Shown: positions 1-64,000 of the stretch, piece by piece
How positions within the stretch are numbered: position 1 is the first letter of the stretch
Layout of the letters: each line of letters starts with the position of its first letter
IMG/VR virus record: IMGVR_UViG_3300028805_000078
Span: 32,001-96,000 of that record
From: a virus
Taxonomy: Duplodnaviria; Caudoviricetes
DNA length: 64,000 nt
Direction: 5' to 3' (one strand)
Notes under the pieces: model-generated
What the model was told of the DNA's origin: nothing
Database searches by the model: none
The model's input: the letters and a program-made list of their open reading frames with translations, nothing else
Translations under genes and position numbers: made by a program

Positions 1-894
1 GAAATCAGCGCGGAACTCACAAAGGAAGTAACTTCTGAAAACATGAAGCAGATCGCTCAGGCTATCGGCTATTCTGTTCAGGAGCTGCAGAGTCATGATC
101 TTGACTTCCTGTCTCAGGTTGCCGATATCAAGAATATTGGCTACAACGACAAGGCTCTGTTCAACGTAAAGACCGGTGGAATCAAGGCTTACATTCAGGC
201 CAAGGGTTCCACTACTGCTCGCAGTTACGTGGCTGACCGTCAGGTGACTGTTGAAACAAAGGAAATCTCTGCTCGCCCCGCTATCAACATCGTTGATCTT
301 CGTGCTGGCAGGATTAACTTTGCTGATCTGATTCGTGAAGCGAATCAGGCTATGACGAACAAGAAGCTCGTCATGATCGAGAGCGTTCTTCATGACGCGA
401 TCGACAATTACTCTTCCCCGTTCTATGGCACCGGCACCGGTATCGTAAAGGCCACGCTGGATGCTCAGATCAACTACTTCCGCAGGCTCGGCCCCGTGAC
501 GCTGCTTGGCGATCACGCTGCTGTGTCTCAGCTTGCTGCGCTCACTGGTTTCCAGTTCAGCTCTACTCAGAACCAGTTCAGCCCCAGCATTATCGACGAG
601 TACAATAACAATGGTCGCATCGGCCGCTACAATGGTTGTGAAGTTGTCGAGATGCAGAATGGTTACGAGCCCGGCTCTACTTCGCCTATCCTGAATGCCA
701 GCTGGATTTATATTATTCCCGGCGGACTCAGCGGCGATGCGCGCAACCTCAAGGTTGTCAATGAGGGTGGTCTCAATACCTTCGAGAGCCAGAACATCGA
801 TGATCTCACGTACGAGCTCAGGCTTGATGAGTGGTTCGGTGCTGCGTTTATCAGCGGCAAGATCCCGACGATGGGTGCTTACCTGATCGGTTAA
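1..894 (+). CDS. Major capsid protein (HK97-fold-like), 5' end outside window
   Basis: Frame is open from base 1 into ORF 43..894. It has highly-expressed-type codon bias, is followed by a terminator, and lies directly upstream of head-tail and tail genes. Confidence 0.8.
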   Translation, partial: EISAELTKEVTSENMKQIAQAIGYSVQELQSHDLDFLSQVADIKNIGYNDKALFNVKTGGIKAYIQAKGSTTARSYVADRQVTVETKEISARPAINIVDLRAGRINFADLIREANQAMTNKKLVMIESVLHDAIDNYSSPFYGTGTGIVKATLDAQINYFRRLGPVTLLGDHAAVSQLAALTGFQFSSTQNQFSPSIIDEYNNNGRIGRYNGCEVVEMQNGYEPGSTSPILNASWIYIIPGGLSGDARNLKVVNEGGLNTFESQNIDDLTYELRLDEWFGAAFISGKIPTMGAYLIG

Positions 895-914
895 GTTTAA
901 CTGATTATCTTTCG

Positions 915-942
915 GAGCAGGGGTTCATCCCCTGCTCTTGTT
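915..942 (+). terminator. Intrinsic terminator after capsid gene
   Basis: GAGCAGGGG-TTCAT-CCCCTGCTC followed by TTGTT. Confidence 0.7.
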
Positions 943-967
943 ATATGTTTAAAGGAGAATAAGGTTA

Positions 968-1447
968 ATGGCAACGATGGAAAAAATAACAGGAGAAACA
1001 CGAGTAAGAGTATTTAACCGTGCTAAATATGATATCGGTGTAGTACTTGTAAACGGCGTGTCCTTTAACATCAAATCCGGATCGTTTCAGATTATGACGA
1101 TCAATGATGTTGTTTATATTGAGAGCGCGTTTCAGAATTCGAAGTTTTTTACACGGAAACTTCTTGTTGCGGTAGATGAAGAAGGTAACGATATTGATGT
1201 AACAAACCTTGGTTTTTTGTATGCTGAAGATGCGCACTTATCTGATATTGAAATTTCCGAGATGCTCAAGCAATCGGCTAAGAAAATTGAAGCATGGCTT
1301 GATACTATCACAGACGATGCTGAGCTTCACGCTATATATACAGTCGCAAAAGATATGGATCTTCCCTCTAGCAAGCTGAAAATTCTGAGTTCTAAAATCA
1401 AGAACAAAGATTGGCTTGGAGAAATTTACGGAGAAGAAGAGAAGTAA
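968..1447 (+). CDS. Hypothetical virion/head-associated protein
   Basis: 159-aa ORF with AAGGAG/AAGG RBS, in the morphogenesis cluster. Confidence 0.6.
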   Translation: MATMEKITGETRVRVFNRAKYDIGVVLVNGVSFNIKSGSFQIMTINDVVYIESAFQNSKFFTRKLLVAVDEEGNDIDVTNLGFLYAEDAHLSDIEISEMLKQSAKKIEAWLDTITDDAELHAIYTVAKDMDLPSSKLKILSSKIKNKDWLGEIYGEEEK

Positions 1448-1460
1448 GGAGGCATAATGT

Positions 1461-1898
1461 ATGGCTGAAAGAGCTAATGTATCTGAATTGGCTAATGAAT
1501 TACATTCGTTAGTAGAGTATCAGCAGACGCCGAGAGTTATAACAGATGGCGAATATGAAGCGATGATTCTGCATGGCATAAAGCGGCTGTTGATAGATAC
1601 AGGCAGAGCAGCCGAATACAGTGCCTCAAAATTGATATACGATGACGGAATGCTTTATTACGATCAGGAGTTTACAATTGATGAGATCGAATACATTCTT
1701 CTCGTATCTCAGATAAGGTTCTTTGGAATCGTTCGCGCAAGCGTAAACGAAATGGTAAGTTATACCACAAATGCTTTGAGTGTCACACAGGGCGATAAGC
1801 CGTATGCGAATATTACCGGAACACTCAGAGAACTTGAAAATGAAAGGCGTATCGTGTACTACAAAATGGTTCCGTACACGATTTCAATGGAAGTATAA
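1461..1898 (+). CDS. Putative head-tail adaptor
   Basis: 145 aa, helical character, AGGAGG RBS; assignment by synteny. Confidence 0.5.
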   Translation: MAERANVSELANELHSLVEYQQTPRVITDGEYEAMILHGIKRLLIDTGRAAEYSASKLIYDDGMLYYDQEFTIDEIEYILLVSQIRFFGIVRASVNEMVSYTTNALSVTQGDKPYANITGTLRELENERRIVYYKMVPYTISMEV

Positions 1899-1911
1899 GG
1901 AAGGTCAGTAT

Positions 1912-2232
1912 ATGATTAACGATTATACAGTACTCGTTAAATACAAAAACAGAAAAATGCAGGAAGTTGGACAGAGCATATATCCTTTTAATGTATATAC
2001 GGATATGCTTAGTTCTGAACTCAAGAATTGTCTTGGAGATATTGAGAATATGCTTCACGAAGCTCTTGGGCAGGATGTAGATCTTAAATCAAATGAAAGC
2101 TTCATGAATGTTCGCAGGCATATACTTAATGCCGCGAATGGTGTCGCAAGATTGCCGGATTCTACATACTTCAAGGGAACACCGATCAAGGCAATTAATG
2201 CAAGTGATTTTGTTGCTAATCTAATTAATTAA
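1912..2232 (+). CDS. Hypothetical protein
   Basis: ATG 1912 (MINDY...) after AAGGAAGG is a better start than 1780. Confidence 0.6.
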   Translation: MINDYTVLVKYKNRKMQEVGQSIYPFNVYTDMLSSELKNCLGDIENMLHEALGQDVDLKSNESFMNVRRHILNAANGVARLPDSTYFKGTPIKAINASDFVANLIN

Positions 2233-2247
2233 ATAAGGAGGCCGCCA

Positions 2248-2949
2248 ATGGCAAAGTTTTTTGTGCCGCCTACGTTGGCGGCTGATTTTGATGCGTTTCT
2301 GAATACAGATGTACCAAATCAGGTTGGCAATTTCGAGTTGCTCGGAAATTGGTACGACCAATTTGCAGAAGGATATCAACCTAATGTGATTCGTGGAGAG
2401 ATATATCCTGACAGTACGAAATCGAGATACGAGAACACGGATAACTTAATGAACTTCAGAGCGAGTACAAGTTCTGGAATTAAAAAGGGTGATATGGTTA
2501 TTCAGGAAAACAGCGGCAAGATTTTTATATTGGACTGGGAAGTGTCTCTCGAAACAAACAACGCTCCGTCGCGCGCTCTGCGGTGCAACATGAATCTTAC
2601 AATTAAGAGACATATGCCGGAGATTACAGATGAAAGCGGTTATCTTGTAGAAGAGGCGGGCGAAAGAACGCTTGTTGATAGTTTACCTTGCAACGCTTAT
2701 CGATACGATGGCCGCCCTGAATTTTCGTCCATTGTAGGTACAGCCGGTATTTCTGCGAATGCTCTGACGATCGTCACTTGCCAATATAATAAACAAACTG
2801 ACGATATAAGAATCGATGACAGATTTGTGTGGGGCTATGAAACTTACACCATTGTTGACATAGACTTATTTGGTTTGTCTATCGACGGGAAAACAGGTAC
2901 GCTTAGGCTTCTTGCGAAGAAGGAAGCTGGCGGTGAGGTGGCTCCATGA
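2248..2949 (+). CDS. Putative head-closure/stopper protein
   Basis: 233-aa beta-rich protein with a two-fold 'I..D.F.W....Y.IVDID'-type pattern; AGGAGG RBS; synteny. Confidence 0.5.
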   Translation: MAKFFVPPTLAADFDAFLNTDVPNQVGNFELLGNWYDQFAEGYQPNVIRGEIYPDSTKSRYENTDNLMNFRASTSSGIKKGDMVIQENSGKIFILDWEVSLETNNAPSRALRCNMNLTIKRHMPEITDESGYLVEEAGERTLVDSLPCNAYRYDGRPEFSSIVGTAGISANALTIVTCQYNKQTDDIRIDDRFVWGYETYTIVDIDLFGLSIDGKTGTLRLLAKKEAGGEVAP

Positions 2950-3332
2950 GTGTCGGCGTAGATATTAAAACCTCGCTTGAAAATGTCAAAGATCAGATAT
3001 ATGAACGAGCGCGAGAAATTGGAAAAATTAAAGCTCAGTCTATTTGTAATAAAATCAATTACGAATTATCTATTACACAAATGGAATATCATTGGAACGA
3101 TCAGCTCGCAGATTCAGATTTAATTCAACTTTACGATCCTGATCATGCTCAATTGAGGATAAGCCATTTGTGTTTACAGATTGCAGATATATTTCATGCC
3201 GAGCTTCAACCAGGTGATGATGATTTAAGCTGGAAAGTTGTGATCACAAGTAACGACGGTAGAGAAATAACAACTGAGATGTCTAAATCTCTGACAATGT
3301 CTATTAATAATGCTCTAAAGGTCGGTGAATAA
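2946..3332 (+). CDS. Putative neck/tail-completion protein
   Basis: ATGA overlap with the previous gene; synteny. Confidence 0.45.
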   Translation: MSVGVDIKTSLENVKDQIYERAREIGKIKAQSICNKINYELSITQMEYHWNDQLADSDLIQLYDPDHAQLRISHLCLQIADIFHAELQPGDDDLSWKVVITSNDGREITTEMSKSLTMSINNALKVGE

Positions 3333-3807
3333 AATGAGTGTCAATGTATGGACAAAAGCATGGAATGATATTATTCGATTCGTATTGTTCCGAGATGACG
3401 AACTTAAAACACTCATGTTGCTTCCCGCGAATACAAGCATTATTGATTTCATAGATAACTATTTTATTCGCGGTGGTTCGGCAAACAAGGTTCTTAGCAA
3501 CCAATCTGTCAGAATTGTATATGGACACGTTAAACCAGATGAATTGAATAACACGCCATATATAACTGATAATACTTTAAGTTTTGACATCTATGTAAAA
3601 CAGGATCAATTACATAATGTGTCTGATGATCGTCTTGAATACAGAACAGTGGCGATCGCAGACCGCATTAAGTATTTGTTAACTAAAGAACGATATGTTA
3701 ACGACGGACTCTATCGTTTTAGGGTTGTATCTGAAAGTGATATGGCTACGGGAACGATCGGGTACGCGAGATATAATATATCGTTTAAATATCTTAAAGT
3801 TGTTTAG
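3325..3807 (+). CDS. Putative tail terminator protein
   Basis: About 160 aa with 'LSFDIYV...AIADRIKYLL...RYNISF' pattern, immediately before the major tail gene. Confidence 0.55.
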   Translation: MNKMSVNVWTKAWNDIIRFVLFRDDELKTLMLLPANTSIIDFIDNYFIRGGSANKVLSNQSVRIVYGHVKPDELNNTPYITDNTLSFDIYVKQDQLHNVSDDRLEYRTVAIADRIKYLLTKERYVNDGLYRFRVVSESDMATGTIGYARYNISFKYLKVV

Positions 3808-3811
3808 TTGA

Positions 3812-3841
3812 ATGTAATCATTCACTAATGAGCTATAAGGG
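3812..3841 (+). promoter_or_regulatory. Phage-specific 30-bp promoter-like motif, copy 1 (ATGTAATCATTCACTAATGAGCTATAAGGG)
   Basis: Near-identical copies at 24088, 46401 and 61875 (minus). All are intergenic and oriented with the downstream genes. Confidence 0.75.
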
Positions 3842-3867
3842 AAAGAAACAATATGCATATGCATATG

Positions 3868-3921
3868 TTGCTTCGAGGTTGTATTGACTTTAGCAGTAAA
3901 AGTTATAGTTAGCAGAAGCAA
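3868..3921 (+). ncRNA. Conserved structured RNA motif, copy A (leader of major tail gene)
   Basis: TTGCTTC-GAGGTTGTAT-TGACTTT..AAAGTTA-TAGTTAGCA-GAAGCAA; a covarying second copy lies at 59560-59619 on the minus strand. Confidence 0.5.
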
Positions 3922-4014
3922 TCAAGGTTTAATAAGGCTAAAGACGGTATCTGCGTCTTGTTTGTAGGAGGGCAACGACGTTGATATAAATATAGTTTCT
4001 AAGAGGTAGATATT

Positions 4015-4183
4015 ATGGCCTATATCTCTAAATTTCAGGGTTACGTAGCGGACGTTCCTGAGTTTTGGTTTACTCGTATCGACGGACGTGTATTCCATTA
4101 CAATCAGTTGACATCTGCAAGTGTAACGCCCCAGGTAAATTTCCAGGAAGTTAACGCTGGCTGGGGTCTGTATCCGGTTGCGT
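4015..4183 (+). CDS. Major tail (tube) protein, exon 1 (MAYISKFQGY...GWGLYPVA)
   Basis: GAGGT RBS and ATG 4015. Splicing U4183 to A5054 restores the frame (GCG T|AT CTT CCC...) into ORF 5080..5706, giving 273 aa. Confidence 0.85.
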
Positions 4184-5053
4184 AAACAAAAGATGCGCAA
4201 GTAAAAACTCTTTCTAAACGGGGAAAATCTCATTGAGACAACCTACCGTGCTAAATTAAAATTCAAACAAAAAGGATATAAAACATGGAAATTCACAACG
4301 GCAAATACACAATTTATTATCATCAAAACAAAATAAATAATAAAATGTATGTCGGCATCACAAAGCGTAAACCTTATATTCGGTGGGGTAATAATGGCAT
4401 TGGATATAAACATTGCACATATTTCTATAATGCAATTCAAAAATATGGATGGGATAATTTTGAGCATGTGATTTTTGCTTCTAATCTCACAAAAGAGGAA
4501 GCTTGTCATATGGAATCAATTTTAATAAATAAATTCCAAACAAACGACAAAATTTATGGTTATAATGTTTGCGAAGGTGGTGGCCTACCGCCCGTCCAAT
4601 ATGGAGAAAGAAATTACTTTTTTAACAATCATCAATATAGTGGAGAGAATCATCCAATGTATGGGAAACATCACACGGATGCAACCAGAAAAAAGATGTC
4701 AGAACATCATTATGATTCCTCTGGCTGCAACAATCCGATGTCAAAACGAGTTGTGTGTGTAGAAACTGGAGTTATATATCCAAGCGCTATTGATGCTCAA
4801 AAATCAACTGGTATTCCAAGGAATAATATAACTGCAGCTTGTCGTAAAGATAGGCAAGTTAGCGCAGGCGGATTTCATTGGAATTTTGTTTGAATTTTAT
4901 AAAAGCCTAACGACTATACCGTAAGGTAGTAGCTCTAAGTAGAGCGAAAAGAAAGAGACTGCTTATTGCAGGTGATATAGTCTGATCTATATGGCGACAT
5001 ATAGCTGTCTTTTTAAGACGGGCACGGATTAACGAACCGTGTTGAACAAAACG
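4184..5053 (+). mobile_element. Group I intron (IA-like, with P7.1/P7.2), 870 nt
   Basis: P1 TTGCGT/GCGCAA with U-G at the 5' splice site. P10 AAGAT(4190-94)/ATCTT(5054-58). P3 CTCTTTCT/AGAAAGAG. P7 GACTA(4912-16)/TAGTC(4978-82). P8 CTGC..GCAG, P9 hairpins, terminal G5053. Confidence 0.92.
4285..4893 (+). CDS. Intron-encoded GIY-YIG homing endonuclease with NUMOD3/NUMOD1-like DNA-binding motifs
   Basis: TIY..NKINNKMYVGIT..R, E and GYN motifs; 'GENHPMYGKHHT..TRKKMS'; C-terminal 'VVCVETG..YPS...SAGGFHW'; AT-rich. Confidence 0.92.
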   Translation: MEIHNGKYTIYYHQNKINNKMYVGITKRKPYIRWGNNGIGYKHCTYFYNAIQKYGWDNFEHVIFASNLTKEEACHMESILINKFQTNDKIYGYNVCEGGGLPPVQYGERNYFFNNHQYSGENHPMYGKHHTDATRKKMSEHHYDSSGCNNPMSKRVVCVETGVIYPSAIDAQKSTGIPRNNITAACRKDRQVSAGGFHWNFV

Positions 5054-5706
5054 ATCTTCCCGCTGCTTCTTCTCTTGAAATGCAGCTTACTTCCGGTCAG
5101 TTTGACTCTTCCCTCTTCGCTCTTGCCAACGGTGCGGACTTCACCAGCGATGCTAGCTTCAAGTTCCCCGTAACCAAGATTTGTGAAGTTCAGAGCGATA
5201 AGATCACTCTGCCGACGACAAGCAATATCGATGCCGGCGATGTTAAGATCAATGGCATGGATCGTGTCACAACTGCTCCCGCTGCCAGCGGAAAGTATCA
5301 GGTTGTATCTACTGCCGGTACCGGTGGTGTGTATACGACTGATATCAATTTCTATGATGGTGATTTTGCTGATGGTGCCAGCGTCGAAGTTACATATATG
5401 GAAGCCAAGAGCAACGCTCTGTCGCTCGATGTGACAAACGATAAGGCTGCCGTTGGCGAAGCGCTTCTCGTATGGCCTGTCTACAACGGTGGCGAATCTA
5501 CCGATGCTGGTACAGGCACATTCTCTTCCAACGATACGAAGGGTTATATTGTCATGGATGTGTATCGCTGCAGAATTACCCAGGTCCCCGGTTTCGATAC
5601 CAGCTACAAGAGCCCCGCGACAAACGCAATTACTCTTGCGACTATGGATCCCGCGAACAGCGGTCATGACAGTGCGTACAAGATGACTTACGTACCCAAC
5701 GTTTAA
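5054..5706 (+). CDS. Major tail (tube) protein, exon 2
   Basis: In frame after splicing, capsid-like codon bias, followed by terminator and tail chaperone. Confidence 0.8.
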
Positions 5707-5739
5707 TTAAGGTTTACAGCGATAGCTGATTAAGGACAT

Positions 5740-5770
5740 AGGCTGCCGCTAAATGTGGCAGCCTTTTTTT
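5740..5770 (+). terminator. Intrinsic terminator
   Basis: AGGCTGCCGC-TAAAT-GTGGCAGCCT plus T-run. Confidence 0.85.
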
Positions 5771-5796
5771 ATTAAGGCATTGAAAGGAATAATTAT

Positions 5797-6276
5797 ATGG
5801 CAAAAGAAAAAGCCGCACAAAGGCCAATACCTAATGCGTCAAAGACTGAAACGAAAACAATGACCGAAACTCCGGTTTTGAATGAATCTCTCGAACTATC
5901 TTCTATGAATAAAGAAATGCCCAAAGACTACAATACAGAAAACGCTATACAGCTTGGTGATGATATTCGCGAAATTAAAAGTACAAAGCTTAAGTATCAT
6001 CGCAACGGCGTTACTGGTGTAGCCAGGATACTTCAGCGATTTCCGGTTAGTGAAATAGTTAATGTTGAAGCAGGAGTATTTGATGAAAAACGCAACGGCG
6101 ATCAGCTTGTATTTGATTTCCTTGTTGCTGTATTTGATGATGCTGAATTTGTAAAACAGCATTATGATGATATGACGAGTGCTGATATAGATAGGATTCT
6201 TGAAATTTTCTTCCGTCTTAATGGAATTACTGAGCGTGAAGAAAAAAACCGGCAAGCCAAGGAGATGAAAACCTAA
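5797..6276 (+). CDS. Tail assembly chaperone (gpG-like)
   Basis: Follows the tail tube gene and ends ...EEKN over a slippery heptamer. Confidence 0.75.
   Translation: MAKEKAAQRPIPNASKTETKTMTETPVLNESLELSSMNKEMPKDYNTENAIQLGDDIREIKSTKLKYHRNGVTGVARILQRFPVSEIVNVEAGVFDEKRNGDQLVFDFLVAVFDDAEFVKQHYDDMTSADIDRILEIFFRLNGITEREEKNRQAKEMKT
6243..6249 (+). other. Programmed -1 frameshift site A AAA AAC
   Basis: The -1 frame is open from 6243 (KKPASQGDENLSFDEAVAAVAVYLGE...) and continuous with ORF 6345..6665. Confidence 0.8.
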
Positions 6277-6665
6277 GCTTTGATGAAGCTGTTGCCGCGG
6301 TTGCAGTCTACCTTGGCGAAGTTGATGAAGACAAGATAAACAATATGGGTATCGTATTCTTTAACAACATATTAGCCGCGCTTGGCAAGCGCGTAAACTA
6401 CGATGCTGTAGTGAATTTCGCAGGCAATAGTTTTGCGAAAGATGCTTGGAAAACGATACAAGAAGCGAATCCGCTTATTAAACATAAACAAAGGCACGCA
6501 TTCGCAGACATGTTCTCTGAAGTTGCAATTAAACAAACTAAAATTATTCCTGTTACTGAGTCTGGTAAAAAGCTTGGCGATATTAGTGACGAAACTGTTG
6601 GTGATGTTACTGATACCGCGAAAGATATGTTTAATGCTTTGAGAATGGCGGTACAGCGTTCCTAA
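6249..6665 (+). CDS. Frameshift extension of tail chaperone (gpGT-like, about 289 aa total)
   Basis: No RBS before ATG 6345; reached through the -1 frameshift. Confidence 0.7.
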   Translation, partial: PASQGDENLSFDEAVAAVAVYLGEVDEDKINNMGIVFFNNILAALGKRVNYDAVVNFAGNSFAKDAWKTIQEANPLIKHKQRHAFADMFSEVAIKQTKIIPVTESGKKLGDISDETVGDVTDTAKDMFNALRMAVQRS

Positions 6666-6686
6666 TAAAATAAAGAGGTATATAAT

Positions 6687-7022
6687 ATGAATAAATATCA
6701 GGAAGCATCGCAATGCTATAAAAATATTATACGCAATTGGGAACTGTTTCAGTCTGGTCACAACAAAGATCGTGCTCATGGTCAGATTGTAAATAATGCA
6801 ATCAGGCTTGCTCAGCTTGCTATTGAAGATCCCTTTGCTGCGCTTGATAAAGGCGTCGATGATCCGGCTCCTGAATCTACGCAAGTTGAAAACAAGGCTG
6901 AAGATAAGGAAGTTATTAAGGTTGAAAACAAGGAAGCAAACAAAGAAGTAAAACCTGCTGAAGTGAAATTCAAGCCTGATGAAAAGTCTTACAATAATTG
7001 GTCCAAGAATTATAAAAAGTAA
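6687..7022 (+). CDS. Hypothetical protein
   Basis: GAGGT RBS, 111 aa, with a K/E-rich repeated VENKA/E segment. Confidence 0.6.
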   Translation: MNKYQEASQCYKNIIRNWELFQSGHNKDRAHGQIVNNAIRLAQLAIEDPFAALDKGVDDPAPESTQVENKAEDKEVIKVENKEANKEVKPAEVKFKPDEKSYNNWSKNYKK

Positions 7023-7033
7023 CGGAGGCACAT

Positions 7034-7414
7034 ATGAAGTTTGAAGAATACTTCAATAAAGTTTGTGAAGCCTGCATTGTAAATGTAGGCGTAACTTGGA
7101 GTTCTTATCTTGAGCCTACCTATAAGATTATTCTTAAAAATCTTGAACTTGAGCCAAGTATCGTTGAGGATGTGAATTTGACGATGGATGATGTGAGCGA
7201 AATGCTTAAGCTCGAAATCGAACGAAGGCATGTTGTCACAGGGAAAGGCAGAGCTCTTAGCAATTGGATCTATGAAATTATTAACGGAACAATTGAACCT
7301 GTTGTCCAGACAGGAGAAACAGAATTGTTTAATAAGATTATTGATCTGCTGAAAAAGGATAAAGAAGAGAACGGCGTAGCCGAAGTGTCGCAGGAAGAAA
7401 ATAAGCCTGAGTAA
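7034..7414 (+). CDS. Hypothetical protein
   Basis: GGAGG RBS, 126 aa. Confidence 0.6.
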   Translation: MKFEEYFNKVCEACIVNVGVTWSSYLEPTYKIILKNLELEPSIVEDVNLTMDDVSEMLKLEIERRHVVTGKGRALSNWIYEIINGTIEPVVQTGETELFNKIIDLLKKDKEENGVAEVSQEENKPE

Positions 7415-7502
7415 TAGTATGAGACAGGATCATCCTGTCTCTTTACGGAGCTCAGGTCGGCCTGCATTCGGTTCAAGTCCGAAAGCTCTTGAAGAATTTT
7501 TG

Positions 7503-7550
7503 AAACCTAAACGTGCAAGAATTTAGAATGCTGTGCGTTTAGGTTTTTTT
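7503..7550 (+). terminator. Intrinsic terminator-like hairpin upstream of TMP
   Basis: AAACCTAAACGTGCA...TGTGCGTTTAGGTTT plus T-run. Confidence 0.6.
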
Positions 7551-7597
7551 ATTGTATAATTTAATTTTTATATAACCATCATAAAGGAGAATTAAAT

Positions 7598-10500
7598 ATG
7601 GCCGATAACATTACAATGAATTTTGAATTGACCGGCGTTACTAAAGCTATTAGCGATGTAGAGAAATTAGTTCAGGTATCTGGAGAATTAGCTGCTCCAA
7701 TGAGAGAAGCAAAGACTGCAATAGGCGGCGTAAGTGAAGAGATTAGTGCAATAAAAGAGGGATTTGATTTAAGTTCTTTGAGTTCTGGCGCTGCCAGTAT
7801 GCCAGATATGTTGCAAAACTCTATTAACGCTATGGCTCAAGCGTTATCTCAGAGTGCTAAACAAATGCAGCAAGCTATGAAAGTATCCGGAGGGCAATTA
7901 ACCGAACAGCTCCAAATCGCGCAAACATATCTTGCTGTAAATTCAAGAATTTTAAATAACAATATTCAGACTGCCCGTGCTTTATTGCATGATGTTTCGC
8001 CTACACAAAGGAGCGCCTTTAACAGTTCTTATACAACAGCGGCACAAGATGCGGCAAATGTCTTCAGGAATTTCGCAAACACTAACGGTAGCGCTATGTC
8101 TGATAGATCTTTGGAATTGATGCTGCGAAATAATAAAATCGTATCTTCTGGTGTTTCGAGGATGGCGAAAAATACCGGGGCAAAAGAAGATTTGATTTAT
8201 AAAAGTTTGGTTCAAACTGCTGCAGCGCCTTTTATGCGTCGGGAAGTAATTAAAGACATCCAAAGATTAAGCGGTGGCCTTATTGATCCTACAAAAATAC
8301 AGGCACCAAAAGGAAACTTTTATAGCAGGTTGCCGGAACAGTTCCGAGGTTTATCTACCGTTATTACTCCTTCAACTGAAGCGGACATTTCAAAGTTTGT
8401 TCGTGGTAACGGTATCAAAGCATATAAAACTATCGAAGGCAATAAGCTTTACAATGAATTGTTAAATGAGATAACCGGCAATGCCCATCGAAAAGGAAAC
8501 ATAACGCTTGAACGAGCGTTGAATGCAGCCGGAATCCAGACGCGTTTTAAAGGCGGTTCTCAAGTTGGTTTGCCAACACGAATCGACGAAAGAACGTTGG
8601 CTTATGTTGGTGGCTTTTTGCATAGGTCATTGAATAATTATCTCGAAGGAGCTCCTTCGTATCTTGCTAACATGTCGCATTTATCCGACGATGATGCTGA
8701 ACGTCTTGGTGCGAAGAACGGAACTGTTGCAAGAGAAGTTGATTCCGCCTTTAGGATTCTTGCTAAAGCGGGTGTAAAGGATCTGTTGTACACGCCGAAC
8801 GGTGCGAGGCTGCCAAGCGTTGGAAATCCTAAGAATATAAAGTACATTTACAGCAAGCATTTGGCGCCACAAGGGATAAGACCTGATGAATTTGTTATAC
8901 CTTCAGTTACATATGCAGATTTTGGTAAAGGTGTTTTGCCTACAGCAAGAGACGGATTGATTCGGTATAGTGATAGTACGAATGGCAAGACTACGAATAA
9001 AATGATTTCCAGAAACATTCTGACGGATTTGCTTGGCATGCAAGGTAATCTCACATATGGCAATGGCAGTAAAACTAATATGGGTATTCCAAAGTTAATT
9101 TACGTAGACTTTGGTGAAGATGCTTATGCGAAAAAAGATAATGGTGAATTGGATTTTGATGAAACAGGAAACGTTAAATATAATGATGCTACGAAGAAAA
9201 TAATAACTGACATGTTTGATAAATCTAAACATAGTAAAACTATAAGAGGTTCGAAATATAGTTACTCTGTTATAAAGGGTGGACCGAACGGAGACACGAA
9301 TTATGTTCCTATTTCTACTAAACATGGTTCCGTAATCTTGGCTGCTGAGGGCGATTACGACGATCCTTATTCTTATGTTAGTATGTCAAAACGCAGTCTT
9401 GATACATTTGGCGTAAATGTTTTTGACGCATTTGAAAATATGGAAGAAGTAGTAGGTACGAACAAACAGCGTGCTAAAAAGATGGACACGAGAAATAGGT
9501 CTATTACTCCCTCTATTCCTTTTGCAGAAATGCAAGGATGGAGTATTCCTGGCCGTTCGAAGACTGCAATTTTGTCAATGAAAGACTTGTTTAAACTAAA
9601 GGATGGCGATAGTGATGCTGTAGGTATTGAAGGTACGGGCATCATATCTCCTGGTTATATTCCGGATGCTGCAGTTATTAGAATGCCGGGCGTTAAAGGA
9701 TCGTTGTTGCCTGTAAATCTAAAAAATATGGTGCAAAAAGTTTATGGAAATGTTGAAAGCCTATATGCACCAACTGTTACAGCTTCTGACGACATGAAGA
9801 AAGCATGGCATACAGGTGGCATTGATGCGGTTGTTAAACAATTTGGAGATAGTGTACTGTCTAATGGTCAATTTGTTGATGTTCTTAAGATGGATATGTT
9901 GTTGAGCGATGACTTGCTTAAGAGTTCTTTTTATACCAAAGGAATAAAAGATGGTGCAACGCATGAACAATTAGTTGATAGATTTTATAAAGTACTTGAG
10001 TTTATGGATTTATCTGGCAAAAACAATCCGCTTCAAGGAATAAGAGCTGTGCAGACTGCTGCAGGTTTTCAATCTCAGAAAGATGTGCTCAGTAATCAGG
10101 TTGCGCAGTATCTTAATATGGACTTTGATACTGCGAGCATGAACCAAAGCAGGTGGACCGAACATATTAACAAATTGAAATATAATGATCAATATGCATA
10201 CGATCAACTATTTAAACACGAGATAGACAAACAAGAAGATGTAATGGCGGCTATGCTCAATCCGGATAGTCAGATAGCAAGGAAAAGAAGAGAAGCTATT
10301 GCAAAAGCAGAAGAAGACAGGATGTACGGACGGCTATTTGGTGAGAACGAATTTATGATGGGCATGGCGGCTTTGAATCCGTTTGATTTTGTTAAAGTGT
10401 TGGCAGAAAGAAACGGCAAAGGGCAAAAGGGGTTAAATGTTGTCAATAAAGAATGGTTTGATAAACTGGGTCTGACTGGTAAAGGTGGAAAAGCTGGTAT

Positions 10501-13500
10501 TGCTGCTGCATTAGGCGGTTTCGCATTGGCATCCAATATTGCTGGTCTTCGATTTCCTAATAACTTCGGTGAGCAATTTCCTTTATTGAACAATAAAGAG
10601 TATATTGATTCTTTGAAAGAATTTGGAATGTCTCCGAATGCAATCTATATGAATGCTGCAACGTTGCGTAAAATGGGCACCGGAGATTTCGACGGAGATA
10701 CAGTACAGCTGATTAAAGGAAAATATGCGGATATTATAAGGCAGACTTTTGAAAATAATAAAGACCTTATAAAATGGGATGAATACGGCACAAGAATCGG
10801 AAGATTGGAAGAACCTAAAGATGTAGAAGAGAATAGGCCAGTTAATCCTGAAGATTGGGCTCAATATCTTTATCGACAGGCAGCGGCGAGGTTCAGGCTT
10901 GGACGAATCAGTAACGCTTCGGGCGCGATAGGACAGGTTTCGTCTAATGATGTACTTAGATCACTATATGCCAAAGGTGCGCTTGATTTGGCTGATCAAT
11001 ACGATATTGATACTACGTGGATTAAAACTGGTGTAGCTGCAAACTGGAGCAAAAATGCAAACAAAGTTAAACAGTATTTAGGCACTCCGTTCTCCTCTGT
11101 ATTTAAAGATATGATTGGCGCTGTTGCCTCTGGCGATTATTCGAAGTTCGGTGATCTATCAAAGGTAAATATGCCTAGTATATATAATGCATCGTCTATA
11201 GCGTTGATGGAAGAACTGACGAGATCACCGTTAAGTTCAAACGCCGTAGACCAATTGCTGAAAGCTCAGGACAGTATTCAGAACCTGTTAACGCCTGAAC
11301 AAATGAAACAAGGGCATGGTACTGCGTTTGAAAGAGCTCGCACCGAATACTTTAGGGCAAGAAATAAACGAATCGCAAACGCTATAACCGGCCGCGGCTT
11401 TATACCATCGCAAGAAGACGATGATGCACTCGAAGCTTTGTATGCCAGTTATCGTGCCAGCGCTTATGAAACATTCAGAAATTCCAAGAGTTTAGGAATA
11501 ACACAAGATGAAAAAGATAGAATAGGGCGAGAATTGAGAATACAGGAAGAAATACATAATGCATATAAAACATTTGGTTTAAGTCATGAAAACGTCGAAA
11601 AAGGCTTGGGGTATTCTGGATATGTTAAAAATAATGCTGGTAATTATGTTGCCAATAATGCATATACGCAAGGTCAGTTAGATGCAAATCCAGATCTCGA
11701 TAAAGTTAATTATGGTACAGCATTAACGATGGGCGGAACTTTGGCTGAAGCCGGAATACAAAGCACAGTACGCGAAAGACAGGAAGCTGAAGCCGCGCAG
11801 TATGCGAGAGATACATTGTTTGGAACTAATCCTCGAAGATGGTCTATATCTAATCTTAGATTATACAGAAGAAATGCAATAGACTGGTACAACCATACGG
11901 TTAATGATGCCGATATAGGCAATCAAGGCTTCGATCCTTTTGATACGGCGCTTGGTTCAGCCGTTCATAGTAGACTTGAAAGTATTATTAATGCGCGGTT
12001 GCAAAAAGATCTTGCATTGTCGGAGCCTGAGATATTAAAAGGCGTTGAAAGAAAAGAGCGTAAAGATAATGGAACAGTGGAAAACAATTTAATACCTCTT
12101 TTAAAAGAAGCTGGATTAAAGAATTATTTTAATGAAAATGGAGAATTGGATTTTCAGTTCCATGTAGATGATGCAGCTAAGCTAAATAAAGCTATTGAGT
12201 TTGTTAAACTTGCAAGTTCTGCGGACTTTTTGAAAGATGAAGATATTGTTGCCAGTGAATTTAAAACAACATTAGATTTAGGCCAATATAAACATAGTGC
12301 ACGCAAAGGTCAGGATATTGCAACTATAGGTTATGCTGATTTAGTCACATATCGTCATGATAAAAATCATCCTGAAAACAGCGGTTTCATTATTAATGAA
12401 TTTAAATCACATGAAGCAAACGATGACGGCCGCGAACAAACTGGTGTATATGGATTAAGTATTGAGAAATTAATCCAAGCCGGAATGATTAATGTAGATA
12501 AGCTGCGTGCAAGATATGGTGATAGTTTTAACCCAAGAGTTGTAGGCATCAGAACTTTTGGCTACTTAGATGAAAATGGTGCGCCGATGATTATTCCATT
12601 TGGCGAAGGAACTGAACAGAGACAAAAAGCTCAGGAACAAATGGAAGCTTTTGGTAAAGATGTTTCTAAAATTGAAGAAATGGCATTCAGCAAAGAAGGT
12701 CTTCGAGCCGCTATAATGGCAGGAAGGCAAGACATTGTTGATGACGTATTTTCATTTGTGCCAAAAGTATATAAAGATCAACTAGAAGCAGAGATTGGTT
12801 CGGACAACAGCCGCGAAAGTCTGCATAAAGCACGAGGCGCATTATTAAGTGATGAGACACGAAAGCAAGATGCGAGAACAATAGCTGAAGCATTTTCTTT
12901 GAGAAAAGACGTAGATACATATATCGATCAGCTTGACAGTATGTATTATGAGCTGAATCGAGAAGGTATCGATGCCCCGAAAGTAAAAGATAAATGGGGT
13001 TTGAAATGGTCGCAGATAAACAGTTCTTATGATAATAAACTGCAGGAATTTATAAATAGAGGTTTGACTTCAGAATCAGAGGAAATAGTTTCGATTAAAC
13101 GTGCACGTGATAGAAATATAACAGCCTATAATAGTAAATTACTTGAGATGGCTCCAAAGGATTTGTCTGATTTAAAGGACCGGTTGAATGATTCTGTTTC
13201 GAATATAGGAAAGAGTAGGTTTGTTTCAGAGAATGAAAAATATAAAGAAAAGTTGAATCTGATGATTGAAGAACAATCTTCTGCTTTGAATCAACTTGAA
13301 AAGAATAAAGACCAATACGCTGGAAATGAAGATGTTTACGAAAGCTCTTTGGCAAGAGCTCGTGCCAATTTAGAGGAAGTAAAACAATTAAGAGATAGCT
13401 TGGTTGAAAACTCTGATATACATTTAAAGATTAATCTCGAAGGCGACGCATTGCGCGATTTAAAACAGGCTCAATCGATATTACAGCAATTTGGATTTAA

Positions 13501-16500
13501 TGCGGATAATGAAGGTTATGCAAAAGAATTAGCAATGCACAATCTAAAGAACACGCAAATTTCAATTCTTGAATCGTTGGGCGCAAAAACAGTTGACGAA
13601 CAAGCCAATCTTTTAAAGAACATAAAAACAAATCCAGATGCATACAAAGATCAATTATCTCCTGATTTGTTGAAAGTATTGAATCTTGAAGAATATGATT
13701 ACGATAGATATATAGAGTTCCAGAAACAACGAAAAGAATTGCAAGATAGATATAATAGAGGAATTAATGAGGATCGTCAAAGATATTTTGAAGAAGATTT
13801 GATGCACAAAGCAAATAGTATCAACGTTAGTTCAGGAACAATAGATCAATGGCAAATTAGTTCTTCGCGTTTGAATGATAAATATAATTCTACAAGAAAA
13901 CTATATGAACAAGTAAATGGACTGTATTCTCAAAGAACGGATTTAATGCCGGGTGACGTAGAGTATTTAAATAATTTAAGAGACTCTGTTGCTGAATATG
14001 AGAGACAGTTGTCTGTAATGCAAGATGCTATTGAACAAGCTCAGGAGAATCGCGATTGGTATAAAAAGAATATAACGGACAGGCAAGATGTTCAAAGGAT
14101 AGCTGATATTAATCGTAAGTATGAAAAACAGATATCTCAAAGAAATCAACCTCGGTTTGGTAATGGTTTACTTGGTTCATTCGAAAAAAGATTATACGCT
14201 ATGCGCGCCGAAAGAGACGACAGAGAATATGCAATTAGCCAATTAACAGAACAGCGCATGCAACAACAAGCTATTGCAGACAGATATACAGAGCTGAAAG
14301 GCAAAAATGGTTATAAATTTTCAAATGAAGATCAGGATAAACTTGATGCCGCCAGCAGAAGTATAAATGAACTGAATGCTCAAATCGCCGGTGAACAGAG
14401 CGCTTTAGAGGGAATTAGTGGTGCCTCCGGTGTCGCAAAGGCTGCGATGGGCGCACTCGGCGATGCTTTCTCCCGTCTATCGTCTATGTTTGGCCGTCGT
14501 ATCTTTATGAAACTTCTCTCTGAAGTAACCCAGTTCATGAAGCAGTATGATACGGCTATGACAAATGTACGGATGATCACGATGAAGACAAGCGAAGAGA
14601 TGGATCAGGTCGGGGCAAGCAACTTCGTTACTGCGCGTAGGCTGAAAACTGATGTTGTAACGGTTGCCGAAGTTAAAGCTGGTCTTTATCGCCAGGGTCT
14701 CTCCGATGAGGAGGTTGAAGACAGAACAGATCAGGTAATCAAGTTTGCGAAGGTTGCTGGCATCAAGACGGAAACTGCGAGTAAGATTATGACTACTGCG
14801 CTTAAGAACGGGCTCGTCGAATCTGCACAGGAAGCAATGGACGTTCTTGCTGCATTGGGTGACAGCGCGGCTACGACTGCTGACGAAATCCAGAAGGCGC
14901 TTCAGAAGGTTGCGGCTACGGCGCACAGCACTGGTATGGAGTATAACGAACTCACCGCGCTTCTGACGGTCGCGCTTGATAAGACGCAGCTCAGCGGCAA
15001 CGTAATCGGTACAGCGATGAACACAATCATGACCCGTATGCGCAGGGTTAATGAAACAGATTATGTGAAAGCAAGCAACGGTGAGATCACTACAATCAAC
15101 GATGTAGACAGAGCGCTCAGCAGGGTCGGAGTAAGTATCCGTGAAAACGGTAAAATGAAGGATACTGTTGAAATCCTTAGGGATCTTAGCAAAGTCTGGG
15201 GTACTATCGATAACGATATGACAAAACAGAATATCGTGTATGCGATGGCCGGTCGAGGAGCGGCCGCTACAAATACGTTGTATTCCGTACTTGAAGCATT
15301 AGGTGAAGATGGCGGAGAAGCATATGAGAAAGCATTGCAAACTGCGATGAGTGCAAATGGAACTGTTGATGAGAAGTATACTGCATATCTTGACAGTTAC
15401 AACGCATCGCTGCAGGAGCTGAATACGAGTATCGATACTCTTGGAAATACGATTATATCGAGTGGCATTGCACAATTCTTTGTTGATTTTGCAACAGATG
15501 TTGCCTCACTTCCCGGCTTAATTGCTATTGCATTACCGGCAATTACAAAGATGATTACTGGAATAACTGTTGCCACCGGTGTAATGAAGACATCGACTGC
15601 AGGTATAATTGGTTTTGGAGTTGGAGCGGTGGCCGCGGCTGGGTTTGGTATCTACAAATTAATTGCTGATGCACGAAAAAGAAGAGAAGAGCAAAATCTT
15701 AGAAACGAAGATTTGAGCAATATTCTTAATACAAACGAACAACAGAATTTGCAAAAACAAAAAAGCAAAATCGAATCATATTACGATACAATTGAATCGT
15801 TCTACGATAAGTATGGAAACAGTGCAAACATTACGGAGGTTGCTGGGCAAAAAGAAGTAGAAGAATTTGAATCTGCCGTAAGTAATTTGAGCACTACTCT
15901 TGGGACTAAATTTAAAACTAATATAGCCGATGCTTTATCGGATATGGGTAAGTTCAAAGATTTAATTGAAGAAATAACAAAAGAAGTAAATGATGAAAAA
16001 GCTAAAATTTCAAAAGAACAAGTAACGTTAGCTGCGCAAGGTAATGTGTCTTTTGGCAGAAATGTTTCTGCATGGGGTGGTTTATCTAACATAGGTACGC
16101 TTGCTCCTGGGTATGATATGTTAGATGCTATTTATATGCAATCGTTAGTTGACGCTGGTTTGATAAATGGTTATACTGTCAAAGGAGAATTAATAAACGG
16201 AAGATCTTTTGGCTTAGAAGATACACGAGGAAACACTAAAACAGTTTGGGGACCACATGCAATAAATGAAATTAGATATGTTGATGAATTAGTTGGTCAA
16301 TTGTACAATGGCGCTAATCAAATTGGTGATGCTCAGAATGTATTAAGGGCGAATTTAAAGAATCAAATTGTTGAATATAATGATAAATATGATTTAGGGT
16401 ATAATGAGATAGAGAATTTTACCGATGTTCAAATTGAAGAAGCTTTAAAGACTATAGCTGCATATTCCTATCTCGAAAATTTGATATCAAAAAGTGATGA

Positions 16501-19500
16501 AATAAAAACATATCTATCAGACAATGATTTAGATCAAAATAGTGTTATTAGAAACTTTATGGCAAGTCAGGGAGAAAATGTAATAGCGAATCTTTTCTCT
16601 GAAACTACTACTGGGAGTATTAATGATGCGTTTGCTGCGCATATAATTAATAAAGAAAACGAAAAACAATTGCTATTGAGCGATAATACTTCTCCTGTAT
16701 ATTTGCAGCTTAAAAATGGCGCATTTGGAACAGAAGGCGTATATCAGGAAATAGCAAACGGAGATCATTTTGCAAAAGCGACAGAAGCATATGCGTATTT
16801 AAACGATGAATCAAATAGAGATAGAATTAGAAAAAATTATCCTGATCTATATAAAGAGTTGTATGATGAAAATGGTAAAGTCAGGTCCGGTGCGTTGTCG
16901 CATTTTACATATCAAAGCGGAAATCGAGTGTATGGATTTGGTACACCAGACTTTATTGATAGCGGATATTATTATGGAAAAAATAGTAATTTTGCAGGAA
17001 GTAAAGCGCTATTATTGAATTCGCTTCCCGGAGTATCTAATTTCGCACAACTTGAAGCCAACATGAGTGCATCTGGTGAATGGGATTACGTACAATCTTA
17101 TTTAGATTCTTTGGCTGGAACAGATAAAGGTGCTCAGCTTCAACGGCTAAAAGATACAAACGATATTGAAGGTTTCCGGAATTTCTTAATTACCGAACTA
17201 CAAAGTGGTTCTTTTGAAGAGATTAATAAGCTTTATGCCAATGCTCAGAAACAACGTAAGTATGCTGACGTGTTTTACAAGATGTATGAGCAAGGTCAGC
17301 TAAGTGGTGAAAACGTCAGCGAGCTCGGGAGTTTTGTTGGATACGACGTCAGTGGTTTGGCAGATGAAGATCTTAAAGCTCTGGCAAGACAGGCGTATCA
17401 ACAGGTCACGATGACTTATACTGATATCGGTATGCAGTATGCGAGCCAGATGATGGCAAACGCAATTTCTTCGAAAGATTACGAGAACTGGGCTAAAGAA
17501 AACAAAGGCAAGACATTTGCGGATTATATTGCGGCAACGGATAACGAAGCTGTGCGGGCGATTTATGAGAGCGCGCGCGCAAATGGATATACATTAAACG
17601 TAAACGCTGAAGGCACGGCGATCACATCTACGTTTGCCGGTATTCCTAGTTACGAATATACGAATCCTTTGATCAACAGAGATTTGTATACACCTGAAGA
17701 ATCAAGGAGAGCCGCGCAGGAATATTATAATATGATCCGTGGCGGCGCGAGTCAGGAAGCTTTGAAACAGTGGCTGAATGAAGATGCACAGCGGGCTTCG
17801 ATGATCAGTTCCGATTGGAAAGATCTTGTGACATGGAGCAACTTGAGTCAGGAAGAAAAGGACACAATCTACGGAAAGAATCTTGAGAGAAGAATAGAGA
17901 TCAATTTGGTTACGAGCGGTCTTACTGAGCTTGAAACGGCAGGCGAAATACTTGCAGGCATGGCGAGCTCCGCAGAAAAGATCATGAGCCTTAACAAAGT
18001 TGAAGCGCATGATGCAATGGAGCAGCAGTATGGCGAGATCCGTTCTTGGCAGAAGGCTGAGGCTGCGTATGATAAGCTTGCGAGAGGCGAGAGGCTTACT
18101 CCTGAACAATGGGAGGAAATCGCAAGAGGATATAACATAGCGGATATATCTGAATTCCAGAAAGGCATACGTGGATTTGATGAGCTTAACGCGTACAGAA
18201 ATGAGAAGAACCGGCAGATAGGAAACGGGTTTAACACAACAATCGAAGAGATGATAAAAGCAGGAAACAAAAGTAAAATTGCACAACCTGATCTTGAAAA
18301 TACAATTGATGAAACTCAAAACAATCTTGAAACAATTAATGAATCCGCAAATGTTGCGTTTAGCGAATATGATGAACTTATTACCCAATATCAAAAGAGT
18401 TTTGAACAAGAAAATGATCAACTTCAAGAGACAAATGAACAAATTAATAAAATATCAAATAAAATAAAGACACAGATAACAGATAAATTAAATAGTAAAA
18501 TTAGTGAATATAAAACTCCTTTAAAAAAACTTGATTATACTGATTTGGAAATTGATCGCGAAACACTTTCTAGTAAACTTAACATTCAACGAAATACACT
18601 TCCAGAAGTAAATGGTTTAATAGCAGAAACAGAAGCGGATTTAGAAAACTCAAAAAGTGAATTAGAAGTAATGGAATCAGAGTTATCTGGTTTAAAAGAT
18701 GAGTATAAAGTAATTGATACACAGTGGAGTGAAATTAATCACATTGTTCATAATCCGAATGAAATTGAATTGTCAGATGAAGAGAAAAACGAATATTATG
18801 ATAAAAGAGTTATTGAAATTTATGCTGCCGCAAGAGAAAAACAGCATGCAAACGCAATGATGGAATGGATTGCACATAATAACAATTTACAAGATATTAT
18901 AAATTTGGTTAGAAATGACGATTTTGAGCAGCTTATAAATGATAAAAATAATAAGACCACTTATGAAAAATATATACAAACCTTTGTGAATGATTATTTA
19001 AATGCACCATATTCGTGGGAAGAATATACTGATGAACTTGAACTTGTAAATACAAAAGGAAATTGGTTAAACAGAGAACAATTGGAAGAAGTTAGAAAAG
19101 CGAGGCGAAAAGGATACTCATTTGAAGAAATATTTAAAGATATGAAAGATATAGATTTGACAAGAACAGAAGAATACAAAAAACAATTTAGTGAATATAA
19201 TGATAGAATAAATGATGTAGTATCAATTAAATCAAGCGATGTTCCAACTGCTATAAGGTATATATATGATATAATAGATGAGCCTTTGGAATCGTTAGAT
19301 ACTATATGGAGTGATGCAAGCACCGAAAGTTTACGTATTTCAACAGACGAAGGATTGAATGAGTTATATGAACAGTTGAAATCGGACAAACTATCTGCAT
19401 ATCAAACACAATTAATTGATTTATACACGCAACTAACAGCTAAAAACACAGAAATAGAAGAGAAAGAAGGACAAATAAGGGATAAAAAAAGTGAAATTCG

Positions 19501-22500
19501 TTCACAACAAACTACGTTAAATAGCTATCGGCAACGAAAATCTGATTTGGAAGAAAGTATAAGTTTGTTTATTGCTCAAATAAAAGCAATTGACGAAGCC
19601 ATCGCAGAAGGAGAAATGAAATACAATGAAGCCGAAAATGATCGTGTTAATGTATTAGAAAAACTCTATTCCGTAGCGAACGAGTGGACAATGTTAGAAG
19701 CTGCGTGGTCTGATAATTTATCGTTTAGTGATTTGCCAGAAGATTTGCAAGCGTTTTTATTAGAACAAGACGAGGTAATAGGTTTATTTGAACAAAAGGA
19801 TCTTTTATCGAGCGAAGTTTCTAAGACAACAGCTCACAGATTAAATGAGGTAAAGCAATTAAATGATGTAAGGAGAACGGGCAAGTTCTATTCATTGATA
19901 CCTAAAGAGAAAAATACAACAATAAATAAAAATGCCGCAGTAGAATCTGTATCAAATATAAATACATTTATTCCTGATTTTGTAGATGATAATGGTAGAT
20001 ATTATAAGCTTAATGAAAATGGTAGATTTTATGAGGTAAATTCTAAAGGAGAAATGCTTGAAGGACTTGTAGCTGGCAGAGGTTTAACATATGAAGAAAT
20101 GTATTCTAGACGCTCCGATATTGCAAATTACATGAAGTATCTGAACAGTCTTGGATATTATATGAATAACAAAACAGGCAGACTCGAACTCGACGAGACA
20201 GGAAGAAAGACGGCGTGGAGTATCTCCGATGCGCAAACGGCTCGTGATTATATGCAAGGCGCTTACACGTATCAGCGGAATACTCTCTCCGCTGAAAACC
20301 TGAATACTGCGTATAGGACGTTGTACGAGAAAGCGCAGAGCAAAGGTTCGTATGATGATTTTCTTAATTCGTTAAATGAAGAAGAAAGATATGCGCTTCA
20401 ACAAATTATTGATACTTCTAAAGAAGCTGACTTTTTCGAAGATATTAATGGTAACCGGCTGCTATCAAAAGATGTTATACGAAACAGAGCGTATAGTGCT
20501 GGATATGAAACAAATAACGAACGATTTGACATATCGAATGCTAAAGTTAGAGAATATATTGGACAATTGATGCGTGGCGATAAAACATGGATCGATGAAG
20601 CAGAAGCATCTGGTTATGGTGATCAATATAAGTCAGCCATGCAGAACATTCTTGGTGACACGTATGATGAACTGTATCTCGCAGCAACAACCGACAACGA
20701 GGTAAGTAAAGGTCTTCGCGATGCCGCACAAAAAGCTTACGAAGAGAACAGAATTAATTATGCGACAAGATTCGATGAATACGCGAACGAAGGCCGTGAG
20801 TTGTATTCGAATTTGACGAGTGATAGAGCTTCTGTCAGAAGAAGCGCGAGACAAGAAATGATTGGTCGCGCACAAAATATCGCGGATGCAAGATGGGCTT
20901 TTGGACAGTATGAAAGCGGAGCAATTTATGACGATACAGTTATGTCGCTTCTCAGCAATGCTACCGGATATACTGTAAAGCAGCTACGTGAAAAGTACGC
21001 AAGCGGTCAAACGAATGACATATCTGTAGCAATTGATGAAAGCTGGAACGACCTTACGGAGACACTTAAACAAGGCGTTAAGAGCATGCTCAGCACCAAA
21101 GGCATTGAACTTGGAGACGGATTTGAAAACTGGTTAGATGTTGGCGCTATAGAAGAAGTTGTCGGTCAGCTTCCTGACGAAATAAGAGATTATATTGAGA
21201 GTGTTGTCAGCCTTATCGCCGATGTGCGCGAAAGTCAGACTGGTACACTTGAAGAATCGTTTACACAAGCTACAGAGCAAAAGAATAAAGACAGACAATT
21301 TCTTTTAAATCTACGCAGTGCTGAAAATGTAAGAGATTTTGTTAATGCAAGCTCGAGATCTGAAGAAGATTGGAACCGTTTCGTGTCACAGAATCCGGAA
21401 ATTGCAGGCGCTATTCTTGGTGGAATGGATAATGAATCAATTGTAAGTTTGATTAACTCTTCTCTTTACGGCGGTTCCAATTATCAGACTGCAATGAGCC
21501 TTCTTAATACAATGATGCCTGGTATGTTCAGCGGAGAGCTTACCGCGGATAAGATGCAAGAAACTTATGACGTCATGGCTCCAGAACAAAGAGAAGTATT
21601 TGATTCGTTCATGAACAAATACTCTTCGGTAGGCACGCTGATGCAAGCTATTAAAGATCCGACAATAAGTTTCGAAGAAGCTTTAAAAGGTGTAAACGAA
21701 GAATTTAGAAACTATGAATATGTTGAGAAGTACGGAGAAGAAAGTGAAACTGTCAATAAAACTGTAAAAGACTTCACAAAAAATGCGCGCACTGCTGTAC
21801 AAGCGATTGGTTCGATGACTACGAAAATTCATTCGTTGTCTTATCAAAATAAGCAATTGAACGATTCGATGGGTAAAGCCGGCAATCAATTAACGGATGA
21901 TCAGCTTAATGTTTTGTCAGGCATATACGGTATAGATCAAAGTGTTATAAAGGGTTATGGCGCTGACATGATTGACAACCTTGTGCAAGGTGCAAAAGAA
22001 AGTCTCAATGAACAGTATGCTCACGAAATTGTTGATCCGCTTATGGAATCCGTGAAGGCAGAAGTAGAAGGACTAAGTGACAGCCAGAAAATAGAGTTCG
22101 ATCAAATGGTGCATGTCGCAATGAAAGGCGACGGCGCTGTGGATGTATCCGAATTAGCGAACATTGCACATCAACTCGGACTTGATTGTGAAGCCGCTCT
22201 TAATGCGCTCGTAGGAACTGGTAGTGCAATCGAAGCTCAATGGGGATCTGATGGCAACAAGGTATGGTATAATATTATAAAAAGCGCGCTCGGTACAGGT
22301 GGAACCAAATCCGGTGGTGGTGGAGGCGGTGGAAAATCGAAGTTCCAGAAGTTCCTCACGGAACTTAAGAACAAGATAGCTGTCAGCGACCACGAGATCA
22401 AGATGATCCAGGCGCAGGAGACGAAGTATGAGAACCGCGGAGAATACGGAAATCTGAATGCAATGATCGAGCTCGAGAACGAGGCGCAGGGGCGTTACAT

Positions 22501-24049
22501 CGATAGGATGAAAGACGCAATCGAGCAGATCAAAGAACAGATGAAGACATTGAAGCAAGGATCTGACGATTGGTACACGGCGCGTGACGCGATATTCAGT
22601 TACGAGGAAGCGATCGAACAGGCTACACAGGCTATTGAAGACAATGAAAAGAAGATGAAAGAGAATCAGCAAGCGATATATAAAGCGCACACTGACGTTG
22701 AAGATACTGTAAGAGAAGAAGCGAGAAGGCGTGAAGAAATTCGGAGAAGTATGTTGTCTGCCACGGTAAATATGGAAGATACTATACTCGACGCGATTCG
22801 TAAACGCTATACTGACGAGTGGGATCTCATTCAGCGTGATATTGACAGGAAACGTCAGGCTCTCGAAGATGAAAAGAATCTTATTTCAGAACGTCTGCAG
22901 GCGCGCAAAGACGCGGAGCAGGAAGCTGAAAAGTATGAACAGCTCGCTGAGTATCAGCGTCAGCTTGCATACATCAGTATGGATCCTACAAGAACAAAAG
23001 ATGCTGCTGAACTTCGTCAAAAGATTACAGATCTTCAGAAAGAAATTGCTTGGGATACCGCAGAGAAGGAAGCACAGGCAGCTCAGGAAGTTATAGATGA
23101 TCAGCTTGAAACATATGAACAATATTCTGCGACCGGGGAGGAACAACTTAATGCATATCTTGAGGATGCTAATAATTTTGCAGACGAAGTAGAGGAGATA
23201 CTTAAAGGTTCTTCGAAGGACATTTCTGATTGGCTTTCTGCAAACATTGAAGAATTTAAACTTAGTCTTAAAGAACAGCGTGAAAATATGATTGAAGGCT
23301 GGAAAGACATGTATAAAGAAATGTATAATATAACGGATATGTATCATGATCTTGTTGCAGAAAAACTTATTGACAAAGAAACGTTTATGAAATATATGAA
23401 ACTCAGTGATGACTATATAAATGCTACAGAAGACATGCGTAAACAAATGGAATACGAATGGGAAACGATGTATGACGATTATATCGCTGCTTTAAAGACT
23501 GGTGCAACATATTTACATCTCGATGATTGGCTTACTTTAGGCGGAGATGGAAAGAAATCAGGCGGTGGCGGAGGAAGTGACGGAAGTGGAGGAGACACTG
23601 TAACAAGCGATGTTCTCAAAACAATAATGGAAAAAGTCAAAGAATCCTTGTTTGGAGGAGGTAAGGCTAATTCGTATATTGGTGGCGGAACTAATGAGGA
23701 TAGAGCTTTTGCTAAATATGCAAGTGGTGGCCTCGTAGACTATACAGGTCCTGCATGGGTAGACGGGTCTCCCCTACGTCCTGAAGCCTTCTTAGACGCG
23801 GAAGATACTGCGTTGATGCGCGGTTTCCTCAATGCTGCAAAGTATGTGTCAGTTCGCATGAACATGCCTTCTATTGATGACAGACTGTTTGGCGGCGCAT
23901 CTAATTCGGTTGGCGATGTTTACATTACAATCAACGAAGCAGAGATTAACAGTGACCAGGATATTGACAAGCTTGCTGAACGTGTTGGTGACAGTTTTGT
24001 GAAACAACTTTCAATGCAAGGATTCCATACGAGTAATTTTAGTTTTTAA
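7598..24049 (+). CDS. Giant tape measure protein (5483 aa) with embedded two-barrel RNA polymerase-like and PD-(D/E)xK nuclease-like domains
   Basis: Lies between tail chaperone and Dit. TP901-type TMP core at about 14520-15450 (YDTAMTNVRMIT...LYRQGLS...IKFAKVAG...SGNVIGTAMNTIMTR). TMP-type C-terminus YASGGLVDYTGPAWVDGS..RPEAFL. RNAP and nuclease motifs are listed in findings. Confidence 0.9.
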   Translation: MADNITMNFELTGVTKAISDVEKLVQVSGELAAPMREAKTAIGGVSEEISAIKEGFDLSSLSSGAASMPDMLQNSINAMAQALSQSAKQMQQAMKVSGGQLTEQLQIAQTYLAVNSRILNNNIQTARALLHDVSPTQRSAFNSSYTTAAQDAANVFRNFANTNGSAMSDRSLELMLRNNKIVSSGVSRMAKNTGAKEDLIYKSLVQTAAAPFMRREVIKDIQRLSGGLIDPTKIQAPKGNFYSRLPEQFRGLSTVITPSTEADISKFVRGNGIKAYKTIEGNKLYNELLNEITGNAHRKGNITLERALNAAGIQTRFKGGSQVGLPTRIDERTLAYVGGFLHRSLNNYLEGAPSYLANMSHLSDDDAERLGAKNGTVAREVDSAFRILAKAGVKDLLYTPNGARLPSVGNPKNIKYIYSKHLAPQGIRPDEFVIPSVTYADFGKGVLPTARDGLIRYSDSTNGKTTNKMISRNILTDLLGMQGNLTYGNGSKTNMGIPKLIYVDFGEDAYAKKDNGELDFDETGNVKYNDATKKIITDMFDKSKHSKTIRGSKYSYSVIKGGPNGDTNYVPISTKHGSVILAAEGDYDDPYSYVSMSKRSLDTFGVNVFDAFENMEEVVGTNKQRAKKMDTRNRSITPSIPFAEMQGWSIPGRSKTAILSMKDLFKLKDGDSDAVGIEGTGIISPGYIPDAAVIRMPGVKGSLLPVNLKNMVQKVYGNVESLYAPTVTASDDMKKAWHTGGIDAVVKQFGDSVLSNGQFVDVLKMDMLLSDDLLKSSFYTKGIKDGATHEQLVDRFYKVLEFMDLSGKNNPLQGIRAVQTAAGFQSQKDVLSNQVAQYLNMDFDTASMNQSRWTEHINKLKYNDQYAYDQLFKHEIDKQEDVMAAMLNPDSQIARKRREAIAKAEEDRMYGRLFGENEFMMGMAALNPFDFVKVLAERNGKGQKGLNVVNKEWFDKLGLTGKGGKAGIAAALGGFALASNIAGLRFPNNFGEQFPLLNNKEYIDSLKEFGMSPNAIYMNAATLRKMGTGDFDGDTVQLIKGKYADIIRQTFENNKDLIKWDEYGTRIGRLEEPKDVEENRPVNPEDWAQYLYRQAAARFRLGRISNASGAIGQVSSNDVLRSLYAKGALDLADQYDIDTTWIKTGVAANWSKNANKVKQYLGTPFSSVFKDMIGAVASGDYSKFGDLSKVNMPSIYNASSIALMEELTRSPLSSNAVDQLLKAQDSIQNLLTPEQMKQGHGTAFERARTEYFRARNKRIANAITGRGFIPSQEDDDALEALYASYRASAYETFRNSKSLGITQDEKDRIGRELRIQEEIHNAYKTFGLSHENVEKGLGYSGYVKNNAGNYVANNAYTQGQLDANPDLDKVNYGTALTMGGTLAEAGIQSTVRERQEAEAAQYARDTLFGTNPRRWSISNLRLYRRNAIDWYNHTVNDADIGNQGFDPFDTALGSAVHSRLESIINARLQKDLALSEPEILKGVERKERKDNGTVENNLIPLLKEAGLKNYFNENGELDFQFHVDDAAKLNKAIEFVKLASSADFLKDEDIVASEFKTTLDLGQYKHSARKGQDIATIGYADLVTYRHDKNHPENSGFIINEFKSHEANDDGREQTGVYGLSIEKLIQAGMINVDKLRARYGDSFNPRVVGIRTFGYLDENGAPMIIPFGEGTEQRQKAQEQMEAFGKDVSKIEEMAFSKEGLRAAIMAGRQDIVDDVFSFVPKVYKDQLEAEIGSDNSRESLHKARGALLSDETRKQDARTIAEAFSLRKDVDTYIDQLDSMYYELNREGIDAPKVKDKWGLKWSQINSSYDNKLQEFINRGLTSESEEIVSIKRARDRNITAYNSKLLEMAPKDLSDLKDRLNDSVSNIGKSRFVSENEKYKEKLNLMIEEQSSALNQLEKNKDQYAGNEDVYESSLARARANLEEVKQLRDSLVENSDIHLKINLEGDALRDLKQAQSILQQFGFNADNEGYAKELAMHNLKNTQISILESLGAKTVDEQANLLKNIKTNPDAYKDQLSPDLLKVLNLEEYDYDRYIEFQKQRKELQDRYNRGINEDRQRYFEEDLMHKANSINVSSGTIDQWQISSSRLNDKYNSTRKLYEQVNGLYSQRTDLMPGDVEYLNNLRDSVAEYERQLSVMQDAIEQAQENRDWYKKNITDRQDVQRIADINRKYEKQISQRNQPRFGNGLLGSFEKRLYAMRAERDDREYAISQLTEQRMQQQAIADRYTELKGKNGYKFSNEDQDKLDAASRSINELNAQIAGEQSALEGISGASGVAKAAMGALGDAFSRLSSMFGRRIFMKLLSEVTQFMKQYDTAMTNVRMITMKTSEEMDQVGASNFVTARRLKTDVVTVAEVKAGLYRQGLSDEEVEDRTDQVIKFAKVAGIKTETASKIMTTALKNGLVESAQEAMDVLAALGDSAATTADEIQKALQKVAATAHSTGMEYNELTALLTVALDKTQLSGNVIGTAMNTIMTRMRRVNETDYVKASNGEITTINDVDRALSRVGVSIRENGKMKDTVEILRDLSKVWGTIDNDMTKQNIVYAMAGRGAAATNTLYSVLEALGEDGGEAYEKALQTAMSANGTVDEKYTAYLDSYNASLQELNTSIDTLGNTIISSGIAQFFVDFATDVASLPGLIAIALPAITKMITGITVATGVMKTSTAGIIGFGVGAVAAAGFGIYKLIADARKRREEQNLRNEDLSNILNTNEQQNLQKQKSKIESYYDTIESFYDKYGNSANITEVAGQKEVEEFESAVSNLSTTLGTKFKTNIADALSDMGKFKDLIEEITKEVNDEKAKISKEQVTLAAQGNVSFGRNVSAWGGLSNIGTLAPGYDMLDAIYMQSLVDAGLINGYTVKGELINGRSFGLEDTRGNTKTVWGPHAINEIRYVDELVGQLYNGANQIGDAQNVLRANLKNQIVEYNDKYDLGYNEIENFTDVQIEEALKTIAAYSYLENLISKSDEIKTYLSDNDLDQNSVIRNFMASQGENVIANLFSETTTGSINDAFAAHIINKENEKQLLLSDNTSPVYLQLKNGAFGTEGVYQEIANGDHFAKATEAYAYLNDESNRDRIRKNYPDLYKELYDENGKVRSGALSHFTYQSGNRVYGFGTPDFIDSGYYYGKNSNFAGSKALLLNSLPGVSNFAQLEANMSASGEWDYVQSYLDSLAGTDKGAQLQRLKDTNDIEGFRNFLITELQSGSFEEINKLYANAQKQRKYADVFYKMYEQGQLSGENVSELGSFVGYDVSGLADEDLKALARQAYQQVTMTYTDIGMQYASQMMANAISSKDYENWAKENKGKTFADYIAATDNEAVRAIYESARANGYTLNVNAEGTAITSTFAGIPSYEYTNPLINRDLYTPEESRRAAQEYYNMIRGGASQEALKQWLNEDAQRASMISSDWKDLVTWSNLSQEEKDTIYGKNLERRIEINLVTSGLTELETAGEILAGMASSAEKIMSLNKVEAHDAMEQQYGEIRSWQKAEAAYDKLARGERLTPEQWEEIARGYNIADISEFQKGIRGFDELNAYRNEKNRQIGNGFNTTIEEMIKAGNKSKIAQPDLENTIDETQNNLETINESANVAFSEYDELITQYQKSFEQENDQLQETNEQINKISNKIKTQITDKLNSKISEYKTPLKKLDYTDLEIDRETLSSKLNIQRNTLPEVNGLIAETEADLENSKSELEVMESELSGLKDEYKVIDTQWSEINHIVHNPNEIELSDEEKNEYYDKRVIEIYAAAREKQHANAMMEWIAHNNNLQDIINLVRNDDFEQLINDKNNKTTYEKYIQTFVNDYLNAPYSWEEYTDELELVNTKGNWLNREQLEEVRKARRKGYSFEEIFKDMKDIDLTRTEEYKKQFSEYNDRINDVVSIKSSDVPTAIRYIYDIIDEPLESLDTIWSDASTESLRISTDEGLNELYEQLKSDKLSAYQTQLIDLYTQLTAKNTEIEEKEGQIRDKKSEIRSQQTTLNSYRQRKSDLEESISLFIAQIKAIDEAIAEGEMKYNEAENDRVNVLEKLYSVANEWTMLEAAWSDNLSFSDLPEDLQAFLLEQDEVIGLFEQKDLLSSEVSKTTAHRLNEVKQLNDVRRTGKFYSLIPKEKNTTINKNAAVESVSNINTFIPDFVDDNGRYYKLNENGRFYEVNSKGEMLEGLVAGRGLTYEEMYSRRSDIANYMKYLNSLGYYMNNKTGRLELDETGRKTAWSISDAQTARDYMQGAYTYQRNTLSAENLNTAYRTLYEKAQSKGSYDDFLNSLNEEERYALQQIIDTSKEADFFEDINGNRLLSKDVIRNRAYSAGYETNNERFDISNAKVREYIGQLMRGDKTWIDEAEASGYGDQYKSAMQNILGDTYDELYLAATTDNEVSKGLRDAAQKAYEENRINYATRFDEYANEGRELYSNLTSDRASVRRSARQEMIGRAQNIADARWAFGQYESGAIYDDTVMSLLSNATGYTVKQLREKYASGQTNDISVAIDESWNDLTETLKQGVKSMLSTKGIELGDGFENWLDVGAIEEVVGQLPDEIRDYIESVVSLIADVRESQTGTLEESFTQATEQKNKDRQFLLNLRSAENVRDFVNASSRSEEDWNRFVSQNPEIAGAILGGMDNESIVSLINSSLYGGSNYQTAMSLLNTMMPGMFSGELTADKMQETYDVMAPEQREVFDSFMNKYSSVGTLMQAIKDPTISFEEALKGVNEEFRNYEYVEKYGEESETVNKTVKDFTKNARTAVQAIGSMTTKIHSLSYQNKQLNDSMGKAGNQLTDDQLNVLSGIYGIDQSVIKGYGADMIDNLVQGAKESLNEQYAHEIVDPLMESVKAEVEGLSDSQKIEFDQMVHVAMKGDGAVDVSELANIAHQLGLDCEAALNALVGTGSAIEAQWGSDGNKVWYNIIKSALGTGGTKSGGGGGGGKSKFQKFLTELKNKIAVSDHEIKMIQAQETKYENRGEYGNLNAMIELENEAQGRYIDRMKDAIEQIKEQMKTLKQGSDDWYTARDAIFSYEEAIEQATQAIEDNEKKMKENQQAIYKAHTDVEDTVREEARRREEIRRSMLSATVNMEDTILDAIRKRYTDEWDLIQRDIDRKRQALEDEKNLISERLQARKDAEQEAEKYEQLAEYQRQLAYISMDPTRTKDAAELRQKITDLQKEIAWDTAEKEAQAAQEVIDDQLETYEQYSATGEEQLNAYLEDANNFADEVEEILKGSSKDISDWLSANIEEFKLSLKEQRENMIEGWKDMYKEMYNITDMYHDLVAEKLIDKETFMKYMKLSDDYINATEDMRKQMEYEWETMYDDYIAALKTGATYLHLDDWLTLGGDGKKSGGGGGSDGSGGDTVTSDVLKTIMEKVKESLFGGGKANSYIGGGTNEDRAFAKYASGGLVDYTGPAWVDGSPLRPEAFLDAEDTALMRGFLNAAKYVSVRMNMPSIDDRLFGGASNSVGDVYITINEAEINSDQDIDKLAERVGDSFVKQLSMQGFHTSNFSF

Positions 24050-24087
24050 TTAATGGGCGTTAGTGGGTGATTTATTGTCACTTTGAC

Positions 24088-24117
24088 ATGTAATCATTCA
24101 CTAACGCACTATAAGGG
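24088..24117 (+). promoter_or_regulatory. 30-bp promoter-like motif, copy 2 (ATGTAATCATTCACTAACGCACTATAAGGG)
   Basis: Repeat of the motif, upstream of the Dit/Tal/fibre genes. Confidence 0.75.
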
Positions 24118-24249
24118 AAAGAAAAGAAAAATAATCCTCTTAAATCAGGTAGATTTTAAGAAGATTATTAAAAAGATTTAAGAGAATAAATCATAAGCCG
24201 CGTCATTAAAAGGCGCGGCTTTATCTATAACAAAAGGAGGTGAAGTGAT

Positions 24250-25329
24250 ATGCAATGCAGTTTCTCATTCTGCGGAAAAGATGTAACAGATATCGGACTG
24301 AAATACGCTCCCGATAACTCGAATACATACATTTATAATTCTGCAGAAACAAACATACAGGAACAAACATTTGAAGGGCACGACGGAGGATACTTTTATG
24401 GTGTAACAAAGCAACCGAAGGTATTCCAGCTTCGTTGTTACTATGAAGACGAAAGTGTTCTAAATGGTTTGATGACAAGGATATCTCATATGTTTAAAAT
24501 TGGGCGAAGCGGAAAGCTCGTGTTCACAGTGCGTCCTTGGTTATACTATGTGGCAACGGTTGTAGATGTTGATACCTCAAAACTTATCAATGCTAAAAAC
24601 GGACTGGTACTAATTACAATGAAAGCGTATTATCCTTTCGGAAGAACTGACGTTAAATATATCGATAAAGATGATCCGTATTCTGATGATATGTTAATGA
24701 ACAGTGCAATGTTCGAAGAGGATATTAATCCTGTTTGTTCGATAGGAACATCAACCTCTTCCCTATCGCATCCGTTGCTTATATATAATGGCGGAACAGA
24801 AAGAGCTGCCGTTAAGGTGGATATAGCCGGAGATGTTGGAAGCGGTGTAACAATCTATAACGAGACAACCGGACAGGAAATGGAATTCATGGGGCTTCAT
24901 GAAGGCAGTACTTCTGAATACGTTGAGTGTGATGGATTAACAGGTAATTGCTATTGGGTATCAAACAACCAAGCAAAGAACGGAAAGAATGCATTCATAT
25001 ATCACTCACAAGGATTTATAGAACTCGAACCCGGTTACCCGCTCGTAAGAGATATAGATATTAAAACAACTGCTTCGAGTAATATTATAGAAACGGAGCT
25101 CAACGATTTTACTGAAGATATGATAGATCACTACATTTATGCAGACGGAGAGTTTAGAAGGATTACTTCAATTTCTGAAGATGGTAAAAGTATAAATGTA
25201 GATTCGAATTGTACGAATACAGCTGAAGAGCAAACCGTTGTAGCGAAAATGAATAGAATATTTGTGACGCCTGATACAACAATGAACCTGAGTTATCTTG
25301 CGTTCAAGTATGCGCATACGTTCAGTTAA
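24250..25329 (+). CDS. Distal tail protein (Dit-like)
   Basis: First gene after TMP; 'FSFCG...IGLKY...EGHDGGYFYG...GKLVF..RPWLYY...ITMKAYYPFG' pattern. Confidence 0.8.
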   Translation: MQCSFSFCGKDVTDIGLKYAPDNSNTYIYNSAETNIQEQTFEGHDGGYFYGVTKQPKVFQLRCYYEDESVLNGLMTRISHMFKIGRSGKLVFTVRPWLYYVATVVDVDTSKLINAKNGLVLITMKAYYPFGRTDVKYIDKDDPYSDDMLMNSAMFEEDINPVCSIGTSTSSLSHPLLIYNGGTERAAVKVDIAGDVGSGVTIYNETTGQEMEFMGLHEGSTSEYVECDGLTGNCYWVSNNQAKNGKNAFIYHSQGFIELEPGYPLVRDIDIKTTASSNIIETELNDFTEDMIDHYIYADGEFRRITSISEDGKSINVDSNCTNTAEEQTVVAKMNRIFVTPDTTMNLSYLAFKYAHTFS

Positions 25330-25341
25330 GGAGTGTATGCT

Positions 25342-28300
25342 ATGAAAAACAACAGAAAACTGAAACTTAGTATTTACGATTACTCAGGCAATGAGGTTTG
25401 TCCTATATATGATAGTGAAGTACAAGTTCGAGGTCAGGCAACCGATGTCATTTGCAAAGCGGAGCGAAACGGCTGGCGTGAGTTTAGCTTCAATCTTCCC
25501 GGCGATGATTATCGTGCAGAATATGTGCGAGCCGATTATAAATTAAAGGCTATAGATGATTACGGAATTGAATGGTATATTATTACTCAACCGAGAGTTA
25601 CACATAGCGGCAAAAGTAAAAACATATCCGTAACTGCAGGACACGTATGCCAGCTTTTAAAGACAAAAAACATGGCCCTCGAATTCAGTGATGATGAAGG
25701 AAATAACGTAGGTACTTGTGCGCAGTTATTAGCTACTGCTCTTGATGGAACGGGATGGGAAGTAGGAAGTGTAGCTGAGTTTAAGGAGAAAGACGGAAAC
25801 ACAATTAAAGTTCGCTCATTAAATGCTTCTTCAAAGACGGGAGCATTTAAGCTCGTCAGTATGATTTGCGAACTCTTCGAAGCGAAACCTATTTACAGAA
25901 GCAACGTTGAAGTTGTTGAAAACGGCATTAAAACAATTCACAAAGTTGTAGACGTAAAACCTATGAATCCGTTCAGCGAAGCAAAAGAAGCAATATATGA
26001 TAAAGTTGCTACATATGCTGACGGGGAAGTACTCGAACTTCATTACGGCAAAAATGTATCAAACGTTTCGCGCACATTAAAGACAGACAACCTTGTAACT
26101 TGTTTATATGCATATGGTGCATACGGAGATACCGTAAGTAAGTATTGCAGCATTCAGGAATGTAAGCATACAGAATTTGAATTTACATTAACAGCGCCAT
26201 TGACAAGCGGAACGCAGTATTACTTCACTGTAACAGACGATGCGAATGTTTCAATCAGCAGAAGTTTTACACCTTCGCAAAGTGTTGCAAGCGGAACGAA
26301 ATTGATATGGTCCCTAATGGATCGCGCTTCAATGAGTTATATCTGGGACGAATCAAAGGCGAACGATGAAGCCGCAACGCATGCTTATCGTGTTTATGAA
26401 GGCGCTCATGGCACAGAACTTCCTGCAACTATAACAACAAAGCGAAATGAGGTAACAAACGTATTTCCGTTTATAATGGATTACAGTTATTATCTTGATT
26501 GCGGATTGTTTGCTGATAGCATGCTCAATAAGCTTTCGTGGTTTCAAAGAAAGTCTCCTGAATATCTTAGTACTGTTAATGAAAAAACTACTGATTATAC
26601 GACGGACTGGCTGGCGTTGACAAATGCAATAGGTCAGATCAACTTCGCAAAGCTTAAGTATACATCCGTTCAAAACGATGATGGAAGTATAAGAATAAAT
26701 CTTGATAATGACAAGATTTTTTATCGTACTGACTACGATGCAAAGCGACATTTTAAATGGCGCAATGCAAGAAGCCTCAAAGATAACGGCGATCCTATTA
26801 ATAACGAAGCTGCTGTTGTTTATGCCGTGCATAATACAAACCCTTTAACATATGACAAGTTCTATTTAAAGAAAGTAAATGGTGAAACAGATCCGTTAGT
26901 TGTAGGAAGCATCGACGAAGAAGACATAACAAACATAACGCTTTGGGGCGATTACAGTAAGTTTAGCAATAATGACGAGTTTTATCTGTTTGAAACAAAC
27001 GGCGTCAATGGTTTACTTGGCGCAAAAGAAAGCGCCTACGAAGCTCTTGTAATCAGTCTTGATTCAGCGCTCAAAGAAGTTACTATGCAACATCCTGTAT
27101 TCTTTTCTAAGAGTCAGCCTGTTATCGATGAATCTGTTACAGTTCCATCTACGAAGCTCGATATTTACAAGCCTGAATGGGCTAACTTTAATCGTGAATA
27201 TGCGTGGTGGTATGAATACAATGATACCTCTTCGCCTGGCACGCTTCATTTTTGTTATTGGGCCGATGGTGACAGGGATTGGCATGTTGTTTATGTTAGC
27301 AATAATGAACCGAATACTGCGTCCTCTGGATCGTATTTCTATAATTGGCGAACGGCAAAACTATATCGCAGAACTAATGATAGATGGATACACCTCGATA
27401 GCGACGATGACGAAAAAGTAGCTTCTAAGTTTGGAGTTGTGTATGGCGGATGTCTTACCAGAGACAAGCTTTATATTGGAGAGTATCAGACATATACTTA
27501 TGAACCAAATGAAACAATCGCTGCCGGTAATTGGTACATGCCTACAGATTATCTTGGATATTGGTTATTTACGGCAGGATGTGAAAGTGATAAACTTGAA
27601 TACGATACCACAACTGGATTTATGACTGTGTATCCTCACGATCCTAATCTCTCCGAAAACACAGTAGAAGTTAAAAACGCTAGATTCGATAATGTTTTTT
27701 ACCATAAAGAGAATATTCTCGATACGATGACTGTTGAAGAAGGTGCGATTAGTACAGCTACAGGAGGAGACATAGAAGGAATTTGTTACAGATGTAATTT
27801 TATTCCTTTGTATTCGAATCTTACTTATGCTTTTTCGAATTATAGCGGCACGTATACAATCTATTACTATACGCTAAAGCATAATTATATAAAAAGCGAA
27901 GTGTTTCAATCATCGTCGAATATTGTAATTCCAAACAATGCGCGTTACATTCGTATTGCTTCTTCGAATAATTTTGAAGATATGACGGCGCAGTTTATTG
28001 CTTGGAATCGTTCGATTATATCAGGCGAAGAAACGTATTATCTGCTTGGCTCGCCTGTTGGAACCGGAGAGTTAAAAGGTATCAATGCTCAAATTGCAAA
28101 TCTTAAAGAGTATGGAGATAAAACATATCTTGTAGATATACCCGCATTACAAACTGCCCAGGAAGAATATAAGCAGCAGGAATTGAATCTTAAAGATGCT
28201 CTCGGCGAATTATATCGCGAGAGTAAGTGGCAAGATTCTAAGTATGTAGACGGTGATGAAGATAAGCTTTATTCAGATGCGCTTGACACACTGAAGGAAG

Positions 28301-29304
28301 TAGCAAAGCCAGAAGTAACTTACAATATTAATTTCGTTGATCAGTATTGTGTAGATCTTGATGCATATGGTTCAGATCTTCTTCGCTGGCCGGACTTTGA
28401 TACAAACAGTGCCGTGCATTTAATCGATCCGGATATTGGTGTTAATTGCTGGGCGTATGTTGATACTACAAGTAAGTGTTATGATGACTCGCGTAAGACA
28501 ACGATAACGATTAATACGAATCTTAACACGGCAGCACAACATTCTTTTACTGATATTCTTACTAATATTGCTAATGTATCAAGTCAGGTAAAAGCAAAGG
28601 ACACGATTTATGACAGGGCCGCGAATATAACATCAACAGGTAAGTGGACGGCGGAGAAACTCGAAGGCACTATCGATGCAAACAGGTTGAAGATAACCGG
28701 TGGTTCTTCTACGTGGTATACTGACAAAAACGGCAACATGGTGTTTGAAGCAGCCGATGGCTCGGGTGCTATGATGCTCACTGGCAACGGAATGGCTCTT
28801 GCTAATGCGCGCAATAAATACGGAGAGTGGATATGGCGCAGCTTCATGAATGGAAACGGCGCTACTGCTGATGAGATAGTAACTGGCACGATGAGCGCTG
28901 AAAGATTGCAGGCTGGTTCTATCACAACTGATAAAATCAGTTCATCTTTTGGTGAAACACTTGATCTCTCGAGCAATAAAGGAATAAATCTTAAAGTTTC
29001 TTCGATAAAAAACGAAATAGAAAATAAGGTAGAAGATTTAGTCGGATATAGAATGGAAATTATTTCTACGTCAGACATTCTTTCTTCCGATATACAAACA
29101 ACTACTCTTTTTGCGCGTGTATGGCATGGCAGTGAAAACGTTACAGATTCAATTCCTGCATCAAAGTTCGCGTGGAAACGTGTCAGCAGTGATTCAACGG
29201 CTGACAGAATATGGAACGAAAATCACGCAGGAATTAAAACATTCACTTTGACTACCATGGACGTGTTGTACAGTGCGACGTACACATGTGAATTATCAAA
29301 ATAA
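25342..29304 (+). CDS. Tail-associated hub/Tal-like minor structural protein
   Basis: 'ERNG..EFSF.L', 'YGKNVSNVSR...DNLVTCLYAYG', 'PEVTYNINF', 'FMNGNGATADEIVTGTM'; follows Dit. Confidence 0.8.
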   Translation: MKNNRKLKLSIYDYSGNEVCPIYDSEVQVRGQATDVICKAERNGWREFSFNLPGDDYRAEYVRADYKLKAIDDYGIEWYIITQPRVTHSGKSKNISVTAGHVCQLLKTKNMALEFSDDEGNNVGTCAQLLATALDGTGWEVGSVAEFKEKDGNTIKVRSLNASSKTGAFKLVSMICELFEAKPIYRSNVEVVENGIKTIHKVVDVKPMNPFSEAKEAIYDKVATYADGEVLELHYGKNVSNVSRTLKTDNLVTCLYAYGAYGDTVSKYCSIQECKHTEFEFTLTAPLTSGTQYYFTVTDDANVSISRSFTPSQSVASGTKLIWSLMDRASMSYIWDESKANDEAATHAYRVYEGAHGTELPATITTKRNEVTNVFPFIMDYSYYLDCGLFADSMLNKLSWFQRKSPEYLSTVNEKTTDYTTDWLALTNAIGQINFAKLKYTSVQNDDGSIRINLDNDKIFYRTDYDAKRHFKWRNARSLKDNGDPINNEAAVVYAVHNTNPLTYDKFYLKKVNGETDPLVVGSIDEEDITNITLWGDYSKFSNNDEFYLFETNGVNGLLGAKESAYEALVISLDSALKEVTMQHPVFFSKSQPVIDESVTVPSTKLDIYKPEWANFNREYAWWYEYNDTSSPGTLHFCYWADGDRDWHVVYVSNNEPNTASSGSYFYNWRTAKLYRRTNDRWIHLDSDDDEKVASKFGVVYGGCLTRDKLYIGEYQTYTYEPNETIAAGNWYMPTDYLGYWLFTAGCESDKLEYDTTTGFMTVYPHDPNLSENTVEVKNARFDNVFYHKENILDTMTVEEGAISTATGGDIEGICYRCNFIPLYSNLTYAFSNYSGTYTIYYYTLKHNYIKSEVFQSSSNIVIPNNARYIRIASSNNFEDMTAQFIAWNRSIISGEETYYLLGSPVGTGELKGINAQIANLKEYGDKTYLVDIPALQTAQEEYKQQELNLKDALGELYRESKWQDSKYVDGDEDKLYSDALDTLKEVAKPEVTYNINFVDQYCVDLDAYGSDLLRWPDFDTNSAVHLIDPDIGVNCWAYVDTTSKCYDDSRKTTITINTNLNTAAQHSFTDILTNIANVSSQVKAKDTIYDRAANITSTGKWTAEKLEGTIDANRLKITGGSSTWYTDKNGNMVFEAADGSGAMMLTGNGMALANARNKYGEWIWRSFMNGNGATADEIVTGTMSAERLQAGSITTDKISSSFGETLDLSSNKGINLKVSSIKNEIENKVEDLVGYRMEIISTSDILSSDIQTTTLFARVWHGSENVTDSIPASKFAWKRVSSDSTADRIWNENHAGIKTFTLTTMDVLYSATYTCELSK

Positions 29305-29324
29305 AAATATAAAGAAGGGTAAAT

Positions 29325-31178
29325 ATGGCTAACGCAAATACGATTATAGCAACTGGTGCTAAAACAATTATTGACCTTTCAGACGGTAAAATGTTGTCTG
29401 TCCATCTTGGATCAAATCATCCGAGATTTCAAATTAAAGATTCAAATAGCGGTACAGATGTTTATACACCAGATTGGAGCGGTGTAAATACGCATCTATC
29501 TGTAACACCGGTTATATATGCAAACAACACGCCTGTTCAGTTAGACGACACGCATTTGTCTACTGCATGGACAAGGAAAGAGGGTTCTGGAAGTGCATCA
29601 GCTCTGGTTACAGGAGAAACCGTTACTAATAACGTACTTACAGTATCTCAGAACAAACTTTCATCTATTTCTTCCGGGCTATTGACTTATCTAGTGACCG
29701 TAACATATGTTGACCCGGATACCAGTTTGCCGATTACTGCTACTGCAGAAATTTCGTTTGCGCTTGTTAAGACTGGCTCAAGCGCTAAAACATGTTGGAT
29801 AAGCGGAGAACAGGTGTTTAAGTATGACCAGCAAGCGCAAGTAACGCCGTCGTCTATTACACTTACTGCACATCTTCAGGGTGTTACAATGTCGAAATGG
29901 CGATATTTCAACGAAAACACATCTACATGGATGGATTATCCAACCACTCCGGATAACGGAAGCATATCCGGCGAAACTCTTGTTGTAAAACCAGGCGGAG
30001 ATCACGCTGCAGTATGGTTCAACGATCGCGCTTCAATTAAAGCTGTTACGAGTGACGAAAATGTATACGATGTTACAAGTCTGTATAAAATAACCGATGG
30101 TACACGAGGCGATCCTGCATCCATTGTGTTTCTTACAAATGAAAATATTGGATTCTCAGCTGACAAAGACGGTAAAATCGCAGCAACAACGGCTACATGC
30201 AACGTTGTTGCATATTCCGGTACAACCAAAGTTACTCCAACAGTTGGCACTATATCAGGAGACATAACTGGCATGACGATTTCCAAAGGAAGCGCGTCGA
30301 ATAACGAAATTCCGATTACGATTACGATTGCTGCGAATGCTACTCTTGGTGGTGAAGGCAACCAGCATGGTACGCTTTCTGTTCCGATTACGTCTCCTGT
30401 CAGTACAATTTTGAAGATTAATTGGACCAAAGTAAATACAGGCGCAACCGGTGAAAACGGACAAAACGCTATTGTGTTTTCTGTTTATGCCCCCAACGGC
30501 GAAGTGTTTCAGAATCAACAGGGAACACTTTTGCTCTCGACTCAGGCATACGATGGTTCGACGCCAATTTCGAGCGGCGCAACTTATCAATGGTATCGGT
30601 ATGAGTCAGGAACTTGGAATACTATAACAGGGGCTAACCTTTATACGTATACTGTTAATGGTTCCGATGTAAATGCTCTTGCATCTTTTAAATGTGCAAT
30701 GACTTACAAGAATAAGACTTATTCTGATGTCATAACGCTTGAAGATAAAACTGATAATTATCAGGCAACAATTGATTCCACTGCTGGAGATGTGTTTAAA
30801 AATACAGTAGGTAGTACATATTTGATTTGTCACTTATGGCAGAATGCGCAGCCTGTAGATGCTTTAAAGAGTACAACGTATTCCAATACTGCACCGACGT
30901 CTCCCGCAGAAGGCGATTATTACTATCAAAAGCAAACTCCAACCGCACAAGATAGAAAAGCTGGAACAAAATTAATGCGGTACAATGGATCTTCGTGGGT
31001 TGATGTAACAACTGACCAGACATATGGTCATACTAAAACTTACACGTGGTATAGGCGCGATATGAATGGCAACCCGTACTCTGAAGACAATGGCGGTTCA
31101 TTTGCTACTGGTAAGGTTATTTATGTAGACGGAGATGACGTAACCAACAAAACTGTGTTTGTTTGTGAGGTGCAATAA
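29325..31178 (+). CDS. Tail/baseplate structural protein with Ig-like beta domains
   Basis: T/S-rich beta protein; 'ATYQWY', 'TYTWYRRD..G', C-terminal 'FVCEV'. Confidence 0.6.
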   Translation: MANANTIIATGAKTIIDLSDGKMLSVHLGSNHPRFQIKDSNSGTDVYTPDWSGVNTHLSVTPVIYANNTPVQLDDTHLSTAWTRKEGSGSASALVTGETVTNNVLTVSQNKLSSISSGLLTYLVTVTYVDPDTSLPITATAEISFALVKTGSSAKTCWISGEQVFKYDQQAQVTPSSITLTAHLQGVTMSKWRYFNENTSTWMDYPTTPDNGSISGETLVVKPGGDHAAVWFNDRASIKAVTSDENVYDVTSLYKITDGTRGDPASIVFLTNENIGFSADKDGKIAATTATCNVVAYSGTTKVTPTVGTISGDITGMTISKGSASNNEIPITITIAANATLGGEGNQHGTLSVPITSPVSTILKINWTKVNTGATGENGQNAIVFSVYAPNGEVFQNQQGTLLLSTQAYDGSTPISSGATYQWYRYESGTWNTITGANLYTYTVNGSDVNALASFKCAMTYKNKTYSDVITLEDKTDNYQATIDSTAGDVFKNTVGSTYLICHLWQNAQPVDALKSTTYSNTAPTSPAEGDYYYQKQTPTAQDRKAGTKLMRYNGSSWVDVTTDQTYGHTKTYTWYRRDMNGNPYSEDNGGSFATGKVIYVDGDDVTNKTVFVCEVQ

Positions 31179-31181
31179 TGT

Positions 31182-32345
31182 ATGATCATCGCCAGCGCAC
31201 AAATAACGATTGTTGACAGTCGCGAATTTGAAATATCTCCTGTTGCGCCGGCGAATCCGGTGCAAGACATGTTGTGGCTCGACACTTCTGTCGAGCCTCC
31301 TATTGAAAAGATTTATGACAACGGACAATGGGTTGTCATAAATGACGTAGAGGAGCAGATAGAATCTTCGCGAACGATCCAGGAAATCGAAACACAAATA
31401 CAGCAAACATCTGAAAATATCACGCTTATCTCTGATGAAATATGGACCGACGGTACACATAATACAAGCAAGTTATCTGTTGCAGTTGACGAAATTACTC
31501 AAACCGTAGAAGATACTAAGAATAATTTGCAGACGCAAATTTCTCAAAGCGCAGATAAGATTAGTTGGGTTGTTGAAGGTGACAACCGTGCGGAGATGGC
31601 GTTAACCGATGAAGCTCTTACATTTATCGGCAATCATCTTGATCTATCTTTAAACGATGGATTCACGATTACAGTCGGAGACATTTCAAATAATTTTCAA
31701 ATGACGAATAATGTTTTTCGTCAGGAGTCTTCACCTGTATCAAACGTGAAACAAAATGATTTATGGGTTCAGCCTAGTACAGGATATACGTATCAAGCAT
31801 CAATCGGTGACAGAGATATAGCTGTTGAACACGATACTTTAAAAATATCTAATGCAGTAGTTAGCGATTATAGTGTGTCTGTATTGGGTTCAACTTTAAA
31901 TACTGGAACTGCTTTCAATGTCTCAAATTCCGTATTGTCTGAATTAATCTCACCGACATGGATATACGTTAAAGACAGCCAGATTGACAATGCACAGACA
32001 ACGGCTGAAACAGCAAGTGAAAAAGCCCAAGCCGCGCAAACAGAAGTAAATGAAGTCAGGCAGGCAACGAATGAGATAGCGTCAGATATTGAATCAAATA
32101 TCGCACCTGTAATTGGCAATGTTAAGAGGTGGCTTGATTTTAGTGAAGAAGGTCTGCGTCAGGGAAAAGCCGGAAGTGAGTATTCAACATTAATAGATAA
32201 TGAGGGATATCATATAGATAAAGCCGGTGTTGTTGGGCATGTCGGTTCTTTTACTGCACAAGGACTTGTAACTCAGGGCATGAAACTCGGAGACATTGTA
32301 GTTAAACCAACCGCTACAGGCGGATGGGCATGGACAGAGGTGTAA
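31182..32345 (+). CDS. Minor tail protein (coiled-coil, gp58-like segments)
   Basis: 'P.NP..DMLWLDTS..PP', 'TQISQSADKIS' repeats. Confidence 0.55.
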   Translation: MIIASAQITIVDSREFEISPVAPANPVQDMLWLDTSVEPPIEKIYDNGQWVVINDVEEQIESSRTIQEIETQIQQTSENITLISDEIWTDGTHNTSKLSVAVDEITQTVEDTKNNLQTQISQSADKISWVVEGDNRAEMALTDEALTFIGNHLDLSLNDGFTITVGDISNNFQMTNNVFRQESSPVSNVKQNDLWVQPSTGYTYQASIGDRDIAVEHDTLKISNAVVSDYSVSVLGSTLNTGTAFNVSNSVLSELISPTWIYVKDSQIDNAQTTAETASEKAQAAQTEVNEVRQATNEIASDIESNIAPVIGNVKRWLDFSEEGLRQGKAGSEYSTLIDNEGYHIDKAGVVGHVGSFTAQGLVTQGMKLGDIVVKPTATGGWAWTEV

Positions 32346-32346
32346 T

Positions 32347-34371
32347 ATGGCACAAGGTAATTTAACATTAAGTTCAAACCGCGCGGAAACATATTCAACG
32401 TGGAATGGATATCAAAGCGGTTACGGTGAAATTCGTTATACTACTCCGTCTACAGACAGTCAGACAATTACCGTATCTATTCCAGCCTCAATGGCTAATG
32501 CGTCGTTTAATTCCGTTACTTTATCATACAGTTTGGATTCTGCAAGTGGAACACGATCGATAAAATTCGCAAATGATTCATCTCTGTACAGCGATGCTGC
32601 GATGCTTGAACGCTTGAAGACTGGCGGAAGTATTGATTTACGATTTACGTTTAAAGCGGCCGGCGGATATGGATCTGAGGGTTCGAATGGCGCAAGCTGT
32701 GAATGGGAAAACATTGTGATATCTGTTAATTATACGGGCGCAGGTGCAATTAGTGGTACTTTAAGTACGGATCAGAGTTCTTCTATATCATATAGTACCA
32801 ACATAACAAATGTTGCAAAAGGAGAAACGCTGCCTATATCTTTGACGATATTGCCAGTCAATGCGATAACTTCGATTTCCGTAAGATTCGCAGATGCAAA
32901 TCATACTTCATCTGGTTACACATCAAACAATTTTACAGTGAGTTGTCGTGCCGGCGTTGCGTCGTCATTCGATTTAAATGTCAACATTAATGATTGTACG
33001 CTTACAAACAGAGTAGAATCTGCTAAGATTTGTGTCGTATTGACAACGTCAAACGGAACAGAAACAACCGGATGGAATGACTGCGGAAATCCAACTGTGC
33101 TAAAACTGATAAACTTGAGAAATGCGCCGACGATTAGCGTTGCATGGAGCGATACGAATACAACAACATCTTCAATAGGTAGTTATATACAGAATGCAAG
33201 TACTTTAAGATGTGCTGCAACAATAACGTGTGATACAACAGCAGATAGTTTAACCGCAGTTACTGCACGAAGGCTTGTTGTTGGTGGCATAGAATATGAA
33301 ATGACAAGTGATATAGTTGATATTGGTACTGTCGATGCGTCTGGAAATGTTTCGTGGATATTATATGCAACAGATAATCATGGCGTAACTGGCAGTAACA
33401 GCGGCACTTTGACTGTTGTGGCGTACAGAAAACCGTATTTAAATCTATTGAGTTTTCAAAGATATAAAAATTCTGAAATTGACGAGACGAGCAATACTAT
33501 ATGGGTAAATATGGGTGGAGAGATATCTTCATCTGTTTCATCTAACGCCTGGACAATTAAAGCCAATTATGTGAATGGCAATGAAACTGTAAGTGGAAAT
33601 GTAAACATGGCTTCCGGAAGCGCAGGAACTGTTTTGAATTATAGTAAAAGCAAAACTTTGTTTACTACTTCACTTGATGCTTCAAACGATTGGGTAATTA
33701 CAGTAACTCTGCAAGACAGAATTTCATCAACTCAATATACAACAACCGTGTCTAAAACAAGTGCCTTGTTTAATATAGAAAAACACGGCGTTGCAATTGG
33801 AATGCGATCTACAGGAACTAATCTTTCACCTAAATTTGAAAGTAATTATGCATCAACTTTTTATCAGCCTGTGACTTTTTCTGATGATGTAACAATAAAC
33901 GATGCTGTCACTGTTACTGGGGCTATTACTGCTACTGGAGCCGCGAGTTTTCAAGGCGCAACATTCGGCGGAAATGTTTCATTTAATGGAACTATTACAG
34001 ACAGTAATGGTCAACCTATCAACGGAGGAACAGATAGTGGATGGGTAAACTTGACTTTAGATGCTAATACATGTAAGCAAGATACGAATTTTGTTACTTG
34101 TTCAGTGAGAAAAAAGAATGGCCTTGTATGTATTCGAGGAGCTGTAACATTAAAAACCTCAATGTCATCAAGCAGTAGTGCAACTGTATCATTGTTGCAA
34201 TTACCCGTTGGATATAGACCTTCTGGAACAATGTTGATAAACAGCGGAAGCAAAGCGAATTACAGTTCAATACAAATCGACAGCGATGGAACGATGAAGC
34301 TGTGGAATAGAACCGGCAGTCCAATAGGAACAAGTGAACCTATTAGTATTTCCGCATGCTTTTTAGAATAA
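32347..34371 (+). CDS. Tail fibre/baseplate protein (DUF859-like)
   Basis: 'GSYIQNAS', 'VVAYRKP', 'GVAIG', C-terminal 'DSGW..L...RKKNGLVCIRG..LPVGYRPS' fibre-tip pattern. Confidence 0.6.
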   Translation: MAQGNLTLSSNRAETYSTWNGYQSGYGEIRYTTPSTDSQTITVSIPASMANASFNSVTLSYSLDSASGTRSIKFANDSSLYSDAAMLERLKTGGSIDLRFTFKAAGGYGSEGSNGASCEWENIVISVNYTGAGAISGTLSTDQSSSISYSTNITNVAKGETLPISLTILPVNAITSISVRFADANHTSSGYTSNNFTVSCRAGVASSFDLNVNINDCTLTNRVESAKICVVLTTSNGTETTGWNDCGNPTVLKLINLRNAPTISVAWSDTNTTTSSIGSYIQNASTLRCAATITCDTTADSLTAVTARRLVVGGIEYEMTSDIVDIGTVDASGNVSWILYATDNHGVTGSNSGTLTVVAYRKPYLNLLSFQRYKNSEIDETSNTIWVNMGGEISSSVSSNAWTIKANYVNGNETVSGNVNMASGSAGTVLNYSKSKTLFTTSLDASNDWVITVTLQDRISSTQYTTTVSKTSALFNIEKHGVAIGMRSTGTNLSPKFESNYASTFYQPVTFSDDVTINDAVTVTGAITATGAASFQGATFGGNVSFNGTITDSNGQPINGGTDSGWVNLTLDANTCKQDTNFVTCSVRKKNGLVCIRGAVTLKTSMSSSSSATVSLLQLPVGYRPSGTMLINSGSKANYSSIQIDSDGTMKLWNRTGSPIGTSEPISISACFLE

Positions 34372-34384
34372 AGGAGGCTAATAT

Positions 34385-37228
34385 ATGCCTATAGTAGATA
34401 AAATACAAGTAAGTTCTACAACATATGATATACAAGATAGCAATGCCGTGAGGTTTAACGGATCTCAAACTCTTTCAGATGCACAAAAACTTCAAGCACG
34501 AACGAACATCGGAGCCTCGGCTGTTGCTGTCGATAACACCTTAACAGTTTCTGGTGCGGCAGCAGACGCAAAGACTGTTGGCGATCTCGTTAAAGATGTT
34601 GTGTACCAAGAGTTTAGTGAAACGATGACAAAGCCGGAATCCGGCAATGCAATCATTACTGAGCCGTTTCGTATTATAAAGAATAAACCTTATTTATTGA
34701 TAGCTGAAACAACTGGATCGGTTACGATTACTACGCGATTGACTAGCTCCGGAAGCACAGTAGAGAGTTTGTATGCTGGCGCGGCTGTTTCTGGTTTGGT
34801 TATCATTCCAGAGTATGACGCTAATTATTTTAGAGTAGTTGCAACAAAAGATGCGACTGTTCAATTTAAAACACTTCCTATGAAGGAAGTATATGAAAAT
34901 GCTATAGATTCAAAGTTTATCGGTTTATCTGATCTACATGGTGTATCGTGGCAAATTAACAAATATATCAATCCAAGCCACATAGTCGCAGCTTCGAATT
35001 ATGCGATGCTGTCCGATTTTCTGCCAAGCGCTCCATATTACATATATACCGGTGCTACAGTAGATGCTAACAATGTTCCACTGAAAGTATATATACACCA
35101 GTACAACAGTAATAAAACATGGTTGCGTTCTAAAGAACTTATAGCACTTGAAGACAAAACTCTGCGTCCAGAAAAAGATGTTAGTTATGTGCGTATTGTG
35201 TTCGGAAGAGAATCAAGTACTGAAGTAACTATTAGCGCTGAAGACATAGGTTATTTTGGTATGAAAACTTTGACATCAACACCACAAGTAATGAACGAAA
35301 TTAATTTGTACAGATGCGATAGTTTATTTGAACAAGGTTATTATTACATTACTTCAGGCGACACAATTGGTCTTCGTGTTGGCAATGCAATCTATTGCAC
35401 TTGCATTCTTCACGTTATGCCAAGTGATAAAATACACATAACCGGCGTTGGAGGTTCTAACGGTAAGCTTTGGGCTTTTGCACGTGCGAACGGCACGATA
35501 ACGAGACGGGAAAGTGGTTCTAGCAATCTTTTAAATGGTGTATTAACAGTTGAAGATGGTGAATCGTTGCTTGTTTACAATGCGATGATGACATCTGATT
35601 TATACCCACCTTATTTGGCGATTGAAACAGACAGAATAATCAACTTAGATTCTTTGCGTACTGTTACTCATGATTTGGCGAAAGCAAAAGACGAGATAGA
35701 AACAATGCTTGCGTCTGAGTTTAGTACGTCTGTATCTTATAAGGTAAATGATTACGTTCGGTACGATAATGTTTTATATCGATTTACAGTTGATCACGAA
35801 GCAGGTGTCTGGAATGCCGAACATGTGGTTGAAGTTACTGTTGGCATAGATCTTTCTGATCTGAGAGACGATATAGACACACTGGGGATAAAATCCAACT
35901 TTGAATTAGGCGAATGGCGAAACGGTTGGATTCGTCTGGGCGGTGCTGGTGACCAGGCTGGAACTATAGGAAGTGCGACCAGGCATCTTATTGCTGGATA
36001 TGATGGGACGCAAATAGTTCAAAAAGGCGATGGCAGAACGTGGAAGATATCAGTTAAAAATGGTTGGGCTTTAATGAACATAGGTGAATACAACACCAAA
36101 TCGGCATCTTCATTTACGCAATTCTTGGATTTAAGCACAAATGAAGTAACGCTATTAGCTGACAAGTATTATTGCATCGATATTTCAAAAGCATCAAACG
36201 AAGCAATATCGCCGACCGATGTAACGGATGACACCATTGTTTTCACGCATACTGATTATACGGACAAAACGCTTACAATGTCGGATAAAGCTGCGGATGC
36301 GAAGGCTACTGGTGACGCTATCGGGATGTTGGATAACAACATTGCTACCATTAATACTGCGAATATCACTTGGGCGTTAAATGGTATCAATGTATCAACA
36401 GGTGCAAACACTACCGCAACAAACAGGGTCAGTAGTGACCTTGTAACAAATTGCCCATCGATTGTGCACATTGCCGAAGGATACAGTTACATGATCATGC
36501 GTTATACCAAAGATGGCACTTATGATGGCGCATTCGACGGGAGCACATGGGGCAAGTCATACAAAGCCGCTATGTGGCGCACGGTAGTTTTAACTATTGA
36601 CGAGTTAGGTAGTAACGCTGGTAATTATAACTATCGCGTTGCCATGAAAGAAAATAATGACGCTGATTTGACGATTGCGGATGCTAGTCACATAACGCTT
36701 TTAGCCTTTACAGATAGTGCTCTTACAATGTCAGGCAAGGCGGCTGATGCGAAGGTTGTTGGAACTGATGTTAAATATATTGGTTTATCTGATCCATACA
36801 ATATAACATGGCAGCTAAATAAAAACCTAAGTAATGGAGAAGAAACTGCCAGTACATTTACGGCATTGTCTAACGCATTGCCGCCCTCTCCTATAATTGT
36901 TCGTACAGGCGCGGATCAGGATTCTAACGACAAATATTTAAGTATGTTTGTGCATGAATTTCGCAGTGATGACAGTTGGATTGGACGAACGCGCATGGAT
37001 TATACAACTTCAAGGATAATGCGTGTATCTGACGAATGCGCATATATAAGAATTGTTTTTGGTCGTGCATCAAGCTATGCTGTAAATATTGCGCAAAGTG
37101 ATATCGATACTTATTTCGGTGTTGAAATGTACGTCCCTATGCGTTATGTTATGTCGGAACTCGATAAAATCGGAGCGCAAACATTGTATACGGCAATGAT
37201 GACCGACACTGTGATTGGAGGAAACTGA
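34385..37228 (+). CDS. Modular tail fibre/receptor-binding protein
   Basis: Three 'D.TLT.SG.AADAK..G' linkers; duplicated 'IGLSD...WQ.NK...Y.RIVFGR' domain. Confidence 0.6.
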   Translation: MPIVDKIQVSSTTYDIQDSNAVRFNGSQTLSDAQKLQARTNIGASAVAVDNTLTVSGAAADAKTVGDLVKDVVYQEFSETMTKPESGNAIITEPFRIIKNKPYLLIAETTGSVTITTRLTSSGSTVESLYAGAAVSGLVIIPEYDANYFRVVATKDATVQFKTLPMKEVYENAIDSKFIGLSDLHGVSWQINKYINPSHIVAASNYAMLSDFLPSAPYYIYTGATVDANNVPLKVYIHQYNSNKTWLRSKELIALEDKTLRPEKDVSYVRIVFGRESSTEVTISAEDIGYFGMKTLTSTPQVMNEINLYRCDSLFEQGYYYITSGDTIGLRVGNAIYCTCILHVMPSDKIHITGVGGSNGKLWAFARANGTITRRESGSSNLLNGVLTVEDGESLLVYNAMMTSDLYPPYLAIETDRIINLDSLRTVTHDLAKAKDEIETMLASEFSTSVSYKVNDYVRYDNVLYRFTVDHEAGVWNAEHVVEVTVGIDLSDLRDDIDTLGIKSNFELGEWRNGWIRLGGAGDQAGTIGSATRHLIAGYDGTQIVQKGDGRTWKISVKNGWALMNIGEYNTKSASSFTQFLDLSTNEVTLLADKYYCIDISKASNEAISPTDVTDDTIVFTHTDYTDKTLTMSDKAADAKATGDAIGMLDNNIATINTANITWALNGINVSTGANTTATNRVSSDLVTNCPSIVHIAEGYSYMIMRYTKDGTYDGAFDGSTWGKSYKAAMWRTVVLTIDELGSNAGNYNYRVAMKENNDADLTIADASHITLLAFTDSALTMSGKAADAKVVGTDVKYIGLSDPYNITWQLNKNLSNGEETASTFTALSNALPPSPIIVRTGADQDSNDKYLSMFVHEFRSDDSWIGRTRMDYTTSRIMRVSDECAYIRIVFGRASSYAVNIAQSDIDTYFGVEMYVPMRYVMSELDKIGAQTLYTAMMTDTVIGGN

Positions 37229-37229
37229 T

Positions 37230-37439
37230 ATGTTTGAACGAGTAAAACATTATTATGACGTTGGACTGTATACACAAGTAAACGTTATGGCTTTTGTTGC
37301 GAAGAATTATTTAACTATGGAGCAGTATTATGAGATTGTTGGAACTAACGAAGATGAGGACGAGGTTGAAGAAAACGTAGAAAATGTAGAAAACACAGAA
37401 CCGAGCGAAGAAAATGATGAAGAAAACCCAAGTGATTAA
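37230..37439 (+). CDS. XkdX-family protein
   Basis: MFERVKHYYDVGLYT...FV....LT.EQYYEIVG plus acidic tail; GGAGG RBS. Confidence 0.75.
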   Translation: MFERVKHYYDVGLYTQVNVMAFVAKNYLTMEQYYEIVGTNEDEDEVEENVENVENTEPSEENDEENPSD

Positions 37440-37489
37440 TAATAAACATTATATAATTAAAATAATTTATAATAAAGGAGTTGATCGAT

Positions 37490-37699
37490 ATGGCCTGGCA
37501 CTTGCTCAGGAGCGGCGGAGAGAACGAAGAGTTCGGCTTCGCACATAAAGAATTTCTTATCGATTTTACAAGCGATATATCTACTGAACCTACGGAATAT
37601 GGACCTATAGCAATGGGATCGATGGCTCACACCGCAGGTTATGCAAACATGTATGAAAAAGCCGCAGATGGTGAATGGTATGAAATCTGGGGTGAATAA
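37490..37699 (+). CDS. Hypothetical protein
   Basis: AAGGAG RBS; 'EFLID...D...P......GSMA' small tail-region protein. Confidence 0.6.
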   Translation: MAWHLLRSGGENEEFGFAHKEFLIDFTSDISTEPTEYGPIAMGSMAHTAGYANMYEKAADGEWYEIWGE

Positions 37700-37701
37700 T
37701 A

Positions 37702-37887
37702 ATGAATATGCAAGAGGCAATCATGATTGCGATGAAAGCAATCGGAAACGCTGGCGGTTGCGGCAGCGGTGATGGAGGTTTGAAATTGGAAGACTTAGGA
37801 ATCTTTGTAGGCGATTTTCTAAACAGACCTCCTGAGATTACATATGGTGCACTTAATACATTAACAAGAGAAATCTACGGTGTCTGA
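37702..37887 (+). CDS. Hypothetical protein
   Basis: Translationally adjacent ORF, 61 aa. Confidence 0.5.
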   Translation: MNMQEAIMIAMKAIGNAGGCGSGDGGLKLEDLGIFVGDFLNRPPEITYGALNTLTREIYGV

Positions 37888-37965
37888 TATAAATTTCGTG
37901 TTTTCGATTTTATATAAAACATATAATAGATAAGACATGTTTATACACATAGTGACACGAAAGGA

Positions 37966-38970
37966 GTGACGCAATTGTCACGAACTATCTCACAACTTGC
38001 GGCTGGCACATGCGTCTATGTTGATGAAACTATCGACGGCGCGGTCGTGCATACGCCATATATCTATCTCGGCCTTGATGAAAGCGGCAACGCAAGGCTG
38101 CTCAGGGAAAAGGCCGCAACACAAAAGAGAATGCATTCCTCGAACGTAGCTTCATACAGCGGCTGCGAAGCGGACGTCTGGCTTGAAAATGAAACAGACG
38201 GATTCCTTTCCCGTTTTGACGCGGCTACGATCAACGCGCTCGTAAACACGAGTATCAAGTACACGGACTTTACTTTAAATCAAGAACAGACGGCACAGAT
38301 AGTTACGATCCAGCGGCGGTGCTTTCTTTTGTCGTACACCGAAGAAGGCTTGGCCGCCACGTCTGCAGGCGACGAAGGACAGAGTTATCTCGCAGCACTC
38401 AAGACGTATACGCAGCAAACTTCGGGCGACGATGCTCGCATCGGTTACAACGAGAACGATTCTGCTGTCTACGTTTGGATGCGGTCAGGTTACTCACCTA
38501 CTAATTTCCGCAACATCGGCATGAACGGTAGCGCGGGCAACGGCAGTGCGTCGTCCGCAGTCAGCCACATTCGCCCAGCGTTATCTGTTGCGCCAGCGAC
38601 GATCGTTAGCGACGAAGGCGCTGAAGCTATCTTCCTTCTTCCCAATGGACGCCGAACAACGTGGGACATCGAATATAGCTGCAGCCTTGGCACATACTCC
38701 GCTCCCCCTGTTAAAGCCAGACTGTTTTTTGAACATGAGTACGTTCACGATTTTCTTGAAATCAAGGCGTGCAACAATTACGCGGATGCAGAGCCTACCT
38801 GGGTAGAACCGATCAATGATTCGCTCGTTTTCAGATTCGGTACGAATACTACAACAGGAACGTACGAACTCGGTGTAAAGATCCACGCAACTGGACTTAC
38901 GAAAGACATGTGTATCACAGAGCCGATCATGATAGCGGAGGTCGACAATTCTGTCGCTCCGGCTACTTGA
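37966..38970 (+). CDS. DUF6273-like protein (family of DGR target proteins)
   Basis: 'Y..C.AD.WL', 'R.FLLS..E', 'VWMRS.......G.......A......RPAL', C-terminal 'CNN..D..PTW'. Confidence 0.7.
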   Translation: MTQLSRTISQLAAGTCVYVDETIDGAVVHTPYIYLGLDESGNARLLREKAATQKRMHSSNVASYSGCEADVWLENETDGFLSRFDAATINALVNTSIKYTDFTLNQEQTAQIVTIQRRCFLLSYTEEGLAATSAGDEGQSYLAALKTYTQQTSGDDARIGYNENDSAVYVWMRSGYSPTNFRNIGMNGSAGNGSASSAVSHIRPALSVAPATIVSDEGAEAIFLLPNGRRTTWDIEYSCSLGTYSAPPVKARLFFEHEYVHDFLEIKACNNYADAEPTWVEPINDSLVFRFGTNTTTGTYELGVKIHATGLTKDMCITEPIMIAEVDNSVAPAT

Positions 38971-38992
38971 CAAATTATAAAGGAGTAATCTT

Positions 38993-39136
38993 ATGAGTAT
39001 TTTCTTTAAACGAAACGCAGAGAATGAAGAGATGAAAGACTTCGAAAATGATGAAGTATATGTACTGATCAACGGTGAACTTATTAAAACTGAAGTTCCT
39101 GATGATGATGAAACGGAGAGTGAAGACAATGCCTGA
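38993..39136 (+). CDS. Small acidic protein (47 aa, not in ORF track)
   Basis: AAGGAG RBS; MSIFFKRNAENEEM...; overlaps the endolysin start. Confidence 0.5.
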   Translation: MSIFFKRNAENEEMKDFENDEVYVLINGELIKTEVPDDDETESEDNA

Positions 39137-40085
39137 TACTATTAAACTTGGAGATAAAGGTAAATTTGTAAAAGCCGCCAAGTATTTGAGCGGCTTTTCT
39201 GATATCAAGCAAGCGTCTGAAGATTTTGACGAGACGTTTAGTGAGTATATTAAAAACTGGCAGCGCGTCAATAATCTCGAACAAGATGGTGTAATTGGAG
39301 AAAAGAGTTGGGAGACACTCGCCGATAAAGCCCCTACCGTTTCAACTTCTAAGAACCGCAAGAGCGCGGCTACGTGCGCGCTGCAGGAACTGCTTGATTG
39401 CGAAGCTGACGGCATTTGCGGTCCTAAAACGAAAGCCGCAATATCTGCTTATCAGGCAGCGAACGATCTTGTACTTGACGGTATCTGCGGTAAAAAGACA
39501 TGGCGTATGCTGCTGACCGGAAAGAAGGATGAAGCTATTGTTTCTTCCGGCGCAGACAACGCTGTTCAGCCTCCGAACTTCAAGCAGTATGATTCAAGGT
39601 GGGCAAGCAAGATGTATTCGAACCACGGCGATAAATCGCAGACGATGAAATCTTCCGCTTGTGGTCCTACTTCGATGGCGGATATCGTAGCACAGTGGTG
39701 GGACGTCAACATTACGCCTTGGGATCTTGCTCAGCTGTCTATGCAGTGGGGAACCCGCACTTATGACAGCGGTACGAGCAGCACGTTCTTTAAAAAGATC
39801 GCCGCACAGTACGGCGCGTCCAAGTATATCACAACCTCTTCGATCCAGTCCGCAATCGCCTGCCTGAATGCTGGCGGTTACGTTGTCGTATGTTTCGGCA
39901 AAGGAACGAAGGGTAAGAGTTCGTATCAGAAATGGACGACAGGCGGGCACTACTGCTGCATCTGGAAATACGACGGCAAATACTTTTATATCAACGATCC
40001 CGCGAGCGCGAAAGCCGCTCGTGCAAAAGGAACGTATGACGAAGTACTTGACGCCCGAAAAGGATTTTATTGCTTTTATAAATAA
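39129..40085 (+). CDS. Endolysin: two peptidoglycan-binding domains plus C39-like cysteine peptidase
   Basis: 'DGVIGEKSW' and 'DGICG.KTW' PG-binding repeats; 'KQYDSRW...SACGPTSMA...GGHY...INDP'. Confidence 0.8.
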   Translation: MPDTIKLGDKGKFVKAAKYLSGFSDIKQASEDFDETFSEYIKNWQRVNNLEQDGVIGEKSWETLADKAPTVSTSKNRKSAATCALQELLDCEADGICGPKTKAAISAYQAANDLVLDGICGKKTWRMLLTGKKDEAIVSSGADNAVQPPNFKQYDSRWASKMYSNHGDKSQTMKSSACGPTSMADIVAQWWDVNITPWDLAQLSMQWGTRTYDSGTSSTFFKKIAAQYGASKYITTSSIQSAIACLNAGGYVVVCFGKGTKGKSSYQKWTTGGHYCCIWKYDGKYFYINDPASAKAARAKGTYDEVLDARKGFYCFYK

Positions 40086-40127
40086 GGAATAAACCAAGTA
40101 ACATAAACTCGAAATGAGGGATGTATC

Positions 40128-41792
40128 ATGAGGGTTATACGAGCCATTCCAACTCAAGTTATCCCGTTAGGACGGCTTGGGGAAAACGAATGCACTCAAA
40201 TACTTTTTGATATCAGCGGCTGGCTGGAGGAATACCCGTCAGCCGCAATAGGATTATATAACTTGCGCCCCGGTGATACAGAATCGTATCCTGTGGGCGC
40301 GCTTACAACGAGCGATGGTTCAGCCGTTTGGACCGTCAAGAGTTCTGATCTTTCCGCAGTCGGCAAAGGCCGCTGTGAACTTGTCGCTATCGAAGATAAT
40401 GTTATCGTTAAGAGCGCGATATACACTACGCAAGTTGCAGAAGCTCTTGATGGAAGCGGCGAGGTTCCTGAGCCTTGGGAAGACTGGAAAGAAGAATTCA
40501 TAGAGATAAAAGACGATGTTGAAGCCGCGGCTTCGGCTGCGCAAGATGCCTCTGAAGCTATTCAGAATATGGGTGTTGAGGCAGGTACACTTCCCCCATC
40601 GTCTCCTGCAACCGTAACAAAAAATGTTGATCCCGAAACAGGAGAGGTCACTCTTTCCTTCGGTATTCCGCAAGGTGTAAAAGGTGATCAGGGCGATAAA
40701 GGCGATCGAGGTTATTGTCCTACAGCTACTGTGACGAAGAACGGAAAGGCCGCTACGATTTCGCTGACTGATATTGACGGAACTACAACTGCTACTATTA
40801 CGGATGGCAATGACGGCTTTACGCCTATCGCTAATGTAGTGCAGAACGTTGACGGTGCAAAGATTACGATAACCGATGTAAACGGCACAACATTTGCAAC
40901 TGTTTATGACGGCGAAGATGGATATAGTCCTTCTGCAGCCGTTCTAAAGAAAGATTACGGCGCACGGATTTCGATTACTGATAAAGACGGCACTACTTTT
41001 ACCGATGTTTATAACGGCGAAACAGGAAACGGTATTGTGTCCGCTGTGCTCAACAATAATTATACATTGACGCTGACGTTTTCGGATGGAAGTTATACAA
41101 CTGTCGGACCTATTCGCGGCGAAAAGGGCGTAGGTATTACGTCTATTGAGAAGACAGGTACAAGCGGACTCGTAGATACTTACACGATCACGTTTGATGA
41201 TGGATCTACTACAACGTTTAATGTAACGAATGGTGAATCGGTTGAGTTCCACATTTGTACGAGTTCCGAATATGATGAAACTACAAGGATTCCTACTGTT
41301 CAGAATCCGAGTACTAAGACATTTTATCTTGTGCCGGCTGAAGACGGATCTTCTCCTGATTTGTTTGTTGAGTGGATATGGACTGGAACTGCGTGGGAAA
41401 TGTTTGGAAGTGCTACGATTGAAATACCGGTTCAGGATGTACAGGTAAACAATGTAAGTGTTGTAGATGCAAATGGAGTTGCAAAGATACCAGTGGCAGG
41501 GGCTTCGCTTGGTGCAGTTATAGTGCAAGGCTATGGGATTGGTATTAACTCCTCTGGAAGGATTTATGTATCTGGTGCGTCAAGTGCGAATATTAAAAGT
41601 GGTTCATCAGATTATGCACCAATTTCTCCGAATAAACAGCACGAATCTGTTTTCTATGGCCTAACCAAGGCCGCAGGTGTTGATATGGCCTCAAGCGCGA
41701 ATGCCGTCGGAACTTACACCGAAGAAGCCAAGGCCGCCATTAAGTCTATGCTTGGCGTGCAAGATGGATTAAAGGTGGTGAGGTTGATATGA
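40128..41792 (+). CDS. BppU-like baseplate/fibre protein with collagen-like and repeat modules
   Basis: N-terminal 'LGRLGENE...I.FD...W.V...DL...GKGRCEL'; G-X-X stretch GVKGDQGDKGDRG; 'G.SP.A.V.....A.I.ITD..GTT' repeats. Confidence 0.7.
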   Translation: MRVIRAIPTQVIPLGRLGENECTQILFDISGWLEEYPSAAIGLYNLRPGDTESYPVGALTTSDGSAVWTVKSSDLSAVGKGRCELVAIEDNVIVKSAIYTTQVAEALDGSGEVPEPWEDWKEEFIEIKDDVEAAASAAQDASEAIQNMGVEAGTLPPSSPATVTKNVDPETGEVTLSFGIPQGVKGDQGDKGDRGYCPTATVTKNGKAATISLTDIDGTTTATITDGNDGFTPIANVVQNVDGAKITITDVNGTTFATVYDGEDGYSPSAAVLKKDYGARISITDKDGTTFTDVYNGETGNGIVSAVLNNNYTLTLTFSDGSYTTVGPIRGEKGVGITSIEKTGTSGLVDTYTITFDDGSTTTFNVTNGESVEFHICTSSEYDETTRIPTVQNPSTKTFYLVPAEDGSSPDLFVEWIWTGTAWEMFGSATIEIPVQDVQVNNVSVVDANGVAKIPVAGASLGAVIVQGYGIGINSSGRIYVSGASSANIKSGSSDYAPISPNKQHESVFYGLTKAAGVDMASSANAVGTYTEEAKAAIKSMLGVQDGLKVVRLI

Positions 41793-42211
41793 TGTATTTG
41801 GGAGATAAGGCGGTGGGATTAAATAGTTTCATCTCCAAAAATATTCCTATTAAATGGGATATTGTTGAATATACACCAACTTCTAGTTCTGGTTGGCAAA
41901 CAGCATATCATTCTCTTGGAATTACGCCAGATATTTTTATGGTAGTTCCAGATACTTTTGATAAATCTATTACTGGGCAAGCTAATCCAGTAATGATATT
42001 TGGCACTAATGGTGTAGATAGCTCTGGTAAACAACGAGCAGTATTAAATTATTTAAATGCGTCAAATAATTGGGATTATACTGCGAATATTGTTAATATT
42101 TATTGTGAAAAGGATAATGAAAAAGTGCGATTTTATACAGCCGGTAATTTGTTATCTACTGAAAAGAAGTATTATTTTATTATTATTGCATTTAAAGGAG
42201 GTGACACCTAA
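41789..42211 (+). CDS. Tail fibre-associated protein
   Basis: 'MYLGDKAVG..H.LG.TPD' pattern, AT-rich, overlapping junctions. Confidence 0.55.
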   Translation: MMYLGDKAVGLNSFISKNIPIKWDIVEYTPTSSSGWQTAYHSLGITPDIFMVVPDTFDKSITGQANPVMIFGTNGVDSSGKQRAVLNYLNASNNWDYTANIVNIYCEKDNEKVRFYTAGNLLSTEKKYYFIIIAFKGGDT

Positions 42212-43473
42212 TGCCTAATTCAAAACAAATAGTTTACTTATCTCAGGCGCAATACGCCGAACTTATCGCGAACGGCACCATAACCGTTGATGGTGTCACC
42301 GTTACATACGATGAAAATGACATATATGTTACGCCGCAAGCGGAACCAGTGACGGATGTGAGGGTTAATGGCGCGAGCATTACAAATAGTGGAGTCGCAA
42401 ATATCCCTAAAGCAAGTTTAACAGATTTAGGAGTTATTAAAGTTAATAGTTCATATGGTTTATCTATGCGTAGTGATGGTGGAATACAACTATATACTGC
42501 CCCGTCATCTGATATAAAGCGAGCTAATGGAGATAATCGTGCTATTTCACCATATCATCAACATGAATCCGTTTATTACGGATTGTCAAAACTTGCAGGT
42601 GTTGACCTCGCCAACGAGTCCGTTACTTTCGGCGCCTATCCTGATGCATCTAAGGCCGCAATCCAGCACATGCTCGGCACCGATACCATAATTGCTCCAA
42701 ACGAAACTGACCCCTTTACTTCTGCTCACGCAATAGGTGAATTATTTACTATGAATGGCAAACTCTATCGCGCGAAAACTGCTATTGCGGTCGCGGATGC
42801 GGTGAATGTGGGGACGAATTGTGAGGAAGTAAGCGTTGCCGGGGCAGTGCCGCATGATGTACAGGTTAATGGGGTTAGTGTTGTTAGTAATGGAGTGGCG
42901 AATGTACCAATAGCAGATACAAATGTTAGTGGTACAGTTAGAATCATAAGTACATATGGTATAGGTCGTTTTAATAATGATGGATTGATGTATGTTGTGA
43001 CATCTTCCTCATCTATGAATAAATCTGGTTCGAATACTTATAGACCTATAACTCCATCTAATCAACATGAAGCTGCTTTCTACGGCCTAGCCAAGGCCGC
43101 CGGTGATACCACACAATCTTCTTCTTCAAACGCTGTAGGCACTTATACCGACAATGCTAAAGCCTCGATAAAGAGCATGCTCGGCATAGTAGATGGCTCA
43201 ACCTCTACCGTATCCGTAACCGGTACCACCCCCTCTATCGCAGCAGTAGAAAATACACGCTATACCTGCGGCGAAGTAAGCACTTTAACTATTACTCCTC
43301 CAGCAAGCGGTATCTGCATCGTGCGATTCACGTCTGGCACAACTCCTACAGTCCTAACCGCAACTGGTGTTGTATGGCCCGCATGGTTTGATGCAACCGA
43401 TTTGGAAGCTGACACAGTTTATGAAATCTGCATAACTGATGGTTATGGGGCGGTGATGTCATGGGCACTGTAA
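42211..43473 (+). CDS. Modular fibre protein with duplicated module
   Basis: Two 'DV.VNG.S....GVAN.P...QHE...YGL.K.AG...MLG' modules; a third copy ends the 40128 gene. Confidence 0.6.
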   Translation: MPNSKQIVYLSQAQYAELIANGTITVDGVTVTYDENDIYVTPQAEPVTDVRVNGASITNSGVANIPKASLTDLGVIKVNSSYGLSMRSDGGIQLYTAPSSDIKRANGDNRAISPYHQHESVYYGLSKLAGVDLANESVTFGAYPDASKAAIQHMLGTDTIIAPNETDPFTSAHAIGELFTMNGKLYRAKTAIAVADAVNVGTNCEEVSVAGAVPHDVQVNGVSVVSNGVANVPIADTNVSGTVRIISTYGIGRFNNDGLMYVVTSSSSMNKSGSNTYRPITPSNQHEAAFYGLAKAAGDTTQSSSSNAVGTYTDNAKASIKSMLGIVDGSTSTVSVTGTTPSIAAVENTRYTCGEVSTLTITPPASGICIVRFTSGTTPTVLTATGVVWPAWFDATDLEADTVYEICITDGYGAVMSWAL

Positions 43474-46019
43474 AATATAGCGGGCCTGTGGCATCATTCC
43501 ACTGCCCGACCGAAGCAACTATTAGGAGTTTGAAGGTTCACTTTAGCCCGAAGCAGGAAGGTAGTGGCGATCCATCGCCTTTGAATGTTAGGGCTATTAG
43601 TGGATGGACAGGTGTTGAAGTATATAGAAGCGGGAAGAATTTAGTTAACATTTCTAATGATAATATCATTTATCAGAATTTTTCTAAAATGACTGATGGT
43701 TCATACTATCAAATAAGTGGAAATATCGTAACTTTATACAATCAAAATGCGAAAAGCTTGATGGTTTGTTTTGCTGTTATGCCTATTACATCACAGATGG
43801 TTGGCATATCGTTTACACTTAATGCAAATGCTACTGGCGATGGTGATTATGGTATTTTTCTTAGCGATTTAGATGGTAGCAATCGAACTTCTAATAAGGC
43901 AAATCCATATACAATTGCTTCTGGTGATGTTGGAAAGTTAATTGGCGCGAGAGTTCGTATGAATGGTGTATCTGGAACATATACTGTTTCGAACATTCAA
44001 TTTGAACTGGGTTCTGCCGTAACCGATTACGAACCTTATCAGCGGAGCACTTATCCCATCACTTTCCCGATTTTGGGGAAGAATAAGTTTGATAAAGATA
44101 ATGCTGTAATTTTGAATGGCTATCCAAATTCAACTACCATTGATTCTTCACCTTATAGTAAATGTATTTGTGTCCAAGTGTTGCCGAATACTACTTATAC
44201 CGTCTCAAAAATGCAATCTGCGCGATTTGCTATAGCATTGTGTAGTGAAACTACGCCATTCGTAGGTTCAACTATAAGTGGTTTAGTTGCAAATCATACT
44301 TATACTGGTATGACAAAAATCACGAACAGTGACACTAAATGGTTAATTGTGTGGCTATATGCTTCAAATTATGATACGGATTCATTGGAAACAATTTTGG
44401 CATCTGTTCAAGTAGAACTAGGTAACACTGCAACAACATATGAGCCCTACAACCCCAACAACACCGTTTATGGTGGATGGGTGGATTTGATTACGGGGGA
44501 AGTGGTGTCAACATATGCTCATTGTAAAATTAAAGATTTGCCAGGTGAATGGAACTATCGTTCTAGTAATTTAAGATTTCAAATTCAATTAACTGAAAAT
44601 TATATGAAAAATAATAGTGGTTGGACGAACTGCGCTATTTCAGAAAAATATAAGACTTCTACATCACAAGGCTATGGCAACAAGCAAATTGCAACTTACA
44701 TTAATAGGCATATTTACATTCGTGATGATGATTTTGAGGGCAACCTTGAAGCATTTTTAACTGGAGTAGGAGATTCTTATATTTCTTATGAACTTGCTAC
44801 GCCTACTTATTACTCCCTCGCCCCCACTCAACTCCAAACCTTCCTCGGTCAAAATAACGTATGGTCTAACGCGGACTATGTAGAAGTTGAATACGATTTG
44901 CATGAAACGCAAACTTTATTGCAGAGGAAAGCCTTCATCATGGCGAATCAGCCTCATATCGCAAGTGCTTCGGGTGCAATTGCCTCATTTAATACGGACT
45001 TGCTGGCGCCATTAAAGAGCGCGAAGTTTGAATTTTTGCCTGTGCAGGAAGGCAGCGGCGATCCAAGTCCTACGAATGTTAGACCGATAAGCGGATGGAC
45101 GGGATGCGAAGTGTATCGTGGGTATGAGTATCTTTCCAATGTTCAAATAACAATAGGTAAGACATTAAACGCATCGGGCTTAGAAACAACCGAAGGCGGT
45201 ATGGCTGTAACGGATTATATTCCAGTTGAAGTTGGGCATACATATACGCTTAAATTCACAAGTACGACAGCAGGACGTACGCGGCGTATTTTTGGCTACT
45301 CGGCTTCAAAAGAACCTACAAGTCAACTGGCATCTGTTAGTTGGGCAACAGTTGGTAATACTTTTTCAATGAATGCAGAAATACCTTCTGATACTTCGTA
45401 CATTCGTGCTTGTTATTATAACAATGATATTGACAAAACGCTGATTGAGCCATCTACTGTTACCACATTCCCCATCGACTGGACAACAGAAGCAGGCACA
45501 ATTTATGGTGGGTATGTGGATTTGGTGAGTGGGGAAGTTGTGGCTGAATGGTATAAAGTCGTTGCGGATGGTGTGAATGTAAAAGCTAATAGTAGCTATA
45601 TGACGGATAATTATATTGCTGCTGGTATTGTATATTTAAATCCCAATGGGATGTCATCTACTACGGCAAAATATGCTAATAATGTATTATGCAACATAAT
45701 GCCTGTCTACTCTCAATACTATTTAAATAATCATCGAGACGAAGTTTCTTATCCATATGCAAGTGCAACACAGGCGGGTCAACAATACATTGTTTTTCAT
45801 TTAGCAAATCGAGCTGATTATCCAGAAGTCACCGATGCAACTAGTTGTAAAAACTTTGTTAATGCTTGGCTGCAAGAACATCCAGCAACTTTGGTTTATG
45901 AACTTAGAACACCAATAACTTACCAGATTGACCCGACTATCCTCAAAACCCTTCACGGCACCAACAACATTTGGTCCAACGCGAACGACAACACAACAGT
46001 ACAATACTACAAACATTAG
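43461..46019 (+). CDS. Modular fibre/receptor-binding protein with internal duplication
   Basis: Two 'QEGSGDPSP.NVR.ISGWTG.EVYR...YGG.VDL..GEVV...YEL.TP...NN.WSNA' units. Confidence 0.6.
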   Translation: MGTVKYSGPVASFHCPTEATIRSLKVHFSPKQEGSGDPSPLNVRAISGWTGVEVYRSGKNLVNISNDNIIYQNFSKMTDGSYYQISGNIVTLYNQNAKSLMVCFAVMPITSQMVGISFTLNANATGDGDYGIFLSDLDGSNRTSNKANPYTIASGDVGKLIGARVRMNGVSGTYTVSNIQFELGSAVTDYEPYQRSTYPITFPILGKNKFDKDNAVILNGYPNSTTIDSSPYSKCICVQVLPNTTYTVSKMQSARFAIALCSETTPFVGSTISGLVANHTYTGMTKITNSDTKWLIVWLYASNYDTDSLETILASVQVELGNTATTYEPYNPNNTVYGGWVDLITGEVVSTYAHCKIKDLPGEWNYRSSNLRFQIQLTENYMKNNSGWTNCAISEKYKTSTSQGYGNKQIATYINRHIYIRDDDFEGNLEAFLTGVGDSYISYELATPTYYSLAPTQLQTFLGQNNVWSNADYVEVEYDLHETQTLLQRKAFIMANQPHIASASGAIASFNTDLLAPLKSAKFEFLPVQEGSGDPSPTNVRPISGWTGCEVYRGYEYLSNVQITIGKTLNASGLETTEGGMAVTDYIPVEVGHTYTLKFTSTTAGRTRRIFGYSASKEPTSQLASVSWATVGNTFSMNAEIPSDTSYIRACYYNNDIDKTLIEPSTVTTFPIDWTTEAGTIYGGYVDLVSGEVVAEWYKVVADGVNVKANSSYMTDNYIAAGIVYLNPNGMSSTTAKYANNVLCNIMPVYSQYYLNNHRDEVSYPYASATQAGQQYIVFHLANRADYPEVTDATSCKNFVNAWLQEHPATLVYELRTPITYQIDPTILKTLHGTNNIWSNANDNTTVQYYKH

Positions 46020-46031
46020 GAGGACAAAACT

Positions 46032-46373
46032 ATGTCTAGGAATCTTTTTATCGTAAACGCAACTCAGGTAGTTATTAGTGAAACTCATCCTGAGGGCATC
46101 TATTCTGTGATGCCTAATTTTCCAATGACCTTTGATTCTATCAATTACGAAGACAATACTGAAAAGGCGCTGAATGCCGCGAAAGCCGCATACTACAATC
46201 GTCTCGCGGCGAACTATACCGGTTCTGAATCCCGTGTAATGTCTGTCATTACTCTCGAACAGGCTGATGGCCGCCAGATTATGCGTGATAGCATTGGCGC
46301 GTTTCCTGTGATGCCAGAGCCCGAACCCGAACCGCAGCCCGAACCCGAACCGAATGAGGAACAGGGCGAATAA
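46032..46373 (+). CDS. Hypothetical protein with C-terminal PEPEPEPQPEPEP repeat
   Basis: AGGAGG RBS, 113 aa. Confidence 0.65.
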   Translation: MSRNLFIVNATQVVISETHPEGIYSVMPNFPMTFDSINYEDNTEKALNAAKAAYYNRLAANYTGSESRVMSVITLEQADGRQIMRDSIGAFPVMPEPEPEPQPEPEPNEEQGE

Positions 46374-46400
46374 CGTTTGTTAAGTTTTAATTATTCAAAA

Positions 46401-46430
46401 ATGTAATCATTCACTAATGACCTATAAGGG
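46401..46430 (+). promoter_or_regulatory. 30-bp promoter-like motif, copy 3 (ATGTAATCATTCACTAATGACCTATAAGGG)
   Basis: Followed at once by a GGAGGAAGAGG/CCTCTTCCTCC hairpin. Confidence 0.75.
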
Positions 46431-46498
46431 GAGGAAGAGGAGGGATCCACCTCTTCCTCCTACGATTAATTATATGTTAAGAAAGGTAGGTGTTCGTC

Positions 46499-46807
46499 AT
46501 GCTGATTATCAAGAAACTTTCTAAGATGATTAAAGAAGAGATATCCGACGCGGCTAAGTATGCACAATGTGCCTTGAATCATAAAGAAGAAGACAGAAAT
46601 CTCGCTGATACATTTTATACTTTAGCAAACGAAGAATTGAATCATATGGAAATGCTTCATTCTCAGGTAGTTCGTATTATCAATGCATATCGAAAAGAAA
46701 AAGGCGAAGTTCCTGCTGCAATGCAGGCTTTATATGACTATGTACACGAAGAACAAATTGAAGAAGTAAAGGAAGTAAAGTTGCTTCTGACTATGTATAA
46801 GGAGTAA
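46499..46807 (+). CDS. Ferritin-like four-helix protein
   Basis: 'EEISDAAKY...LA..FYTLANEELNH...' with E / ExxH ligand pattern. Confidence 0.6.
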   Translation: MLIIKKLSKMIKEEISDAAKYAQCALNHKEEDRNLADTFYTLANEELNHMEMLHSQVVRIINAYRKEKGEVPAAMQALYDYVHEEQIEEVKEVKLLLTMYKE

Positions 46808-46810
46808 TAC

Positions 46811-47269
46811 ATGATGACATCTTATCCTTTTAATACGTACACGTCTGCAATGTATAATGTTCCTAATTTTCAAAATACGATGTTTCAGCCGCCTGTATCT
46901 CAGGCTCCTCGTATGGAAATCCCTCGTGTAAGCGGTAAAGACAGTATTCTGTCTTACCCTATGGGTCCTGATTCTTCTGCTATTTTTGTAAGTTCAGATC
47001 CTAATAGTGATCTTGGTTGGATTGTAACAACTGATTCAGCTGCTTATAAAACTATCGTTCCTTGTCATATCGTTCCGGATATTGAAGAACAGCCAATTAA
47101 AGCATCTGATCTCGAAGCAAAGTTCGCGCAGATCGAATCGAGATTTAATAGTATAGAAGAAAGGATGAATGCGGATGGGCAACATGGTAACAAATTTGCT
47201 GAACAAAATGGCAAATCAAACAATGTGTCAAACAATGTGGGGAACAACGCAGGCAAGTCCGCTAAATGA
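46811..47269 (+). CDS. Hypothetical protein
   Basis: AAGGAG RBS; 'RVSG.......MGPDSS.......W...TD.A.YKT' followed by coiled coil. Confidence 0.6.
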   Translation: MMTSYPFNTYTSAMYNVPNFQNTMFQPPVSQAPRMEIPRVSGKDSILSYPMGPDSSAIFVSSDPNSDLGWIVTTDSAAYKTIVPCHIVPDIEEQPIKASDLEAKFAQIESRFNSIEERMNADGQHGNKFAEQNGKSNNVSNNVGNNAGKSAK

Positions 47270-47477
47270 AATAGCGGCAACATTAAAAACATCAAGTAAC
47301 CCTATGGCCACAATACAACAGATGGCCTCTATGGATCCGAGAATGCAAGACATTTCTAATGTCATTCAGCAAAATGGCAGCATTCAAAACGCAGTATATG
47401 CTTTATCAAGACAAAAGGGAGTAGACCCTAATGTCGTGTTGCAGCAAGCTCGTGAGCTTGCTCAATCTTTAAGGTGA
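47169..47477 (+). CDS. Hypothetical Q/N/M-rich helical protein
   Basis: 'NPMA..QQMA..DPRMQ....IQQNG...A.Y.L..QKGVD'; start uncertain. Confidence 0.6.
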   Translation: MRMGNMVTNLLNKMANQTMCQTMWGTTQASPLNEIAATLKTSSNPMATIQQMASMDPRMQDISNVIQQNGSIQNAVYALSRQKGVDPNVVLQQARELAQSLR

Positions 47478-47548
47478 TGATTATCCGATGATTATCCATT
47501 CCGCGCGTGGTTGATCATATATATAAAATTGTAAAGGGGATCAATTGC

Positions 47549-48133
47549 ATGGACGGAAATTTAACTACTGGCGATCTCGCTCTTATGCGTGACAACGATG
47601 GGTTCGGTGGCAACAATTCCTTTATGTGGATTTTCGCTTTGCTTATTCTGATGTATGGCGGCGGAAACTTCGGTTTCGGTAACCGCGGGCCTATCGGTCC
47701 TGCGCCCGCTACTCAGGATCAGGTAAACCAGGGCTTCACGAACCAGCAGCTTCAGGGTATTGCTCTTTCTTCGGCTAACAACAATTATGAAACCGCACAG
47801 TTGATTAATGAGCAGACAAATACCCTTATGCAGCAGAACAACTCCAATCTGATTAATGCCATTCAGGGTTTTAATCAGGTCAATCTGACAATCCAAAACC
47901 AAACGAACGTTCTTGCTCAGCAGCTTCAGGCCCTTCAGGCTAAGATGGATAGCTGCTGCTGTGAAATTAAGACACAGATGCTTCAGAACAGGCTTGATGA
48001 TGCGCAGGCTCAGAAGGTTGCGCTCGAAGGTCAGGTTAGCAACTACAACCAGTCTCAGTATATCCTCGGTCAAATGGGTCGTTGGGTAGGCTGGGCGACA
48101 AGCGGTTCTCAGGCCGCTACTGCCGGAGCTTAA
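47549..48133 (+). CDS. Membrane-anchored Gly/Asn/Gln-rich coiled-coil protein with CCC motif
   Basis: 'GFGGNN..WIFALLILM.GGGNFGFG' hydrophobic stretch; 'LQAKMDSCCCEIK'; high-expression codon bias. Confidence 0.7.
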   Translation: MDGNLTTGDLALMRDNDGFGGNNSFMWIFALLILMYGGGNFGFGNRGPIGPAPATQDQVNQGFTNQQLQGIALSSANNNYETAQLINEQTNTLMQQNNSNLINAIQGFNQVNLTIQNQTNVLAQQLQALQAKMDSCCCEIKTQMLQNRLDDAQAQKVALEGQVSNYNQSQYILGQMGRWVGWATSGSQAATAGA

Positions 48134-48203
48134 ACTGCAATAAATGAAGTAACGGCAGCGCGGGCCGTTACTTACATTTGATAGCAGCCGAAAGGTGATA
48201 CAA

Positions 48204-48503
48204 ATGAACACATACAATTGGCTTACATTGTTTGGAGTTCCGGCAATCATACTCGCGATACTATCATTCGTGTTCAATTTTCTGAACAAAAGGATCAAAG
48301 CGATAAAGCTTGGGATTCAGGCAATGTTGCGTGATCGTTTGTATCAGCTTTTTCATTATTGTAAAAAGCGTGGAACAGCGAGTGAGTATGAGCGAGAAGA
48401 TTTCGAGAACATGTATACTCAGTACCATAATCTTGGTGCTAATGGCGTAATGGACGATATTAGAACAAAGTTCCTTGCGCTTCCTATTTCCGATCTTGAT
48501 TAG
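48204..48503 (+). CDS. Holin-associated single-TM protein
   Basis: N-terminal TM, then 'G.QAMLRDRL......C.KRG......E....MY..YH.LGANG'. Confidence 0.6.
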   Translation: MNTYNWLTLFGVPAIILAILSFVFNFLNKRIKAIKLGIQAMLRDRLYQLFHYCKKRGTASEYEREDFENMYTQYHNLGANGVMDDIRTKFLALPISDLD

Positions 48504-48515
48504 AGGTAATGCAAT

Positions 48516-48788
48516 ATGATCAATTGGAAAGTAAGATTTGCCAATGAAACTTTTTGGCTTGATATTATTCCTGCTGTTCTTATTCTTATTCAGCTCGTTC
48601 TTGATCTGTTTGGAATAAAGATGGATTTTGGAAGTCTTGGCAATAAGCTCCGCGCTATTGTAAATGCCGTATTTATGTGCCTTGCCATTCTTGGTATTGT
48701 CACAGATCATACTACACACGGCATAGGAGATTCAGCTCGCGCACTTACTTACGAGACTCCTTATAAAGATATTCCTGACGTAGAATAA
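48516..48788 (+). CDS. Holin, phiLC3 family
   Basis: MINWKVRF.N..FW...IPA; 'LGIV.D.TT.G.GDS.RAL.Y..P'. Confidence 0.85.
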   Translation: MINWKVRFANETFWLDIIPAVLILIQLVLDLFGIKMDFGSLGNKLRAIVNAVFMCLAILGIVTDHTTHGIGDSARALTYETPYKDIPDVE

Positions 48789-48804
48789 TATCAATTAAAG
48801 TTTT

Positions 48805-48830
48805 AGCCCCGGATATACTGGGGCTTTTTT
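48805..48830 (+). terminator. Intrinsic terminator ending the rightward arm
   Basis: AGCCCCGG-ATATA-CTGGGGCT plus T-run. Confidence 0.85.
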
Positions 48831-48947
48831 ATTCCGTAGCAAGCTTTGTAATCTCTGACACGCTTACTTTCTATAATCGCAACAGAGAGTACAAAACTAA
48901 AAATTGCATCGGTTTAGCGTTGTTAAATCTATTGTATTATGTTTTTA

Positions 48948-48996
48948 GCAAGGTCTGCAAAACCTTCATTCCCCGGTCCGAATCCGGGTGGTACCT
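48948..48996 (+). other. Putative attP core: 3' half of tRNA-Cys(GCA)
   Basis: Anticodon arm AAGGT-CTGCAAA-ACCTT, T-arm CCCGG-TCCGAAT-CCGGG and acceptor 3' strand TGGTACC-T. No 5' half or D-arm. Lies 70 bp from the integrase stop. Confidence 0.8.
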
Positions 48997-49065
48997 TCGG
49001 AAGTTTTCCACAAAACTTCTATTAGGATTTTGTGCAGTATGACTGGCGGGTCTGCTGCACATTTT

Positions 49066-49971
49066 TTATGCGAGGACTGCTCGCATTTCTTCGAGTGCAT
49101 CTCCGAAGAGATGTATGTAGGTGTTATAGGTTATCGTTACCGAACTGTGTCCGAGCAGGCGCGAAAGGATCTTGACATCGCAGCCGCGATAATAGCAGTT
49201 CGTTGCGAACGTATGCCTAAAAACATGCATCCCCATATAAGGAACGTTTGCCTCTTTACACGCAGCCTTCGTATTCTTTATCAGAACTTTGTAAGACAAC
49301 GGTTCCGTTGAATCAGGATTGAATACGAAAGTTCCGTTCTTCGGCAATGAGTTCAGAATACGCTGCGCATTTGTACTGAGCGGGATAACGCGCTTGCTTG
49401 CGAGTGATTTCGGGGAATTCTGCACTTTTGATCTCTCGCCGCAATTCAGGTTGATCAACGTCTTTGAAACAGATACGGCTTTTCTTTGCCATTGTATGTC
49501 TGCCCATTGAAGAGCGAGCACCTCCCCTACCCTGAGTCCTGTTTCGATCATGAATGCAATGACAGGATAGCCGCGTTTCTTTCCGGAATCAAGAACGTTT
49601 TTCAAACGCTGCTGTTCTTCTTCGCTGTAAGCGATGATCTCCTTCTTCGGCTTCTTTACAACGCACTGAGAAGGAAGCGTCACCGCTTCGTATAACGGCC
49701 GAAGAACAAGCCCCTCCGCGTTCGCCCATCTTAGAAACGCGCTGATCAAGTGAAACTGCTTCTTGATCGTTGTCTGCGCGTAGCCGTCGTCTACGAGATC
49801 GTTGATGTACGATTGTATATCGTTGCCTGTAAGCTTCTCGATATCGCATTCCGATATTCTGTATTTCTTCATCAGATCGTACGATGTCTGAAGCCGCAGA
49901 TATGTAGACGGCTTTACACTTGTTCGTTTGTGCGTCTCCATCCACGATAGAATCGCCTGTGACAATGTCAT
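49066..49971 (-). CDS. int: Tyrosine integrase
   Basis: SAM-like N-domain; catalytic R (TGLRVGE), K (PKS), HxxR (HVFRHTFAT), LGH and Y. Start at MTLSQ after GGAGGT. Confidence 0.92.
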   Translation of the reverse strand: MTLSQAILSWMETHKRTSVKPSTYLRLQTSYDLMKKYRISECDIEKLTGNDIQSYINDLVDDGYAQTTIKKQFHLISAFLRWANAEGLVLRPLYEAVTLPSQCVVKKPKKEIIAYSEEEQQRLKNVLDSGKKRGYPVIAFMIETGLRVGEVLALQWADIQWQRKAVSVSKTLINLNCGERSKVQNSPKSLASKRVIPLSTNAQRILNSLPKNGTFVFNPDSTEPLSYKVLIKNTKAACKEANVPYMGMHVFRHTFATNCYYRGCDVKILSRLLGHSSVTITYNTYIHLFGDALEEMRAVLA

Positions 49972-50011
49972 AGTGTTACCTCCTTCGGTAACGCCAAACC
50001 GATGCATGTAT

Positions 50012-50040
50012 ATTATATCATACGGCCTGACGTTTGTCGA
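50012..50040 (-). promoter_or_regulatory. Sigma-A promoter for integrase
   Basis: TCGACA-17 bp-TATAAT with extended TG. Confidence 0.7.
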
Positions 50041-50082
50041 GTTTGAACAGAATTAATTCTGTAAAATAGTTGTTTTTGCACC

Positions 50083-50111
50083 TTGACATAATGCATGATG
50101 CATGTTATAAT
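50083..50111 (+). promoter_or_regulatory. Consensus sigma-A promoter
   Basis: TTGACA-17 bp-TATAAT with extended TG; ATGCATGATGCAT lies in the spacer. Confidence 0.85.
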
Positions 50112-50205
50112 TGCGCTCGTGATGCAAACTTTGCATGTTGATGCCGATGCAAGATGCAACACACGGCACGTAAAAGAATATTGATATAAGACGAGGTGAT
50201 TTGAA

Positions 50206-50649
50206 ATGAAGTGGATCGACAAGTACCCGTTGGCATGGACAGAACTTGAAAGGTGCAATGGTTTGCGACAACAGGTTGCTACGTTGAAGGCTATGGCCGC
50301 AAAGACGGAAGCCTGCGTGCAACGTACGACAGCTCGATTAAACAGAATAGGCGGCAAAGGAAGTACAAACCGAGAAGATGCTTTGTGCGATTACATAGAT
50401 CTCCAACCTCAAATTCTGAAAGCCGAACGAGAGCTTGATACTGCAGTTCAAAGGATAGAGAAAACAATTTGCATGTTGGCTGATCCAAGAGAAGAGTTGT
50501 TGCTTAGGATGATTTACATAAACGGCGCAGATAAACATGTTATAATGGCGATGGCGGGCATGTCTCCGTCAGGTTTTCGGGCGAAACTTGAACGGGCCGT
50601 AGCTTCTTACGAAAAGCTGATGTCTATAAGCAAAGGCGGTGTTGCATAA
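50206..50649 (+). CDS. RinA/ArpU-like (sigma region-4-like HTH) transcription regulator
   Basis: Coiled coil, then 'LADPREELLLRMIYING.....IMAMAGMSPSGFRAKLERA'. Confidence 0.6.
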   Translation: MKWIDKYPLAWTELERCNGLRQQVATLKAMAAKTEACVQRTTARLNRIGGKGSTNREDALCDYIDLQPQILKAERELDTAVQRIEKTICMLADPREELLLRMIYINGADKHVIMAMAGMSPSGFRAKLERAVASYEKLMSISKGGVA

Positions 50650-51035
50650 TGGCGAACAGACAAAGCCTTGGTTTTCGCGAGCTTAGAAATCTTGCAAGTT
50701 TCTTGTGTGCAAAACTGCATTTATCTTTAATTGACGAATGCGAACTGTACACACAGTATTTTACAGACGTTCCGCAGCCAATCGTTATCGACAATGACGG
50801 CACTCGTATATGGATCGACCGTTATTATGCCGCTTATCAGACAGGATGCGGTGAAGTAAAGTACGTTTATCTCACCCGCGCTCACATACTTGAAGAAACC
50901 GAAGACAGATCTGTATTGCCAGACGAAATACAAACTCAGTTCAATGAAGCATTGTCTTCGATGAATGTGCTGCGCAACAATATATGGTTTGATACACGGT
51001 TCATAGAACAGGATATCTTGCAGATGTGCGCGTAA
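50649..51035 (+). CDS. Hypothetical protein
   Basis: TAATG coupling to the previous gene, 128 aa. Confidence 0.6.
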   Translation: MANRQSLGFRELRNLASFLCAKLHLSLIDECELYTQYFTDVPQPIVIDNDGTRIWIDRYYAAYQTGCGEVKYVYLTRAHILEETEDRSVLPDEIQTQFNEALSSMNVLRNNIWFDTRFIEQDILQMCA

Positions 51036-51065
51036 TAAAAAGGCCGAAGCTTATGCTCCGGCCTA
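51036..51065 (-). terminator. Terminator between converging units (possibly bidirectional)
   Basis: Minus strand: AGGCCGGAGC-ATAA-GCTTCGGCCT plus TTTT. Confidence 0.75.
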
Positions 51066-51072
51066 TTCTAAT

Positions 51073-51170
51073 TTCTAATAAGTTACCAGAAAATTTTGAC
51101 ATATGTGCGCGGTAAGGTATTTATACTACCTCTTTCATTTAGTGCTCAGATTTCTAATAATTTATTAGAA
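51073..51170. repeat. 98-bp composite element copy 1 (19-bp palindrome / core / palindrome)
   Basis: TTCTAATAAGTTACCAGAA at 51073, GTAAGGTATTTATAC at 51112, TTCTAATAATTTATTAGAA at 51152. Confidence 0.7.
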
Positions 51171-51175
51171 TTTCT

Positions 51176-51508
51176 TCAAGAATTCAGCACTTCGACGAGC
51201 TCTTCGTCTGTAAGTTCTCTCGGCTTTTCTTGGGTTTTCTTTTTTGAGCGATAGAAATTTGTAGCAAATTCGCGAGTCCAGTCTGTCCAATCGCTGTCGT
51301 CCATGTACTGCGAAGGTGGGTCGATATATACTCTTGTGGCGGATGAACTTGTTGTTACAGATGGAGTATATACCCATGTTGATGTTGCTTGCGTTGGTGT
51401 AGTAGGTGTAGTAGTAATCCACCCTGAACCTGATGAGGCTGTCAAACCTGATAAGTCTATTGTCTCAGGTTCTCGTGTTTGATTCAGTGTACGAATATAT
51501 GGTGGCAT
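51176..51508 (-). CDS. Hypothetical Thr-rich protein
   Basis: GAAAGG RBS, 110 aa. Confidence 0.55.
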   Translation of the reverse strand: MPPYIRTLNQTREPETIDLSGLTASSGSGWITTTPTTPTQATSTWVYTPSVTTSSSATRVYIDPPSQYMDDSDWTDWTREFATNFYRSKKKTQEKPRELTDEELVEVLNS

Positions 51509-51536
51509 AAATGAATTAATTTCCTTTCAGCAGTTC

Positions 51537-51890
51537 TTATTCACCGTTTAAGATATCCAATATTTTAATATCGATTTCTTTATCGATTGTTTTATCAATT
51601 GCTTTATCCGTATTGTTGCTGTATCTATTGCATGCTTCAGTGCTCGTTGTCGCATCGATATTCCAATGGCACGTAGGATGGTTTTCTACTATGTTAAACA
51701 ATTTCTGAAGTTCTTCGTCACTTCCTACATTAGCTAAATCAACATCGATAGTTATATTCGTTGTGTAAGGAACAGAAAATATCGGCTGATTACAATATCC
51801 TCCGTAACAATCCATCGTTTCGGACGACATAGTGACGTTTGCACGTATAGATTCGAAAAATTTTATTTCTTCAAATGTGAATCCATTCAT
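51537..51890 (-). CDS. Hypothetical protein
   Basis: 117-aa ORF in the leftward cluster. Confidence 0.55.
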   Translation of the reverse strand: MNGFTFEEIKFFESIRANVTMSSETMDCYGGYCNQPIFSVPYTTNITIDVDLANVGSDEELQKLFNIVENHPTCHWNIDATTSTEACNRYSNNTDKAIDKTIDKEIDIKILDILNGE

Positions 51891-51896
51891 AAAATT

Positions 51897-51994
51897 CTTT
51901 AGTATTTTATTAGAAAATTAAAGCGTCTGCTTTTAGTAAGGTATTTATACCACCATCGTAAAACAGACGCTTAATTTCTAGTAATTTATTAGAG
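51897..51994. repeat. 98-bp composite element copy 2
   Basis: CTTTAGTATTTTATTAGAA at 51897, GTAAGGTATTTATAC at 51936, TTCTAGTAATTTATTAGAG at 51976; offsets identical to copy 1. Confidence 0.7.
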
Positions 51995-52327
51995 AAAATC
52001 ACCTGAAACATCACGTTTCTTAAGATCTTTCTTGAGATCTTTCTTTGCTTCTCTTGCTTCTCTCGCCTTCGCTGCGAGTTCAAGAAGTACTTGCTTGCGA
52101 TTTTCATTCAAATGTTGGCGTTTTTGCTTCGGTGATATCCTGATGTAGCTGACAGGAACGAAGAAGAAGTAATTTTCTTCGTCAGTTTGCTTCATTGTGC
52201 AGTTTTCAGGATCGTTTTCGGCAATTTTCTTCAGTTTTTTAATCCATATCTTGTCACATGTATATATTTTTGCCGATTTTTCATCACCAAAAATGTTTAT
52301 TGTTGTTTCAGTTTCTGATTTAATCAT
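51989..52327 (-). CDS. Hypothetical protein
   Basis: 'ETETTIN......A.IYT....WIKKL.K......VP..YIRISP' with a basic tail. Confidence 0.65.
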   Translation of the reverse strand: MIKSETETTINIFGDEKSAKIYTCDKIWIKKLKKIAENDPENCTMKQTDEENYFFFVPVSYIRISPKQKRQHLNENRKQVLLELAAKAREAREAKKDLKKDLKKRDVSGDFL

Positions 52328-52357
52328 CTTTTTGAATCCTTGTGCCGGTTTTAAACG

Positions 52358-52675
52358 TTAATTATAATCAAGTTCGGCATTGAAGAACAAGACAATGTGT
52401 TCATTGTAGTAGATATCTATATCTCTGGAATAATATCCGTTCTGAGTTGAATAACACGGCACAAAAAACATCTTTCCAGGGTTGCCAAACCTGAAACCAG
52501 CGTCTTCTACGGCCTCAAACACAAGATTTTGATCGAAATCAGTCTCATAGGCGAGCGGTTCAAGCTGTTTGAAGTCAGCATAGTTTACTTCACAGCAATC
52601 CGGTTCATGATCATACTCGATTATGTTCCCGTTGTCAAACAAAATCTCGTCATCGTTTACCTTTTTGATTCTCAT
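52358..52675 (-). CDS. Hypothetical protein
   Basis: 'H..DCCE..YADF....FVPCY..QNGYYS' conserved-looking motif; AGGAG RBS. Confidence 0.65.
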   Translation of the reverse strand: MRIKKVNDDEILFDNGNIIEYDHEPDCCEVNYADFKQLEPLAYETDFDQNLVFEAVEDAGFRFGNPGKMFFVPCYSTQNGYYSRDIDIYYNEHIVLFFNAELDYN

Positions 52676-52871
52676 AAAGTTTTCTCCTTGTTCGCATCAT
52701 GAGCGCGCCGCAATTCGGGCAATATTCGAGCTCAGATCGGCATCTAGCCTTGCAATTTGCGCATTCAAACGGGTATTTGTCATCGCTGCGGCAAATACTC
52801 CATGTTGAGATTGGTTGCGGCTTGACTTTCGTGAAATCAAACCCGCTAAGATTTATATCATTTGTCAGCAT
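52650..52871 (-). CDS. Small zinc-ribbon protein
   Basis: CANC...CPNCGA. Confidence 0.55.
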   Translation of the reverse strand: MLTNDINLSGFDFTKVKPQPISTWSICRSDDKYPFECANCKARCRSELEYCPNCGALMMRTRRKLYENQKGKR

Positions 52872-53775
52872 CTTCTGTTTCTTTTCTTACTTCGGCAAAC
52901 AGCTTGCAGATATCGTGCGAAAAGATAAGTTTACGTTCGGACACAGATGACACGGCGTATTCCTGTTTAACCATGTCGAGATACATAGTAAACCGTCCGT
53001 CTTCACCGAGATAACTGAGGTCCCAGTCTTCCTTTGGCACATGTTTCTTTATATGCAGCTGGTCAAGCGCGAGATTATCGAAACTGACAGCCGCGAACAG
53101 TGTTTTCAGGTTCCCTTTGAACAGAGCATTCTCGAGCGCGGCGATTTTGAATTCAATAGACGGAGACAGCTTTTTATAATACGTCTGGCCGCGACCAAAA
53201 TTCTTGTAACCGAGGATAAGAAGCTTTGCTTTTTGCGCGCCAAGTCTGTAAAGCGCTTCCATCGGTACTACACCCGCTATAACATGCGCGACAGCGTCAG
53301 GAAACGCTGACAACGCATTGGCTACATCCGGTATTATGTCACGATTTACGGAAACGCCGAGGCCGTGGAAAAGACCTTCCGCTTTCATGTTTTTGAGATG
53401 GATATAGTTTTGAACAAAATGATCCACATGAACAGTCATATTGCAGATCACGTTCTGTTGCTTCATACGTCTGAGGAAAGCTTCGAGATCGGGATGCTCG
53501 AGCACGTTCCCACCACCAAGTGCAAGCTCCGTGCACGGCTTCAGACTGTTAAACAACGGATGATTCAGATCCGCAAGCGCACCGTTCGGCGTAGCACACT
53601 CGTGGCACATCGGACAGTTTTTATCGCAGCGATCAGAGATCTTGCAATCGATAGACTCCGGAAACTCCGGCTGAAAATTGTTAAACGCATTCCATCTAAT
53701 CTTCGTTCCGTGATCTCCGATCAGCACATTATAGTTTCCGTTCTTATAGGTTCCGAGAATTCTTTCGTTAGTCAT
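52858..53775 (-). CDS. Radical SAM protein
   Basis: CxxxCxxC (CDKNCPMC), 'ALGGGN', start MTNERILGTYKNGNY. Confidence 0.85.
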   Translation of the reverse strand: MTNERILGTYKNGNYNVLIGDHGTKIRWNAFNNFQPEFPESIDCKISDRCDKNCPMCHECATPNGALADLNHPLFNSLKPCTELALGGGNVLEHPDLEAFLRRMKQQNVICNMTVHVDHFVQNYIHLKNMKAEGLFHGLGVSVNRDIIPDVANALSAFPDAVAHVIAGVVPMEALYRLGAQKAKLLILGYKNFGRGQTYYKKLSPSIEFKIAALENALFKGNLKTLFAAVSFDNLALDQLHIKKHVPKEDWDLSYLGEDGRFTMYLDMVKQEYAVSSVSERKLIFSHDICKLFAEVRKETEDADK

Positions 53776-54382
53776 TTTTTTCTTCCTTATATTCAGGATA
53801 TTCGTCATAGAATTGCGCCATTGTATCATATACAACTTTGACTTTCTTATCGTTCCATGCCGGTGTATTCAGCACTCTGTCGAACACGTTGTATTCGTCG
53901 CCATCGATAACGACCATATAGCGGTCATCAAAGATGAAATCTTCAAGCGAAACATCGTATTTCTTCAGGAAACTCTGCAGCATACCATCTGACTGGTGGT
54001 CAACATATCCGTAAAAAGTTTTTCTTATTTCTTCGTCTTTCTTTGAATCATATTGCCATGTTACAGGATACTCGATCTCTTTGAAGTGCGGGTATCTTTT
54101 ACGGAGCATTGATTCGATCTCTTTGCGTTTCCCTTTTGCGTTTTTATCATATGCGTAAGACGCTATTGCGTAACACATGCGACGATACCAGTCGGTCAAC
54201 AGATCAAACGGATAGCGTCCAAACGTAATATCATCCTCATAAATGTAGATTTTTCCTGTCTTATCAGATATGTGCCAATCGCACCTTTTCGGATCGCTAT
54301 TTTCGGCAATGCCATCAAAGATTACGAGCGCATGCGAGCTCGAAGAGTTTGTTTCAAAAATGTTCTGTCTGATCTGAATCAT
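53768..54382 (-). CDS. Conserved phage protein ('FETNSSS.H' motif), partner of the radical SAM gene
   Basis: MIQIRQNIFETNSSSSHAL...GYVDHQS. Confidence 0.7.
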   Translation of the reverse strand: MIQIRQNIFETNSSSSHALVIFDGIAENSDPKRCDWHISDKTGKIYIYEDDITFGRYPFDLLTDWYRRMCYAIASYAYDKNAKGKRKEIESMLRKRYPHFKEIEYPVTWQYDSKKDEEIRKTFYGYVDHQSDGMLQSFLKKYDVSLEDFIFDDRYMVVIDGDEYNVFDRVLNTPAWNDKKVKVVYDTMAQFYDEYPEYKEEKND

Positions 54383-54536
54383 AATTCTCCTTTATATAGC
54401 AGCCAGGAATAAATGGTATAAGCTTGAATAAGTATTCTATTGTTCCGGCGTACCATATTATCGTTCCGTCCGGCGTTTGCGCTGTGAATTCGAGGCGCTT
54501 TGTGAGTTCATTCACAACCGTATTAAAGTCTTCCAT
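54354..54536 (-). CDS. Hypothetical protein
   Basis: Overlapping small ORF in the tightly packed cluster. Confidence 0.4.
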   Translation of the reverse strand: MEDFNTVVNELTKRLEFTAQTPDGTIIWYAGTIEYLFKLIPFIPGCYIKENYDSDQTEHF

Positions 54537-54918
54537 TTACTGAATTCAAATACTCCTTTGTGCAATGATCGATGATTTCTTTAAACTGTTCGATATCGAC
54601 GTCCATGTTTGAATACGCATCGCGCATTGGATATTTGTACCATTTGATCTCAAGGCCAGTTGGTTTGTATACAAAATTCGGGAGTTCTGCGATACACTCA
54701 TCTTCGCCCCAGTAATACGGGCGCAGCGTAAACGTATCGTTGTCTATAAAATCAGAGCCGTCATCGTTGTGCCCGTAGAAATCGCAGTTGATCGAATATA
54801 GGAATTCTACGAAAACATCCTGGTATTCTTTGCGAGGTTCTACGTGATACAACCCGTGGCTGTTCCCAAAAAACAAATTACCGAGTTCCATTTCGGAAAT
54901 GTTTTCAAATTTCTTCAC
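54523..54918 (-). CDS. Hypothetical protein
   Basis: 'RPYYWG......PNF.YKPTGLEI.WYKYP.RD'. Confidence 0.65.
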   Translation of the reverse strand: MKKFENISEMELGNLFFGNSHGLYHVEPRKEYQDVFVEFLYSINCDFYGHNDDGSDFIDNDTFTLRPYYWGEDECIAELPNFVYKPTGLEIKWYKYPMRDAYSNMDVDIEQFKEIIDHCTKEYLNSVNGRL

Positions 54919-55339
54919 CCTTCTGTCCTTTCAGCTCGTTAACAAGATCCATGTGATTTGTCATTTTACGTCCGCATTTCGGGCAGTATTTCATGAACCT
55001 CGCCGTAATGCCCTGCATTGTCTGACAGTTGGAACAGTACCAATGATTGCGGCGGTCAAGTATCCACTCGGCAGTTTTCTGCTGAGGATCTCGCGTATTA
55101 TTCTTTTCGGCAGCTTCGTTCCATTTTTTCACAACGGAGTTGAACAATTGTAAGCAGGCGTCAAACGACACATAAGGTCCGTACTTAGGACCGGTGTAAA
55201 GATACATGCACTGTTCTGTACAGCCATCGTCACAGCTTACGAAAGCTTTTATTTCGCGCTCGTTATGATATTTGATCCCGCTGTGAGCACTGCCGCCACA
55301 AACAGGGCATGGTTTAAGCATGTGATCAAACATCGGCAT
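54905..55339 (-). CDS. Lar-like zinc-binding domain fused to a zinc ribbon
   Basis: 'LKPCPVCGG...C..C...KWN' plus 'CSNC...CPKCG'. Confidence 0.6.
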   Translation of the reverse strand: MPMFDHMLKPCPVCGGSAHSGIKYHNEREIKAFVSCDDGCTEQCMYLYTGPKYGPYVSFDACLQLFNSVVKKWNEAAEKNNTRDPQQKTAEWILDRRNHWYCSNCQTMQGITARFMKYCPKCGRKMTNHMDLVNELKGQKGEEI

Positions 55340-55353
55340 TCACCTTCTTCTCG

Positions 55354-55734
55354 TCACTTTTCAATGCTTTCCACGAAGCAGTTCCAATAGATGCACCGTT
55401 TGCCGTCATAGTCAAACATGATTCCCCCGTTCTCATCCTCGATATTGAATCTGCCCTCGTATTCTGCAAGCAATGTTCCGTCAGCCGTGTAAACCCTCAC
55501 GACCCTGTTCATACCACTTATGCCGCTTTTTGTGCTTTTGATCTGCGCTTTGCCAGTTTCGGTGTTTGCGTAGAAGCAAGCTGCGCCAACTCCAATTGCC
55601 AGTGAAAGTACAATGCAAATCGCAATTGACCAACTAGGCAGATGGTTGTGATAAGATAATAAATTCCAACAAAGGCCGAAAATAATACCAGCAACTAAAG
55701 CGGTGACAAATCCGATTACGATTGCAACAATCAT
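55354..55734 (-). CDS. Membrane-anchored hypothetical protein
   Basis: Two N-terminal TMs, then 'RVVRVYTADG....YEG.F.IE....FD.DGKR'. Confidence 0.6.
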   Translation of the reverse strand: MIVAIVIGFVTALVAGIIFGLCWNLLSYHNHLPSWSIAICIVLSLAIGVGAACFYANTETGKAQIKSTKSGISGMNRVVRVYTADGTLLAEYEGRFNIEDENGGIMFDYDGKRCIYWNCFVESIEK

Positions 55735-56069
55735 TTGTTTTCTATCCTTTCTCTATCCATATTCGCGCCGCAATGTGGGCAGTAAACGTATTGACCCGTA
55801 TGTACTTCGATGAATTTCATAACAAAGCCACATTCGCTGCATCGCGCTCTTAATGCCCATGTTTTAATACCTACAATATCATAAGCATCCTCAGTTTCAA
55901 TCTCTATCCATCGCCCGTGCTTAACGGGTACAGCGTCAACAGTAGGTGCGTCTTTAATCCAATCTCTCAGCGCCTTAAAGAACTTTTTAATCTCAGGCAA
56001 GTTGCAATTCACTTCGCGCTTTGCTTTAGTCAAATCTTTCAGCAGCGCGTCCGCATAGATTAGTCTCAT
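55731..56069 (-). CDS. 'MRLI.AD' family zinc-ribbon protein
   Basis: PTVDAVPVKHGRW...CSEC...CPHCGA.MD. Confidence 0.7.
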   Translation of the reverse strand: MRLIYADALLKDLTKAKREVNCNLPEIKKFFKALRDWIKDAPTVDAVPVKHGRWIEIETEDAYDIVGIKTWALRARCSECGFVMKFIEVHTGQYVYCPHCGANMDRERIENK

Positions 56070-56353
56070 TTGCTCACCTTCTCCCCGTCCATCTTCTCAG
56101 CTAAAAAGCAGAATCCATTGGGGTCGACTTTACTTTCTGTGTTTGCCCATCTGTTGCAAGTCGGCACATCGTTCGCCGCTAAAACAGGTACACCGTGAAA
56201 GTCTGCCCAGAAATCTTTTACGCAGTAATACTTGCAGTCCTTACAGCGTATCACTGGAACGGCGTTTTTTATAGCATCTTCTAAATCCCATTCATAATCT
56301 TCTGGCACATCTTCATCTTCAAACCAATGTCTTTCGGTCAAACCCATTTTCAC
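56066..56353 (-). CDS. Cys-rich hypothetical protein
   Basis: 'AVPVIRCKDCKY...C...FC..AE'. Confidence 0.6.
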   Translation of the reverse strand: MKMGLTERHWFEDEDVPEDYEWDLEDAIKNAVPVIRCKDCKYYCVKDFWADFHGVPVLAANDVPTCNRWANTESKVDPNGFCFLAEKMDGEKVSK

Positions 56354-56620
56354 TCACCGCCTTGCTATTTCAAACAATATTTGTAATCCATTACCTATAC
56401 TATCAAGAGCCCTTTGCTTTTCAATTGGAAGCTCTTCAATCATTTTATTAGTTTTTCTAATTGGGCACCAATCTGGAACAGAGGATAAATCAATAGTAAT
56501 ATTTAAATAAGCGTTTGTTTCTGATTGCATTGTTTGCATTTGATAATCACAAAAGGGCGAACCAAGCCGCTCATTTTTAAAAAAGCAATCTCCACAACAT
56601 TTTGGCTCATTTAATTTCAT
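56354..56620 (-). CDS. Cys-rich hypothetical protein
   Basis: Start MKLNEPKCCGDC after GGAGG; 'PDWCP'. Confidence 0.55.
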   Translation of the reverse strand: MKLNEPKCCGDCFFKNERLGSPFCDYQMQTMQSETNAYLNITIDLSSVPDWCPIRKTNKMIEELPIEKQRALDSIGNGLQILFEIARR

Positions 56621-56795
56621 AAGCTTCCTCCTTCGGCTGCCTACGTATTTCAAACCGTAAATCTGATTCGTTAAAAGCTTCTTCGAACACAGCTCTGATA
56701 AACAGAGTCGCGTCGTCAATCGTCATATCGCTTGCCCGTAGCTCAAATTTTCCGTCGCCATAACGTCTATAAACTTGATATTGGTCTTCCCACAT
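56607..56795 (-). CDS. Hypothetical protein
   Basis: 62 aa, overlapping junctions. Confidence 0.5.
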   Translation of the reverse strand: MWEDQYQVYRRYGDGKFELRASDMTIDDATLFIRAVFEEAFNESDLRFEIRRQPKEEAYEIK

Positions 56796-57093
56796 TATCT
56801 TTATCCTCTAAATCCATCTTTGCGCCGCAGTTGGGGCAATATGATAGTTCTTCTTCTCTTGTCCAACTGTTCCTCAATCCCTTCATATGCCACTGACATT
56901 CGGAGCATTCATAATGTCCGTGATATTCAGGCGGCATCATTCCCGTCATCTTTACCCAACGCCCACGCACCACGGGTACAACGTCGACAGTAGGGGTGGT
57001 GTTGATTTCTCCAACGATGTAACTGGTGTGATAATAATCTGGCGGTTTATCCATAAAACGATGCATTAGCGCATCCAAATCTCCAAGTCTCAT
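56767..57093 (-). CDS. 'MRL..D' family zinc-ribbon protein (paralogous modules to 55731..56069)
   Basis: PTVDVVPVVRGRW...CSEC...CPNCGAKMD. Confidence 0.7.
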   Translation of the reverse strand: MRLGDLDALMHRFMDKPPDYYHTSYIVGEINTTPTVDVVPVVRGRWVKMTGMMPPEYHGHYECSECQWHMKGLRNSWTREEELSYCPNCGAKMDLEDKDNVGRPISSL

Positions 57094-57293
57094 TCCACGT
57101 CACCATCCTTTAACTTAACACGTTTCAATTCATCAACTCTGCTACTGATTAATCTCAATAATGCCGCCTGGCATTCTTCACATCCTTCTGTCCACATTTT
57201 TATTTCTTCTATAGTTCCATATTGCGGTGCGGAAAATCTCATTGAACACATTTCCGCTGCTAAGCGTTCCAGTTCATTTACAATTTCATTCAT
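57090..57293 (-). CDS. Hypothetical protein
   Basis: 67 aa, ATGA coupling. Confidence 0.5.
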   Translation of the reverse strand: MNEIVNELERLAAEMCSMRFSAPQYGTIEEIKMWTEGCEECQAALLRLISSRVDELKRVKLKDGDVE

Positions 57294-57382
57294 CCCACTT
57301 CACCCCCTCAATTATTTTGAAATCCTCAACACGGCAGAAATAATTGCTATTACAAATGCAATGATTGATATTATCAACGCTG

Positions 57383-57853
57383 TCATTTTAAGTCACCTCC
57401 CTCCGGTTGTTCGGGTAGTGGCATCCAGTGGGTGACGAAATCTTCGATGACTACGGAACTATACTCGTCCCAATTGTGTATAACCTCGTACCAGCCCTCT
57501 TTCAGATAGTATTCATCATCTTCCTCGCTGTAATCATAGCAATCTGTGTCATCAGGATAGTTACCTTCTGAGATAGAATATTCTTCAGCATGGTATGCCT
57601 CGCATACATACTTCTTTTTGCTGCCGTTCAGTAATTTGATTTCGCAGATGGCGAGAACAGGTTTCCCGCTCTCGGGAAACCTGTCCTTGACGCTTATCCA
57701 CTCCCGCTCTTTAAGCAGTTCCAGCGCCTCTTTGCTTAAAGTTGGAGAACACTTGTCTTCGTTAAAATAGGGGCAAAACTCCGAATCGTTTGTTTCGCAT
57801 ACTCTGTTACTATGCGCTTCTAACCCTTTGATAACCTTTTCAAGCTTAGTCAT
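57383..57853 (-). CDS. DUF551-like protein
   Basis: 'WISVKDRFPE...VTHWMPLPE.P'. Confidence 0.75.
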   Translation of the reverse strand: MTKLEKVIKGLEAHSNRVCETNDSEFCPYFNEDKCSPTLSKEALELLKEREWISVKDRFPESGKPVLAICEIKLLNGSKKKYVCEAYHAEEYSISEGNYPDDTDCYDYSEEDDEYYLKEGWYEVIHNWDEYSSVVIEDFVTHWMPLPEQPEGGDLK

Positions 57854-58151
57854 TCCACTTCACCGCCTTTCCGCACATCCAACAGAACTTTGACTTCAAC
57901 CCTTCTAATGCGGGAAGCGGAGCTCTGCAATGTCCGCATCTCCCGTATGTATGATTCCAATATGTTTCATCTATCGGTTTAACAGGTTCCTGTTCTTTTA
58001 GGAGTTGAAGCGCATCGAACTGTATTTGAGTAACGCAGTCATCTTCAACATCTGTGAAATACGGGCAATTGTTACAACCATCTTCTGCGTATAAAATGTT
58101 TTCGTGAGTGCAATGCTTCAGCCCTTCTATAACTTTTTCAAGCTCCGCCAT
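57846..58151 (-). CDS. Cys-rich zinc-ribbon protein
   Basis: Start MAELEKVIEGLKHC; 'CGHC...FCWMCGKAVKW'. Confidence 0.6.
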   Translation of the reverse strand: MAELEKVIEGLKHCTHENILYAEDGCNNCPYFTDVEDDCVTQIQFDALQLLKEQEPVKPIDETYWNHTYGRCGHCRAPLPALEGLKSKFCWMCGKAVKWND

Positions 58152-58164
58152 TACTGTTGTCCTT

Positions 58165-58350
58165 TCAATATCCATGCTCAATTGCCCAAGTACTTTCATG
58201 GGCAAGTTTCGTAAATTTGTTTATATAATCGGCGGCTTCACCTTTCGTATTTCCTTCAAACGGAGGAAGAGGATAAGGCGAATGTTCCTGCATTTCTGCA
58301 ATATACGACAGTTGTTTGTCCGTTGCCTTATCGTTTCGCCAGTTTTTCAT
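58165..58350 (-). CDS. Hypothetical protein
   Basis: 'ATDKQLSYI.......TKGEAADYI'. Confidence 0.6.
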   Translation of the reverse strand: MKNWRNDKATDKQLSYIAEMQEHSPYPLPPFEGNTKGEAADYINKFTKLAHESTWAIEHGY

Positions 58351-58634
58351 TTTTCAACCTTTACTGACAACACAGTGTCTTTCAGAATTTGTTCGAACGT
58401 GTCATTGAGCACCTGTTTAAGGATCTCTTCTCTTGCCGGACCGAACCACTTGTTTTTGAACTTCATAACGGCTTTACTGTATGTTTCGTCTCCGTAATCG
58501 CCGCTCGTATACCATTCGATGTCGTGCATGAGCGTACACAGATCCTTCCATAAGGCGCGAATTTCGAGGTCGGGTATAAGGTGCGTTATTTCTTCCATTC
58601 TCCCGAAGAAATAATCCATACTTCCGCCGCTCAT
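58347..58634 (-). CDS. Hypothetical protein
   Basis: 'MSGGS.DY...HDIEWY.SGDYG'. Confidence 0.65.
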   Translation of the reverse strand: MSGGSMDYFFGRMEEITHLIPDLEIRALWKDLCTLMHDIEWYTSGDYGDETYSKAVMKFKNKWFGPAREEILKQVLNDTFEQILKDTVLSVKVEK

Positions 58635-58837
58635 TACTTCATCTCCCTGACGGCTTTATCGATATCGGGCGTCGTCGTATAGCCGGGCAGACCGTCAAAA
58701 AACTGTCTGAGAGACGCGAACAATTCAGGATGTTTGATTTCAATATAGCCAAGATAAAGCCTGAGATTATAAACGGTGTTGCGCAGACGAACATTTTCGT
58801 CATTCAGTTGCTCAATCTTCTTTTTTCCGAACAGCAT
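58634..58837 (-). CDS. Hypothetical protein
   Basis: Start MLFGKKK after GGAG. Confidence 0.5.
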   Translation of the reverse strand: MLFGKKKIEQLNDENVRLRNTVYNLRLYLGYIEIKHPELFASLRQFFDGLPGYTTTPDIDKAVREMK

Positions 58838-58860
58838 AATGATTTTCTCCTTTGAAAGTA

Positions 58861-58907
58861 TAAAAATGGGGAACATAATCAGGTTTCAATAGTGAAAATG
58901 TTCCCCA
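58861..58907 (-). terminator. Terminator-like hairpin
   Basis: TGGGGAACAT...ATGTTCCCCA followed by TTTTT on the minus strand. Confidence 0.55.
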
Positions 58908-58931
58908 AAGTTTAGTTAAAGTTTAGTTGTT

Positions 58932-59168
58932 TTACGCCCTGAAGCGTTCTACCGCAGCAGGAAATACGCCGTCATGCGTTTCGTTTACGAGATACATATC
59001 ATCCCATTCGCTCCACGCATACATAACACCGATCAGTGACTTAGGCGCAACGGAATAGCGGCCGCTGCCGTCGATGAGCGTGTAACCGTCAGCGTCGAAT
59101 GCGTTCACGAAATCAACGATATCCGTCTTTGTGTCAAGATGAATCCTTACTTTAGTCATTGTCTTCAT
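58932..59168 (-). CDS. HPr-like (PTS phosphocarrier-related) protein
   Basis: 78 aa; 'I.L....DI.DFVN.......L..G.GRYSV..KSLIGVM'. Confidence 0.6.
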   Translation of the reverse strand: MKTMTKVRIHLDTKTDIVDFVNAFDADGYTLIDGSGRYSVAPKSLIGVMYAWSEWDDMYLVNETHDGVFPAAVERFRA

Positions 59169-59517
59169 CCTCCTCGAAATCAGAATCTGTCAACTTGTTA
59201 AATGATTCGCTGACTAAATCAGAGATACGTTTGAGAAGCAGCATGCTGGCATCCTCTTCGTCTACTTCCGAATAAGCATTAAACGCTTCTCTTTCCTTCT
59301 TGTGCGCTTCATCGAAAGCCTTCATTGCCTCGATAAGGTTGTTGCGGAGTTCGGTTCTGTTGTCCTTTTTCGTTGCTTCTTCAGCCTGCTTTTTAATTCT
59401 CTCAAACTCGCGGCGCATCTTTGCATTCTCGATCTTGAACTTCATTTCTGCCGCAACACATTCTGCCTGCGTATCGTAATTCTTGTTCGTGATGTCAGAA
59501 TAATACATTGTTCTCAT
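59152..59517 (-). CDS. Coiled-coil hypothetical protein
   Basis: Start MRTMYYSDITNK.YDT..EC..AE after AAGGAG. Confidence 0.65.
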   Translation of the reverse strand: MRTMYYSDITNKNYDTQAECVAAEMKFKIENAKMRREFERIKKQAEEATKKDNRTELRNNLIEAMKAFDEAHKKEREAFNAYSEVDEEDASMLLLKRISDLVSESFNKLTDSDFEEDEDND

Positions 59518-59559
59518 ACTTAATTTCTCCTTTATAAACCTAATAATTATTAATATAAA

Positions 59560-59775
59560 CTGCACCTGCTAACTATGACGGCGGCATCCATCCCCGTCAC
59601 CAATACAACCTCGATGCAAGCAGGAAGCGTGGGGTAGATAAATCCAAGAGTACCGCTTCGAAACACACAAGGATGAATTAGTGTGTCCTGTACTCCCGTC
59701 CCCCCTGGTTGCGCTATGCTGGTTTCAATTGTGCCATATGTCCGTCAGTGGTGCGCTTGCATCAGTGGCGTAGAC
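59560..59775 (-). ncRNA. Candidate structured RNA/leader (contains RNA motif copy B)
   Basis: GC-rich intergenic stretch with nested stems that need G-U pairs only on the minus strand. Confidence 0.45.
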
Positions 59776-59781
59776 GGAACG

Positions 59782-60051
59782 TTATTTTTCGTCTTCGCTG
59801 TTGAATGGATTGCCGTTGACAATGCTGTAATCATCGCTAAGCCCGCCGCACGCATAGTACCAGTCGATTTCATGATACGCAAAATCGTCATTCTCTTCGC
59901 TTAATGGACAATCATCCATACGTTTTTTCTTAAAGGGAAAGTTGTAACCACTCGAATGATATGTCACATTGCAAAATGGATAATCTCCGCTGTAATCAAA
60001 CATTGGACAATCATCGCAGGAATTTGGCATTTCCATTTTGATTCTTAGCAT
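59782..60051 (-). CDS. Cys-rich hypothetical protein
   Basis: 'MEMP.SC.DCP.....C.........R.DDCPL'. Confidence 0.6.
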   Translation of the reverse strand: MLRIKMEMPNSCDDCPMFDYSGDYPFCNVTYHSSGYNFPFKKKRMDDCPLSEENDDFAYHEIDWYYACGGLSDDYSIVNGNPFNSEDEK

Positions 60052-60066
60052 TATTAATTATCCTTT

Positions 60067-60744
60067 TTAGATATGCAAATCTGCGAATGTCACATAACAA
60101 TCTGGCGCATTCAAAACGAAATCGTCAAATTCTTTTACGTAAGCATCCCAGGATTCTGCCGTAGAATCGTCACACGCAAACCATCCCATAGTTCCGGGCG
60201 AATGCCATTCACCATCGGGAGTTATGAAGCTGTAAGGAACCGTTCTGGCAGCATACTTAATATAATTGTCCTTTGTTTTGAAACGTTCGAGATAATACTC
60301 TCTTGTGTAGTATGCTTTCGCATCGGGGTCTTTGCCTTCTACGTATTCTTCCCAGAACGACGCCGCTTCACGCCCGCTTTCTTCGTCAACTTTAAAGAAA
60401 TCTACACTGTGTTTCCTAAGCCAGCCACTATTCGTATAACGATGGCGCGATTTCAGCTCGAATAAGTAGTCTTTACCGTCTATCGTATACCAATCCCAAT
60501 AGCCGTTTGGGTTATACCAATATCCCCACTGGTCATTCTCGTACACGTAATGGAAGTTTTTGACATAACTATCAAAAGTCCAGTTTTTGTTCTCAATGCA
60601 GAATTTTTCAAACCTGTCTTTCAATTCTTCTTCCGTGATTGGCTGAAATACGTAATACTTTTTATCACATTCGTTATACGGTTCAAGCAGGGCATGAAAA
60701 TCGTCTGGCGATTTTGCGAATACGGCGCAGCAATAATGACTCAT
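60067..60744 (-). CDS. Conserved phage protein
   Basis: 'MSHY...NPNG.WDWY.I.G...FITPDGEWH..G.MGWF....D.H'. Confidence 0.7.
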   Translation of the reverse strand: MSHYCCAVFAKSPDDFHALLEPYNECDKKYYVFQPITEEELKDRFEKFCIENKNWTFDSYVKNFHYVYENDQWGYWYNPNGYWDWYTIDGKDYLFELKSRHRYTNSGWLRKHSVDFFKVDEESGREAASFWEEYVEGKDPDAKAYYTREYYLERFKTKDNYIKYAARTVPYSFITPDGEWHSPGTMGWFACDDSTAESWDAYVKEFDDFVLNAPDCYVTFADLHI

Positions 60745-61055
60745 GCGTGATATACCCCACTCTCAATTTTGCTGATTGCATGATCGATGTACCATCTGGC
60801 CTTGCGGAGATCCTCAACAGGCTTCTGCTTCTCTTTAAAACGCCACAGGTACTTGATTGCATTCCCTACGCAGAAGTCAAGACCGAAACCGCAGGCGTCA
60901 AGCGCGTCAATGCACTCAACCCCACCCTGATTATAATGATCAGGATGATTTACTGCGCTATGTACCGTGAAATCATCCTGTTCGCAATCAGGTGCAAATT
61001 CTTCCCAGGGACGAAGTGCTGTATTTTCTGTCTTTAAATCATTTGTTACGATCAT
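60741..61055 (-). CDS. DUF3310 (T7 gp1.7/SaV-like nucleotide kinase family) protein
   Basis: 'VNHPDHYNQGGVECID....GNAIKYLWR...K...EDLRKARWY'. Confidence 0.85.
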   Translation of the reverse strand: MIVTNDLKTENTALRPWEEFAPDCEQDDFTVHSAVNHPDHYNQGGVECIDALDACGFGLDFCVGNAIKYLWRFKEKQKPVEDLRKARWYIDHAISKIESGVYHA

Positions 61056-61071
61056 AAATTACTCCATGCTA

Positions 61072-61824
61072 TTATTGAAGTTGAATAATATCGTTAAACA
61101 GGAAGTGTATGTCTCCGTCTATCCTGTTCGTGTGCCAATGGCCGCAATACCATTTGTCGAACGTGATTTCGTCTTTTATGTCCGCAAGGAAGTTTTCCAT
61201 CGTTCGATCTATCTTTGACTGATCTATGTTCGGAAGGAACATATCACGCGGCTCATATCCTGCAGGACAGGTGTGAGTAAACACGTAGTCATAATCAGCG
61301 TGTTCATTTGTCCGCACTATCAAAGCTCGTTCACTTTGAGACAACTGTTCGTCTGCAAACCAACGGTAGTTGTGGTTTCCGAGATCGTACATTTCAAGAC
61401 GATAATCTTTATCTACGGAGTACGCGCCGCCGATTACGAGCGTACGTTTCTTTACACCGTTCACGTTCAGTGTGTAATGTTCTCCGTCTTCCATGTAGAG
61501 AATAGACGGAAACTCACTTTCATACATGAAGAAACCACAGTACTCTTCCGCAGAAATGAATTTATCTTTTTTATCTTCTTCGTTCCATCCCGTTCCGGGG
61601 CGTGCTTCATGGTTGCCGCGAACAAGCATCAGCGTGATCGGAAGCGCTTCGAGCTTCTGTTTAAGCTTCTTGTCGCGCTTATCGAGATAGTAATTCACGC
61701 CTGCATCACCAAGGATGATAAGCACATCGTGTTTTGTCGTCTTAACTTTGTTGCAGAAATCAATGACTCTTGCAAACACGCCATGCGTATCTCCTGTTAC
61801 ATAGAAATTTCCAATCGGTTCCAA
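61072..61824 (-). CDS. Calcineurin-like metallophosphoesterase
   Basis: GDTHG, LGDAG, RGNHE, THTCP, GHWH. Confidence 0.9.
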   Translation of the reverse strand: MEPIGNFYVTGDTHGVFARVIDFCNKVKTTKHDVLIILGDAGVNYYLDKRDKKLKQKLEALPITLMLVRGNHEARPGTGWNEEDKKDKFISAEEYCGFFMYESEFPSILYMEDGEHYTLNVNGVKKRTLVIGGAYSVDKDYRLEMYDLGNHNYRWFADEQLSQSERALIVRTNEHADYDYVFTHTCPAGYEPRDMFLPNIDQSKIDRTMENFLADIKDEITFDKWYCGHWHTNRIDGDIHFLFNDIIQLQ

Positions 61825-61874
61825 CGGTTCACCTTCTTTCGTTCCGTTTATTCTCTTTTTTATTCTTTTTCTTT

Positions 61875-61904
61875 CCCTTATAGGTCATTAGTGAATGATT
61901 ACAT
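61875..61904 (-). promoter_or_regulatory. 30-bp promoter-like motif, copy 4 (identical to copy 3)
   Basis: Reverse complement reads ATGTAATCATTCACTAATGACCTATAAGGG then AAAGAAA, upstream of the phosphoesterase gene. Confidence 0.75.
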
Positions 61905-61905
61905 T

Positions 61906-62685
61906 TTAATACTCACGGCCAGTGAACCAGCTCAAAGGTTTAGCGCCTTTCAAATGACTCAGATCTCCCTGTTTTGTGCTTCCGGGTATCTTACCTTTAT
62001 CGGTAAACTGATGAAGATCTACCTTGTTCGTACACTTTAATGACGCAAGCTCTACGCCGTCATCGAGACCGTTGTTCTTTCCGTAGCTCGCAATCCAGAT
62101 TGTATCGAAGAGATCCTGCAGCTTTTTATAGTAGGTCGAATACAACCAGTCTCCCGTGTACTGACCAACTTTTTCAGCGCCAAGCTCGCGCAGATGCGCC
62201 ACATAACTCTTGATGAATTCCATCTCTTCGCCGCGCTGAACACCCGTGGCAAGCTGCTCTGTGTCAATATAGTAGACGCGTGGATTATATTTACTCGCCA
62301 CCTCATAGAGCTTTTCAGCCTGCTGTATAGCCATTCTGTTGCCTGTAAGCGTAACGTAATCGTATACACCGAAAGGCATGCCGCGCTTTACAAGTTCCTG
62401 CGCCCACTTTTCAAACCGAATATCGGTCTTTTGACAGTACCTTGCACGCAGGATAACGAAATCCACGTTTGCACACAGCGTATCGAAATCCGGATCTGAA
62501 TCGTACGACGAAAGATCCACGATCAGATTGTGCACAGGATATACATTTGCTTTCGGCTTTTCTTTTATACCTATAGCGGCATCAGCAAATCCTTTGGAAT
62601 AGCCTTCCTCGTATGCTTCCTGTAAAAAGGCGCGGAACCTGTCTGTCTGTTCCTGCGTAAGTACATATTCAATATTATTATACAT
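61906..62685 (-). CDS. GH25-family muramidase (lysozyme-like)
   Basis: 'VDLSSY...DFVILRA...FGVYDY...YIDTE...WIASYG...LHQFTDKG.IPG...DLS'. Confidence 0.85.
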   Translation of the reverse strand: MYNNIEYVLTQEQTDRFRAFLQEAYEEGYSKGFADAAIGIKEKPKANVYPVHNLIVDLSSYDSDPDFDTLCANVDFVILRARYCQKTDIRFEKWAQELVKRGMPFGVYDYVTLTGNRMAIQQAEKLYEVASKYNPRVYYIDTEQLATGVQRGEEMEFIKSYVAHLRELGAEKVGQYTGDWLYSTYYKKLQDLFDTIWIASYGKNNGLDDGVELASLKCTNKVDLHQFTDKGKIPGSTKQGDLSHLKGAKPLSWFTGREY

Positions 62686-63961
62686 TTGATTTTTTCCCCC
62701 TGAGAATTACATTCAGAAGCACGCCGAGTACCATCGCAAGGCTTACACCGGCGAAACTTTCGCTAAATAACCATATTCCGCTTACACCTACAGTCAGGAT
62801 AACACTGACGATGACAAGATTCTTATTGTCATTCAGGTCCGCTCCGCTTCTCAGCAGCGTCTTGAGTCCGGATACGATGATGTAACCGTACAGGATCATT
62901 GCACAGCCGCCAAACACACACGCAGGAACAGAACGTATAAATGCCTGTACCGGCGCAATAAATGAAAGCGCGATAATCATGAACGCAGCTGTAGAAATTA
63001 CACGTACGGATGCTACACGGCTGAAACCTGTCGTTGCGATACTTTCACCGTATGACGTATTCGGGAGACCGCACAGTACAGTACCGAGGAAGCTCGCGCA
63101 GCCGTCTCCGAGAAGTGTTTTATGAAGACCAGGCGTTTCGGTTAAGTCTGTACCTATAATATTGCTGAGCACTTTGTGATCAGAATAATGTTCAAGCAGC
63201 GCGCATACAGCCACAGGAATAAACAATGCAATAACCTTGACAATATTGCCCGAAATTGCCGAAATGTTTGCATTCAGGAAAGTGAATTCAGGTACTGCAA
63301 AGAAAGAACTTATATGAAACTCCGCAAAATTGATTAAATTGCAGACGTTTGTCAAAGTCAGCACGAGCGCAAGAAGATAACCGGCAGCAAGACCGAGCAA
63401 AAACGGCACGGTTTTCAGGAAACCTTTAAAGTAATGTGAGGAAACCGCTACAACAGTCATTGTGAACAGCGCAACGAGTACACCCCACATATTGTAAGCG
63501 CTGGCAACCTGTACGTATGTCGGAATAAAGCCCGCAAGATTCAAGCCGATGACCATAGTTGTCGGTCCAACAATAATTGCCGGGAAAATCCTGTCAAGCG
63601 CAGCCTTTCCGGCCATGTTAACGATAAGAGAGAATACCCCGTACACCAAAAGGATAACGAGACCACCGAGCATCACCGTCGAATAATCTCCGTTGGACGC
63701 TGCAAGTGCGCCGATCACCGCAGAGCACGTTGCGCCGCATGAAGAGATAAACATAGGTGATTTGAAGCCCGTGATAAGCTGATAAAGCAACGTAGCGCAA
63801 CCGGCACCGAACAAGCACGACGACACAGGTGTGCCGCAAATGTTCGCAATCAATACCGTGGCTACAAATACGGCCATCAGCTGCTGCAAGGCATAAAAGA
63901 ACAATTCACGGAGCGTTTTCGGTTTGTCGGAAATGTCATACAGAAGATTTTTATTCTGCAT
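62678..63961 (-). CDS. uraA: NCS2-family uracil/xanthine permease (UraA/PyrP-like)
   Basis: Multi-TM 427 aa; 'ALQQLMAVF.AT', 'LLGDG.AS...G..PNTSYGES...SRVAS', 'V.GG....LYG.I..SG'; GGAGG RBS. Confidence 0.85.
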   Translation of the reverse strand: MQNKNLLYDISDKPKTLRELFFYALQQLMAVFVATVLIANICGTPVSSCLFGAGCATLLYQLITGFKSPMFISSCGATCSAVIGALAASNGDYSTVMLGGLVILLVYGVFSLIVNMAGKAALDRIFPAIIVGPTTMVIGLNLAGFIPTYVQVASAYNMWGVLVALFTMTVVAVSSHYFKGFLKTVPFLLGLAAGYLLALVLTLTNVCNLINFAEFHISSFFAVPEFTFLNANISAISGNIVKVIALFIPVAVCALLEHYSDHKVLSNIIGTDLTETPGLHKTLLGDGCASFLGTVLCGLPNTSYGESIATTGFSRVASVRVISTAAFMIIALSFIAPVQAFIRSVPACVFGGCAMILYGYIIVSGLKTLLRSGADLNDNKNLVIVSVILTVGVSGIWLFSESFAGVSLAMVLGVLLNVILRGKKSNV

Positions 63962-64000
63962 TTGCGGCCTCCGTTGAAGTTTCTTCCTTGTTTGCAGATT

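Follow-up and report, generated by a model that had tools for sequence, protein, structure and literature searches.

A predicted two-barrel RNA polymerase within the giant tape measure protein of an uncultured gut phage

The closest described system is gp96 of Thermus phage P23-45, a tape measure protein (TMP) fused to a virion RNA polymerase (RNAP), which is also known from P74-26, G20c and TSP4 (Chaban et al., 2024; PMC10770324; PDB 8H2M/8H2N). An earlier note on the DNA analyzed here had pointed to this precedent, and it exists as stated. Besides the polymerase, gp96 contains metallopeptidase and transmembrane domains, and P23-45 pairs its virion polymerase with a non-virion polymerase (PMC10770324). 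YonO of the Bacillus subtilis prophage SPbeta is described as a DNA-dependent RNAP (Forrest et al., 2017, as cited in PMC10770324), and the same source cites crAss-like phi14:2 gp66 and N4 for virion polymerases fused to large proteins. In the literature that could be searched, P23-45 was the sole case of a TMP-fused polymerase. The arrangement is published only for this group of Thermus phages, to which the phage described below is unrelated.

The fusion reported here is encoded by an uncultured phage with a genome of 116 kb, whose DNA was recovered from gut metagenomes of sheep and cattle. The window analyzed is a stretch of 64,000 nucleotides of this genome, and all coordinates refer to it (Table 1). 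A single contig of an independent bovine-gut assembly matched window positions 7400-13333 with 246 substitutions and 0 indels; since it spans this region without indels, the polymerase-TMP fusion is no assembly artefact. The phage carries one tyrosine recombinase gene, which is the sole basis for labelling it temperate, and no prophage copy was found among 185,579 representative genomes. In addition to the TMP module, two stand-alone YonO/RdRP-like polymerase genes are encoded, and all five IMG/VR relatives searched carry at least two stand-alone YonO-like polymerases. The pairing of TMP-fused and stand-alone polymerases parallels the virion and non-virion pair of P23-45 (PMC10770324).

Judged by its sequence, ORF 7598-24049 is a real TMP: it matches PhageMin_Tail and PHROG TMP families, contains hydrophobic segments and is directly followed by the genes for Dit and Tal. 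The PHROG TMP families span aa ~2060-2800 (phrog_28 and phrog_4211 at E ~1e-23), and the recognizable ruler core begins only at ~aa 2060-2350, after the polymerase and nuclease modules. Residues 2628-2689 are probably membrane-inserting segments. The first ~200 aa gave no family match in Pfam or PHROG. About 19 full-length giant homologs (3,900-5,900 aa) were found in metagenomes, and the placement of the module before the ruler part is conserved across about 19 giant homologs and 13 loci.

Table 1. Features of the giant TMP gene and its neighbours (window coordinates).
Feature	Position	Strand	Evidence or remark
Giant TMP gene	7598..24049	+	One uninterrupted frame, 5,483 aa; Pfam PhageMin_Tail and PHROG TMP matches mid-protein
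Conserved N-terminal polymerase module with N- and C-terminal helical parts (aa ~203-1345)	8204..11632	+	End-to-end alignment with giant homologs; AF2 model ordered ~40-1144
Core matching solved two-barrel single-subunit RNAPs (aa ~428-1212)	8879..11233	+	VIA-align model range 228-1012; Foldseek E 4e-9 to 1e-8
Beta-like barrel DPBB-B (aa ~655-839), EGTGIISPGYIP + I-R695-MPGV-K700-G701 + LSNQVAQYL	9560..10114	+	Model strands 456-631
Beta-prime-like barrel DPBB-A (aa ~913-1045), L-R985-F-P987 + metal loop	10334..10732	+	Model alignment to beta-prime/Rpb1 barrels
Catalytic loop G-D1030-F-D1032-G-D1034 (aa 1029-1034)	10682..10699	+	Invariant Asp; alignment to own RdRP-family polymerase
Bridge-helix-like long helix (aa ~1084-1111; invariant R1093, LGRISN)	10847..10930	+	Model helix 884-911
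Low-confidence linker, polymerase to nuclease (aa ~1345-1392)	11630..11773	+	pLDDT <50, model residues 1145-1192
RecB-family PD-(D/E)xK nuclease domain (aa ~1410-1700)	11825..12697	+	Conserved motifs, AF2 fold
Canonical TMP core (PhageMin_Tail, aa 2348-2552)	14639..15253	+	Pfam PF10145 E 6.5e-27, 95 bits, cut-off 33.2
Hydrophobic segments of TMP (aa 2628-2689)	15479..15664	+	Kyte-Doolittle 19-residue windows >1.6
36-nt promoter-like motif copy, between TMP and Dit genes	24088..24123	+	One of nine
Dit, distal tail protein	24250..25329	+	phrog_33 E 2.9e-18; Pfam Sipho_tail 22.8 bits, slightly below cut-off
Tal-like, tail-associated lysin/tip protein	25333..29304	+	Pfam Prophage_tail PF06605 43 bits, cut-off 31.3

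The earlier note had read a series of two-barrel polymerase motifs into the N-terminal part of this frame, and their order and every coordinate were confirmed. EGTGIISP (aa 678-685, nt 9629-9652), IRMPGVKG (aa 694-701, R695 at nt 9680) and LSNQVAQYL (aa 831-839) are followed by LRFP (aa 984-987, R985 at nt 10550), the catalytic loop, LGRISN (aa 1101-1106) and WIKTG (aa 1141-1145). In 19 giant homologs with ~30-36% identity, the predicted active-site residues R695, K700, G701, R985, P987 and G1029-D1030-x-D1032-G1033-D1034 are invariant, together with G676, G679, P685, G686 and P689 in the beta-like barrel and M1026 and G1027 in the beta-prime-like barrel; this pattern points to purifying selection acting on the active site. 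Conservation of the metal loop in homologous TMPs, on which the earlier note had made its reading depend, held as well, with DxDGD being invariant in the giant homologs and kept in every homolog fragment that covers the catalytic site. R695 and K700 would represent the catalytic basic pair contributed by the second barrel. The module also passes the filter of Chaban et al. (2024; Suppl. Data 4), [RK]xP x{20,100} DxDxD, with 42 residues between R985-x-P987 and D1030. Across the six-frame ORFs of the 116-kb genome (386 of at least 60 aa), DxD[GA]D is present in three, the TMP and the two YonO/RdRP-like polymerase genes. Given this rarity and the strict conservation of the motif positions across 19 full-length homologs, the polymerase motifs of the TMP exceed what is expected by chance.

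An AlphaFold2 (AF2) model of TMP aa 201-1400 (pLDDT 78.5, pTM 0.79) adopts the two-barrel polymerase fold of the QDE-1/RDR2/YonO type. Comparison of this model using VIA-align yielded single-subunit two-barrel RNAPs for all of the top 17 entries, with beta-prime/Rpb1 chains next. The match to QDE-1 (2j7n) reached Z 17.3 over 528 aa (4.9 A) and that to plant RDR2 (7roz) Z 16.9 over 511 aa (3.8 A), while the P23-45 polymerases followed with Z 12.1 for gp64 (8f72) and 10.4 for gp96 (8h2m); unrelated folds appear from about Z 7. Foldseek recovered RDR2 (E 4e-9) and QDE-1 (E 1.6e-8). The beta-like barrel lies N-terminal to the beta-prime-like barrel and within the superpositions of 511-528 residues on QDE-1 and RDR2. 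Beta-prime/Rpb1 barrels were matched by residues 707-962 of the model (Z 7.3-7.9), and residues 716-845 align to the double-psi barrel of the p97/NSF N-domain. The GDFDGD metal loop sits between strands of the model. The long helix at aa ~1084-1111 is probably bridge-helix-like, given its position inside the range aligned to beta-prime chains, which extends through the bridge-helix region of these chains. The connector between the barrels has ~75 residues (model 640-712) versus 67 in gp96 (PMC10770324); in the model, this short connector of similar length is only a hint at a flat, clamp-less shape. The two-barrel fold that the earlier note had proposed is found in the model, the note's overall reading is supported, and all three points on which it could be put to the test in silico, namely the fold, the conservation of DxDGD and the P23-45 precedent, came out in its favour.

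Sequence comparison placed the module next to YonO. The TMP N-terminal family aligned to 10 stand-alone YonO-like proteins by hhalign with Prob 97.7% and E 1.6e-12 over 486 columns, which cover both barrels in order. On the strength of this profile-profile comparison, the TMP module is a remote homolog of YonO-like enzymes. The motifs of the beta-like barrel align to DGCGMALPG...IRAPWIKG...LNYQMTQAL in a stand-alone YonO-like enzyme and the catalytic loop aligns to GGADYDGD in the phage's own RdRP-family polymerase. The YonO family phrog_8308 matched the 5,898-aa TMP frame of a relative directly, albeit weakly (E 2.4e-8). Searches of the TMP itself against Pfam, PHROG and PDB sequences gave no direct polymerase match (none on aa 1-1500 in Pfam and PHROG), and phrog_8308 and Pfam RdRP PF05183 matched only the stand-alone polymerase genes in the phage's own genome. 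The hhalign comparison with gp96 was confined to the DFDGDT loop (E 0.022, Prob 2%), no match came up in a tblastn search of 50,697 phage records, and homology to gp96 was not found at the sequence level. The module therefore belongs to a separate lineage of TMP-polymerase fusion, and the functional analogy to gp96 rests on architecture and fold.

The missing direct match of the family HMMs to the TMP module, together with a sequence that diverges strongly from all characterised enzymes, would suit a catalytically dead polymerase fold that was exapted for a structural or DNA-binding role, for example as a plug or a holder of the DNA end. We consider this highly improbable: homologs that otherwise share only ~30% identity all retain the three Asp, RxP and the second barrel's R/K pair, which is the pattern expected of an active and not of a decayed enzyme.

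Directly behind the polymerase module, almost all homologs carry a RecB-family nuclease. Its motif set E...GxxD...(D/E)xK...QxxxY is found here as E1554, D1581, E1601-x-K1603 and Q1614-xxx-Y1618; S1416, W1430, G1453, G1578, D1581, K1603, Q1614 and Y1618 are invariant, and H1457, E1554 and E/D1601 nearly so. Pfam PDDEXK_1 scored 18.8 bits on this domain, short of the cut-off of 22. The AF2 model (pLDDT 67.7, pTM 0.72) matched AddB (Z 13.0, 243 aa), AdnA (12.4) and the Cas4-family ACE1 (11.3) in VIA-align, with further matches to MGME1, RecE, Dna2 and Cas4, and Foldseek again returned AddB (2e-4).

The fused nuclease raises the question of whether an active polymerase could serve another purpose, namely priming or copying of the incoming genome, non-specific RNA synthesis on DNA or RNA as in QDE-1, or processing of DNA ends together with the nuclease. 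The best structural matches, QDE-1 and RDR2, are indeed RNA- or ssDNA-templated enzymes, and only one family of promoter-like motifs stands against three phage polymerases. This family has the 36-nt consensus ATGTAATCATTCACTAATGACCTATAAGGGAAAGAA and occurs in nine copies (<=4 mismatches, 116-kb genome), each sharing its strand with the block of genes that it precedes. Such copies would fit transcription by a phage polymerase; the phage genome yielded no second distinct promoter class of the kind that a dedicated pre-early polymerase would be expected to use. On the other hand, the module is closest in sequence to YonO-like phage enzymes, and YonO is a DNA-dependent RNAP according to the work cited in PMC10770324. 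In addition, the one TMP-fused polymerase characterised so far transcribes from specific promoters (PMC10770324). A different role of the active enzyme is therefore unlikely in our judgement.

We favour, with a probability of about 75%, that the N-terminal quarter of the TMP (aa ~200-1345) is a catalytically competent two-barrel RNAP which is packed in the tail, ejected and transcribes the first phage genes. For this reading we infer catalytic activity, virion retention, ejection, template and promoter specificity as well as the role of the nuclease. The module appears to be a complete single-chain polymerase of the cellular (two-barrel) type, and since it lies inside the TMP, the phage would probably deliver a transcription enzyme of its own into the host. 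By analogy with P23-45, the polymerase (aa ~200-1345), followed by the RecB-family nuclease (~1410-1700) and then the ruler and membrane part, would be assembled into the tail as part of the TMP. At infection, it would be expelled into the host envelope, as shown for P23-45 gp96, and take up a position at the channel through which the DNA enters. From there it would transcribe the first phage genes, a step that may be independent of the host RNAP. Among the likely targets would be one of the two genes for stand-alone YonO-like polymerases, whose product would then continue the programme.

The size of the module has to be weighed here. By our estimate, a globular polymerase plus nuclease of ~1,500 residues is probably too big in the folded state for the tail tube, and the ~1,100-residue polymerase with the nuclease, probably in several copies, would likely not fit folded in its lumen. 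TMP processing occurs in other phages, and the AF2 model shows a disordered linker between the modules. These points would be in line with a polymerase, with or without the nuclease, that is cleaved off or excluded before tail assembly and acts as a late free enzyme in the producing cell, so that the fusion would serve co-expression only. However, two free polymerases are already available for intracellular use, and the conserved position of the module before the ruler resembles P23-45 (PMC10770324). We thus regard exclusion from the virion as very unlikely and retain the tail-packed, ejected polymerase as the preferred reading.

Among known systems, Neurospora QDE-1 (2J7N) and plant RDR2 (7ROZ) are the best structural matches and cover both barrels, but identity is 10-12%, and these eukaryotic enzymes act in RNA silencing on RNA or ssDNA templates and without a viral structural context; the likeness reflects fold and common ancestry and does not extend to the biological role. 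With YonO and its phage relatives (phrog_8308), the module shares the collinear motifs DGxG..PG, IRxPxxKG, LxYQxxQxL, RxP, DxDGD and IGxVSN. Identity is about 15%, and whereas YonO is a free enzyme, the module forms part of a structural protein of the virion. The concept of a virion-packaged polymerase within a very large ejected protein is common to phi14:2 gp66 and N4, but those phages are podovirus-like with the polymerase in the capsid and not in a TMP, and the N4 enzyme is T7-like instead of two-barrel. The gp66 structure (6VR4) was absent among the structural matches listed.

P23-45 remains the closest parallel. It differs in habitat, hot springs versus the mesophilic ruminant gut, and the present system is predicted from sequence and models. 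Unlike gp96, to which it has no significant sequence similarity, the enzyme described here is closer to YonO/QDE-1-type polymerases and is followed by a RecB-like nuclease. As in gp96, a single-chain two-barrel RNAP with a DFDGD metal loop occupies the N-terminal ~1,200 residues of a giant TMP (5,002 aa in gp96, 5,483 aa here), and the two structures match with Z 10.4 over 388 residues (model 270-962 versus chain 327-1077). Both phages additionally encode polymerases from this superfamily that stand alone and are not part of the virion, two in the gut phage and one in P23-45.

By its sequence, the 5,483-aa open reading frame is the tape measure protein (TMP) of a siphophage-type tail module. 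Residues 2348-2552 match Pfam PhageMin_Tail (E 6.5e-27), ten PHROG tape-measure families match residues ~2060-2800, and strongly hydrophobic segments occur at residues 2628-2689. The gene is directly followed by a Dit gene (phrog_33) and then by the gene of a Tal-like protein (Pfam Prophage_tail). All polymerase motifs that an earlier note had claimed for the N-terminal part of this protein were recovered at the same residues and nucleotides (see table). Since residues 1-1500 gave no useful match in Pfam, PHROGs or PDB sequences (phmmer), nor with an HMM built from fragments, the polymerase reading was tested by other means. Weak Spy, Ripcord and GH3 matches in this region were dismissed as noise, and the TMP-like N-terminus described by the earlier note likewise found no match in these searches. 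The structural gene block also contains a homing-endonuclease-like ORF, which matches phrog_314 (E 6e-32) as well as GIY-YIG-type families.

Coordinates of the features discussed, in TMP residues, in the window (bases 32001-96000 of the genome) or in the genome
Feature	Coordinates	Strand	Remarks
TMP gene	window 7598-24049	+	single open frame, 5,483 codons
EGTGIISP	TMP aa 678-685	+	
IRMPGVKG	TMP aa 694-701	+	
LSNQVAQYL	TMP aa 831-839	+	
LRFP	TMP aa 984-987	+	
GDFDGD	TMP aa 1029-1034, nt 10682-10699	+	
LGRISN	TMP aa 1101-1106	+	
WIKTG	TMP aa 1141-1145	+	
835-aa YonO/RdRP-like two-barrel polymerase gene	genome 21764-24271	-	DYDGD at aa 474; outside window
Split DNDGD polymerase locus	genome 1017-3227, 3382-4368, 4422-4979	-	outside window
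36-nt motif	window 3812-3847	+	
36-nt motif	window 24088-24123	+	between TMP and Dit genes
36-nt motif	window 46401-46436	+	
36-nt motif	window 61869-61904	-	
36-nt motif	genome 24673, 24832	+	outside window
36-nt motif	genome 15217, 104303, 115230	-	outside window
Tyrosine recombinase/integrase	window 49066-50007	-	Pfam Phage_integrase 89 bits, SAM-like N domains
Homing-endonuclease-like ORF	window 4285-4893	+	
DUF6273 ORF	window 37966-38970		
Endolysin-like protein	window 39075-40085	+	
tRNA-Thr (TGT)	genome 29718-29791	+	

AlphaFold2 modelling of TMP residues 201-1400 with a 27-row alignment resulted in a mean pLDDT of 78.5 and a pTM of 0.79, with residues 1345-1392 as a disordered tail. 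The two-barrel fold proposed by the earlier note is borne out by this model: its best Foldseek matches in the PDB were all two-barrel single-subunit polymerases, with E values of 4e-9 for RDR2, 1.6e-8 for QDE-1 and, for Thermus phage P23-45, 4.9e-4 for the non-virion polymerase gp64 and 1.7e-2 for the TMP-fused virion RNA polymerase gp96. Using VIA-align, the model was superimposed on QDE-1 (Z 17.3, 528 aligned residues, rmsd 4.9 Å), RDR2 (Z 16.9, 511 residues, 3.8 Å), gp64 (Z 12.1, 437 residues, 4.5 Å) and gp96 (Z 10.4, 388 residues, 4.7 Å; model 270-962 versus chain 327-1077). These were followed by dozens of beta-prime/Rpb1 chains (Z 7.3-7.9, model 707-962), and the double-psi barrel of the p97/NSF N-domain matched model 716-845; phi14:2 gp66 (6VR4) was absent among the structural matches listed. 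In the predicted structure, the motif residues are placed as expected for a two-barrel polymerase: EGTG and IRMPGVKG are on first-barrel strands, strands of the second barrel flank the DFDGD loop, and LRFP is found on a strand 42 residues upstream of this loop.

TMP residues 201-1400 were searched exhaustively with HMMER against 1.84 billion representatives, which identified 46 proteins, all from metagenome assemblies. Full-length giants of 3,899-5,923 aa make up 19 of the 46; in these the query is matched over its whole length, at the same N-terminal position and with 29-36% identity. The reading of the earlier note requires the metal loop to be conserved in homologous TMPs, and DxDGD is present at residues ~970-1060 in 19 of the 19 giants. 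A MAFFT alignment of their N-termini revealed invariant residues in the first barrel (G676, G679, P685, G686, P689, R695, K700, G701), in the second barrel (R985, P987, M1026, G1027, G1029, D1030, D1032, G1033, D1034) and after the metal loop (R1093, Y1135, T1140, K1143), a pattern as would be expected for an enzyme selected for catalysis. Seeding with an alignment of the TMP N-terminal family uncovered six more loci in IMG/VR (contigs of 52-151 kb), and a scan of IMG/VR with the single TMP protein as query gave no match; another seven loci were found in metagenome contigs. No relative of the polymerase module was detected by tblastn in 50,697 deposited phage genomes, and no related locus in 185,579 representative bacterial and archaeal genomes, so that neither a prophage copy nor a host could be obtained from the latter.

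The phage encodes two further polymerases as stand-alone proteins, both outside the window. The 835-aa protein matches Pfam RdRP with 54 bits (cut-off 23.8) and phrog_8308 with an E of 1.4e-23, and a 736-aa protein carrying DNDGD matches phrog_8308 with an E of 7e-160. phrog_8308 is the YonO family, and we take its match to Bacillus subtilis in a control search to be YonO in the SPbeta prophage. The gene of the DNDGD polymerase is broken in two: its N-terminal piece of 185 aa matches residues 101-283 of a 1,033-aa homologue (E 2e-41), the 736-aa C-terminal piece corresponds to residues 291-1015 (50% identity), and the ~1.2 kb between them holds an unrelated Cys-rich 328-aa ORF (weak DUF2726). 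Either an intron or the insertion of a homing endonuclease may account for the break.

With single sequences, hhalign gave weak local matches of the TMP family to the 835-aa protein in the barrel-A region (E 4e-4) and to the 736-aa protein in the barrel-B region (E 3e-4), both at the expected place. A profile-profile comparison of the TMP N-terminal family with an alignment of ten stand-alone YonO-like proteins, taken from this phage and five relatives, spanned both barrels in order (Prob 97.7%, E 1.6e-12, 486 columns, residues 531-1138), and phrog_8308 directly matched the 5,898-aa TMP frame of one relative (E 2.4e-8). Taken together, about 1,150 TMP residues following a leader of ~200 aa form a complete predicted single-chain two-barrel RNA polymerase in a real TMP, and this polymerase is remotely related to YonO/QDE-1-type enzymes. 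Because at least two stand-alone phrog_8308 genes were present in five of the five related virus records examined, this phage group stably combines a tail-borne polymerase with free ones.

The same protein contains a second domain, for which AlphaFold2 modelling of residues 1395-1720 (pLDDT 67.7, pTM 0.72) predicts a RecB-like nuclease. The closest structure reported was the AddB nuclease domain (Z 13.0, 243 residues); AdnA, the Cas4-family protein ACE1, MGME1, RecE, Dna2 and Cas4 were also matched, and the best 20 rows were all nucleases of the RecB-like class. Pfam PDDEXK_1 remained just under threshold in this region. Across 30 homologues the motifs YS.S..W(Y), G.A.H, E1554, G..D1581, (D/E)1601-x-K1603 and Q1614-xxx-Y1618 are kept, and one homologue has lost the domain. 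A blastp search of the region against IMG/VR frames gave no match at E 1e-3; the conserved motifs were seen in the multiple alignment. Possible tasks of the nuclease are to break down host DNA, to process DNA ends or to counter host defence.

The phage genome is a single virus record of 116,061 bp, the ends of which (1-407 and 115655-116061) are identical at 396 of 407 positions (97%). This overlap suggests that the genome is circular or terminally redundant and that strain variation entered its assembly, so that the ~115.7-kb genome is probably complete; CheckV puts completeness at 95%. Near-identical DNA was found in sheep and bovine gut metagenomes of several studies. One bovine-gut contig spans the TMP start, polymerase and nuclease (window 7400-13333); it differs by 246 substitutions and lacks indels. 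In two sheep-gut metatranscriptome libraries, contigs were 99-100% identical to parts of the TMP gene (window 7400-15000), which is compatible with its expression; DNA carry-over is possible as well. Only a tyrosine recombinase gene hints at a temperate lifestyle, and no prophage relative was detected in the representative genomes. Among the other genes, one encodes an endolysin-like protein that combines PG_binding_1 repeats with a C39-like peptidase domain, and its neighbour is a DUF6273 ORF matching a Hoc-like decoration PHROG. The tRNA-Thr was the only tRNA detected by ARAGORN in the window and three flanking loci.

The gene map shows two arms diverging from genome position ~24.3-24.9 kb, the rightward one being structural. 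In the leftward arm a 79-aa ORF comes first and then the 835-aa polymerase gene, which is the first large gene and adjoins the divergent control region. A 36-nt motif, ATGTAATCATTCACTAATGACCTATAAGGGAAAGAA, occurs nine times in the genome at up to 4 mismatches, every copy sharing its strand with the gene block that follows it. Ending in GGG, it looks like a candidate single-subunit-polymerase promoter, possibly for any of the three enzymes. A second repeated promoter-like motif, as a possible class for the tail-borne enzyme, was sought, and none of similar strength was found beyond the 36-nt family. Within the control region (genome 24600-24860) we also observed, around two of the 36-nt motif copies, a short tandem array of units resembling CAACTTCATTTC and three GATGTAATCTC(C/T)GAA boxes. 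A sigma-70 scan of this region gave nothing above chance and no sigma-70-like leftward promoter.

In siphophage tails, the C-terminus of the TMP is located at the tail tip, so an N-terminal polymerase would exit last, beside the leading DNA end. For P23-45, Chaban et al. proposed that the expelled TMP forms a DNA channel where the fused polymerase remains, transcribing pre-early genes during DNA entry (PMC10770324). By analogy, the TMP polymerase described here would sit at the DNA channel and transcribe the first genes of the entering DNA, and the 835-aa polymerase gene would be its natural first target.

The case raises the questions of how a polymerase-plus-nuclease module of ~1,500 residues is stored in or passes through the tail tube, what task an injected RecB-type nuclease has, and how three related polymerases share one phage programme. 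The 36-nt motif is a source of candidate orthogonal polymerase-promoter pairs for synthetic biology. Since about 20 giant homologues share the architecture, the strategy of a tape-measure-borne polymerase is probably much commoner than the literature suggests, and the giant "hypothetical" TMPs of metagenomic phages deserve screening for enzymes.

The TMP-fused virion polymerase of P23-45 was published as an unexpected association in a small group of Thermus phages (PMC10770324), and the literature, as far as it is searchable, describes TMP-fused polymerases only from P23-45 and phages closely related to it. The same paper tabulates phages that have two polymerases (Supplementary Data 4), and a keyword search of its supplementary files revealed no other TMP fusion. 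Comparison of the TMP family with the single gp96 and gp64 sequences by hhalign gave nothing significant, with only "G.DFDGDT" aligning (E 0.022). As gp96 shares the architecture, a polymerase embedded in a tape measure protein, but belongs to another polymerase family, the fusion described here is either independent of that in P23-45 or very ancient. The virion and non-virion polymerase pair of P23-45 parallels the tail-borne and free polymerases of this phage group. We put at about one half the probability that mesophilic gut phages possess a second, independently evolved lineage of TMP-fused virion RNA polymerases, YonO-derived and not of the P23-45 type, ejected in one polypeptide with a RecB-like nuclease and backed by two stand-alone paralogues and one 36-nt promoter class. 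If so, the phage would run its own programme with three polymerases, and its tail ruler would bring the first transcriptase together with a DNA-end-processing or host-DNA-degrading nuclease. The tape-measure-borne polymerase is the same strategy as already known from P23-45, found here in the ruminant gut, where it recurs in sheep and cattle metagenomes; this phage differs from P23-45 in its polymerase lineage, its additional nuclease, its set of three polymerases and its mesophilic gut habitat.
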